From assembly GCA_041821645.1 (NCBI GenBank), contig JBGUDX010000001.1, positions 1 to 34,186 on the forward strand: DNA of 34,186 nucleotides, written 5' to 3'. Origin of the DNA: Acidobacteriota bacterium. Lineage in GTDB: Bacteria > Actinomycetota > Thermoleophilia > Solirubrobacterales > 70-9. This document shows, one piece after another, positions 1 through 34,186 of this stretch. Made by a program: the position numbers and the translations under genes. The notes beneath the pieces are model-generated. The model did not search any database. It was not told the DNA's origin and saw only the letters and a list, made by a program, of their open reading frames with translations. Positions within the stretch are counted from its first letter, which is position 1. Every line of letters begins with the position of its first letter.

Positions 1-31
1 GTTCCGGGCGGGCGGGCCCGTTCGCCGGCGT

Positions 32-1564
32 TCAGCGGCCGAAGCGCCTCAGGCCGCGAGCGGTGATGAATGTGGTCAGCTTGTTGACCAGTTCGCGGCG
101 GCTCTGGGTGTAGGGGAACCAGATCGGCTCGTCCCTGGTCGAGAACCTGGCACTGACGATCGCCTCCGAGCGGCAGTACTTCCGGATTCCGTACTCGGCG
201 TGGCGGTAGCCGACCCCCGACTCCTTCCAGCCGCCCATCGGCACACCGAGCGCAGCGAAGTTGAACAGCACATCGTTGACGTTGACCGCTCCACACTCGA
301 TCCGGCGCGCGATGCCTTCGGCCTTGCGTGACGGACCGAACACCGTGGCCGACAGCCCGTAGCGGGTGTCGTTGGCCAGCCGGACGGCTTCCTCGGCGTC
401 GGCGACCTTCATCACTCCGACGACCGGTCCGAAAGTCTCGTCCCGCATCAGCTCCATCGAATGATCGACATCGACCACAACGGTGGGTTCGTAGTAGTCG
501 CCCGGGCCGTCAAGCCGCTTGCCGCCGGTAAGCGCGCGGGCGCCACGTTCGAGCGCATCCTTGACCTGATCGGCCACGTGGTCGGCCTGGTTGGGCGAGG
601 TCATCGCGCCGACGTCGCAGCCGTACTCGCGGCCGTCGGACCCCTGCTTCAACTCCTTGACCGATTCGGTCAGCTTGGCCACGAACTCGTCGTAGGCCGG
701 CTCCTCGACGTAGATCCGCTCGACCGACATGCAGACCTGGCCGGAATTGGTCATGCCGCCCCAGGCGGCCGCATTGGCTGCCCGCTCGATATTCGAACCG
801 TCGAGCACAACCATCGGGTCTTTTCCTCCGAGCTCGAGGCTGACCGGGGTCAGGGTCTCGGCGGCCCGGGCCATGACCAGCCTGCCGACCCGGTCGGAGC
901 CGGTGAAGCCGATGAAGTCGGACTCATCGACCAGCGCGGTCGAGGTGTCGGCGGTTCCCTGGACGCAGGCGAACACATCCGGCCCGCCGATCTCGTCGCG
1001 CCATGCGTCGACCACTTCCTGGGCTCCGAGCGGGGTGAATTCGGACGGTTTCAGAACCACGGCGGCACCGGCCATGAGGGCCGGGATGGCGTCGCCGATC
1101 GAGAGGATCAGGGGAAAATTCCAGGGGCTGATCAGGCCGACGACCTGGTGGGGCCGGTACTGGACCCTCAGCTTGTGGGTCGCGCTGAGCAGTGAGTGGG
1201 GCCGGACCTTTTTCTCGCCGAGGAATTTCTCCGCCCGCGAGCCGTAAAAGTTGACCATGTCGGTGAGATAGCCCGTTTCATACGAGGCCTCGGCCCGGAT
1301 TTTTCCGGTCTCGGCCTGCATCGTGTCGGCGATGCGCTCGGAGTTGTCGAGCAGCCAGTCGCGAAGCCGGTTCAGCCACCGTCGACGGCCCGCGAAGCCG
1401 AGCGCTTCCCAGGCCGGCTGGTTGGCCCGGACCCGGGCGACGGTCGCCTGGACCGCCTCAGGTGAGTCGACCGGGAGGGAGGCGAATGATTCGCCGGTCG
1501 CCGGGTTGAACACCTCTATCGCGTCGGTTGCGTCCGTTCCGCTGATTGTCTCTGCTGCACCCAT
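32..1564 (-). CDS. NAD(P)+-dependent aldehyde dehydrogenase (ALDH superfamily, about 510-aa GabD2-like length class)
   Basis: 510-aa ORF. ALDH hallmarks are present: 'ELGGKDP' (catalytic Glu motif), 'NSGQVCMSVERIYV' (catalytic Cys) and 'FTGSDRVG'. A GAGGAG RBS lies 5 nt upstream of the ATG at 1564. Confidence 0.9.
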   Translation of the reverse strand: MGAAETISGTDATDAIEVFNPATGESFASLPVDSPEAVQATVARVRANQPAWEALGFAGRRRWLNRLRDWLLDNSERIADTMQAETGKIRAEASYETGYLTDMVNFYGSRAEKFLGEKKVRPHSLLSATHKLRVQYRPHQVVGLISPWNFPLILSIGDAIPALMAGAAVVLKPSEFTPLGAQEVVDAWRDEIGGPDVFACVQGTADTSTALVDESDFIGFTGSDRVGRLVMARAAETLTPVSLELGGKDPMVVLDGSNIERAANAAAWGGMTNSGQVCMSVERIYVEEPAYDEFVAKLTESVKELKQGSDGREYGCDVGAMTSPNQADHVADQVKDALERGARALTGGKRLDGPGDYYEPTVVVDVDHSMELMRDETFGPVVGVMKVADAEEAVRLANDTRYGLSATVFGPSRKAEGIARRIECGAVNVNDVLFNFAALGVPMGGWKESGVGYRHAEYGIRKYCRSEAIVSARFSTRDEPIWFPYTQSRRELVNKLTTFITARGLRRFGR

Positions 1565-1649
1565 CTGGTCTCCTCGCTGTCCGGCGGCCCGCTTGTCGCC
1601 GCCCGCTGTCTGCCCATCATGACTTCTTTACGGGTTGTTCTCCCGCCGG

Positions 1650-3053
1650 CTACTTCTTCGTCGTTTTCTTTTCGGTCTTCTTGGCCGGCACGGCTTTCTG
1701 TTCGAGGCGGTAGATCTCGCCCAAATTGCTGAACAGGTATACCCGCCCCCAGCCGTCTTCGCCGATTCCGTTGAGCGCCGTGTGTCGTCCCCGGCCCGGC
1801 GGCATGGCGGACCCGAGACTCCGGTCATCGGTGATCCATTGATCATCCGGCAACGCGGTTCTCACCCGGTTCGAGCAGAAATCGCCGTAGATGATCCGCC
1901 CCCTGATCTTGCTCAGCGCCGGATCCCTGACGACCGGCCCGCCGATCACAGCGCACCCGCGGGAGTGGGAGTAGGTCAGGACGGGCCAGACCACGTCCGG
2001 GGGATCAGCCACCGGGAGGCCGGCCGGGCAGAGCTCGCGGTCGCAGTCGTACGGCATGACCCCCTCGTAGATTTTCCAGCCGAAGTTGGCGCCCCAGGCC
2101 AAGCGGAACGGCAGGTTGTTGATTTCCTCGAAGCGCTGCTGACCGACATCGGTGATGGTCATCTCGAGTTCGCCGCCGGCGGGCCTGTGGAAACTGAAGG
2201 CGTGCGGGTTGCGCAGGCCGTAGGCGAATACCTCCCCCCGGCCGGGGCCGCCGGCGAACGGGTTTGAGCGGGGGATCCGGTATGTGCGCCCGCTCGTCTG
2301 GTCGGCCCTCGGATCGATCCTCAGAATCTTGCCGCGCAGGCTATGCAGGTTCTGGGCCAGATTGAGCGAGTCTCCCGGGTCGTTGCCGTCACCGACCGCT
2401 ATGTAGAGCAGACCTCCGAGAAACCGGATCGCGCCGCCGTTGTGACTGCCACCCTGGCTCACCCGCGGTATTCGAAGCACCGGTCGCCGGCTCTTCTCCG
2501 ATGATTGGAGCGGCTTCTTCGGGTTGCGGGTGAACTGGTCGATGCGGATGTCGCCTTTGCGATCGGTGTAATCGACGTAGAAGTGGCCGGTCTTCTGGTA
2601 GTCAGGTGGGAAGGCGAGGCCGAGCAGGCCCTGCTCGATCCGGAGCGAGCCGACCAGGTCGGAGATGTCGAGGAACGGTTTCGGCAGGGGGCGGCCCTGG
2701 CGGATCGCCCGGATCTTGCCGGTCCGCTGGGTCACGAAGATCACCTTCTTGTGTCCCGGAGCAGCCACGACCGCGGTAGGGCCCTTCACCTTGGCGACCA
2801 GGTCAAAGCCGATCTTCAGTTTCGCCTGGGCCTGCCCGGCCACCGGGAACAGCGAGAGACCGGCGAGAAGCAGGAGCGTCGCCGCGACGCAGACCCCGGC
2901 CGGGGTCCGGGATCGGCCGGGGGGCCGGTGGTCGGCGGCCGGGGCGGTCAGGTGGGGCGATGACACTGGTCCCGGGCCACGGCCCCGGACGTCGGTCGGG
3001 CCTTCGGTCGGTTTTTCGGTCGGGCCTTCGGTCCGGCCTTCGGTCGGGTTCAT
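1650..3053 (-). CDS. PQQ-dependent (soluble glucose/sorbosone dehydrogenase-like) beta-propeller sugar dehydrogenase, paralogue 2, secreted or anchored
   Basis: GSDH-family motifs: 'SHNGGAIRF..LYIAVGDG', 'GKILRIDP', 'FAYGLRNPHAFSF', 'ANFGWKIYEG'. I start it at the ATG at 3053, which forms an ATGA overlap with the upstream paralogue's stop. The 149 codons upstream in the 616-aa ORF overlap that gene in another frame. A hydrophobic signal or anchor 'VCVAATLLLLAGLSLFPVAGQAQA' is present. An alternative GTG start exists at 2966. Confidence 0.8.
   Translation of the reverse strand: MNPTEGRTEGPTEKPTEGPTDVRGRGPGPVSSPHLTAPAADHRPPGRSRTPAGVCVAATLLLLAGLSLFPVAGQAQAKLKIGFDLVAKVKGPTAVVAAPGHKKVIFVTQRTGKIRAIRQGRPLPKPFLDISDLVGSLRIEQGLLGLAFPPDYQKTGHFYVDYTDRKGDIRIDQFTRNPKKPLQSSEKSRRPVLRIPRVSQGGSHNGGAIRFLGGLLYIAVGDGNDPGDSLNLAQNLHSLRGKILRIDPRADQTSGRTYRIPRSNPFAGGPGRGEVFAYGLRNPHAFSFHRPAGGELEMTITDVGQQRFEEINNLPFRLAWGANFGWKIYEGVMPYDCDRELCPAGLPVADPPDVVWPVLTYSHSRGCAVIGGPVVRDPALSKIRGRIIYGDFCSNRVRTALPDDQWITDDRSLGSAMPPGRGRHTALNGIGEDGWGRVYLFSNLGEIYRLEQKAVPAKKTEKKTTKK
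2994..3053 (-). repeat. 5 x 12-bp tandem repeat (ggtcgggccttc-type units) encoding a tetrapeptide repeat (MNPT/EGRT/EGPT/EKPT/EGPT) at the 5' end of the downstream dehydrogenase paralogue
   Basis: Read directly from the sequence. The units are 2994-3005, 3006-3017, 3018-3029, 3030-3041 and 3042-3053, with 1-4 mismatches between units. Confidence 0.85.
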
Positions 3054-4294
3054 TGGGTGAGCCGGAGCAGTGAGCCCTCGAGTGTTGTCATGAACACGGT
3101 GCCTCGTTGGTTCGCCCCGAATGAAGAAATCTGTGGCACGGTCAGGCCGGTGGAGCCGGGCGATTTGACCCTGCCGGAACCGGGCCGGAATCGGCGGATC
3201 CGGTTGTCGCACAGGTCGGTGAAGATGTAGCGGCCGCGGAGCGCCGGAACCTTTCGGTCGTCCACGACCAGCCCGCCGATCACCGAGCAGGCCTCCGGGT
3301 GGCGCAGCACCAGTTTCGGCTTGATCGTGCCCGGGATCGGGGAGCCCGCGAAATCGGAAAAGCCTTCGAACGCGTTCCAGCCGAAGTTGGCGCCCCGGGC
3401 CCGGCTCAGCGGCAGATCGTTGACTTCCTCGAATTTGTCCTGGCCGACGTCTGCGATCAGCATTCTCGGTTTCCCGGACCGCCTCAGGTCGAATGACCAC
3501 CGGAACGGGTTGCGCAACCCGTAGGCGAAGATCTCGTCGCGACCCGGCCGGCCGACGAACGGGTTCGAGCCCGGAACCGAATACGGCCGGCCGCCCCCCG
3601 CCCGGGGGTCGATCCGGATCATCTTGCCGAGCAGTGAACCGAGGTTCTGGGCGTTGCCGTCGGCGTCGCCGCCACCGCCACCGTCGCCGGTGGCGAAGTA
3701 GAGGTTTCTGCCGAGGAAATGCAGCTGGCCGCCGTTGTGGTTCGCGTTGTCGCGGTGGGGGATGGTGATGACCCGGCGCCCCGAGTTGCGGCGGGCCCGG
3801 ACCGCGGTCCGCCGCCTGAACTCGTCCACCCTGATGTCACCGGTGGAGTCGGTGTAATAGACGTAGAACCGCTTGCTCTTCCTGTAGCCGGGCGGGAAGG
3901 CGATCGAGAGCAGGCCGCGTTCGCCACCCGATTCGACCCGCCCCCTGATGTCGAGGAAAGGCCGGGCCAGTTTGCGGCCCCGCCGGAGCACCCGGACCCG
4001 CCCCTCCTGCTCGACTACGAACATCAGCCGGGGAAAACCGGGGGCCGACTTGACTTCCACCGGTCGGTTGAAGTCGGCGACGGTGACCAGCTTCGGGCCT
4101 CCGCGGCCGGCGCTGACCTGGCTCTCCCGGTCCGATCCGCCTCTCTCATCGGCGCAGGCGGTCGCGCTGGTCGCCAGCGCGATGATCGTGAAAACCAGGC
4201 CGAGCCCGGCAGGGCGCAGCCGGAACAGTCCCGAGCCGGCACGACGCAGCCGCCCGGCTGGTGTTCTCCCGTTTTTCCCTGGCCCGCCGCCCAT
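3050..4294 (-). CDS. PQQ-dependent (glucose/sorbosone dehydrogenase-like) beta-propeller sugar dehydrogenase, paralogue 1, secreted or anchored
   Basis: 414-aa ORF with 'NHNGGQLHF..LYFATGDGG', 'GKMIRIDP', 'FAYGLRNPFRWSFD' and 'ANFGWNAFEG'. The N-terminus has a basic region plus hydrophobic segment 'LGLVFTIIALATSATAC'. Confidence 0.8.
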   Translation of the reverse strand: MGGGPGKNGRTPAGRLRRAGSGLFRLRPAGLGLVFTIIALATSATACADERGGSDRESQVSAGRGGPKLVTVADFNRPVEVKSAPGFPRLMFVVEQEGRVRVLRRGRKLARPFLDIRGRVESGGERGLLSIAFPPGYRKSKRFYVYYTDSTGDIRVDEFRRRTAVRARRNSGRRVITIPHRDNANHNGGQLHFLGRNLYFATGDGGGGGDADGNAQNLGSLLGKMIRIDPRAGGGRPYSVPGSNPFVGRPGRDEIFAYGLRNPFRWSFDLRRSGKPRMLIADVGQDKFEEVNDLPLSRARGANFGWNAFEGFSDFAGSPIPGTIKPKLVLRHPEACSVIGGLVVDDRKVPALRGRYIFTDLCDNRIRRFRPGSGRVKSPGSTGLTVPQISSFGANQRGTVFMTTLEGSLLRLTQ

Positions 4295-4306
4295 CGGACC
4301 GCGATT

Positions 4307-4999
4307 CTACTTGGAGCCCCGCTCCTGCTGCTTCAGGCTGAGCTGCTCGGCGTTGCTGATCGGCACGACCTGGCCCTTTTCGTTGACCCGAGTCAGTCGT
4401 GCCCGGCCAGTGATTCTGGCCGGCAGAACCCCCCGCGGCTGCTCGCCGGCGTTGTCGACCGCGACCGAGTCCCCGCCGAGGCCGGCCGATATCCGGTACG
4501 AGACCCGGTAGTTCCCCGGCTTCGCCGCGGTGACCCGCCAGATCATCCTGGCCGTCGCGCCGGGTTCGAGCTCCCTGAAGTTGAAGGTGCGCTCACTCGA
4601 AGTCGAAGCCCCGCCGCGCCCGGTGGTCCCGGCGAGCTTGGGGTAGCCGTTCTCCAGAACCCAGACGGGGCGCTGGTCGTAAGCCAGTCCCGGCTGCGGA
4701 TTGGCGTAGGCGAAGGCCAGGGTCGAGCCGCGACCGGGCAGGCCGATCACCGCGTTGATCGCCGGGATGGTCTCCTCGCCGGTGTTCTCTACGGCAAGTC
4801 GGAAGTCGTAGGTCTTGGAGATCGTCTGGCGGGGCTTGAACGTCGCGCGCTTCACCTCCACCGGGTACTCGCCGGCCGCCTCATTGTCGTACTGGGCTCC
4901 GACTTCTTCGCTGCCGCATCCGGAGACGGCCGCAATCACCACCACGCCGGTCAAGGCCGTGCTCAGGGCGATTCTGAGATGTCTGCTCGTCCCCCACAA
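4307..4999 (-). CDS. putative lipoprotein (unknown function), first gene of the dehydrogenase operon
   Basis: TTG start. The signal peptide has a lipobox: 'HLRIALSTALTGVVVIAAVSGC'. GC3-rich frame. It ends 12 nt upstream of the next gene on the same strand. Confidence 0.6.
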   Translation of the reverse strand: MWGTSRHLRIALSTALTGVVVIAAVSGCGSEEVGAQYDNEAAGEYPVEVKRATFKPRQTISKTYDFRLAVENTGEETIPAINAVIGLPGRGSTLAFAYANPQPGLAYDQRPVWVLENGYPKLAGTTGRGGASTSSERTFNFRELEPGATARMIWRVTAAKPGNYRVSYRISAGLGGDSVAVDNAGEQPRGVLPARITGRARLTRVNEKGQVVPISNAEQLSLKQQERGSK

Positions 5000-5114
5000 G
5001 ACGGCCGAAACATACCACGCGTGTGTCTACGGTCACGGACGCCGGGAATTCCCATACACTCCCGATCACGGCGGCAGAAGGCGTTTCCGATGATCCGAAA
5101 GTCGCCCAGGAGAG

Positions 5115-5921
5115 ATGGTAAAAGCAACCGCAACAAGGGCCTTCGAGCCCGCGAGGGCGACGTTTACCGAGGCCGGCGAGGTTGTGATCCTCACCGGCCG
5201 GACGCTCATCTCGGCGGTTAAAGCTCCCTATCCCTACGGGAATGAACTCATCGGCCAGTTCCTGTTCGCGCTTCAGCTCTGCTGGTTCCCGATGTTGATT
5301 TCCACCATCGCGTTCGGCTTCGGCGCGCCGGGCCTTCAGGCGGCCAACTTCCTGTCGCTGTTCGGTGCGCTCGACCGGCTCGGTGGCTTTTTCGTGCTCG
5401 CCTCGATTCGTGAGTTCGCCCCGTTCGTGACCGCGGTGGTCGTCGCCGGCGTCGCCGGCACCGCGATTACCGCCGACCTCGGTGCCCGCAAGATCCGGGA
5501 AGAACTGGACGCGCTCCAGGTCCTCGGAGTCGATCCGATCAAGAACCTGGTCGTACCGCGATTTCTCGCCCTGATGCTGATCACCGCCCTGCTCGACATC
5601 TACGCCGTGCTGTTCGGGATCAGCGGTGGCATCGGAGCCGAGATCCTCTACAACCAGCCGCTGGGAGGTTTCTTCGCGACGCTGTTCGCCAACGCGTCTA
5701 CCACCGAACTCGCCGCCTCGGTCATCAAGACCGCCCTGTTCGGATCGATCATCGCGGTCGTCTGCTGTTACAAGGGCATGACCGCCACCGGCGGTGCGGC
5801 CGGGGTCGGCCGGGCGGTCAACGAGGCCGTGGTCGCGGCCCTGCTCGGGGTGTTCTTCTTCAACTACGTGTTCACACAGACCATGCTGGCGACCAACCCC
5901 GACCTGCAGACGATCAAGTAA
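5115..5921 (+). CDS. MlaE/YrbE-family ABC transporter permease (YrbEA-like)
   Basis: 268-aa polytopic membrane protein with typical MlaE/YrbE features ('REELDALQVLGVDP', C-terminal 'CCYKGMTATGGAAGVGRAVNEAVV'). An AGGAGA RBS lies directly upstream of the ATG. Confidence 0.9.
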   Translation: MVKATATRAFEPARATFTEAGEVVILTGRTLISAVKAPYPYGNELIGQFLFALQLCWFPMLISTIAFGFGAPGLQAANFLSLFGALDRLGGFFVLASIREFAPFVTAVVVAGVAGTAITADLGARKIREELDALQVLGVDPIKNLVVPRFLALMLITALLDIYAVLFGISGGIGAEILYNQPLGGFFATLFANASTTELAASVIKTALFGSIIAVVCCYKGMTATGGAAGVGRAVNEAVVAALLGVFFFNYVFTQTMLATNPDLQTIK

Positions 5922-6721
5922 TGCGCGGCGGCTGGCTGACAGTTCCGCGCAGCTTCCTGGAGTCCATGGGGGAGATCTTCCGGTTCTGCTCGATGGTGGT
6001 CAGCCACGTCTTCTCCGGCCGGGTCCTCAAGTACTTCGGAGAGGCGCTCAATCAGGCCGGCATCCTGATTCTCGGTTCGACCACGGTGATCTTCGGCCTC
6101 GTATTCGTGATCGGACTGACCTGCGGGATCGAGGGCGCCTACTTCAACCGTTCGGTCGGCGCTCCGGCATACGCGGGAGTTTTCGCGGCCTGGTGCGACC
6201 TGCGCGAAGCGGTTCCCTACGCGTTCGGCTACATGCTGTCGGCCAAGGTCGGGACCGGAATCGTGGCCGAGCTCGGAGCGATGCGGATTTCGGATGAGAT
6301 CGACGCGCTCGAGGTGATGGGTGTGCCTCCGGTCACCTTCCTCGCGGCGACCCGGCTGCTCGGCGCCTGGATGACCCTTCCGTTCATGTACATGGCGGCG
6401 ATCGGCGTCGGTTATCTCGCTTCATACATCGCCGTCGTGGAGCAGATCGGCGACGTCTCCTCCGGCGGCTACTTATTGATCTTCTGGGCCTTCCAGAACC
6501 CACCCGACATCTTATTCTCGGTAATCAAGGCGATGACCATGGCGACGGTGATCGTCCTGGTCGGCTGCTACTACGGGTACACGGCATCGGGGGGACCGGT
6601 CGGCGTGGGCACCGCCACGGCGAAATCGATGGTCCTGAATATCATCCTGGTGCACATCATCGGTATGTTGGGCACCCTGGTTTTCTGGGGCGCCAATCCA
6701 CGAGCGCCGATAGGAGGGTGA
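5921..6721 (+). CDS. MlaE/YrbE-family ABC transporter permease (YrbEB-like)
   Basis: Paralogue of the previous gene ('SDEIDALEVMGVPP', 'GCYYGYTASGGPVGVGTATAKSMV'). Its start overlaps the upstream stop by 1 nt (TAATG). Confidence 0.9.
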   Translation: MRGGWLTVPRSFLESMGEIFRFCSMVVSHVFSGRVLKYFGEALNQAGILILGSTTVIFGLVFVIGLTCGIEGAYFNRSVGAPAYAGVFAAWCDLREAVPYAFGYMLSAKVGTGIVAELGAMRISDEIDALEVMGVPPVTFLAATRLLGAWMTLPFMYMAAIGVGYLASYIAVVEQIGDVSSGGYLLIFWAFQNPPDILFSVIKAMTMATVIVLVGCYYGYTASGGPVGVGTATAKSMVLNIILVHIIGMLGTLVFWGANPRAPIGG

Positions 6722-6725
6722 GGTT

Positions 6726-7820
6726 TTGAGCCAAGCAGACGAGACCGGGCAGCAGCCCGTCAACCAGCCAGAGGAGTCCCCCGAAGTCGAGGCGGCAGTC
6801 GATCGGGTCGAGCCCGGCGAACCCGACGGGGTGGCGGCCGAGGTCGAGGCCAGCGACGAGGCCGTGGACGGCAGCGCCGAAGAGGTGGAAGCCGGGGTGG
6901 CGGCCGAGGAGTCTTCGGTCAAGGTCATCGGGGGGCGTGTCACGGACAGTGGCTTCGTGGCCAGCGACGGGGCGGTTCTCGGCCGCGACTTCACGCTGCC
7001 GGGTGTTGCCCCCGGCGACAACGACCCGTACAAGTGGCACACCGGGGCCAAGCTCGATCACGGTGGCACCGACGCGATCGAGATCTCCGGCCTGGTCAAG
7101 CAGTTCGGCCGTGCCAGGATTCTCAACGGACTCGACCTCGGCCTGCCCAATGATCAGATCTCAATGGTGCTGGGGCCGTCCGGAACCGGCAAAAGCGTGT
7201 TGATCAAGTGCATCGTCGGCCTGCTCTATCCGGATGCCGGCGACATCCTGGTCAAGGGCGATTCGGTGCCCGCACTGAGCGACGACGACCTGTTCGAGTT
7301 GCGCAAGAAGTTCGGCCTGCTGTTCCAGGACGGCGCGCTGTTCGGTTCGATGAACATCTTCGACAACGTCGCTTTCCCGCTCCGCCAGCACACCGACAAG
7401 GGCGAGGATGAAATCGAGGAGATCTGCAGCCGGCGGCTGCGTGAGGTCGGCCTGGGTGAGGCTCACTACAAGATGCCGAACGAGCTTTCCGGCGGGATGC
7501 GCAAACGGGCCGGTTTCGCCCGGGCTCTGGTGCTCGATCCCGAGATCGTCATGTTCGATGAGCCCGACTCCGGGCTCGATCCGGTCCGTACCGCGCTTCT
7601 GTGCGAGTTGATCCGCGAGGTCCACGCCGAGAACGGCGGCTGCTACCTGGTGATCAGCCACGATTTGAACACCGCACGTCGGATCGCCGACTTCATCGCG
7701 GTTCTCTGGAAGGGGCGGATCGTCGAGCAAGGCCCCAAGGAGGAGCTCTTCGAGTCCGAGAACGAATTCGTCCACCAGTTCCTCCGGGCTGACGTGACCG
7801 GGCCCCTGGCGATGGATTGA
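6726..7820 (+). CDS. Mkl/MceG/MlaF-type ABC ATPase with an acidic N-terminal extension of about 115 aa
   Basis: Walker A 'GPSGTGKS', 'LFQDGALFGSMNIFDNVAFPLRQHT', signature 'LSGGMRKRAGFARAL', Walker B 'VMFDEPDSGLDP'. TTG start 7 nt after a GGAGGG RBS. The next in-frame alternative start is the GTG at 6957. Confidence 0.9.
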   Translation: MSQADETGQQPVNQPEESPEVEAAVDRVEPGEPDGVAAEVEASDEAVDGSAEEVEAGVAAEESSVKVIGGRVTDSGFVASDGAVLGRDFTLPGVAPGDNDPYKWHTGAKLDHGGTDAIEISGLVKQFGRARILNGLDLGLPNDQISMVLGPSGTGKSVLIKCIVGLLYPDAGDILVKGDSVPALSDDDLFELRKKFGLLFQDGALFGSMNIFDNVAFPLRQHTDKGEDEIEEICSRRLREVGLGEAHYKMPNELSGGMRKRAGFARALVLDPEIVMFDEPDSGLDPVRTALLCELIREVHAENGGCYLVISHDLNTARRIADFIAVLWKGRIVEQGPKEELFESENEFVHQFLRADVTGPLAMD

Positions 7821-10273
7821 GCCTGCGGGCGTTTTTTGGCTCGGCCGCCGCGGCGATCGCCCGGCACCCGTGGCCGGTACTCACGGTTGGGGCCGTGCTC
7901 GCGATCGCGGCGATCATCGGCGCGGCCGGGATGGGGGTGCAGCCGGTAACCGAGGCCTTCTTCGACCGTGACTCCGAGGCCTATCGGGCAACCGAGCGGG
8001 CCGACCGGGTGTTCGGCGGTGATCCGGTCGTCATCCTGGCCGAAGGGGATCTGGCCGAAACCCTCACGCCCGAGAACCTGGACCGCCTGGCCGTGCTGGA
8101 GACCTGCGTGTCGGGTGACATCAAGCAGGGCCGGGGCGAGCTGTTCAAGGTCTGCGAGAAGATCGCCGAGCTCGATCCGGTAGCGGTCAGCGCCGGTCCC
8201 GCGAACTTTCTGGGCCGGGCCGTGGCCGGGATCAACCGGGTCTACCAGCAGCAGCTGAAGCGGCTGAACTCGCTGCCGTCCGGGGCTGAACAGTCGGTCG
8301 AGCGTCAGCGCCTGCTCCAGGTGATCGCCGGGGTCGCCGCCCGCTACGGGCTCACCTCGCCGCCCAGCCTCGAGGACCCGAACTTCGTGCGAAAGGTCGT
8401 GTTCGGCTCGGGCAGGAACCCCAAACCGAAGCTTTCCTACCTCTTCCCCAATTCCGGGTCGGCCCAGATCGTACTTCGGCTTCGCAGCGACCTGACCGAT
8501 GCCGAGCGTTCGGAGGCGATCGGATTGATCCGGCAGGCCACCGAGGACCCCTCGACCCGGCTGAACGGGGTGAACTACGTGGTTTCGGGATCGCCGGTCG
8601 TCTTCGACGGCCTCTCCGGCGCGCTCCAGGCCGGCATCCTCGTTCTGGCCGTGGTCGCCCTTGTGCTCATGTCAATCGCCCTGGCCACGGTGTTCGGGTC
8701 AACCTGGAGACTGCTGCCGCTGGCCCTGGCCCTGGCCGGCGTCGTGATCAGTGCCGGCCTGCTTCGGCTGGCCGGCGGCTCGATCTCGCTGGCCGCACTG
8801 GGTGCGGCCCCGATCCTGATCGGGTTGACGGTCGACTACGCGGTCCAGATCCAGGCCCGTTTCGACGAAGCCGATCCGGCCCCGGGGCCGGCCGAGGCTG
8901 CCCGCATCACCGCCTCGGCGGGCCTGCCGATGATCGCCACGGCCTGTCTGGCCACGGCTTCCGGATTCACCGCACTGCTGCTCTCACCGTTTCCCCTGAT
9001 TTCGGAATTCGGGCTGCTGCTCGGGGCCGGCGTGCTGGTCTGCCTGGCGACCGTTTCGATCATGGGCTTCGCCGCCCTGTCGTTGCGCGGGGCCGGTCTT
9101 GCCGCGGCCGCTCCGGTCAGCCGCCTCGCCCTGTTCCAGTGGGTGCGGAAAGCGGCCAAATCGATGCTCGGGCTGACCATTCTCGCGCCGGGGCGATTGC
9201 TGCTGGTTTCCATTTTGATCGCCGCCTGCGGCTGGGCGGCGAGCACCCAGACGGAAACCGGAACAGAGATCAGCCAGCTGCTGCCTTCGCGGTCCGGTGT
9301 GGTCGAGGATCTGCTCGAGGTGGAGAAGATCACCGGAGCGTCCGGTGAGGTCGATCTGATCGTGACGGCACCCGACGTGACCGACCCGGAAGTCGTCGCC
9401 TGGATGGACCGGGTTCGCCGGAACGCACTCGCCCGGGCCGGATATGACGAGTCCGATCCGGATTGCGTGGGGGCCGATCTCTGTCCGGGCCCGGCGATCA
9501 GCGATTTCGTGGCCGATGGCGGGGCCGGGTTGTCCGCGGCCGCGATCCGGGGCACCCTGAGGGGCCTGCCGTTGCGGGAGCGCGAGGCCATCGTCGGCGG
9601 GGGCCTGGCCGGAAACGGGCCGCCGACCGTGACCAAGATCCCCTTTTCGATCCGGACCGGATCGGTCGATCGCCAGAAGGAGGTGATCGAAGGGATCGGC
9701 GCGGCGCTGGATTCGGGGGCGGACGCCCCGGAGGGCGTCTCGGCTGAGCTCACCGGTCTACCGGTTGTCGTCACCTCGTCGGTGGACGAACTCGCCTCGT
9801 CCCGCTACCTGCTGATCCTTGCCGCCCTCACGGCGGTCGGGCTGGTCCTGTTGCTGGTCTACCGTTCACCCCGCAGAGTGCTGGTGCCGCTCGTCCCGAT
9901 TCTGGTAGCCGGTGGCTGGTCGGCACTGATTGCCGCAGTGCTGGACTTGTCGCTGAACCCGCTTTCGGCCATCCTGGCAGTTCTGGTGACCGCGATCGCG
10001 ACCGAGTTCAGCGTGATTCTTGCCGGCCGCTTCTTCCAGGAACGGGAGCGCGGGTCGGGGACGGCCGCGGCCCTCAGGCTGACTTACGGCAGGACCGGAA
10101 TGGCGATCGCGGCCTCGGGTGTCACCGCCATAGCCGGGTTTGCCGCGCTGATGGCCAGTGACATCGGGATGCTTCGCGACTTCGGCTTGATCGCGGTGGT
10201 CGACCTCGCTGTCGCCCTGCTCGGGGTCGCGGTGGTGCTGCCGGCGGTGCTCTCGTGGCAGGAGGGGCGATGA
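7817..10273 (+). CDS. MMPL / RND-superfamily membrane transporter (HpnN/MmpL-like, 12-TM, two periplasmic domains)
   Basis: 818-aa ORF with a 1+5 / 1+5 TM layout and two soluble loops of about 200 aa. It carries the 'GLTVDYAVQ' motif in the first TM bundle. The start overlaps the ATPase stop (TTGA). Confidence 0.85.
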   Translation: MSLRAFFGSAAAAIARHPWPVLTVGAVLAIAAIIGAAGMGVQPVTEAFFDRDSEAYRATERADRVFGGDPVVILAEGDLAETLTPENLDRLAVLETCVSGDIKQGRGELFKVCEKIAELDPVAVSAGPANFLGRAVAGINRVYQQQLKRLNSLPSGAEQSVERQRLLQVIAGVAARYGLTSPPSLEDPNFVRKVVFGSGRNPKPKLSYLFPNSGSAQIVLRLRSDLTDAERSEAIGLIRQATEDPSTRLNGVNYVVSGSPVVFDGLSGALQAGILVLAVVALVLMSIALATVFGSTWRLLPLALALAGVVISAGLLRLAGGSISLAALGAAPILIGLTVDYAVQIQARFDEADPAPGPAEAARITASAGLPMIATACLATASGFTALLLSPFPLISEFGLLLGAGVLVCLATVSIMGFAALSLRGAGLAAAAPVSRLALFQWVRKAAKSMLGLTILAPGRLLLVSILIAACGWAASTQTETGTEISQLLPSRSGVVEDLLEVEKITGASGEVDLIVTAPDVTDPEVVAWMDRVRRNALARAGYDESDPDCVGADLCPGPAISDFVADGGAGLSAAAIRGTLRGLPLREREAIVGGGLAGNGPPTVTKIPFSIRTGSVDRQKEVIEGIGAALDSGADAPEGVSAELTGLPVVVTSSVDELASSRYLLILAALTAVGLVLLLVYRSPRRVLVPLVPILVAGGWSALIAAVLDLSLNPLSAILAVLVTAIATEFSVILAGRFFQERERGSGTAAALRLTYGRTGMAIAASGVTAIAGFAALMASDIGMLRDFGLIAVVDLAVALLGVAVVLPAVLSWQEGR

Positions 10274-11016
10274 GCCGGTCGGGACGGGGAACCCGCGGGC
10301 GGGAGGGGCGCGATGACGGGCCGGAGCCCGGATCGCAGCCAGTGCCCGGATCGCAGCCCCCGGTTGAGCCGCCGACAGAGAGTTTCCGCTCGGGCAGGGG
10401 CGCCCTGATCGGAGTCATCCTGGCGGTCGTGCTTGCCGTCGTCGCGATCTTCGCGCTGGTCAACCTCTTTCGCAACACGGAATCGGGAACGGTCGGCATC
10501 GGTTCGGTCGGCCTGGGGGAGAAGGTCGCACCGTTCGCGGTTCCGCTCGCAACCTCGGATCTCGATGGTGACGCCAATATCGACCCCGAGCGGGCCTGCT
10601 CGGTTGCCGGCGACGATGTGTTGCGTATCTGCGACTACTTCGGCCGGCCTCTGGTGATCTCGTTCTGGTTCACCAAAGGAGGAGAGGGCTGTATCGATGA
10701 CCAGGACACCTTCGACGAAGTCATGGCCCGTTTCCGGGGGCGGGTGAACGCGGTCTCGATAAGCGTTCGCGACGACCGCGACCGGCTGAAGGAATTGATC
10801 GATCAGCAGGGCTGGAAGGTACCGGTCGGCTTCGACCGCGATGGTGCGGTCTCGAACATCTACCGGGTCGGGGGCTGCCCGACGTTCCTGTTCGTCTCCC
10901 CTGGCGGGATTCTCGAGCGGGCCGAGATCGGCGACAGCTCGGACGCGGAGCTGAGCGCACAGGTACGCTCACTGCTCGATGGCAAGATCCCGAAAGAAGA
11001 AGACCCGCCGGACTGA
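10270..11016 (+). CDS. membrane-anchored thioredoxin-fold (TlpA/redoxin-like) protein with a non-canonical active site
   Basis: The ATG at 10270 makes an ATGA overlap with the MMPL stop, with GGAGG 4 nt upstream. A TM anchor 'LIGVILAVVLAVVAIFALV' is present. Redoxin pattern '..RPLVISFWFTKGGEGC..' and cis-Pro region 'YRVGGCPTFLFVSPGG'. Confidence 0.7.
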   Translation: MSRSGRGTRGREGRDDGPEPGSQPVPGSQPPVEPPTESFRSGRGALIGVILAVVLAVVAIFALVNLFRNTESGTVGIGSVGLGEKVAPFAVPLATSDLDGDANIDPERACSVAGDDVLRICDYFGRPLVISFWFTKGGEGCIDDQDTFDEVMARFRGRVNAVSISVRDDRDRLKELIDQQGWKVPVGFDRDGAVSNIYRVGGCPTFLFVSPGGILERAEIGDSSDAELSAQVRSLLDGKIPKEEDPPD

Positions 11017-11455
11017 GCCGGCCCGGCCGGCCCCGGCCGACGATGGTGGTGACGAATCCACTGCCTCCGGGCGCCGGGCGTCACGGCCGGACGAAAGGCC
11101 GCCCGCGCCGTGGGGGTCTTTCCCGCTGATGGAGCTGGCCGTCCTGGCCGGGCTGGTCCTGATTCTGCTGGGGGCGATCACCAACAACCCGGCCCAGCTC
11201 GGGATCGGGCTCGTTCTGGGGTCGATCGGCGGCCTCGAACTGGCTACCCGCGAGCACTTCGCCGGCTATCGCTCCCACACGACGCTGCTCGCCGGGGTGG
11301 CCTTCGTGATCTCCACGGCGGCCGGCTTTTTTCTGCTGGGGCTTCCCTTCTGGGTGAGCCTGGCGATCGGAGTCGCGATGGCCGTGCTGGCCTTCTGGTG
11401 GATTCGCCGGGCTTTCATCAGGGCCTCCGGCGGGCTCAGCTATCGCTTGCGCTGA
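10979..11455 (+). CDS. small integral membrane protein (hypothetical), basic N-terminus
   Basis: 158-aa ORF with 3-4 predicted TM segments and a GC3-rich frame. It overlaps the upstream gene by 38 nt. An alternative ATG at 11129 would give the 108-aa membrane core only. Confidence 0.5.
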   Translation: MARSRKKKTRRTEPARPAPADDGGDESTASGRRASRPDERPPAPWGSFPLMELAVLAGLVLILLGAITNNPAQLGIGLVLGSIGGLELATREHFAGYRSHTTLLAGVAFVISTAAGFFLLGLPFWVSLAIGVAMAVLAFWWIRRAFIRASGGLSYRLR

Positions 11456-11475
11456 ACCCGTCCGGGGACCTCTTG

Positions 11476-11501
11476 CTCCGTGCCGCTCAGTGCGGACGGA
11501 G
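11476..11501. terminator. GC-rich hairpin between convergent genes (candidate bidirectional terminator, no U-tract)
   Basis: CTCCGT(G)CCGC-TCAGT-GCGGACGGAG: a 10-bp stem with one bulge. The loop contains the mihF stop codon. Confidence 0.3.
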
Positions 11502-11825
11502 CCGGCTGACCAGGAGCGCTCGCTGTCGCTCGGTCAAAGTATCCAGTCGCTTGTTCTCGTTGAGGCTGACCGAAGAGAGCAGCTTGCGGGTCCGGGTGCG
11601 GCCCCACCGGGACTGACTGCGGAGCAGCTCCGACAGAGTCATGCTCTCGGCCTGCCAGGGACATTCGGCGATCACGTCGGTCACCCCGGTGTCGCCACTC
11701 GCCACAGATCGTTTCAGCGCGGCCCGCGCGAGTCGAATCCGGTTGGCCCGCTCCAGCGCCCTCAGGTGCTGCGGGACGGCAGGGCTGGAATTCGGCGCTG
11801 GGACTGCGGTGGCGGTTGCTTCCAT
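11487..11825 (-). CDS. mihF: actinobacterial integration host factor (mIHF-like nucleoid-associated protein)
   Basis: It aligns by eye with mycobacterial mIHF: 'LRALERANRIRLARAALKR', 'MTLSELLRS', 'RLDTLTERQRALLVSRL'. I place the start at the ATG at 11825 (M46 of the ORF), preceded by a GGAGGAAGG RBS. Confidence 0.75.
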   Translation of the reverse strand: MEATATAVPAPNSSPAVPQHLRALERANRIRLARAALKRSVASGDTGVTDVIAECPWQAESMTLSELLRSQSRWGRTRTRKLLSSVSLNENKRLDTLTERQRALLVSRLRPH

Positions 11826-11958
11826 GGGCGAGCCTTCCTCCGGGGAGTCGTTATGAACGTGACTGGAATTAGCGAATAGGGGACCACCTGGAGCCGGGAA
11901 CTCCACGCTTGACTGGCCTCCCCCGGAACCTTGAACCAACTGCCCGGGCGCTGAAAAC

Positions 11959-11988
11959 AACCTACGCGCTTCCCGCTTCTCGCGTCAA
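11959..11988 (-). promoter_or_regulatory. candidate sigma-A-type promoter for mihF (TTGACG-N18-TAGGTT on the minus strand)
   Basis: Read from the reverse complement: -35 at 11983-11988 and -10 (TANNNT) at 11959-11964. This implies a leader of roughly 125 nt. Confidence 0.25.
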
Positions 11989-12115
11989 CGCCGGAGTACC
12001 CAAAAACTCGCTAAGAGCAGCAAACTTTTTTCACAACCCCGGCTGGGGCCCGGCCGCTTCCGGGGGTCGTCCGGGCAGGTCGTCCGGGAGCGTCAGCAGA
12101 TGGTCTGAGGGTTGG

Positions 12116-13369
12116 TCAGCCGGTCAGCCCGTCGAACTCCGAAACCACTTCGCCGGTGATTTCGAGGGCCCGGTCGAGGTGCTCCTTCTCATGGGTCGCC
12201 ATGAGGCTGGTCCTCAGCAGGGCCCCGCTGGGTGGCACCGCCGGGTGGATCGCGACGTTTGTATAGACCCCGGCGTCAAACAGTGCCTTCCAGAGGAGGA
12301 CCGCCTGCCAGTCGTCTCCGACCACCACCGGTACCACCGGGGTGGTGGCGGTTGTACCGTCAGGCATCAGGCCCGGTTCGATCACTTTCAGGCCGAGGTC
12401 CTTGAAGCCCTCGCGCAGGTAATCGGCGTTGCCGAGCAGCTTCGAGTAGAGCGCCGGGCCCTCGGTCCGGCAGATCCTGACCGCCTCCAGGGCCGCGCCG
12501 ACCGCGGCCGGCACGCCGGAGGCGCTGAAGATGAACGAGCGCGAGCTGATTCTCAGGTAGTCGACGACCTCGGAGCTGCCGGCGATGAAGCCACCACAGG
12601 AGGCGAGGCTCTTGGAAAAGGTCCCCATCCGCAGGTCGACCTGATCCTCGACCCCGTAGAGCTCGGCTGCCCCGGCGCCCCGCTGCCCCAGTACGCCCAC
12701 GCCGTGGGCCTCGTCGACCATTATCCGGGCCCCGTAGTGTCTGGCCAGCTCGACCACTCTCGGCAGATCGCACAGGTCACCCTCCATCGAGTAGACGCCG
12801 TCGACCACGACCAGGACGCCTCCGCCGTCGCCGGCGGCGCGCTGAAGCATCTTTTCGAGCTTGTCGGTCTGGTTGTGCCGGAACGGGCGCAGCTTGGCCC
12901 CCGACAGCTTGCAGCCGTCGAGGATCGAGGCATGGTCGCCGGAGTCGGCGATCACGGTGTCGTCGGGACCGAGTATCGCCTGGAGGCAGCCGAGGTTCGA
13001 CTGGTATCCGGTCGAGAATACGATCGCGTCCTCGGTCTCCATCCACTCGGCCAATTCACGCTCCAGATCGAGATGGAGCGGGGTGGTTCCGTTCAGCAGC
13101 CGTGACCCCGTCACCCCGGTGCCGAATTCGTCCAGAGCGTCACGGGCGGCCTGCTTCACGCGGTCGTCACCGGTCAGGCCCAGGTAGTTGTTCGAGCCGA
13201 GCATGATCGTCTCCCGGCCTTCCATTTCGACCACCGGCCCGGCCTGAGAGGTGAGCAGTCGGAAATAGGGGTTCAGGTCGGCGGCGTTGGCTGCTTCGAG
13301 CTGTTCGCGGCGGTCGTGGGTCCGGACCTTTTCAAACAGGTCGATCGGACCGGTGGAAGTCTCGCTCAT
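12116..13369 (-). CDS. PLP-dependent alpha-oxoamine synthase, serine palmitoyltransferase-like
   Basis: 'GTFSKSLASCGGF' (PLP lysine), 'IVFSTGYQSNLG', 'RPFRHNQTDKLEKML', 'DGVYSMEGD', 'VDEAHGVGVLG', 'FIFSAS'. These track the Sphingomonas Spt sequence closely. Start taken at the ATG at 13369 (M31 of the ORF). Confidence 0.9.
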   Translation of the reverse strand: MSETSTGPIDLFEKVRTHDRREQLEAANAADLNPYFRLLTSQAGPVVEMEGRETIMLGSNNYLGLTGDDRVKQAARDALDEFGTGVTGSRLLNGTTPLHLDLERELAEWMETEDAIVFSTGYQSNLGCLQAILGPDDTVIADSGDHASILDGCKLSGAKLRPFRHNQTDKLEKMLQRAAGDGGGVLVVVDGVYSMEGDLCDLPRVVELARHYGARIMVDEAHGVGVLGQRGAGAAELYGVEDQVDLRMGTFSKSLASCGGFIAGSSEVVDYLRISSRSFIFSASGVPAAVGAALEAVRICRTEGPALYSKLLGNADYLREGFKDLGLKVIEPGLMPDGTTATTPVVPVVVGDDWQAVLLWKALFDAGVYTNVAIHPAVPPSGALLRTSLMATHEKEHLDRALEITGEVVSEFDGLTG

Positions 13370-13544
13370 GGGTTCAGTCTGACAAATCAGGCCGGATGGG
13401 ACGGTTTCACGAACCTCACCGGGATCGGCCGGCCGGGCCGCTCCGGTATCCGCCCGCACGTCTCCTCGCCGCTTTCGGCCGGGACCGGCTTGCTATACAT
13501 GGCTGCGTCTTTGCTTCATGTAACTGAGAAATCCGGGCCGGAGG

Positions 13545-14558
13545 GTGATGCCGGGCATCGCTGACAACGGCATCGAGGTCGAGGGCCTGGTCCGCCAGTT
13601 CAAGAACGGCCCCCGGGCGGTCGACGGGATCTCGCTGCAGGTGAAGCCGGGCGAGATCTACGGCTTCCTCGGTCCCAACGGTGCCGGCAAGTCAACAACC
13701 GTTCACATGCTGACCACGCTGCTGCCACCGACCGACGGGGTGGCCCGGGTCGCCGGATTCGACGTCGCTAAAGAAGGACCGCAGGTCCGGAAGGTCATCG
13801 GAGCCGCCCTGCAGGAGGCGGCGCTCGATCCCCACCTGACCGCCGACGAGCACATGCGGCTTCAGACAGCCCTGAACGGGCTCGACCGTGAGGATCGCCG
13901 GGAACGGGGAGCCGAGTTGATCGAACGGGTCGGGCTGAGCGATGCGGCCGACCGGAAGGTCGGTGACTACTCGGGCGGGATGAAGCGCCGGCTGGACCTG
14001 GCTCTCGCCCTGGTGAACAGGCCGCGGGTGCTCTTTCTCGACGAACCGACGACCGGGCTCGATCCGCAGAGCCGGTCCGCGCTCTGGGAGGAGGTGACCC
14101 GGCTCTCCAGGGAGGACGGGGTGACCGTTTTCCTGACTACCCAGTACCTCGAGGAGGCCGATCAGCTTGCGGAACGGGTCGGGATCATCGACGCCGGTCG
14201 AATCGCGGCCGAAGGTACCCCGGCCGAGCTCAAGGCGGAGATCGGGCGGCCGAGCGTCGAGGTCGTCCCGAGGGATCCGGCGAGGGCCGAGCGGTCGGCC
14301 GCCATCCTGAAACGGTTCGGGCGGCCGGTTCCCGCTGCCGGCGAGGCGCTCGGCGTCCGCCTGAGCGAGGGCATCGACGAGCTGGTCGGAATCGTCAGGG
14401 CCTTCGATGAGGCCGAGATCGAACTGGCCAGCCTGGTCCTCAACGAGCCCACCCTGGATGACGTCTTCCTGGCCAAGACCGGTCACCATCTGGAGGGCTC
14501 GGAGGGCGGCGGCGACACCGGCGAGATCCCCCTGCCCGACCAGGCGACGGCAGGCTGA
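13545..14558 (+). CDS. ABC transporter ATP-binding protein (DrrA-like, ABC-2 exporter type)
   Basis: Walker A 'GPNGAGKST', signature 'YSGGMKRRLDLALAL', Walker B 'LFLDEPTTGLDP'. GGAGGG lies immediately upstream; the start is GTG 13545 or ATG 13548. Confidence 0.9.
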   Translation: MMPGIADNGIEVEGLVRQFKNGPRAVDGISLQVKPGEIYGFLGPNGAGKSTTVHMLTTLLPPTDGVARVAGFDVAKEGPQVRKVIGAALQEAALDPHLTADEHMRLQTALNGLDREDRRERGAELIERVGLSDAADRKVGDYSGGMKRRLDLALALVNRPRVLFLDEPTTGLDPQSRSALWEEVTRLSREDGVTVFLTTQYLEEADQLAERVGIIDAGRIAAEGTPAELKAEIGRPSVEVVPRDPARAERSAAILKRFGRPVPAAGEALGVRLSEGIDELVGIVRAFDEAEIELASLVLNEPTLDDVFLAKTGHHLEGSEGGGDTGEIPLPDQATAG

Positions 14559-14574
14559 CCGCAACGATGGCCGG

Positions 14575-15354
14575 ATGAGCCAGTCGGTCCTTCCGATCCA
14601 GGCCGGTGCCATGGCCGGGCGCTCAGTGGTGCGGTTGCTCCGCCAGCCGGCGATGGTGATTCCCAGCCTGATCTTTCCGCTCTTCCTGCTGGCGGTCAAC
14701 GCCGGCGGACTTGACTCGGCCACCGAGCTACCCGGTTTCCCGACCGACTCCTACATCACCTTCGCCCTCGGGTTCACCTTCATCCAGGCGGCGATCTTCT
14801 CGACCATGAACGCCGGTCAATCCCTGGCCCAGGACATCGAGAACGGTTTCTTCAGCCGGCTGATGCTGACCCCGATGAGACCGTCGGCCCTGCTTGCCGG
14901 CCAGCTGGCGGGGCTGGTCCTGCTCGGGCAGTTTCAGACCCTGACCTATCTGGCGGTCGGCCTCGTCGCGGGTGCCCACATCAGCGCCGGGATCGGCGGC
15001 GTCCTGGTCCTCGCCCTGCTGGTTTCGATCATCTCGGTCGGGTTCGGCGGGATCGGTCTGGTGATGGCGATCCGGACCGGGTCGGGCGAGGCGGTCCAGG
15101 GCATGTTCCCGCTGATGTTCGTGCTGCTCTTCTTCAGCTCGATGGCCCTGCCGCGCGACCTGATCGCCCAGGACTGGTACCGGACCGTGGCCACGATCAA
15201 TCCGGTCAGCTACCTGATCGAAGCCATCCGTAGCCTGATGATCACCGGTTGGGACGGTGAAGCGCTCGCCCTCGGGTTCGGGGTGGCGATCGCCCTCGCG
15301 ATCGGCTCGATCTCGGCCGCTTCCCTTTCGCTGAAGGGAAGGATGCTGAAATGA
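14575..15354 (+). CDS. ABC-2 type transporter permease (DrrB-like), paralogue 1
   Basis: Six-TM-type hydrophobic protein. ATG at 14575 (M57 of the ORF), 17 nt after the ATPase stop. Confidence 0.8.
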   Translation: MSQSVLPIQAGAMAGRSVVRLLRQPAMVIPSLIFPLFLLAVNAGGLDSATELPGFPTDSYITFALGFTFIQAAIFSTMNAGQSLAQDIENGFFSRLMLTPMRPSALLAGQLAGLVLLGQFQTLTYLAVGLVAGAHISAGIGGVLVLALLVSIISVGFGGIGLVMAIRTGSGEAVQGMFPLMFVLLFFSSMALPRDLIAQDWYRTVATINPVSYLIEAIRSLMITGWDGEALALGFGVAIALAIGSISAASLSLKGRMLK

Positions 15355-16154
15355 GGAGAGGCCATCCGGGAAAGCGCGGCCCCCAGGCCGACAACTATCT
15401 GTCGGCAGCGCTCGGCGTCTGCTGGCGCTACCTGCACAACCTCTATACGAGGCCGGCCCAGTTCATCCCGTCGCTGCTGTTCCCACTCTTCTTCCTGGCC
15501 GCGTTCGCCGGCGGCCTTTCGGTGGTCGCAGACTCGCCCGGTTTCGGCTACTACGACTACACGGCTTTCCAGTTCTGCTTCGTACTGATCCAGGCTTCGG
15601 CACTGGCCGGGGTCTTCGCCGGGTTCTCGATCGCCTCGGACTTCGAACTCGGCATGGGACGCCGGATGATGCTGGCGACAGAGCATCGCAGCGCGATCGT
15701 GTTCGGCTACGCGATCGGTGCCGCCTCCCGGCTCGGTGTGACCTGGGTCGTGGTCACCGGAGTGGCTCTGCTCGCCGGAATGAGTGTCGGTGGCGGCGGG
15801 GTGGACCTGGCCGGCATGTACAGCCTCGCCCTGCTGGGCAACATCGCCGCGCTGCTTTTTTCGGCCGGAGTCGCACTTCGCTTCCGGACGCTCCAGGCCG
15901 GTCCGCTGATGCAGATGCCCGTCTTCATCCTGCTGTTCCTCGCACCGGTCTACGTTCCCCAGGCGCTGTTGACCGGCTGGATCGAACCGGTCGCCTCGGT
16001 CAACCCGGTGACCACGGTGCTGAACGCGGCCCGCAGTCTGGTGGCCGGGGAACCGTCCGGCGTACTGGCCGCCTACGCGGTCGCCTTCGGCCTGATCGCG
16101 GTCATGGCGGTCTGGGCGATCAGCGGCCTGAGGCGGGCCGAAGCCGCCGGTTGA
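15351..16154 (+). CDS. ABC-2 type transporter permease (DrrB-like), paralogue 2
   Basis: ATGA overlap with the preceding permease. Polytopic membrane protein with the same architecture. Confidence 0.8.
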   Translation: MRRGHPGKRGPQADNYLSAALGVCWRYLHNLYTRPAQFIPSLLFPLFFLAAFAGGLSVVADSPGFGYYDYTAFQFCFVLIQASALAGVFAGFSIASDFELGMGRRMMLATEHRSAIVFGYAIGAASRLGVTWVVVTGVALLAGMSVGGGGVDLAGMYSLALLGNIAALLFSAGVALRFRTLQAGPLMQMPVFILLFLAPVYVPQALLTGWIEPVASVNPVTTVLNAARSLVAGEPSGVLAAYAVAFGLIAVMAVWAISGLRRAEAAG

Positions 16155-16218
16155 TCGCGTGGCCGAATACGGATTCGGAGTTAGTCTGCCCGGAGAAACC
16201 GACGAACAGGAGGTCCAG

Positions 16219-17106
16219 ATGTCAGCGGAGCAAGAGGAAAAGGCGGCCTGGCGAGATCCCGCCCTCGGAGAGGCTCGAACCCTGGAGCTGCCCGGGGGGA
16301 GCATTCGGTATCACGACGTCGGATCCGGTCCGCCGATCGTGTTCGTCCACGGACTCCTGGTCAACGCCAATCTCTGGCGAAAGCCGGTCGGGCTGCTGGC
16401 CCCCGATTTCCGCTGCATCGTGCTCGACATGCCACTCGGCAGTCACCTGCTTCCACTCGAGCCCGACGCCGCGAACGAACCCGAGGCCGCCGCCGGCCTG
16501 ATCGGCGACGCGCTCGAGGCTCTGGATCTGGACCAGGTCACCCTGGTCGGCAACGACAGCGGTGGGGCGCTCTCGCAGGTCCTGATCACTACCAGGCCAG
16601 AGCGGGTCGGACGGCTGGTGCTCACTTCATGCGATTTCCGGGACACGTTCCCGCCGAAGATGTTCGCCTATTTCAAACCGGCGGCAGCGGTGCCGGGTCT
16701 TCTCTGGCTGACCCTCCAGCCGTTGCGCCTCCGTCTTCCCCGCCGGTTGCCGATTGCGTTCGGATGGCTGGCCAAGAGCCCGATCGACCGCCGGGCCGAG
16801 GACTCATATCTGCTGCCCGCGCTTTCGGACAGCGGGGTCCGGCGGGACGTTCGGAAATTCATCAAGGGGATAGACACCGCGACGACCAACGCCGCGGCTG
16901 ACCGGCTCGGCCGGTTCGAGCGGCCCAGCATGATCGCCTGGTCCGGAGACGACCGGTTGTTCCCCCGGTCCGACGCGGAGGGGCTGGTCCGGGAGCTTCC
17001 CGACGCGAGACTCGAATTGATTGAAGATGCCTACACCTTTTCCCCGGAAGACAACCCGGCGCGGCTCGCGGAGCTGATCCGGGAATTCGTCCGGGAACCG
17101 GCCTGA
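16219..17106 (+). CDS. alpha/beta-fold hydrolase (epoxide hydrolase / haloalkane dehalogenase-like nucleophile elbow)
   Basis: 'PIVFVHGLLVNANLW' (HG oxyanion motif) and 'LVGNDSGGAL', which aligns with the HDWGSAL-type Asp-nucleophile elbow. ATG at 16219, preceded by AGGAGG and a 5-nt spacer. Confidence 0.85.
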   Translation: MSAEQEEKAAWRDPALGEARTLELPGGSIRYHDVGSGPPIVFVHGLLVNANLWRKPVGLLAPDFRCIVLDMPLGSHLLPLEPDAANEPEAAAGLIGDALEALDLDQVTLVGNDSGGALSQVLITTRPERVGRLVLTSCDFRDTFPPKMFAYFKPAAAVPGLLWLTLQPLRLRLPRRLPIAFGWLAKSPIDRRAEDSYLLPALSDSGVRRDVRKFIKGIDTATTNAAADRLGRFERPSMIAWSGDDRLFPRSDAEGLVRELPDARLELIEDAYTFSPEDNPARLAELIREFVREPA

Positions 17107-17112
17107 GCGATC

Positions 17113-17156
17113 CCGGGCAGTCGGGGCGATTCAACAGCCCCGCGGAAACTGCCCGG
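17113..17156 (+). terminator. nested GC-rich stem-loop between the hydrolase and GNAT genes (candidate I-shaped terminator or attenuator)
   Basis: The outer stem CCGGGCAGT (17113-17121) pairs with ACTGCCCGG (17148-17156). The inner stem CGGGGC (17122-17127) pairs with GCCCCG (17137-17142). No U-tract. Confidence 0.35.
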
Positions 17157-17178
17157 CCCGGGTGGTAGGTTCGACCGG

Positions 17179-18315
17179 ATGTCGAATCTGACCGTAAGGC
17201 CGGTGACGAGCCGTCGGGACCTCAAGCGGTTCGTCAAGGTCCCGTTCCGGGTACATCGCGACCATCCGCAATGGGTACCGCCGCTGATCGTTGACCGAAT
17301 GCAGTTCCTGAACCGGTCGAAGAACCCCTACTTCGATCACGCCGAGGTCGAACTGCTGATCGCCGAGCGTGACGGCGAGCCGGTGGGGCGGATCAGCGCC
17401 CAGATCGATCAACGCTGGGACGAGTATCGCGGCGGCAACGACGGCCAGTTCGGCTTCTTCGAGACGGTGAACGATTCCGAAGTCGCCAGGGCGCTGCTCG
17501 ATGCCGGCTGCGAGTGGCTGGCCGGGCGCGGGCGCGAGCGCGTGGTGGGACCGATGGACTTCACCACGAACGACGAGGTCGGCATTCAGATCGACGGCTT
17601 CGATCTGAAGCCGGTCATCCTCGAAAACTGCCACCAGCCTTACGTTCAGACGCTGGTCGAGGAGAACGGCTTCACCAAGGCGATGGACCTGCAGATGTGG
17701 CATCTCGAGATGGGCAAGCTGATGGAGGGCCTCAAGTTCCACCCCGCGATCCACGAGGCGGCCCAGAAGAGCCTGGACGAACACGGGATCAAGATCCGCA
17801 AGATGAGGAAGTCCGACATGGCCGCCGAAATCGCCAGGTTCCACGAGGTCTACAACGAAGCATGGGGAGAAAACTGGGGCTTCGTCCCGATCACTTCCGA
17901 TGAGGTCGATTTCCACGCCAAGATGCTCAAGCTGGTGATCGATGAGGACTGGGCGATGATCGCCGAGAAAGAGGACGGGGAGGTGGTCGGCGCGGCGATG
18001 ACCCTGCCGGACATCAATCAGGTTCTGGCGAAGATGGGCGGTCGGCTGTTGCCGCTCGGCTGGCTCAGGTTCCTTCGCGGGAGACGGAGGGTAGACGTGG
18101 TGCGGATCCTCGCGCTCGGCGTCAAGAAGGACTATCAGCACACCGGGGTGGCGGCCGCGCTCTACGTGCGGCACGTCCAGACCACCGACCCGGACGGGGT
18201 CATGACCGGCGAGGCCGGCTGGATCCTGGAGACCAACGAACCGATGAACCGCGCACTCGAGGGGATGGGCGGTGTGGTCAACAAGAAGTTCCGGGTCTAC
18301 GAGAAGTCCCTGTAA
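17179..18315 (+). CDS. GNAT-fold acyltransferase-like protein (uncharacterised family of about 380 aa)
   Basis: 378-aa ORF. 'ALGVKKDYQHTGVAAALY' fits GNAT motif A (Q/R-x-x-G-x-G/A). The N-terminal 'DLKRFVKVPFRVHRDHPQWVPPL' is typical of a conserved long-GNAT family. Confidence 0.7.
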   Translation: MSNLTVRPVTSRRDLKRFVKVPFRVHRDHPQWVPPLIVDRMQFLNRSKNPYFDHAEVELLIAERDGEPVGRISAQIDQRWDEYRGGNDGQFGFFETVNDSEVARALLDAGCEWLAGRGRERVVGPMDFTTNDEVGIQIDGFDLKPVILENCHQPYVQTLVEENGFTKAMDLQMWHLEMGKLMEGLKFHPAIHEAAQKSLDEHGIKIRKMRKSDMAAEIARFHEVYNEAWGENWGFVPITSDEVDFHAKMLKLVIDEDWAMIAEKEDGEVVGAAMTLPDINQVLAKMGGRLLPLGWLRFLRGRRRVDVVRILALGVKKDYQHTGVAAALYVRHVQTTDPDGVMTGEAGWILETNEPMNRALEGMGGVVNKKFRVYEKSL

Positions 18316-18326
18316 AGAGCGACATC

Positions 18327-18353
18327 TTCCGGCGGATAGCCGGGAGGCCGGAA
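18327..18353 (+). terminator. hairpin downstream of the GNAT gene (TTCCGGC-N13-GCCGGAA)
   Basis: 7-bp perfect inverted repeat beginning 12 nt after the stop. No U-tract. Confidence 0.25.
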
Positions 18354-18389
18354 ACTACGTCGGGGATTCCGCCGAGCGACCCCGCTAGA

Positions 18390-18719
18390 GTGGCTCCTGT
18401 GACCGACGTTGAGTTAGAGGGCGAGCTGGTCTCGGAGGAAGATGTCGAGGCCGAAGCGGCTGAGCAGGTCAGGGCGCTGCCCCGCGAGTACGACCTGCCG
18501 AAAGGCGCACTGCCGGCACTTCGCAGCGAGGTCACGACCGCGGCCATCGCAGTCGCCGGGGGCGCTCTGGCCGGAGCTGCCACCGTGGCCGCGGTGAGGG
18601 CCGTGAGCGGAGGGGGAAGCCAGAAACGGCGCAGTCGTCGTCTTGCCAAACGGACCCGTCCGGCCAACGTGGTCGCCAGCCGCTCCTTCCTGGTCGACGT
18701 CCACGTCCTCGGCCGCTAG
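18390..18719 (+). CDS. hypothetical small protein (acidic N-terminus, one Ala/Gly-rich hydrophobic segment, basic C-terminus)
   Basis: 109-aa ORF with a GTG start and moderately high GC3. It ends 15 nt before the next gene. No recognisable RBS or family. Confidence 0.4.
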   Translation: MAPVTDVELEGELVSEEDVEAEAAEQVRALPREYDLPKGALPALRSEVTTAAIAVAGGALAGAATVAAVRAVSGGGSQKRRSRRLAKRTRPANVVASRSFLVDVHVLGR

Positions 18720-18733
18720 CCGACAGGTATCCC

Positions 18734-19765
18734 GTGGAACCGATCGAGATCGCCGTCCGGCCGATCTCGCCGTTAAGGCTTCCGGGGTCCGGTGGAGACC
18801 GGACACTGCAGCTGAGCGGCCCCTGGGCTCGGCGCCTGCTGGTGATCGACCGGGCCGCGATGCTGATCCGCTTCCGGCGACTGGACTCGGGGGAGGTCCT
18901 GTTCGGCGCGCATGGCCTCGAACCCGACCGGCTCGAGGGCCCGGGCAGCGAATCCCTGATCGAGCCGGGCGAGCGGCACCTGCTGGCCGGGATAGGGCGT
19001 ATGCGATTCGCGGTCGGCGTCGATCAGGATCTGACCGACTTCCACCAGCGCTTCCGGTCGGACCCGGTCCTCGGTCCGGCGATCCGCGGCCGGCTCGACC
19101 GACGGTCGAGACGGCGTCCCGTCCCCTGGGAGGTCCTGATCTGGGCGATAACCGAGCAGTTGATCGAGTATCGCCGGGCGGCCGCCATCCAGCGTCAGAT
19201 GATCCGCCGCTGGGGCATCCGGCTGCGCAACGGTGACCCCGCCGGCGATGCCGCCGCAGGGCGTCGCAGGGGGCCGGCCCGGGGCCGGGCGGGGCGCGGG
19301 AAGGGCCTGCCGATGTCGACGGTACCGTCCCCCGAGGTGATCGCCCGTCTTGCACCGGCCGAGCTGGCCGCCTGCGACCTGAGCCCGCGACGGGCGCTGG
19401 CCGCGATCATGGTCGCCCGGGAGATCAGCCGGGGGCGCTGTGATCCGGCCGATCCCGCTGATGACCGCCGGCTGATGGCGATACGCGACATCGGGGCCTG
19501 GACGATCGCCTGCCTCGGGTTGCGCGGCCGTGGTGATACCGACGCCCTGCTGGCCGGCGATCTCGGTCAGGTCAAGCTGGTCGGCTACCTGCTCGGACTC
19601 GGCCGGCCGGCCGAGGTCGAGGAGGTCGAACAGTTCTACCGGCCCTATGCGCCCTACCGGGGCCTGGCCGGGGACTATCTGCTCGGCGCCGCCGGGGAGT
19701 CCGTCCACGGCCCCGGCAACCGGGCCCGGATCCGGCACCGGGCGGACCTCCGCCACGCCGCCTGA
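18734..19765 (+). CDS. HhH-GPD superfamily DNA glycosylase (AlkA-like 3-methyladenine glycosylase II)
   Basis: 'PWEVLIWAITEQLIEYRRAAAIQRQMIRRWG' (start of the HhH-GPD domain), 'IRDIGAWTIACLGLRGRGDTDALLAGDLGQVKLVG' (helix-hairpin-helix plus catalytic Asp). GTG start. Confidence 0.7.
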   Translation: MEPIEIAVRPISPLRLPGSGGDRTLQLSGPWARRLLVIDRAAMLIRFRRLDSGEVLFGAHGLEPDRLEGPGSESLIEPGERHLLAGIGRMRFAVGVDQDLTDFHQRFRSDPVLGPAIRGRLDRRSRRRPVPWEVLIWAITEQLIEYRRAAAIQRQMIRRWGIRLRNGDPAGDAAAGRRRGPARGRAGRGKGLPMSTVPSPEVIARLAPAELAACDLSPRRALAAIMVAREISRGRCDPADPADDRRLMAIRDIGAWTIACLGLRGRGDTDALLAGDLGQVKLVGYLLGLGRPAEVEEVEQFYRPYAPYRGLAGDYLLGAAGESVHGPGNRARIRHRADLRHAA

Positions 19766-19793
19766 TCCGGGAGGCTGCGGGGACCTGCTGCGT

Positions 19794-19814
19794 GGCTGAC
19801 CGGCCCGGTCGGCC
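19794..19814. terminator. hairpin between convergent genes (8-bp stem including one G-U pair, 5-nt loop)
   Basis: GGCTGACC-GGCCC-GGTCGGCC, read directly from the sequence. It lies between the stops at 19765 (+) and 19826 (-). Confidence 0.3.
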
Positions 19815-19825
19815 TTGCCGGCGGT

Positions 19826-20932
19826 TCAGCCGGGGTCGATCTCGCCGCCGGGAAGGAACTCGTTGGTTAGTGAATCGACCGCCCTCGCAGGCGAAGCCAG
19901 CACCTCGTTCTCGACCATCCAGTTGATGAAGGTCTGCCACTTGGCCGTGCTCATGTAGCCGTGAGGCTTCGATTTGTCATCCCGGGCGAGCAGCGGCAGG
20001 GTCACCCTTGTCTGCGCTCTGGTGATCCCCGGTTTGAGCGCCTTGTTTGCCTCGAGGATCGTTTCGGCCGCCAGGTTGGGGTGAGCGACGGCGTCGGCCG
20101 TGCCGCGGGCCAGGGCGGCGATGAACAGCCTGACCGGGTCGGGGTCCTCCTCCAGGCGCGAGCCCCGGGCGACCAGGACCAGTTCGTCGTAGGTAGGCAC
20201 GCCGAGGCGATTGACCGGGTTGACGTCCGGCTTGAGCCCCGAAAGCTTGAGATCCACTCCCTCGATGTTCCAGAGCGGACCCAGCGTGGCCTGGGCCTTG
20301 CCGCTGATGATCGAGGGCAGAAGGCCCTGGCCGACCGAGACCCTTTTCACGTCGTTCTCGGTGAGTCCGGCCCGCTCGAGGATCGTCTTCAGGTAGGCGT
20401 CCTGGTAGGGGATCCCCGCGGTGGACACGGTCTTGCCCTTGAGATCGGCGACCCGTTTGATCTTCGACCGCTTCAGCCAGATCATCGAGGTGAGCGGCTG
20501 CCCGATCAGCGAGCTGACCGCGACCACGTCGAGCCCCTGCTCGCGGGCGAGCAGGACCTCCGGTTCGTAGGAGACGGCGAGATCAGTCTTGCCGGCGGCG
20601 ACCAGTTTGATCGGCAGCGCCGGGTCGGTCGGCGCGTTCAGAGAGACGTCGAGGCCGGCGTCTTCGAAGTAGCCGCTGTCCCGGGCGGTGAAGATTCCGG
20701 CGTGGTCGGGGTTCGGATACCAGTCGAGGGCCAGGCTGAACGGTTCGCTCACCGGGGTTACGTCTTCGGACTTGGTTCCGCAGGCGGCGACCGTCACCGC
20801 GACGACCGTCGCCAGGAGGAGAAGCGCCGTCTTTCTCAATTGCTGTCCGGACGGCTGGTGGGTGGCGGGTGCCCCGCTCTGGTTAGAAGCATTGGGCGGC
20901 AGGTTATCGCCATCTGAGCAGCGCCCGTTCAA
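19826..20932 (-). CDS. ABC transporter substrate-binding lipoprotein, NMT1/THI5-like (SsuA/ThiY-type, NitT/TauT family)
   Basis: 'LDWYPNPDHAGIFTARDSGYFEDAGLDV' is typical of NMT1/ThiY/SsuA binding proteins. Lipobox 'TVAACG'. A TTG at 20839 would give a classical MRKTALLLLATVVAVTVAAC signal peptide and remove the 29-nt overlap with the permease. Confidence 0.85.
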   Translation of the reverse strand: MNGRCSDGDNLPPNASNQSGAPATHQPSGQQLRKTALLLLATVVAVTVAACGTKSEDVTPVSEPFSLALDWYPNPDHAGIFTARDSGYFEDAGLDVSLNAPTDPALPIKLVAAGKTDLAVSYEPEVLLAREQGLDVVAVSSLIGQPLTSMIWLKRSKIKRVADLKGKTVSTAGIPYQDAYLKTILERAGLTENDVKRVSVGQGLLPSIISGKAQATLGPLWNIEGVDLKLSGLKPDVNPVNRLGVPTYDELVLVARGSRLEEDPDPVRLFIAALARGTADAVAHPNLAAETILEANKALKPGITRAQTRVTLPLLARDDKSKPHGYMSTAKWQTFINWMVENEVLASPARAVDSLTNEFLPGGEIDPG

Positions 20933-21677
20933 TCAGGCCGATCAGTCCGAACAGCAGGATCGCGATCAGCGAGAGCACCACGACCGAGGCGAACATCCGG
21001 GCCGTCAGCAGTTGGGCATTGTCCTGCAGCATCAGGTGGCCGAGCCCGCGATCCGATCCGGCCCACTCGCCGAAGACGGCTCCGATCACCGCCACCGCCA
21101 CCGCGATCTTCGCTCCACTGAACAGGTATGGCAGGGCGGCCGGGGCCTCGACCCGGCGAAAGATCTGGGATCGGCCGGCGTAGAGCGTGCGCAGCATCTT
21201 GACCGAGTCGGGATCCACCGATCGCAGTCCGTCGAGCGTGTTGACGGTGATCGGGAAGAAGCAGATCAGCGCGATCACGGCCAGCTTCGGGCCGATCCCG
21301 AAACCGAACCAGACCACGAGGATCGGCGCAATCACGATGATCGGGATGGTCTGCGAAGCGACAACCACCGGGTAGCTCGCCCTCCTGAGCAGCTCCGAGA
21401 AGTGGAGCGCGGTAGCCACCGCCACTCCGAGCACCAGCGCGACAGCGAACCCGGCGACGATCTCGATCAGGGTCACCTCGGCGTTTTCGGCGATCAAGCT
21501 CCGGTCCTGCCACAGGACCTCAGCAATCTGGGCCGGCGAAGGCACGAGGAAGTCCTCCAGGTCGAGCGCACCGGCGAGGAAGCCGGTGGAGGCTGCAAGC
21601 TGCCAGAGCCCCACCAGGAGGACGATCAGAGCGAGCGGTGGCAGCCAAATGCGGGCCGCCCGGCGTGCGGCTTTCAT
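20904..21677 (-). CDS. ABC transporter permease (NitT/TauT family)
   Basis: 257-aa, 6-TM protein of the binding-protein-dependent permease type. ATGA overlap with the upstream ATPase gene. Confidence 0.85.
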   Translation of the reverse strand: MKAARRAARIWLPPLALIVLLVGLWQLAASTGFLAGALDLEDFLVPSPAQIAEVLWQDRSLIAENAEVTLIEIVAGFAVALVLGVAVATALHFSELLRRASYPVVVASQTIPIIVIAPILVVWFGFGIGPKLAVIALICFFPITVNTLDGLRSVDPDSVKMLRTLYAGRSQIFRRVEAPAALPYLFSGAKIAVAVAVIGAVFGEWAGSDRGLGHLMLQDNAQLLTARMFASVVVLSLIAILLFGLIGLIERALLRWR

Positions 21678-22453
21678 CCGGGCCTCCCGGTGCCCGACGG
21701 GGAGGGGGGCTTGAGCAGAGCCAGCAGCTCCTCCCGGCGTGCGGTGAATCCAGGGTCGGTCACGATCTCTTCTCGCGGCAGGCCGGCTGTGGCCGGAGCA
21801 TCGATCGTGGCGATTATCCGCCCGGGCCTGGCGCTGAGGGCGATCACCGAATCGGAGAGGTACAGAGCCTCTTCGACGTCATGGGTCACCAGCACGACCG
21901 TGCGGTTCTCCCCAGCGAGTGCGGGCAGCAGCCACTCCTGAAGTTCGGCTCTGGTGATCGCGTCGAGGCTGGCGAACGGCTCGTCCAGCAGCAGCACGTC
22001 CTTGCGCGAGACCAGCGTTCTGAGGAACGCGACCCGATGGCGCATGCCGCCGGAAAGCTGATCGGGCCGGGCCTGTTCGAATCCGGCCAGGCCGAATCGC
22101 TCGAACAGCCTGCCCGCCTCGGACCGGGCCTCGGCTCTGGATCGGCCCCGGTTCCTCAGGGCCAGCCCGGCGTTGTCGAGAGCCGAGTACCAGGGCAGCA
22201 GGCAGTCTTTCTGGGGCATCCAGGCGCAGCGGTTGAGGCGCCCGGGCCCGCCCGTTTCTCCACCGACTTCGAGCCGACCGCGGGTCGGCTGCCCGAGGCC
22301 GCAGATCAGTTCAAGCAGGGTGGACTTGCCGCAGCCTGACGGCCCGATCACACCGAGCACCTCGCCCGGGCCGGTCTCGAAGTCGAGCCCGTCGAGTACG
22401 TCCAGATCGCCGAAAGAGTGGCCGACGCCGCGGCCCGACAGGGATACCGTCAT
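21674..22453 (-). CDS. ABC transporter ATP-binding protein (NitT/TauT family)
   Basis: Walker A 'GPSGCGKST', signature 'LSGGMRHRVAFLRTL', Walker B 'LLLDEPFASLD'. Confidence 0.9.
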   Translation of the reverse strand: MTVSLSGRGVGHSFGDLDVLDGLDFETGPGEVLGVIGPSGCGKSTLLELICGLGQPTRGRLEVGGETGGPGRLNRCAWMPQKDCLLPWYSALDNAGLALRNRGRSRAEARSEAGRLFERFGLAGFEQARPDQLSGGMRHRVAFLRTLVSRKDVLLLDEPFASLDAITRAELQEWLLPALAGENRTVVLVTHDVEEALYLSDSVIALSARPGRIIATIDAPATAGLPREEIVTDPGFTARREELLALLKPPSPSGTGRPG

Positions 22454-22512
22454 CGGGGCCAGTCTAGGCGGTCGATGGCCGCGGCTGGATCAGGGAGTGC
22501 GGCATCCGTCGG

Positions 22513-22528
22513 TCCGGCATCTGCCGGA
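22513..22528. promoter_or_regulatory. perfect palindrome TCCGGCA-TC-TGCCGGA in the divergent intergenic region (candidate operator)
   Basis: Read directly from the sequence. It lies in the 158-bp region between the ABC importer operon and the TauE-Rrf2 operon. Confidence 0.3.
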
Positions 22529-22611
22529 CTGCGGCCTGAGGGGCGGCGATCTGTACCATTTCCCGCTTCCCGGTTTCTTGACTAAATAACTCAAGAGAGT
22601 CAAGAGAGCAG

Positions 22612-23595
22612 GTGGAGACGCTTGAACGCCCCGGCCCCCGGTCATTCTTGGACTTCTCGATAGCCATAATCCTCTTTGGTCTCGGAGTCGGGATTCTCGT
22701 CGGCATGACGGGAATGGGTGGCGGTGCCCTGATGACCCCGCTCCTGATCCTGTTTTTCGGGGTCTCGCCGACTACGGCGATCGGGACCGACATCCTCTAT
22801 TCCGCGATCACCAAGACGGTGGGGGGCTGGCGGCACCTCAGGCTGGGGACGGTCAACCTGGGGCTGGTCTTCTGGCTCGCGGCCGGAAGCGTTCCGGCCG
22901 CCGTCTTCGGGGTCCAGTTGATCGCGGTGCTGCAGAACCGGATCGGGCAGGAAAAGCTCGATTCCCTGGTCTACGCGGTGCTCGGAGGCACCCTGCTCAT
23001 GGTCGGGATCATCACCCTGGCCCGGGCGCTGATCCTCGCCCGCACGATCCAGGAGCGCGATGACTTCAAGATCGAGCACCGGCACAAGGTGGCCGCGGTC
23101 CTGATCGGGGCGAGCACCGGCTTCGTGATCGGGATCACCTCGGCCGGGTCGGGAACGGTCATCGCGGTCTTGCTGATCGCGGTGTTCCGGCTCACCCCCA
23201 AGCACGTGGTCGGGACCGACGTCTTCCATGCGGCGATCGTGCTGTGGGCGGCCGGCATAGCTCACTTCAGCCACGGCAACGTGGATCTCGGTCTGGCCGG
23301 CAACATCCTGCTGGGTTCGGTCCCGGGCGTGGTGATCGGGACCGCGATGATGAGCAGGGTCCCGCAGGATTCGATCCGGATCGGCCTCGGCCTGGTCCTG
23401 ATCGCGTCCGGATTCCTCACCGTCCAGAAAGGCGACCCCCTGGTCTGGCCGATTGCCGCGCTCGTCGCCGGAATCGGGTTCGTCCTGATCCTGATGGCCC
23501 CCCGCTGGTACCAGCGCTTCCGCCCGGCCAGGGCGGTGGCTCTGGAGCAGCAGTCGATCGCAGCTTCCGACCCCGAACGGGAATCGGTTAACTAG
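22612..23595 (+). CDS. TauE/SafE-family (DUF81) anion exporter membrane protein
   Basis: 'GVGILVGMTGMGGGALMTPLLILFFG' N-terminal motif and a second repeat 'GFVIGITSAGSGTVIAVLL'. Polytopic. GTG start; the exact start is uncertain. Confidence 0.85.
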   Translation: METLERPGPRSFLDFSIAIILFGLGVGILVGMTGMGGGALMTPLLILFFGVSPTTAIGTDILYSAITKTVGGWRHLRLGTVNLGLVFWLAAGSVPAAVFGVQLIAVLQNRIGQEKLDSLVYAVLGGTLLMVGIITLARALILARTIQERDDFKIEHRHKVAAVLIGASTGFVIGITSAGSGTVIAVLLIAVFRLTPKHVVGTDVFHAAIVLWAAGIAHFSHGNVDLGLAGNILLGSVPGVVIGTAMMSRVPQDSIRIGLGLVLIASGFLTVQKGDPLVWPIAALVAGIGFVLILMAPRWYQRFRPARAVALEQQSIAASDPERESVN

Positions 23596-23599
23596 GCCG

Positions 23600-24055
23600 A
23601 TGCGCGTTTCGGCAAAATCCGATTATGCGGTGAGGGCCGCGATCGAGCTGGCGGCCTCGCCCGAAGGGCCGGTGAAGGGCGAGCGGCTGGCCGGCGCCCA
23701 GGATATCCCGCTCCAGTTTCTCGAGCACATCCTGCTCGATCTCAAGCACGCCGGGATCATCCGGGCCCGCCGGGGCGCCCGGGGCGGGTACTGGCTGGCC
23801 AGGCCCGCAAGCCAGGTCACCGTCGCCGATGTGATCCGGGCCGTCGAGGGCCCGATCGCCCACGTTCAGTCGGCGCCGCCGGAATCGATCACCTACGGCG
23901 GCAGCGCCAGGGAGCTTCAGACCGTCTGGATCGCCGTCCGGGCGAGCCTGCGCTCGGTGCTCGAGTCGGTAACCCTGGCCGATCTCGTCAACCGTGAACT
24001 GCCTGCCGGAGTTCAGGAACTGGCCGGGAAGCGCGATGCCTGGCAACCCCGCTAG
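23600..24055 (+). CDS. Rrf2-family transcriptional regulator, cysteine-free (cluster-less type)
   Basis: 'MRVSAKSDYAVRAAIELA', 'IPLQFLEHILLDLKHAGIIRARRGARGGYWLARP' (wHTH). The 151-aa translation contains no Cys. Confidence 0.9.
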   Translation: MRVSAKSDYAVRAAIELAASPEGPVKGERLAGAQDIPLQFLEHILLDLKHAGIIRARRGARGGYWLARPASQVTVADVIRAVEGPIAHVQSAPPESITYGGSARELQTVWIAVRASLRSVLESVTLADLVNRELPAGVQELAGKRDAWQPR

Positions 24056-24827
24056 CCGGTCACGGAGGTTGCGCCGGCCCGGATCGATCCCGCTTCTGCT
24101 CCTGGTCGCGGCTTTCGCCGTTGCCGGATGCTCCGACCGCGAGGCCGACTCGGGGAACCGGGACGATCGGGCGGAAGCGCGCCCGGGACCGGAACCGCCG
24201 GGATCGTCACCCCGGCCCGGCGGGGCCGACCGCGACTGCGGGAGCTTTTCGAATCAGGCCGAGGCCCAGCGGGCCCTGGCCGGCGGAGATCCCCACGGCC
24301 TCGACGGTGATGGTGACGGCATCGCCTGCACCTCACTGCCCTGCCCCTGTTCGAAGGCCGCCGCGGAGGAGGGGAACGGTGATCCGGAGCGCGCCGATGG
24401 AGAGCCTTCTTCCGGGTCATCGTTCCGGGCCCGGGTCGTCTCGGTGACCGACGGAGACACGATCAAGGTCGAGGCGGCAGGGATCGGAATCGAGACGATC
24501 CGTCTGATCGGCATCGACACTCCCGAGGTGTATGGAGGGGTCGAGTGCGGCGGCCGGGAGGCCTCGGATGAGATGAAGCGGCTGGCCACCGGGATGGTCA
24601 CGGTTCGCACCGATCCCAGTCAGGACCTGCGGGACCGCTACGACCGGTTGCTGGCCTACATCGACAAGGGCGGCCGCGATCTCGGCCGGGCCATGGTCGC
24701 GCGGGGACTGGCGCCGACCTACGTCTACGAGACGGTGTTCAGGCGGTATCCGGCCTATAGCGCGGCCGAAAACCGGGCCCGGGCCGCCCGGCGAGGCAGC
24801 TGGAAACCGTGTGATTTCGGCGATTGA
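24036..24827 (+). CDS. secreted lipoprotein nuclease: Excalibur Ca-binding domain plus staphylococcal (thermo)nuclease-like domain
   Basis: Lipobox 'FAVAGCS'. Excalibur-like 'CGSFSNQAEAQRALAGGDPHGLDGDGDGIAC'. SNase-like 'VVSVTDGDTIKVE...IRLIGIDTPEV...DRYDRLLAYI'. The ATG at 24036 overlaps the Rrf2 gene by 20 nt. Confidence 0.8.
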   Translation: MPGNPASRSRRLRRPGSIPLLLLVAAFAVAGCSDREADSGNRDDRAEARPGPEPPGSSPRPGGADRDCGSFSNQAEAQRALAGGDPHGLDGDGDGIACTSLPCPCSKAAAEEGNGDPERADGEPSSGSSFRARVVSVTDGDTIKVEAAGIGIETIRLIGIDTPEVYGGVECGGREASDEMKRLATGMVTVRTDPSQDLRDRYDRLLAYIDKGGRDLGRAMVARGLAPTYVYETVFRRYPAYSAAENRARAARRGSWKPCDFGD

Positions 24828-24842
24828 CCCCCGCCGAATCTT

Positions 24843-26294
24843 TCAGTAGCGGTGGCTCGAGGCCCGGGGTGTCGGACGGGTCAACTCGACCCGTCCCGAG
24901 GCCACGATGTCGACGAAGGTCTCCAGGTGCTCGGTCCGCCAGCACTCGAAAGCGCCGTCGCAATAGGGGATGTAGGCATTCATCACCGAGTCGCCGTAGT
25001 TCCAGTAGAGCTCGGGTTCGGGGTTGAGCCAGAAGGTCCGGTTGGCCCGGTCGGCGACCTTGGCAAAAAGATCCTCTGCCGGAGGCCTGCCGTTGGTCCG
25101 GGCGTCCCCGAGCACGATCACGGTCGATCGGGGGCCCAGATCGCTCGAGACGTCCTCGAAGAACTCCCGCCAGACGCGGCCGTAGTCGGTGTAGCCGGAT
25201 ACGTCGGCGACGCCGCCCTCGGAAGTGATCCGCTCCGAGATGGCGGTGAAGTCCCGTTCGTTCTCGAATACCTGGGTCACCTCGGAAATCCGCTCGATGA
25301 AGACGAAGCTGCGCAGCTTGCGGAACGAGTCGTGGAGCGCATGCAGAACCGAGAGGAAGAAGGTCGCGGCCGAGCTGACTGAGGTCGAAACGTCGCAGAG
25401 CACGTAAATCTCGGGCTTGCGCGGCCGGATCGGCCGGTAACTCAGGTTGAGCGGAACCCCGCCGGTCTCCAGCGATGCACGCATCGTCTTCCGCACATCC
25501 ACGGTCCGGCCCCTGCGGGCGCCGCGGGGATCGTGCCCCAGAGTGGCCAGCCTGCGCTTCATCTGGGTGACCGCCTTGTGGACCGCGGCGAGGTCGCTGG
25601 CACCGCGCATCGGCAGCGCCCGGTTCAGTTCGGCCAGGGGACGGGACGGGGGAAGGGCCTGCTGACGCTCGATCTGGGCACGCTGCAGCTCCCGGCGAAG
25701 CTGTCGCTCGAAGCCGGCGACCTGGTCGCGGTCGAGTGGCTCCCGGCCATCCCCGGAGCTGCCCTCGCCGCGGGTCAAGCCGAGCCCCCGGCGGATCCGC
25801 TGCATGTCCACCCCGACCACGCCGGAGCTCTCGCCGTCCCGGCTGAACGCCTCGATCGCCAGCCGGGCGAGCTCATTCAGGGTCGATTCGTCACCGGACT
25901 CGATCGCTTCCCGGATCGCCTCGGCGAGCGACTCTGGATCGAACGCTTCCTGATTGGCCTCGGAAAGCCGGGCCTGTCGCGGGGAGTCGCCCTCGGGCGA
26001 GTGTTCCAGCGCAGCGGCCTCGGTCGCCCGGAAGAAGTGGCGGTCGAACACGAGGTCGAAGATCTCACGGTCCTTCGGTGATTTGGCGACCGTGGTCGCC
26101 AGGGATTCCCGGAAATCCACCCTGCTCTGCCACGGCACGATTTCGAGTGCGCTGAAAGCGTCCTGGATCTCGGAGGTGCCGATCGCGACCCCTTCGTTTC
26201 TCAGGTCCTCGCAGAACGCGAGGATGCTCTCGGTCATGCCCGAGGGCAGCGGCTCCCCGGCGCGGTCGCCGTCGGGTTTTCGACCGGCGGTCAC
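24843..26294 (-). CDS. VWA domain protein, CoxE-like
   Basis: MIDAS 'CDVSTSVS' and the C-terminal 'VIVLGDARTNG...FWLNPEP..W' pattern of CoxE-type VWA proteins. GTG start 2 nt after the upstream MoxR stop; an alternative ATG lies at 26237. Confidence 0.85.
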   Translation of the reverse strand: MTAGRKPDGDRAGEPLPSGMTESILAFCEDLRNEGVAIGTSEIQDAFSALEIVPWQSRVDFRESLATTVAKSPKDREIFDLVFDRHFFRATEAAALEHSPEGDSPRQARLSEANQEAFDPESLAEAIREAIESGDESTLNELARLAIEAFSRDGESSGVVGVDMQRIRRGLGLTRGEGSSGDGREPLDRDQVAGFERQLRRELQRAQIERQQALPPSRPLAELNRALPMRGASDLAAVHKAVTQMKRRLATLGHDPRGARRGRTVDVRKTMRASLETGGVPLNLSYRPIRPRKPEIYVLCDVSTSVSSAATFFLSVLHALHDSFRKLRSFVFIERISEVTQVFENERDFTAISERITSEGGVADVSGYTDYGRVWREFFEDVSSDLGPRSTVIVLGDARTNGRPPAEDLFAKVADRANRTFWLNPEPELYWNYGDSVMNAYIPYCDGAFECWRTEHLETFVDIVASGRVELTRPTPRASSHRY

Positions 26295-26296
26295 GG

Positions 26297-27277
26297 TCAG
26301 TCCGGGTCGGGGGATTTCCCGCCGTCTGCCGGCCCACCGTCGCCGGATGCGCTCGCGGCGCCGTTGTCGCCGGCCCGGCTGCTCCGGCCCAGACGGGGGC
26401 CGATGCGCTCGGCGACCAGATCCAGGTCGGTCCGGTGCTTGATGATTATCGAGAGCGACTCGTTGAAGACCTTGCCGTCGATGTCATCGGCACCCATCAG
26501 GATCAGGGTGCGGGCCCAATCGATCGACTCGGCGATCGACGGCGGCTTCTTCAGATCCAGTTCGCGCACCATGTCCACGATCTCGACCAGCCGGCCGGCG
26601 AGAGCCTGGTCGATCTCGGGGGCGTGCAGCCGGATAATCTCGATTTCACGCTCGGCCGAGGGGTAGTCCAGCCAGAGATACAGGCAGCGGCGCTTCAGCG
26701 CCTCGGTCAGTTCGCGTGAGTTGTTCGAGGTCAGCAGCACGATCGGATGTGTGGTTGCCTCGATCCGGCCCATCTCCGGGATCGTGATCTGGAAGTCAGA
26801 GAGCAGTTCGAGCAGCATCGCCTCGAACTCCTGGTCGGTCTTGTCTATTTCGTCGATCAGCAGCACGACCGGCTCCGGATTGGCGATCGCCCGCATCAGT
26901 GGCCGCTCGAGCAGGAAGTCCTCGGTGAAGATCTCGCCCATGGTCGGGGCGGTGTCCTTGTCGTCCTCATGGATCGCGGCCGAAGCCTGGATCTGGAGCA
27001 GCTGCTTGCGGTAGTTCCACTCGTAGAGTGCCTTTGCCTCGTCGAGGCCCTCGTAGCACTGGAGGCGGACCAGCTCGCGGCCGGTCGAGCGTGAAAGCGC
27101 CTTGGCGAGCTCCGTCTTCCCGACCCCTGCCGGCCCTTCGACCAGCACCGGTTTTCCCAGGCGTTGCGCGAGAAAGGAGATCAGCGCGGTCGAGTCGTCG
27201 GCAAGGTAGGAGGCCTCACGCAGCGCGGCGGCGACCGATTCGGGGCTTTCGGGCAGATCGGACGGAGAAATCGGCAT
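26297..27277 (-). CDS. MoxR-like AAA+ ATPase (CoxD-like)
   Basis: Walker A 'GPAGVGKTELAKAL', Walker B 'VLLIDEIDK', 'LQCYEGLDEAKALYEWNY'. I start it at the ATG at 27277 (M42), because the longer ORF would run across the divergent ppk2 start. Confidence 0.9.
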   Translation of the reverse strand: MPISPSDLPESPESVAAALREASYLADDSTALISFLAQRLGKPVLVEGPAGVGKTELAKALSRSTGRELVRLQCYEGLDEAKALYEWNYRKQLLQIQASAAIHEDDKDTAPTMGEIFTEDFLLERPLMRAIANPEPVVLLIDEIDKTDQEFEAMLLELLSDFQITIPEMGRIEATTHPIVLLTSNNSRELTEALKRRCLYLWLDYPSAEREIEIIRLHAPEIDQALAGRLVEIVDMVRELDLKKPPSIAESIDWARTLILMGADDIDGKVFNESLSIIIKHRTDLDLVAERIGPRLGRSSRAGDNGAASASGDGGPADGGKSPDPD

Positions 27278-27329
27278 AAAGCAACAATAGGGACCGCCGG
27301 GGAGTTGCCGCGGGCGATACGGTTGTTCC
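27278..27329. promoter_or_regulatory. 52-bp divergent promoter region with two TANNNT-N6-ATG arrangements (predicted leaderless transcripts in both directions)
   Basis: Plus strand: TACGGT (27318-27323), then 6 nt, then ATG 27330. Minus strand: TATTGT (complement of 27284-27289), then 6 nt, then ATG 27277. Neither start codon has an SD sequence. Confidence 0.4.
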
Positions 27330-28091
27330 ATGGGGCGTCTGGACGAGGTCGATCTCTCGCTGAAGTACAAGCGCAAGGAGGGCGAGAAGCGTCTGCGCAA
27401 GGCTCAGAAGCGTCTGGCCGCGCTCCGCCTGACCTTGGGAGGCCAGCTCGGAGCCGGCGAACTCGGGCCTCCCGTCTGCATTCTGTTCGAGGGCTGGGAT
27501 GCCTCCGGAAAGGGAGGTGCGATCAAGCGGCTGGTCGCGCCGCTGGACCCGCGGCACGTCCGGGTGGTCCAGTTTTCGGCGCCGAGCGAGGACGAGCTCA
27601 GGCACCACTTCCTGTGGCGGTTCTGGCCGTCGCTGCCGGGGTTGGGCGGGATGGCAATCTTCGATCGCACCTGGTACGGCCGGGTACTGGTCGAGCGGGT
27701 CGAGGGACTGGCGAGCAAGAAAGAGTGGAAGCGGTCATACCGCGAGATCCGGGAATTCGAGCGGGCCCTGGTCGACGAGGGCACGATTCTGATCAAGTTC
27801 TGGCTCCACCTCTCGCCCGAGGAACAGCTGAGCCGGTTCGAGGCTCGGGCCGACACCCCGCTCAAGCAGTGGAAGCTGACCGACGAAGACTGGCGAAACC
27901 GCGAACGGCGCGCCGACTACGCCAAGGCGGTCGAGGAGATGTTCAGGAAGACCGGCGCCGAGGGCGCCTGGTGGCACGTGATCCCGGGCGACTCGAAGCG
28001 CTTTGCCCGGGTGGCGGTACTCCAGACGGTGATCAGCGAAATCGAGTCCGGGATGAAGCGCTGGGGGATCGAGCCGCCCTCACTCGATTGA
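27330..28091 (+). CDS. ppk2: polyphosphate kinase 2 (single-domain PPK2)
   Basis: 'ILFEGWDASGKGGAIKRL' (PPK2 Walker A), 'IFDRTWYGRVLVERV', 'KFWLHLSPEEQLSRF', 'PLKQWKLTDEDW'. Confidence 0.9.
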   Translation: MGRLDEVDLSLKYKRKEGEKRLRKAQKRLAALRLTLGGQLGAGELGPPVCILFEGWDASGKGGAIKRLVAPLDPRHVRVVQFSAPSEDELRHHFLWRFWPSLPGLGGMAIFDRTWYGRVLVERVEGLASKKEWKRSYREIREFERALVDEGTILIKFWLHLSPEEQLSRFEARADTPLKQWKLTDEDWRNRERRADYAKAVEEMFRKTGAEGAWWHVIPGDSKRFARVAVLQTVISEIESGMKRWGIEPPSLD

Positions 28092-28538
28092 TATGTCGGT
28101 GACCCGGGGCTCGTCCGGCCCGGAACCGCCGTTCCGGTCAGCCGCCGGCTGTCCGGAGCCCGCCCCGCCCCGGCCGGGGCCGCTCGAATCCGGGCCGGCG
28201 TGGCGGCCGGCACCGTCGAACGGGTCGGCGCCCGTTCTTTCGGCGTAGGCCACGGCGAAAGCCCGGAGAATCTGGAAGGCCTCGTTCTGGATCGACTGCA
28301 GCTGCTGGCGGATCTCCGGCGACGCGGTTGCCCTCAGCAGATCGGCCGACCGGCAGATCGGACACCACTCCAGGCATTCATGCTGGTCGCCCCGGTCAGC
28401 CCGGCCGGGATCGTCCTGACCCGGGTCTTCGCTGCTGGAGCGACCGGCACGGGTCTGGGAGAATTGACCCCAGAAACGGTCCGCGCCGGGCGGCAGGTTC
28501 TCGGTCGGTTCGCTGTCAGGCTGGTGCGGGTTGGACAT
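28080..28538 (-). CDS. hypothetical protein with a C-x3-C-P-x-C motif and a Gly/Pro-rich tail
   Basis: GC3-rich frame. 'HECLEWCPICRSADLL' is followed by a helical 'IRQQLQSIQNEAFQILRAFAVAYAE'. ATG at 28538 (M19 of the ORF) overlaps the ArsA-like stop region by 23 nt. The 3' end overlaps the convergent ppk2 by 12 nt. Confidence 0.5.
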   Translation of the reverse strand: MSNPHQPDSEPTENLPPGADRFWGQFSQTRAGRSSSEDPGQDDPGRADRGDQHECLEWCPICRSADLLRATASPEIRQQLQSIQNEAFQILRAFAVAYAERTGADPFDGAGRHAGPDSSGPGRGGAGSGQPAADRNGGSGPDEPRVTDISIE

Positions 28539-29700
28539 CTTCGTAGGTAATTTCGAGGGTTCCGTCTTCAAATGCGGCCCGGCTGGGATCACGCTGGGCC
28601 AGGCCCGAGGGGAGAATGATAGTGCGGCGCACGTCTCCGATCGTAATCACCAGTTCGTCGCCGGCATGCTGCAGGCCGATCTCCTCCTTTTCCACGAACG
28701 GCGCCAGCAGCCTGATGACCGTGCGCCCGTCCTCGCTGGTGACCTCCCGGGCGAGGCCCGGGTGGTAGATCTGGTCGGGCTCGTCCTCGCCGAACAGCTC
28801 CCGGCTCAGGCGGCCGTGCATTTCCTCGCCGATAACTTCCTCCTCGAAGTAACGGGAGGTGAGGATCGGGATCGGCGAGAAGCCCTGCTCGACCGCGACG
28901 AGCTGCTCCGCCTGGTGGGCCAGCCAGCCGCCGAAGTACGTTCCCTCGACCTCGTCGGGAAATACGCGATTGACCACCACCGCGTCAGTCTGGTAGCCGT
29001 AGAGGCAGAGATAAGTGAAGGTCCGCCGGGCCTCGTTGACCACCATCCTGTCGGGATTCATCACGAGGCGTATCGAGCAGTGCCGATGATCGCGCAGGAT
29101 CTCATCCATCGCCAGCAGGTTGCGGATCAGGTGGTCGACCTCGTCCATCAAGTCGGGGTCCGGCAGCGGAAGCTCGAGGGCGCGGGCCAGCGGGGCCGCA
29201 GCCCCCAGCAGGCTGCGATTCCAGGGGAACGCCTTCTTTACCCACCACTGGGCGACCTCCGGAAACCCCAGCAGCCGAAGGGTCTCGCCGCTGGGGGCGC
29301 AGTCGACGATGAGCACGTCGAACTCGTCGGCGTCCCAGTGGCGCTTTATCTGAAGCAGCGAGAACAGTTCGTCCATGCCGGGGGGGACGGTCAGCTCTTC
29401 GGCCCGGATGCGGTCTACCCCCTGGTTGAGCAGCAGGCCGGTCATCCAGGTCGAGACCCGGTCCCAGTTGCGCCTCATCTCGGCCGCGGCGAGGACTTCC
29501 TGCCCCCAGAGATTCGGTGCGATCTCGGTCGGCTCCGGGCCGAGATCGGAACCGAGTGAGTCGGAAAGGCTGTGGGCCGGGTCGGTCGACATGACCACCG
29601 TCTTCCGGCCGGCCGAGGCGCAGCGCCGGGCCGTGGCGGCGGCGACGCTGGTCTTGCCAACGCCTCCCTTGCCGGTATAGAGGATCGTGCGGGGTGGCAT
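28516..29700 (-). CDS. ArsA/Get3-family P-loop ATPase fused to a C-terminal HSP20/alpha-crystallin-like domain
   Basis: 'ILYTGKGGVGKTSVAAATA' (deviant Walker A), 'STDPAHSLSD'. The C-terminal ~85 aa ('TVIRLLAPFVEKEEIGLQHAGDELVITIGDVRRTIILPSGL...FEDGTLEITY') have an HSP20-like beta-sandwich pattern. Confidence 0.9.
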   Translation of the reverse strand: MPPRTILYTGKGGVGKTSVAAATARRCASAGRKTVVMSTDPAHSLSDSLGSDLGPEPTEIAPNLWGQEVLAAAEMRRNWDRVSTWMTGLLLNQGVDRIRAEELTVPPGMDELFSLLQIKRHWDADEFDVLIVDCAPSGETLRLLGFPEVAQWWVKKAFPWNRSLLGAAAPLARALELPLPDPDLMDEVDHLIRNLLAMDEILRDHRHCSIRLVMNPDRMVVNEARRTFTYLCLYGYQTDAVVVNRVFPDEVEGTYFGGWLAHQAEQLVAVEQGFSPIPILTSRYFEEEVIGEEMHGRLSRELFGEDEPDQIYHPGLAREVTSEDGRTVIRLLAPFVEKEEIGLQHAGDELVITIGDVRRTIILPSGLAQRDPSRAAFEDGTLEITYEDVQPAPA

Positions 29701-29730
29701 CAGACCCGCGAGCGTATAGGCTGCCCGGCC

Positions 29731-30360
29731 TTGAGACGGGTATGCCTCTGTCTGATCCTGCTTCTGCCTGCCGCCGCGGCTCCCGGTTTGGCGGGCTGCG
29801 GCGACGACGACTCTCCGGATCCCGAATCGGTGGTCCGCAGCACCCTGAACCCCTCGAGCCCTTCGGCCGGCGCGGTCGCCGATGCCCGGGTGGTGGTGGA
29901 GTCACTCGGATTCGGCGACCGGGTGCTCGACAGCAGGACGGTTCCGGTCGACGCCGATGCCTATGAGGCGCTCAGGCGGGCCCTGTCGGTCCGGGGCGAT
30001 GGCGGTCTCGCCTCGCTGCTGCGCGATCTCAGCTGGGAGGGGACCGAACAGCTGGACGGCGTCAGCACCGACCACGTCTCCGGGTCGATTGATGTCGAAG
30101 GGCTGATCCGGAAGCTGGGCAGGCTCGACGCGTCCGGGGCCGGCGCCGCTCCGGCCGGCGCCCTGCCGGGCATATCGGACATGCAGCGGCTCGAAAAGAG
30201 TCTGGTAGGGGCCGAGTTCGATCTCTATTCGGCCACCAGCGACCGGCGCCTCGAGCGGCTCGACCTGACGCTGGCCGTCGATGACCCCGATAATGCGCTT
30301 CCACCCACCCGGATCAGGTTCAGCCTGACCGTCGACCGACCGAGCGAGATCGCCGAATAG
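29731..30360 (+). CDS. putative lipoprotein (possibly LolA/LprG-like fold)
   Basis: Frame of ORF 29572-30360, but the only sensible start after the divergent ArsA start is the TTG at 29731. That gives the lipoprotein signal MRRVCLCLILLLPAAAAPGLAGC. 'GTEQLDGVSTDHVSGSIDV' is reminiscent of LppX/LprG-type proteins (weak). Confidence 0.55.
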   Translation: MRRVCLCLILLLPAAAAPGLAGCGDDDSPDPESVVRSTLNPSSPSAGAVADARVVVESLGFGDRVLDSRTVPVDADAYEALRRALSVRGDGGLASLLRDLSWEGTEQLDGVSTDHVSGSIDVEGLIRKLGRLDASGAGAAPAGALPGISDMQRLEKSLVGAEFDLYSATSDRRLERLDLTLAVDDPDNALPPTRIRFSLTVDRPSEIAE

Positions 30361-31365
30361 ATGGAAGTCCCTCTTCTGATAGTCAGCTTCGCGATAATTC
30401 TCGCCGGAGCGCTGCTTTTCACCAACGCGATCGAGTGGCTGGGCCACAAGCTGAACCTGGGTGAGGGCGCGGTCGGTTCGATTCTGGCCGCGGTCGGCAC
30501 GGCCATGCCGGAGACCCTGATCCCGATCGTGGCGATCATCGGCGGCGTGGCCGGTAGCGACGAGGTCGCGGTCGGCGCGATCGTCGGTGCCCCATTCCTG
30601 CTGGCCACGGTGGCGATGGCCCTGGTCGGGATATCCGCGCTCGCTTACATCAAGCGGCGGCCCCAGGGCCGTCACCTCGACGTTCACGTCGAGACGCTCG
30701 ACCGGGACCTGCTCTTCTTCATGGTCTTCTTTTCGATCGCGCTGGTCATCGGCGTGGTCGAGACTCCCACCTGGGTGGAGATCTCAGCCGGAGCCATCTT
30801 CCTGCTGGCCTATGTCTGGTACGTATGGATGACCATCAGAAACGGCGGTGACGTCTCGGAGCACCACGAGATGGATCCCCTGTACATGGATCGCCGGGAC
30901 GACCGGACCTCGAGCGGCCCTCCGAACGGGATCATGATCCTGCAGCTGTTGATCGGCCTTGGGGCGATGGTCGGGGGAGCCCATCTGTTCGTTGAGGAGC
31001 TGATCCACCTGGCCGATTCGATCGGGGCTTCGGCGATCGTGCTCTCGCTGATCCTGGCCCCGCTGGCGACCGAGCTCCCGGAGAAGGCGAACAGCTTCTT
31101 CTGGGTCCGGGAAGGGAAGGACTCGCTGGCGCTGGGCAACATCACCGGGGCGATGGTCTTTCAGTCGACGATTCCGGTCTTCGTCGGCATGGTCTTCATC
31201 GACTGGTCGCTGGACAAGTACGCGGTCATGTCGATGCTGCTCGGACTGGCCGGAGGGGTGGTCGCGTACTGGGCCCTGCGGCGCCGGAGCGAGTTCGGCA
31301 AGATCTCGATCACCCTCTGGGCGCTGCTTTACACCGCGTTCCTGGTGTTCGTCGTGCTCACCTGA
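30361..31365 (+). CDS. CaCA-family cation/Ca2+ exchanger membrane protein (YrbG-like)
   Basis: Two alpha-repeat-like motifs, 'GTAMPETLIPIVA' and 'LATELPEKANSF', in two 5-TM halves. The ATG directly abuts the upstream TAG. Confidence 0.8.
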   Translation: MEVPLLIVSFAIILAGALLFTNAIEWLGHKLNLGEGAVGSILAAVGTAMPETLIPIVAIIGGVAGSDEVAVGAIVGAPFLLATVAMALVGISALAYIKRRPQGRHLDVHVETLDRDLLFFMVFFSIALVIGVVETPTWVEISAGAIFLLAYVWYVWMTIRNGGDVSEHHEMDPLYMDRRDDRTSSGPPNGIMILQLLIGLGAMVGGAHLFVEELIHLADSIGASAIVLSLILAPLATELPEKANSFFWVREGKDSLALGNITGAMVFQSTIPVFVGMVFIDWSLDKYAVMSMLLGLAGGVVAYWALRRRSEFGKISITLWALLYTAFLVFVVLT

Positions 31366-31374
31366 GCGAGGCGT

Positions 31375-32172
31375 TCAGACCGGGCTGCCCAGGGCCAGAA
31401 GGAAGGGCAGGGTGACGCGGAAGCCGGACCGGTCCTCGTTGGCGGCGCGCAGGCCGGCCAGGCATTCCTCGCGCAACCCGGAGCGGTCTGATTCATCGAG
31501 CAGGTCCAGGGCCTCGAGCCAGAACGGGTGATGGGCAAACCAGGCCTCGTTCTGCGCTTCCGGCGATTCGGCCGTGATCGTCAGCGCCTGCCGGTCGCAT
31601 CGGATCGAGATTCCGTGCTCCGCGAACAGCATGCGCAGCTGGTCCCGGTCGCCCCAGTCGAATGGCGGGGCCTCGTCCGCCTCGTCAGATTCTCCTGCCG
31701 GCTGCTCGAGGGCGGGGCCGACCCATTTCTGGAATATCGACTGAATACCGGCCATCGGCCCCTCGTCGAGCCAGGTGGTGATCGCGAGCCTGCCGTTGGG
31801 ACCAAGGATCCGGGCCACTTCCGCGGTCGCCTGCTCCGGCCGCTCGGCGAAGATCAGCCCGAACACCGAAGTCACAACGTCGAACGAGTCTTCGGCGAAG
31901 GGCAGTTCGTGGAAGTCGCCCTCGATCCAGTCGACGCGGAGGTCTTCGGCCTCGGCCCGGCCCGCCGCCACCTCGAGCAGCCGCGGGGCGCCGTCGAGTC
32001 CGGTCACCCTGGCGTCGCGCCGGGCGCCGACCAGAGCCGCGTTGCCGGTGCCGCAGGCCAGGTCGAGCAGCTTCAGATTCTCGACGGGCTCGGCCGCGTC
32101 GATCACCAGCGGAGCGACCGGGGCGCTCTGCGACGCGGTCAGCTCGTATGAACCCCGGCCCCAGTCCGTCAT
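31375..32172 (-). CDS. class I SAM-dependent methyltransferase
   Basis: Motif I 'LLDLACGTGNAAL', motif II-like 'FDVVTSVFGLIF', 'LGPNGRLAITTW'. Confidence 0.85.
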   Translation of the reverse strand: MTDWGRGSYELTASQSAPVAPLVIDAAEPVENLKLLDLACGTGNAALVGARRDARVTGLDGAPRLLEVAAGRAEAEDLRVDWIEGDFHELPFAEDSFDVVTSVFGLIFAERPEQATAEVARILGPNGRLAITTWLDEGPMAGIQSIFQKWVGPALEQPAGESDEADEAPPFDWGDRDQLRMLFAEHGISIRCDRQALTITAESPEAQNEAWFAHHPFWLEALDLLDESDRSGLREECLAGLRAANEDRSGFRVTLPFLLALGSPV

Positions 32173-32175
32173 GTG

Positions 32176-32649
32176 TCAGGCGGTGGTGTTGATCTCGACC
32201 AGTGCCTTGAGCACTACGTCGTCATGTCGCTTGGGCTGGACCTTGGGAAAGACCCGGGCAACCTTGCCGTCGGGCCCGATGATGAATGTCGACCGCTCGA
32301 CCCCCATGTACTTGTTGCCGTACATCGATTTCTCGATCCAGGTCCCGTAGAGCTCAGCCACCTTGTGGTCTCGGTCGGCCAGAAGGGTGAAGCCGAGGCC
32401 ATGCTCATCGTCAAACTTCTTGATCGCCTTGACATCGTCCGGCGAGACTCCGATCACGGTCGCCCCGGCATTGCGATACTCGTTGCGGCGGTCGCGGATG
32501 CCGCCGGCCTGGGTTGTGCACCCCGAGGAGCCCGCCTTGGGGTAGAAGTAGAGAACGACCGTTTTTCCAGCAAGACCGGACAGGATCACGTTCCTGCCGT
32601 TCTGGTCTTTCAGAGTGAAGTCCGGGGCTTTCGATCCTGCCTCAAGCAC
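32176..32649 (-). CDS. bcp: thioredoxin-dependent thiol peroxidase (peroxiredoxin Bcp)
   Basis: 'KTVVLYFYPKAGSSGCTTQ' (peroxidatic Cys motif), 'GVSPDDVKAIKKFDDEHGLGFTLLADRDHKVAELYG'. Confidence 0.9.
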   Translation of the reverse strand: MLEAGSKAPDFTLKDQNGRNVILSGLAGKTVVLYFYPKAGSSGCTTQAGGIRDRRNEYRNAGATVIGVSPDDVKAIKKFDDEHGLGFTLLADRDHKVAELYGTWIEKSMYGNKYMGVERSTFIIGPDGKVARVFPKVQPKRHDDVVLKALVEINTTA

Positions 32650-32658
32650 ACCGGGATT

Positions 32659-33540
32659 CTAGGCGATCAGGGTACAGGCGAGGAGGTCGGCCAGCGACGC
32701 CCCGCAGCAACCGTCCGGGTCTTTCTCCGGATTGAAGCAGGCGACGCTCGCGCCGACCACCGAAGCGCTCTCCGCCAGGGGGAGCAGGATCGCCTTCAGC
32801 TCGGGCAGGCTGAGCCCGTCGTCCATCAGGTAGTCGGTGGCGGGGAAGGCTCTGGAGTCGAGGACGTCGACGTCCAGGTGAATCCAGTACCGGTGGTCTC
32901 CGGCTCCGAGCTCGGCCGCCACCGACGATCCGACCCGGGCCAGATCGGCGTGGCGGAGCGCATTGCGGTCCTCGATCCTGCCGATCCCGCAGCCCGAGGG
33001 CAGCGGCGCGATCATCTCGAGTTCCTCCCGGTCCCGTGCGCCGATCAGGGCGACCGTGGCCGGATCCAGCAGCGGCTCCGGACCGAGCGCATTGAGCATC
33101 TCCGGCGGGGCCATCCCGAGGGCGACCGCGACCGGCATGTCGGCGCCCTCTCCGGTGGGCGATGTCTGCCCGGTGAACAGGTCGAGGTGTCCGTCGAGGC
33201 AGGCCAGGCCGACCTGCCCGAATGAGTCGCGGGCTCCGGCGAGCGCGCCGGGCAGCAGGGTGCAGCAGCCGCCCAGAACCACCGGGATCCGGCCTCTTTC
33301 AGTCAGCTCTCCGACCCGGGCCCTGACTTCGGTGGTCACGCCGAGGACGTCTTCGAAGGCCAGCCAGCCGTTGCCGGGATCGCGTTCCAGGCCGCGGATC
33401 TGCCGTCCGGTGTCGCCGGCGTCAGCCAGACCGGTGGGTGCGAGCAGTTCCCTCAGGCGGCCGGGCCCGAGCTCGGTGCCGCCAGCTTCCCCGACGCTGT
33501 CGATCGGCACCCCCAGCAGGGTCAGCCGATCTCGGTCCAT
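32659..33540 (-). CDS. arginase/agmatinase/formiminoglutamase-fold (ureohydrolase family) protein, atypical first metal motif
   Basis: 'CLDGHLDLF' (DxHxD) and 'WIHLDVDVLD' (DxD) motifs are present. The position of the GGDHS motif reads 'LGGCCTL'. Confidence 0.8.
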   Translation of the reverse strand: MDRDRLTLLGVPIDSVGEAGGTELGPGRLRELLAPTGLADAGDTGRQIRGLERDPGNGWLAFEDVLGVTTEVRARVGELTERGRIPVVLGGCCTLLPGALAGARDSFGQVGLACLDGHLDLFTGQTSPTGEGADMPVAVALGMAPPEMLNALGPEPLLDPATVALIGARDREELEMIAPLPSGCGIGRIEDRNALRHADLARVGSSVAAELGAGDHRYWIHLDVDVLDSRAFPATDYLMDDGLSLPELKAILLPLAESASVVGASVACFNPEKDPDGCCGASLADLLACTLIA

Positions 33541-33872
33541 CAGTCTTCCCGGCCGGGATCCTGGCCTTCTTCGCCTTCATTCGTGTCGGCGTCGCCCTGT
33601 TCGAGGGCGGTGGACGAAACCGATCCGTCGCTTCCGGAGTGGTAGTGCACCTGGAAACTTTCGAGCAGTTCATCCCGACGCTGCTCGTCAACCGCGGTCT
33701 CCTCGGCGATCCGGACCCACTCCGCCCCCTCGAAGGCCTCCATGTTGAAGATCTCCTGATCGATCGAGGCCGAATCGTCGATGATCAGCACCACCTCGGT
33801 CTGGGGATTGAAGTAGGTGCCCGGCTGAACAGCCAGTTCCTCCAACTCGTACCTGGAACCTTCGCTTTTCAT
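33540..33872 (-). CDS. hypothetical acidic protein
   Basis: GC3-rich ORF. The ATG at 33872 is preceded by AGGA plus 7 nt (the ORF track starts at GTG 33878). Its stop overlaps the start of the arginase-like gene by 1 nt (TGATG). Confidence 0.5.
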   Translation of the reverse strand: MKSEGSRYELEELAVQPGTYFNPQTEVVLIIDDSASIDQEIFNMEAFEGAEWVRIAEETAVDEQRRDELLESFQVHYHSGSDGSVSSTALEQGDADTNEGEEGQDPGRED

Positions 33873-33909
33873 GTTCACATCCTAACCCGGATAGGACGGG
33901 CCGGTCCGC

Positions 33910-34186
33910 TCAGCTCCACTCACGCAGACGGCGCTCCACCTCGGCTTCGACGTCGAGTGGTACCTCGCCCCGGCGCTCGCGGCGTTCGTTGTTGGCGATC
34001 ACCAGCTGTCGGACTTCGCTACGGACGCCCCCGGGGTCGCCGCCGGCCGCCTCGTCGTCCGTGGCTGCCTCCCCGGACCCGGTTCGCCCGGCCGGCCCGT
34101 CGCCCGCGAGCGGGTCGGTCGGGTCGGGATCGTCCTCCGGTGCGATCCCCAGCAGCCGGTCCGTCTCTGCCACAACGTCGAGCTGC
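33910..34186 (-). CDS. hypothetical acidic protein, possibly truncated at its 5' end by the window edge
   Basis: The ORF is open to the window edge. The first in-window start is the GTG at 34173. No recognisable family. Confidence 0.3.
   Translation of the reverse strand, partial: QLDVVAETDRLLGIAPEDDPDPTDPLAGDGPAGRTGSGEAATDDEAAGGDPGGVRSEVRQLVIANNERRERRGEVPLDVEAEVERRLREWS

Follow-up and report, generated by a model that had tools for sequence, protein, structure and literature searches.

A Mce-type YrbE-MceG core without adjacent mce genes adjoins an MMPL/thioredoxin-like gene pair in Solirubrobacterales

In the 34,186-nt stretch of DNA analyzed here, referred to below as the window, the region between positions 5115 and 11016 encodes the ABC core of a lipid transporter of the actinobacterial Mce type, i.e., a YrbEA/YrbEB permease heterodimer with an MceG ATPase, and it runs directly into the genes of an MMPL transporter and a thioredoxin-like protein. 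The mce block of this core has gone from the locus. The reading we favor, with a probability of roughly 0.6, is that the remaining motor serves mce genes located elsewhere, and that the MMPL/thioredoxin-like pair constitutes a separate exporter.

The first gene of the region, yrbEA (5115-5921, plus strand), encodes an MlaE/YrbE-family permease of 268 aa (Pfam MlaE, E = 2.5e-54), and its TAA stop codon shares one nucleotide (TAATG, 5919-5923) with the ATG start of yrbEB (5921-6721, plus strand), which encodes a second MlaE/YrbE paralogue of 266 aa (Pfam MlaE, E = 4.4e-52). Starting from a TTG codon 4 nt past the yrbEB stop, with a GGAGGG ribosome-binding site ahead of it, mceG/mkl (6726-7820, plus strand) codes for a Mce-type ABC ATPase of 364 aa (ABC_tran, E = 2e-26). 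The mceG stop and the mmpL start overlap in a TTGA at 7817-7820, and mmpL itself (7817-10273, plus strand) encodes an 818-aa RND-superfamily MMPL/HAE3-like transporter matching Pfam MMPL (PF03176) in two stretches (E = 1.1e-36). The mmpL stop is overlapped in turn, at ATGA (10270-10273), by the start of the gene for a membrane-anchored thioredoxin-fold protein (10270-11016, plus strand), the open reading frame of which opens at a GTG at 10255. Third-position GC lies between 0.80 and 0.85 in all five genes, which supports each of them as coding. An earlier note, made from the sequence of this DNA, had assigned these five identities, and matches in Pfam, NCBIfam, and the PDB bear them out; the overlaps TAATG, TTGA, and ATGA and the 4-nt gap are likewise present as it had described, and the upstream neighbor is indeed divergently transcribed. 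Promoter, terminator, and Rfam scans revealed nothing above chance.

That neighbor, at 4307-4999 on the minus strand, encodes a predicted lipoprotein with a lipobox-like VSGC and weak similarity to DUF11; it is kept upstream in nearly all MCE-less loci and is a conserved neighbor outside the transporter. On the other side of the operon, positions 10979-11455 (plus strand) encode a small, apparently multi-pass membrane protein of 158 aa that begins with a basic segment rich in proline and whose downstream position is conserved in MCE-less and MCE-bearing loci. No relative of this protein was found in Pfam, NCBIfam, or the PDB, and for want of a PDB match by sequence it was rejected as a LucB-like Mce subunit.

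When compared with solved structures, YrbEA gave as its top PDB match YrbE1A of the Mce1 complex (8fed_I, E = 7.5e-36), and MceG gave MceG of the Mycobacterium smegmatis Mce1 complex (8fed_G, E = 9.2e-77). In NCBIfam, the model nearest to MceG was MlaF, and the MlaE and MlaF scores were far under the equivalog cut-offs. The ATPase core occupies approximately residues 116 to 364 of MceG and is preceded by a variable, acidic, low-complexity N-terminal extension (residues 1 to approximately 115). The EExDA motif, which Casali & Riley (2007, PMC1810536) place in the last but one of the cytoplasmic loops of YrbE, is intact in both permeases, reading REELDAL in YrbEA and SDEIDAL in YrbEB. A YrbE heterodimer, an MceG-type ATPase, and EExDA loops are thus common to the window and to mycobacterial Mce1 (8FED; YrbE1A/B-MceG-Mce1A-F-LucB). 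Compared to Mce1, the window operon contains no mce genes, carries mceG inside the operon after yrbEB and with the acidic N-terminal extension, and continues into mmpL and the thioredoxin-like gene rather than into mam/mas genes. With the Escherichia coli MlaFEDB system, the window shares the MlaE-type permease and the MlaF-type ATPase, whereas its permeases are two different paralogues where MlaFEDB has an MlaE homodimer, no MlaD gene lies next to them, and the window genes scanned gave no match to STAS/MlaB.

The MMPL protein has weak PDB matches to MmpL4/5 and HpnN (E of approximately 1e-8) and scores 259.1 bits against TIGR00921 (HAE3), under the cut-off of 351.9; its orthologues are labeled HAE3 by JGI. 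In MmpL3-type transporters, the proton relay is formed by Asp-Tyr pairs in TM4 and TM10. An invariant V339-D340-Y341 in the putative TM4 of the MMPL protein would correspond to the first of these, and in the sequence alignment its second-half counterpart reads E730-F731. The MMPL domains, and putatively this Asp-Tyr motif, also occur in HAE3/MmpL exporters (HpnN, MmpL3/4/5), from which the window protein is nevertheless distant and differs in being paired with a CxxC-less thioredoxin-fold protein, not with MmpS. Four cysteines, C97, C113, C550, and C556, are invariant and apparently lie in two large loops.

Its partner had been described as a membrane-anchored protein of redoxin fold. The anchor, a hydrophobic stretch ALIGVILAVVLAVVAIFALVNLF before the fold, and the thioredoxin fold itself are both supported, the latter by AhpC-TSA (34.6 bits, cut-off 26) and by PDB matches to ResA and thioredoxin-like proteins (E of approximately 4e-6), but the catalytic CxxC motif is absent: all of the 80 orthologues have FWF(T/S)(K/R)GGxxC at this place, which contains only one Cys. 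Four cysteines (C110, C121, C141, and C203) are invariant in this set, and a single-sequence AF2 model was poor (pLDDT 47). By its matches and alignment, the protein is a predicted ResA/TlpA-like thioredoxin fold devoid of CxxC.

The earlier observation that the operon contains no MCE-like open reading frame was upheld by Pfam and by a six-frame scan. No plausible gene of the window matched MlaD/MCE in Pfam, and lineage-specific MCE HMMs, both full-length and domain, detected nothing in the six-frame translation of the window (best E = 0.25). With no match from either search, a cryptic MCE domain in the MMPL protein or its neighbors is ruled out. In 78 related loci, thirty Mce queries detected no mce gene in the 10 kb on either side of the module, and the longer mceG-mmpL spacers contained no mce relics, with blastx E values of at least 0.1 throughout. 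Homologue and cluster searches for mce genes of these same genomes brought up nothing but operons with MCE genes from other lineages and orphan mce clusters without an assigned taxon. The label "Solirubrobacterales bacterium", under which most MCE-less MAGs are listed, was absent among the named matches listed (best 120 each for two MceF queries); because the matches listed all have at least 48% identity and those with names are a minority, this absence is weak evidence against mce genes elsewhere in the clade's genomes.

Seven relatives outside the window clade carry, at the orthologous locus, six MlaD genes between mceG and the mmpL/thioredoxin-like pair. These are a Thermoleophilaceae MAG (L079), Baekduia alba (L082; CP114013), Conexibacter woesei (L083; AUKG01000001), and four further contigs (L081, L084, L085, and L086), and their gene order is yrbE-yrbE-ABC-6xMlaD-MMPL-(AhpC/TSA-like); B3_4 comes next in most of them, and an aminotransferase gene lies further downstream. 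The C. woesei, B. alba, and Thermoleophilaceae operons have the same YrbE, MceG, MMPL, thioredoxin-like, and small membrane proteins and the same flanks as the window, but they keep the six mce genes, a block of approximately 8.5 kb that is missing from this locus in the window and its clade. The ancestral operon of the order had mceA-F between mceG and a translationally coupled mmpL/thioredoxin-like pair. Since the six mce genes lie between mceG and mmpL in all seven outgroups, MMPL coexisted with MCE ancestrally; the window arrangement is accordingly a deletion derivative of a known machine rather than a machine of a new kind, and the adjacency of mceG and mmpL is inherited rather than newly evolved. 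The MCE-less loci are monophyletic in the MceG tree (50 of 50 bootstraps), which points to one loss or relocation of the mce block. The proposal that MMPL acts in place of MCE proteins did not hold up, as the seven relatives carry both at the orthologous locus; the alternative offered with it, two co-expressed lipid machines, fits the data.

The best 80 genome loci all belong to Solirubrobacterales or Thermoleophilia MAGs and have common flanks, with GSDH and the lipoprotein upstream and the small membrane protein and an aminotransferase downstream. Conservation of gene order, which the earlier note had raised, is evident: mceG and mmpL are at most 524 nt apart in 73 of the 75 related loci showing both genes. 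Their junction is a 4-nt overlap in 23 loci, a 1-nt overlap in one, a gap of 0 to 12 nt in 25, and a gap of 33 to 524 nt in 24, so that stop and start overlap in about one third of loci; the remaining two are L020, with 9.8 kb of unrelated genes, and L079, with its six mce genes. At the mmpL-to-thioredoxin-like junction, a 4-nt overlap occurs in 53 of 74 loci, among them L079 with its MCE genes. The tightly coupled junction is this second one, while that between mceG and mmpL is variable. That the mceG-mmpL spacer has repeatedly shrunk to an overlap may be the outcome of selection for making the Mce core and MMPL in stoichiometric amounts, a point against the reading we favor.

Variable spacers and the L020 insertion would also be expected if the Mce core and the MMPL/thioredoxin-like pair were unrelated neighbors whose co-transcription is incidental, and so would the situation in L081, where mceF and mmpL are set apart by a 5'-nucleotidase gene and a further stretch of approximately 1.7 kb in which no gene was called. 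Moreover, the whole neighborhood from GSDH to the aminotransferase is syntenic throughout, and adjacency alone is therefore weak evidence. We nevertheless regard an incidental association as improbable: the order of an mce operon followed by mmpL and the thioredoxin-like gene persists across lineages (Conexibacter, Baekduia, and the Thermoleophilaceae MAG) whose MMPL proteins are only approximately 37 to 45% identical, mmpL follows mceF on the same strand after 16 to 55 nt in MCE-bearing loci other than L081, and the MCE-less clade shows many overlaps.

YrbE and MceG retain roughly 80% identity across the MCE-less clade, with a range of approximately 75 to 97% (74 to 97% for YrbEA), whereas MMPL drops to approximately 39% there. 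Between the MCE-less and MCE-bearing groups, the YrbE and MceG proteins show 1, 7, and 14 fixed differences, nearly all conservative, and the EExDA loops are almost invariant in both. The level of identity, the few fixed differences, and the intact EExDA motifs suggest that the function of the core is maintained in the MCE-less clade, with no sign of a functional shift. The absence of mce genes from the locus and the presence of a single yrbE gene in L070 might instead be taken to mean that yrbEAB-mceG is a functionless remnant decaying after mce loss, an explanation to which we give almost no credence. All frames are open throughout in the window, and in the great majority of loci they can be aligned over their full length; a deep clade retains approximately 75 to 97% amino-acid identity, the Walker, signature, and EExDA motifs are conserved, and third-position GC is of the coding type; the conservation of YrbE and MceG effectively refutes decay.

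Mce sets separated from permease genes are found in related genomes. Patulibacter americanus has 12 MlaD genes (those listed all on contig 1) and only 2 MlaE genes, on contig 2; Thermoleophilum album has 12 MlaD and 2 MlaE genes, and Conexibacter sp. Seoho-28 has 56 and 14, respectively (PMC10665443 Supplementary Data 1). By the P. americanus counts, this order contains mce sets that lack yrbE, and the published counts make it likely that the YrbE pair of the window has a canonical mce set elsewhere as its partner, the case that the earlier note had named as counting against its proposal. Clusters of mce genes without yrbE are also present in three metagenome contigs without taxonomic assignment (L087-L089). 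From the gene counts, we infer motor sharing in P. americanus and T. album. A precedent for one motor part serving several separately encoded MCE sets is MceG (Rv0655) of Mycobacterium tuberculosis, the common ATPase of Mce1-4 (PMC13492129). There, the ATPase alone is common and every mce operon has yrbEAB genes to itself, whereas by analogy the permeases of the window would be common too.

The strongest of the alternatives, although we think it unlikely, is that the clade has no MCE protein at all and that YrbEAB-MceG works with the MMPL/thioredoxin-like pair, as an ATP-driven lipid extractor that passes lipid to an RND conduit or receives it from one, or alone as a lipid flippase. It would account for the lack of mce genes in the window and within 10 kb of the related loci, for the strong purifying selection that has acted on both YrbE and MceG since the mce loss, and for the adjacency of mmpL in 73 of 75 loci, with an overlap in 24 and a gap of at most 12 nt in 25 more. 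Genome size is also in its favor: the closed chromosomes of the MCE-less clade (OY970241.1, OY969812.1, OY969925.1, OY968772.1, and OY970268.1) measure 2.6 to 3.0 Mb, and at this small size an outright loss of mce genes from the clade is conceivable. On the other hand, the MMPL pair already stood beside six mce genes in every one of the seven outgroup loci, YrbE and MceG lack the burst of substitutions that a change of partner would predict, the mceG-mmpL junction tolerates spacers of 33 to 524 nt in 24 loci and the 9.8-kb insertion in L020, and unlinked mce sets are known in this order. All characterized MlaE-type permeases operate together with a ring of MCE proteins, and we know of no MlaE/YrbE permease that works without them.

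The six-gene mce block is thus missing from the locus in one large uncultured Solirubrobacterales clade, which placed mceG beside mmpL, and in many descendants the spacer left behind has shrunk to a handful of nucleotides or given way to an overlap of stop and start. In our preferred explanation, YrbEAB-MceG would keep its usual job as the ATP-driven inner-membrane motor under a hexameric MCE ring, with MCE proteins presumably encoded elsewhere in the genome and one motor serving unlinked mce sets. The MMPL/thioredoxin-like pair would be a lipid exporter in its own right, driven by protons and transcribed together with the Mce core, and MMPL would not physically replace the MCE tunnel. Both systems probably act on the same envelope-lipid economy, MMPL in export and Mce in retrieval or import. 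An ABC transporter and an MmpL protein are also encoded together in the case of DrrABC and MmpL7, both of which are needed for export of PDIM. This pair may serve, by analogy, as a model for ABC-MmpL co-operation without physical fusion, with the difference that DrrABC is an ABC-2 exporter and the ABC core of the window is of the MlaE type.

The host, an uncultured member of Solirubrobacterales in the class Thermoleophilia, is most likely monoderm and without mycolic acids. Solirubrobacterales are listed among the monoderm Actinobacteria (PMC10665443). Altogether, in a large and abundant soil lineage the mce genes have been removed from the operon while the permease-ATPase core stays very strongly constrained. 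Should the mce genes lie elsewhere, the sharing logic of M. tuberculosis MceG would extend to the permeases, with one motor serving several interchangeable MCE tunnels; if MCE proteins are absent, no earlier MlaE-type ABC motor would have been shown to work in the absence of an MCE ring, and this one might exchange lipid, in either direction, with an RND transporter. The linkage of the mce operon, mmpL, and the thioredoxin-like gene across Solirubrobacterales points to a pairing of envelope-lipid import and export in actinobacteria that lack mycolic acids.

The five forward genes of the module lie where the earlier note had placed them: the MlaE/YrbE permease genes yrbEA (5115-5921; Pfam MlaE, E = 2.5e-54) and yrbEB (5921-6721; E = 4.4e-52), the ABC ATPase gene mceG (6726-7820), the MMPL protein gene mmpL (7817-10273), and a gene for an AhpC/TSA-type thioredoxin-fold protein, here called Trx-like (10255/10270-11016). 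Its junction readings also matched the window sequence, i.e., TAATG between the yrbE genes, a 4-nt gap between yrbEB and the TTG start of mceG (ribosome-binding site GGAGGG), and overlaps of TTGA (7817-7820) between mceG and mmpL and ATGA (10270-10273) between mmpL and the Trx-like gene, as did the divergent orientation of the upstream neighbor of yrbEA, a predicted lipoprotein gene on the minus strand. Third-position GC of 0.80-0.85 in all five genes indicates that they are coding. The nearest solved structures to the ATPase and the first permease are MceG (9e-77) and YrbE1A (7.5e-36), both of the M. smegmatis Mce1 complex (8FED), which at the sequence level identifies the module as an actinobacterial Mce-type core, not a proteobacterial Mla system. 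MceG carries an acidic, low-complexity N-terminal extension of ~115 residues (6726-7070) that differs widely in length and sequence from locus to locus; the ABC gene product ranges from 285 to 407 aa among relatives.

Compared to an Mce operon, all core features were matched, while one defining feature, adjacent mce genes, is missing in the window. As the earlier note had read it, the operon is MCE-less: none of the likely genes in the 34 kb had a Pfam MlaD/MCE domain, and HMMs derived from Thermoleophilia Mce proteins gave no match in its six reading frames (best E, 0.25). The same searches ruled out a cryptic MCE domain in the MMPL protein or its neighbors.

The nearest MMPL homologues came from Solirubrobacterales and Thermoleophilia metagenome-assembled genomes. 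Genomes were scanned with an MMPL alignment, one per species, and the best 80 loci were kept, covering ~22 kb per genome around the module. By tblastn with the window proteins, the expected gene order was retained in almost all 80 loci, as a block of two yrbE genes, mceG, mmpL, the Trx-like gene, and a small membrane protein gene, flanked upstream by glucose/sorbosone dehydrogenase (GSDH) paralogues and the lipoprotein gene and downstream by an aminotransferase gene, all on the minus strand. Identity to the window proteins was ~75-97% for YrbE and MceG, falling to ~39% for MMPL and ~45% for the Trx-like protein. Junction lengths were taken to the nearest possible start codon, a measure biased towards short gaps. 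The mmpL-trx junction was a 4-nt overlap in 53 of 74 loci, whereas mceG and mmpL overlapped by 4 nt in 23 loci and by 1 nt in one, and were separated by 0-12 nt in 25, by 33-524 nt in 24, and by 8.6 kb (L079) and 9.8 kb (L020) in two; tight coupling is therefore a property of mmpL-trx and not of mceG-mmpL. In L020, a member of the MCE-less clade, unrelated genes, including those for a peptidase S15, an Na+/H+ exchanger, and an MBOAT protein, are inserted exactly at the mceG-mmpL junction (L020 1-10000), which is the position of the six mce genes in other lineages. That the Mce core and the MMPL/Trx-like pair adjoin incidentally we consider decidedly unlikely. In another locus (L070 8151-9947), only one yrbE gene is present, immediately upstream of the ABC gene and mmpL; the other permease paralogue was either truly lost or dropped by an assembly error.

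The 8.6-kb interval of L079, from a Thermoleophilaceae genome, consists of six genes in a row, 442-508 aa long and all with an N-terminal MlaD domain; this locus is a canonical yrbEAB plus six mce operon with mceG inside. Starting from its Mce proteins, six more loci with the same full yrbEAB-mceG-six mce-mmpL-trx arrangement were found, i.e., a 1.8-Mb contig (L081), Baekduia alba DSM 104299 (L082; complete genome), Conexibacter woesei (L083), a JGI contig (L084), and two long-read contigs (L085 and L086). L082-L084 and L086 also have the window's downstream synteny of MMPL, AhpC/TSA-like, B3_4, small membrane protein, and minus-strand aminotransferase genes, L084 without B3_4. In most related loci, the B3/4-domain gene comes right after the Trx-like gene (L082 15030-15686; L083 14979-15644; L027 12866-13810); the window and its nearest relatives lack it. 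Because the MCE-bearing loci have both genes, the MMPL/Trx-like pair is an old downstream neighbor of the mce operon and, by this comparison of gene orders, did not arrive as an MCE replacement, contrary to the proposal that MMPL stands in place of MCE proteins.

For an MceG-core tree, an MceG-like protein from further afield served as the root, and the five of seven MCE-bearing loci whose MceG was complete enough were included. All sampled MCE-less loci grouped into a single clade in every one of the 50 bootstrap replicates, with the five MCE-bearing loci as its sister group; a separate analysis agreed. Since the canonical actinobacterial unit comprises two yrbE and six mce genes (PMC1810536), the simplest reading is that the mce block was lost or relocated once, in the ancestor of the MCE-less clade. 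Longer mceG-mmpL spacers, in which no mce relics were found, tend to sit in deeper branches of this clade, while the window's subgroup has the overlap, suggesting that the spacer was compacted at a later stage. Column-by-column comparison of MCE-less and MCE-bearing loci revealed 1, 7, and 14 fixed differences in YrbE1 (YrbEA), YrbE2 (YrbEB), and MceG, respectively, almost all conservative and with intact EExDA loops. The core exhibits no decay, and the surge of substitutions that a new partner should bring is missing as well; it is highly improbable that yrbEAB-mceG is a dead remnant.

Several indirect lines of evidence point to mce genes elsewhere in the genome. In PMC10665443 (Grasekamp et al. 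2023), Solirubrobacterales have multiple MlaD/E copies, and its Supplementary Data 1 lists, without comment, 12 MlaD (at least 9 on contig 1, in two runs) and only 2 MlaE (both on contig 2) for Patulibacter americanus, 12 MlaD and 2 MlaE for Thermoleophilum album, and 56 MlaD and 14 MlaE for Conexibacter sp. Seoho-28; by these counts, mce sets without their own yrbE pair occur in this order. Two metagenome contigs carry such clusters without yrbE: six MlaD genes with a lytic transglycosylase gene among them, followed by TetR and MceG-like genes (L087 318-13441), and six MlaD genes that lack any yrbE, ABC, or MMPL neighbor within 10 kb (L088 2832-11512). A further metagenome contig has a lone MceF-like gene surrounded by genes for secreted proteins without a known family (L089 10001-11464). 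M. tuberculosis MceG is one Mce component common to four systems (PMC13492129). An MCE-independent core, working with MMPL or alone, would fit the small closed chromosomes of the clade (2.6-3.0 Mb) and, weakly, the lack of any Mce protein from the clade among the matches listed, all at high identity; the yrbE-less mce sets and the missing substitution burst in YrbE1, YrbE2, and MceG argue against it, and we regard it as unlikely. We favor mce genes elsewhere in these genomes.

The Trx-like protein lacks CxxC, its motif reading FWF(T/S)(K/R)GGxxC, and has four invariant cysteines, C110, C121, C141, and C203, the last directly before a cis-Pro-like CPT. The coupled MMPL protein also has four, C97, C113, C550, and C556, apparently in its two large loops, which suggests that disulfides link the two proteins in structure or in redox function. 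The data show which components make up the module, how the ancestral operon was built, that the MCE-less state arose once, and that the core stays under constraint. Our main reading, to which we assign a probability of about 60%, is that YrbEAB-MceG would remain the ATP-driven base of Mce tunnels encoded by unlinked genes, and that the MMPL/Trx-like pair would act separately as a proton-driven lipid transporter, expressed together with the core and plausibly handling export within the same lipid traffic.

Other neighbors were recorded. A conserved 158-aa membrane protein of no known family (10979-11455; 38-nt overlap with the Trx-like 3' end if the first ATG is used) lies downstream of MCE-less and MCE-bearing operons alike. 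Two of the tandem upstream GSDH paralogues are in the window (1650-4294); as their ORF calls overlap at 3050-3500, the start of the 616-aa ORF probably lies at a more internal position. Approximately four to eight separate GSDH matches occur in the upstream flanks of L052, L055, L061, L063, L067, L070, and L077. Just downstream of the aminotransferase gene, a DrrA-like ABC ATPase and two ABC-2 permeases (13545-16154) form a DrrABC-type exporter, which brings the lipid- or drug-type transporters of the neighborhood to three; about ten of the closer related loci have the ATPase there too.

In the literature searched, we came across neither an mce operon with linked mmpL and Trx-like genes nor a yrbEAB-mceG module stripped of mce genes.

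Follow-up and report, generated by a model that had tools for sequence, protein, structure and literature searches.

The window analysed here, a stretch of 34,186 nucleotides, encodes a serine palmitoyltransferase (Spt)-like alpha-oxoamine synthase (AOS) and a bCerS-like tandem-GNAT N-acyltransferase, which probably act together as a two-gene functional unit of a ceramide-type pathway, the genes lying between them being accessory. The six genes of this locus and their coordinates, first proposed by a sequence-only reading, were borne out on re-reading. They are listed below together with the intergenic region and an upstream operon; the basis of each assignment is given in brackets.

5115-10273, plus strand: upstream MlaE-MlaE-ABC ATPase-MMPL operon (Pfam matches)
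12116-13369, minus strand: Spt-like alpha-oxoamine synthase, core gene 1, 417 aa (PF00155, NCBIfam, PDB, NJ trees)
13370-13544, no strand: divergent intergenic region from the Spt-like gene to the inserted ABC operon (sequence)
13545-14558, plus strand: DrrA-type ABC ATPase, accessory, lineage-specific insertion (TIGR01188)
14407-15354, plus strand: ABC-2 permease 1, accessory, true start probably the ATG at 14575 (PF01061)
15351-16154, plus strand: ABC-2 permease 2, accessory, ATGA-coupled to permease 1 (PF01061)
16159-17106, plus strand: alpha/beta hydrolase with Asp nucleophile, accessory (PF00561)
17179-18315, plus strand: bCerS-like tandem-GNAT N-acyltransferase, core gene 2, 378 aa (bCerS homology, AlphaFold2/Foldseek, AOS adjacency)

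The synthase and the GNAT protein

Translated from its ATG, the synthase is 417 aa long, with a frame that stays open further upstream to a GTG at 13459; all of its close homologues measure 417-420 aa. It matches Pfam Aminotran_1_2 (PF00155) with 183 bits and in alignments keeps the catalytic His, the Asp/His, the PLP-binding Lys and the Arg. Of the Spt motifs previously read in it, GTFSKS, GVYSMEGD and FSTGYQSNLG were found, whereas the supposed RFRHN in fact reads RPFRHN. The top NCBIfam matches are two Spt equivalogs (413.8 and 392.6 bits), ahead of bioF (351.9) and KBL (347.7), and among solved structures Spt entries (8guh/3a2b, 331.7 bits; 2x8u, 286.9; 2jg2, 267.9) likewise precede a KBL (3tqx, 251.8), so that Spt outranks KBL, BioF, ALAS and CqsA in both searches. 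The best structural match, the Spt of Sphingobacterium multivorum (3A2B, 8GUH), aligns with residues 24-408 and has the motifs FSTG(F/Y)QSNLG, SMEGD, GTFSKSLAS and PAVP in common with the synthase, but the identity is only ∼44%. The synthase reaches none of the curated cut-offs set for the three NCBIfam Spt equivalogs (413.8 versus 640 bits for the CFB-type model, 392.6 versus 500, 320.9 versus 670), nor those for bioF and KBL.

In NJ trees with two non-Spt outgroups, E. coli BioF and Kbl, the synthase groups with bCerS-linked AOS and characterised Spts and is split from the outgroups in 131-171 of 200 replicates; the bootstrap of the Spt clade is moderate and varies with the sequence set included. 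The AOS of Solirubrobacterales are monophyletic in 200/200 replicates. Both the profile and structure scores and this placement support the view, taken from motifs in the sequence-only reading, that the enzyme resembles Spt and not KBL, and they set it apart from BioF as well.

The product of the second core gene matches PF00583 weakly (32.3 bits), and its AlphaFold2 model (pLDDT 84, pTM 0.84) was assigned a tandem-GNAT fold by Foldseek, with resemblance to 7q3a, 2wpw, 5kf1 and MshD. A bCerS reference was recovered from metagenome contigs by means of the published Caulobacter bcerS cloning primers (PMC11087976 supplement), both of which match contigs L091 and L111 at sites 1.15 kb apart. The reference sequence, L091:4449-5603, encodes a 384-aa product of Caulobacter type, with which the GNAT protein aligns end to end (37% identity over 385 aa, E 6e-79); the C-terminal family motif YRVYEK-L is common to both. 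The fold and the whole-length alignment confirm the earlier call of a GNAT-fold protein and, by sequence, support its assignment as a full-length homologue of the experimentally characterised Caulobacter bCerS.

Conservation of the pair and its partner genes

The nearest homologues of the window genes are found in Solirubrobacterales/Thermoleophilia MAGs of Actinomycetota. Of 40 distinct Solirubrobacterales loci, ∼33 have the AOS next to the GNAT gene, as do 24 of the 43 loci compared from other phyla, and a single protein (P0258) is an AOS-GNAT fusion. Among cultured strains, Conexibacter stalactiti KCTC 39840 possesses the pair (locus L030). In most Solirubrobacterales (L001, L002, L003 and the majority of the other loci) the two genes are divergent, back to back and with nothing between them, the gap in relatives that lack the insertion being ∼25-120 bp. 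Since the wider neighbourhood is largely syntenic across the order, adjacency within Solirubrobacterales is weak evidence when taken alone; the case for pairing rests on the other phyla and on the fusion.

In the 761 kb searched, covering the window and 42 Solirubrobacterales loci, CerR, ACP, acyl-ACP synthetase and acyl-CoA dehydrogenase had no detected homologue within ∼10 kb of the pair, and no Solirubrobacterales protein was present among the best 120 relatives of an actinobacterial CerR. The sequence-only reading had considered the lack of a reductase and an ACP gene to weaken the case, and this reservation stands: a complete ceramide pathway is not demonstrated here, and whether the final product is a reduced ceramide or a 3-oxo-ceramide is uncertain. 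In 23 of the 43 loci outside Solirubrobacterales the pair is accompanied by a CerR-type reductase gene of ∼330 aa from the NAD-dependent epimerase family (PF01370), homologous to the SDR that adjoins Spt in an alphaproteobacterial bCerS contig. The proposal of a condensing enzyme and an N-acyltransferase for a sphingoid-type lipid is backed by this common CerR-type partner, by the pairing across phyla and by the fusion.

In Caulobacter crescentus the ceramide genes are Spt (CCNA_01220), bCerS (CCNA_01212) and CerR (CCNA_01222), according to the passages cited from PMC11087976 and PMC11324152 (Stankeviciute et al. 2022, Olea-Ozuna et al. 2021). Like Caulobacter, the window possesses an Spt-like PLP-dependent condensing enzyme and a soluble GNAT-type N-acyltransferase matching bCerS over its full length; unlike Caulobacter, Solirubrobacterales have no CerR, AcpR or AasR homologue near the pair, and the two genes are divergent neighbours rather than being spread over a 17-gene region. 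Since the host is of the Gram-positive type, the outer-membrane role of the Caulobacter lipid and the periplasmic CerR step have no obvious equivalent.

Complete clusters with Spt, bCerS and CerR occur in Streptomyces sp. NBC_00723 (L113), Nocardiopsis aegyptia (L115) and Bailinhaonella thermotolerans (L082), and Spt-bCerS-CerR clusters were also met in many Bacteroidota and Ignavibacteria MAGs; their bCerS and AOS are 34-40% and 38-45% identical, respectively, to those of the window. An MMPL transporter gene adjoins the cluster in all three actinobacteria; Streptomyces and Nocardiopsis have an ACP, and the Streptomyces cluster includes an AMP-ligase and a fatty-acid hydroxylase, whereas the operon in the window lacks all of these along with CerR and carries the ABC-2/hydrolase insertion instead. 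The Spt and bCerS genes of Bailinhaonella are divergent, as in the window. Homologues of all three ceramide genes had already been reported from Actinobacteria, as stated in the passage cited from PMC12134224 (citing Stankeviciute et al. 2022), so that the description of such a set as unusual in an actinobacterium was overstated.

The MlaE-MMPL operon upstream of the synthase is a possible, though unproven, lipid-transport partner. Most Solirubrobacterales loci encode an MMPL homologue of 35-46% identity at a distance of 2-7 kb upstream of the AOS; the MMPLs adjoining the Spt/bCerS/CerR clusters of L082, L113, L115 and L116 share just 25-27% identity with that of the window.

The inserted exporter and hydrolase

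The ATPase scores above the drrA cut-off of TIGR01188 (335.5 versus 312.45 bits) and both permeases above that of PF01061 (76.6 and 28.2 versus 26.9 bits), in agreement with the previous description of a DrrA-type ATPase and two ABC-2 permease paralogues. The module thereby resembles DrrAB-type exporters (daunorubicin resistance and related efflux), as it also does in the MarR regulator beside its orthologue in locus L004, but the permeases, at 67.6 and 45.3 bits, come nowhere near the drrB cut-off of 223 bits. The ATGA coupling ascribed to the module was found between the two permeases (15351-15354) but not at the junction of DrrA, whose stop is at 14556-14558, with permease 1, whose next in-frame ATG is at 14575. 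The hydrolase matches PF00561 (71.9 bits) with the nucleophile elbow GNDSGG, so that its nucleophile is Asp, as was proposed. GC3 values of 0.82-0.86 support the coding frames of the synthase, ATPase, both permeases and GNAT gene; the frame of the hydrolase lies below the 0.80 GC3 cut-off of the coding scan, and its call rests on the Pfam match.

An ABC module between the pair is confined to three lineages (the window, L004/L005 and L006). The DrrA orthologue is 80% identical and occupies the same position only in L004/L005 and L006, permease 2 is 70% identical to its L004 orthologue, and the module of L004/L005 includes a MarR gene and no hydrolase. None of the other loci compared has a counterpart of the hydrolase between the pair, the sole match (45% identity) being sited elsewhere in L025, and a DrrA-like gene above 150 bits stands beside the pair in 0/43 loci of other phyla. 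The placing of such a module between two lipid-synthesis genes is unusual.

Because most relatives carry the pair back to back, the exporter and hydrolase appear from gene content to be a lineage-specific accessory insertion and not core parts, contrary to the earlier inclusion of the exporter in the set. Nevertheless, the ABC module, kept at 70-80% identity in three lineages directly upstream of bCerS, may handle the lipid, and in the window lineage the inserted genes, which immediately precede the bCerS-like gene on its strand, may share a transcript with it.

Alternative readings and the proposed pathway

It is unlikely that all six genes constitute a dedicated make-and-export system, in which the ABC-2 transporter would flip or export a ceramide-like lipid over the single membrane and the hydrolase would trim or recycle it. 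DrrABC-type transporters of mycobacteria export lipids, the ABC operon is separated from the bCerS-like gene by a 72-nt gap on the same strand, and its recurrence between the two core genes of three lineages, at identities close to those of the core genes themselves, suggests vertical retention. Against this, ∼30 loci of Solirubrobacterales, the closest relatives L001 and L002 among them, have the pair adjacent without a transporter, and none of the 43 loci of other phyla has a DrrA-like gene above 150 bits next to it; the L004 module, with MarR and lacking the hydrolase, has a make-up typical of a drug-efflux cassette, and the hydrolase is unique to the window lineage. Much less probable still is a housekeeping BioF or KBL beside an unrelated GNAT gene: JGI annotates homologues as "8-amino-7-oxononanoate synthase" and the bioF and KBL HMMs reach ∼350 bits, but this candidate is largely refuted by those scores, which lie below their own cut-offs and below the Spt scores, by the tree, by a neighbourhood in which no bioA/B/D or tdh was found, and by the bCerS adjacency across phyla together with the fusion.

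A doubtful alternative is that the pair makes an N-acylated amino-ketone lipid outside the classical sphingolipids, serving as a membrane aminolipid or signal. The synthase might take an amino acid other than serine, such as glycine or alanine, or the product might stay a 3-oxo compound for want of a CerR near the pair in this order. The unlinked state of CerR, ACP and acyl-ACP synthetase in every Solirubrobacterales locus examined, the sub-threshold Spt scores and the separate clade of the order's AOS are consistent with it. Conversely, the nearest characterised enzymes are serine-using Spts, the homology to bCerS runs end to end, bCerS is followed by a sphingolipid-type fatty-acid hydroxylase gene in one Solirubrobacteraceae genome (locus L037), and the reductase gene is not linked to the others in Bacteroidota and further groups that make sphingolipids (ISME J, PMC11334938).

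For the preferred ceramide-type pathway, the substrates, product and order of reactions are proposed by homology to Caulobacter, and any role of the exporter would likewise be a proposal. The PLP-dependent synthase would condense an acyl thioester, probably acyl-CoA since a dedicated ACP is absent nearby, with L-serine or a close analogue to a 3-keto long-chain base. The tandem-GNAT enzyme would N-acylate this base to 3-oxo-dihydroceramide, which a reductase encoded elsewhere may convert to dihydroceramide. The DrrA/ABC-2/hydrolase operon would have been placed inside a formerly very short divergent intergenic region and would not be required for the pathway. In a soil actinobacterium of the Solirubrobacterales, both core genes of bacterial ceramide synthesis, a system already described, are thus present.

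Genes of the locus

The window has a GC content of 63-72%, and the proteins most similar to its own belong to MAGs of Solirubrobacterales/Thermoleophilia (Actinomycetota). All six genes proposed by the sequence-only reading of this DNA were recovered at the same coordinates:

12116-13369, minus strand: alpha-oxoamine synthase (AOS), 417 aa, with the motifs GTFSKS, RPFRHN, GVYSMEGD and FSTGYQSNLG
13545-14558, plus strand: DrrA-subfamily ABC ATPase (TIGR01188, 335.5 bits against a cut-off of 312.45)
14407-15354, plus strand: ORF of ABC-2 permease 1, start probably at 14575 (PF01061, 76.6 bits against 26.9)
15351-16154, plus strand: ABC-2 permease 2 (PF01061, 28.2 bits against 26.9)
16159-17106, plus strand: alpha/beta hydrolase with the nucleophile elbow GNDSGG
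17179-18315, plus strand: protein of 378 aa resembling the Caulobacter ceramide synthase (bCerS), with a weak GNAT Pfam match

The ATGA overlap claimed for the two permease ORFs was likewise read, at 15351-15354, and the GNDSGG elbow of the hydrolase indicates Asp as its predicted nucleophile. High GC3 backs five of the six genes as coding frames, the hydrolase frame lying below the 0.80 GC3 cut-off of the scan. Rfam and tRNA scans of the window gave no matches.

The surroundings of these genes include a MlaE-MlaE-ABC ATPase-MMPL operon (5115-10273, plus strand), located 1.8 kb upstream of the synthase gene, whose ATPase and MMPL genes share positions 7817-7820. Between this operon and the synthase gene lies a small protein with an S13-like H2TH domain (11487-11960, minus strand), whose position is kept in relatives and which, by its sequence, looks like a protein of the actinobacterial integration-host-factor (mIHF) type. 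The ORFs 1650-3500 and 3050-4294 (minus strand) overlap in their coordinates and both match PF07995, the family of glucose/sorbosone dehydrogenases; two neighbouring paralogues are the probable explanation, with the first ORF listed from a start too far upstream. Downstream of the bCerS-like gene, a 109-aa ORF with one hydrophobic segment (18390-18719, plus strand) is followed by a 343-aa Arg-rich ORF (18734-19765, plus strand) that found no match in the Pfam search and can be guessed to encode a putative DNA-glycosylase-like protein. The order of both is the same in all close relatives (L002-L005), probably as unrelated housekeeping synteny.

The synthase and its tandem-GNAT partner

AOS matched PF00155 of Pfam with 183 bits. 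Its DHASILDG, VDEAHGVG, GTFSKS and LLRTS motifs align with catalytic positions of the serine palmitoyltransferases (Spt) of S. paucimobilis, S. wittichii and S. multivorum, and the fold residues, i.e. the PLP-binding Lys, the catalytic His, the Asp/His and the carboxylate-binding Arg, are intact in the alignments. The CFB-type and beta-proteobacterial Spt equivalogs headed the NCBIfam ranking (413.8 and 392.6 bits), followed by bioF (351.9), KBL (347.7), ALAS (236) and CqsA (210). Each of these scores falls short of the curated cut-off of its family, and so do those of all three Spt equivalogs (NF047600, NF047599 and NF047603: 413.8 against 640, 392.6 against 500 and 320.9 against 670 bits). 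Among PDB entries, the best matches were the Spts of Sphingobacterium multivorum (331.7 bits), Sphingomonas wittichii (286.9) and S. paucimobilis (267.9), with KBL (251.8), cysteate acyltransferase (220), E. coli BioF (189) and ALAS (172) next. The claim that the synthase is Spt-like and not a KBL is supported by the lead of Spt over KBL and bioF in both NCBIfam and PDB and by the conserved catalytic residues.

Neighbour-joining trees combined characterised Spts with BioF and Kbl of E. coli and with AOS genes located beside GNAT homologues; the comparison with ALAS, CqsA and CFAT was by PDB bit score, all scoring lower. The window AOS fell within a Solirubrobacterales clade in 200 of 200 bootstrap replicates. 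As for the phylogenetic check that had been proposed, the topology agrees with an Spt-like enzyme, this clade nesting among the characterised Spts and other GNAT-linked AOS, but the split from E. coli Kbl and BioF, the only two non-Spt references, is moderately supported and depends on sampling (42-141 of 200 replicates as a strict clade, 131-171 of 200 as a clade including locus L049). Bootstrap values at the base of the Spt clade fell once divergent Streptomyces and Nocardiopsis sequences joined the set. That AOS is a BioF or a KBL was rejected, since it scores below both equivalog cut-offs (351.9 against 426.45 bits for bioF, 347.7 against 460 for KBL), the Spt models score higher, and no bio or tdh genes (bioA/B/D, tdh) were found in the window, the E. 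coli bio and tdh-kbl loci serving as the contrast.

The AlphaFold2 model of the 378-aa protein (pLDDT 84.2, pTM 0.84) has a tandem-GNAT fold. Foldseek matched it to the tandem-GNAT proteins 7q3a (E 3e-14), 2wpw, 5kf1 and MshD 2c27; proteins of similar structure include MAB_4324, the clavulanate tandem GNAT, a glucosamine N-acetyltransferase and MshD. The family comprises 7,871 representatives at E <= 1e-3, one of which, P0241 (784 aa), contains the bCerS-like protein duplicated in tandem. The NCBIfam search gave no match to the 378-aa protein, and nothing significant was found in a PDB sequence search with the family profile (best E 0.11). Since the curated libraries name no such family, the link to bCerS was drawn from published primer sequences instead, namely those in the supplement of PMC11087976 with which Caulobacter bcerS (ccna_01212) was cloned. 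The reverse primer encodes a C-terminus ending in VYEKAL, similar to the RVYEKSL terminus of the window protein. A metagenome scan with this primer supplied the reference, contigs L091 and L111, which contain exact matches to both primers 1.15 kb apart, enclosing a 384-aa ORF. In BLASTP this ORF shares 37% identity with the window protein over 385 aa (E 6e-79; residues 8-384 of 384 against 2-378 of 378). Judged by this alignment, the 378-aa protein is a full-length bCerS homologue; the comparison with bCerS suggested by the sequence-only reading thus came out positive, both in identity from end to end and in the modelled fold.

Conservation of the pair and of the genes between

In the related loci L001, L002 and L003, AOS and the bCerS-like gene are direct divergent neighbours separated by a gap of 30-120 bp, and the AOS of L001/L002 is 85% identical to that of the window. 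A genome-collection scan with a 10-sequence alignment of the GNAT family yielded 80 loci. AOS adjoins the GNAT gene in approximately 33 of the 40 distinct Solirubrobacterales loci and in 24 of 43 loci outside the order, these 43 coming from Bacteroidota, Ignavibacteria, Gemmatimonadota, Verrucomicrobiota, Zixibacteria, Caldisericaceae, Anaerolineales, Bailinhaonella and others. The cultured Conexibacter stalactiti KCTC 39840 (L030) carries the pair. Moreover, an Spt-like AOS domain (57-396) and a bCerS-like domain (420-780) are naturally fused in the 780-aa protein P0258.

Four Solirubrobacterales loci with full flanks (L018, L034, L038, L042) carry a bCerS-like gene (49-61% identity) and no AOS within 10 kb, and these genes may be paralogues or rearranged copies. 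Meanwhile, in three Solirubrobacterales/Thermoleophilaceae MAGs (L023, L027, L036) the AOS beside bCerS was seen only as fragmented tblastn matches, which could reflect frameshifts, assembly errors or pseudogenes.

Only three lineages have the module of DrrA-type ATPase and two ABC-2 permeases between the pair: that of the window, Solirubrobacterales bacterium 67-14 (L004/L005), where a MarR gene precedes it and the hydrolase is absent, and L006. The modules are orthologous (DrrA 80% and permease 2 70% identical). No other locus examined has a counterpart of the hydrolase between the pair, and the pair lacks a DrrA-like companion in the 43 loci of other phyla. The divergent arrangement is hence conserved as far as AOS and bCerS are concerned, the two being neighbours in most relatives, but transporter and hydrolase are missing between them in L001-L003. 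The suggestion that exporter and hydrolase belong to the set found no support, as the former is confined to three lineages and the latter occurs at this position in the window only. The conserved unit is the AOS/bCerS pair: adjacency in a single genome suggested a six-gene system, and relatives show two of the six genes as conserved partners, which calls for caution.

Because the module is patchy and the hydrolase without counterpart, the block is most plausibly an efflux-type cassette, specific to the lineage, that occupies the divergent intergenic region. With DrrAB-type ABC-2 exporters it shares the DrrA-subfamily ATPase and the ABC-2 membrane subunits, whereas its permeases, at 67.6 and 45.3 bits, fall short of the 223 bits set for the drrB subfamily. 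Since the module immediately precedes bCerS and is read in the same direction, it could take a secondary part in lipid handling, though this is rather unlikely.

MMPL genes also occur beside or inside Spt/bCerS/CerR clusters (CerR being the ceramide-pathway reductase), namely in Bailinhaonella (L082:12076-14658), Nocardiopsis (L115:2938-5151), Streptomyces (L113:1-153) and a Gram-negative MAG (L116:410-2809). This could mark a recurrent class of ceramide transporters or be a coincidence. The MMPL protein as conserved exporter was kept as a lead only, given that the cluster-linked MMPLs are only 25-27% identical to that of the window and that linkage to AOS within Solirubrobacterales could be plain synteny.

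Reductase, acyl carrier protein and the predicted product

Clustering of neighbour genes revealed a ~330-aa protein of the NAD-dependent epimerase/dehydratase family in 23 of the 43 non-Solirubrobacterales loci; its homology to the SDR encoded next to Spt on a bCerS-bearing contig from an alphaproteobacterium assigns it to the CerR family. Actinobacterial clusters are organized as follows:

Streptomyces: AMP-ligase, ACP, two acyl-CoA dehydrogenases, Spt, bCerS and fatty-acid hydroxylase; CerR is transcribed divergently
Nocardiopsis: two divergent units, MMPL-Spt and ACP-bCerS-CerR
Bailinhaonella: Spt opposite a divergent bCerS-CerR-MMPL unit

Clusters of AOS, bCerS and CerR are the known bacterial ceramide gene set, which is spread over many phyla (PMC11334938) and has already been noted in some Actinobacteria (PMC12134224). 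In view of that report and of the full clusters listed, such a locus is less unusual in an actinobacterium than the sequence-only reading had it. We regard the pair as a new instance of the known ceramide system, in the order Solirubrobacterales; no report in the literature searched links Solirubrobacterales to serine palmitoyltransferase. The cluster of the Gram-negative MAG L116 has the order AOS, bCerS-like gene, CerR and a second, different GNAT protein (L116:7002-8198, 398 aa, faint Acetyltransf_6 match), with MlaC and OEP genes nearby.

No CerR homologue was detected at the thresholds used in the window and 42 Solirubrobacterales loci (761 kb altogether, with ~10 kb on either side of the pair); the matches obtained were confined to weak SDR similarities in L021. 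The best 120 relatives of the Bailinhaonella CerR include no Solirubrobacterales entry, and the CerR homology search with context look-ups led to clusters from other taxa only. Similarly, with the ACPs of L113 and L115 and the AMP-ligase of L113 as queries, tblastn detected no ACP or acyl-ACP synthetase linked to the pair in the window and the 42 loci. The earlier remark that neither reductase nor ACP gene is visible thus extends to the surveyed loci of the relatives. A dedicated ACP/acyl-ACP synthetase is a trait of proteobacterial and Streptomyces-type clusters and is not universal; Bacteroidota-type Spts use acyl-CoA. The reductase gene is reported to be unlinked in Bacteroidota (ISME J, PMC11334938), and that of Solirubrobacterales may be encoded unlinked, replaced by another SDR, or absent.

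We infer the chemistry of the pair by homology: AOS would condense a long-chain acyl thioester with serine to 3-ketosphinganine, the tandem-GNAT enzyme would N-acylate it, and a reductase encoded away from the pair may then reduce the N-acylated product; were the reductase absent, the product would be 3-oxo-ceramide. A fatty-acid hydroxylase superfamily gene directly follows bCerS in a Solirubrobacteraceae MAG (L037:2516-3130), and its product, 52% identical to the hydroxylase of the Streptomyces cluster (L113:117-755), fits a sphingolipid-type lipid. It appears doubtful that Solirubrobacterales/Thermoleophilia, abundant single-membrane soil Actinomycetota, make a reductase-independent sphingolipid-like lipid from the Spt-bCerS pair alone (e.g. 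3-oxo-dihydroceramide or a non-serine analogue), which a DrrAB-type ABC-2 transporter and Asp-nucleophile hydrolase recruited in some lineages, or else the MlaE/MMPL operon, would flip, export or remodel.

The pair lacking a linked CerR or ACP agrees, as does the AOS-bCerS fusion, with the proposed bacterial order of acylation before reduction and offers a simple biochemical system, while cultured Conexibacter stalactiti makes the prediction testable. Should the function prove as inferred, sphingolipid synthesis in bacteria would reach an entire order of soil Actinomycetota that are abundant but poorly cultured.
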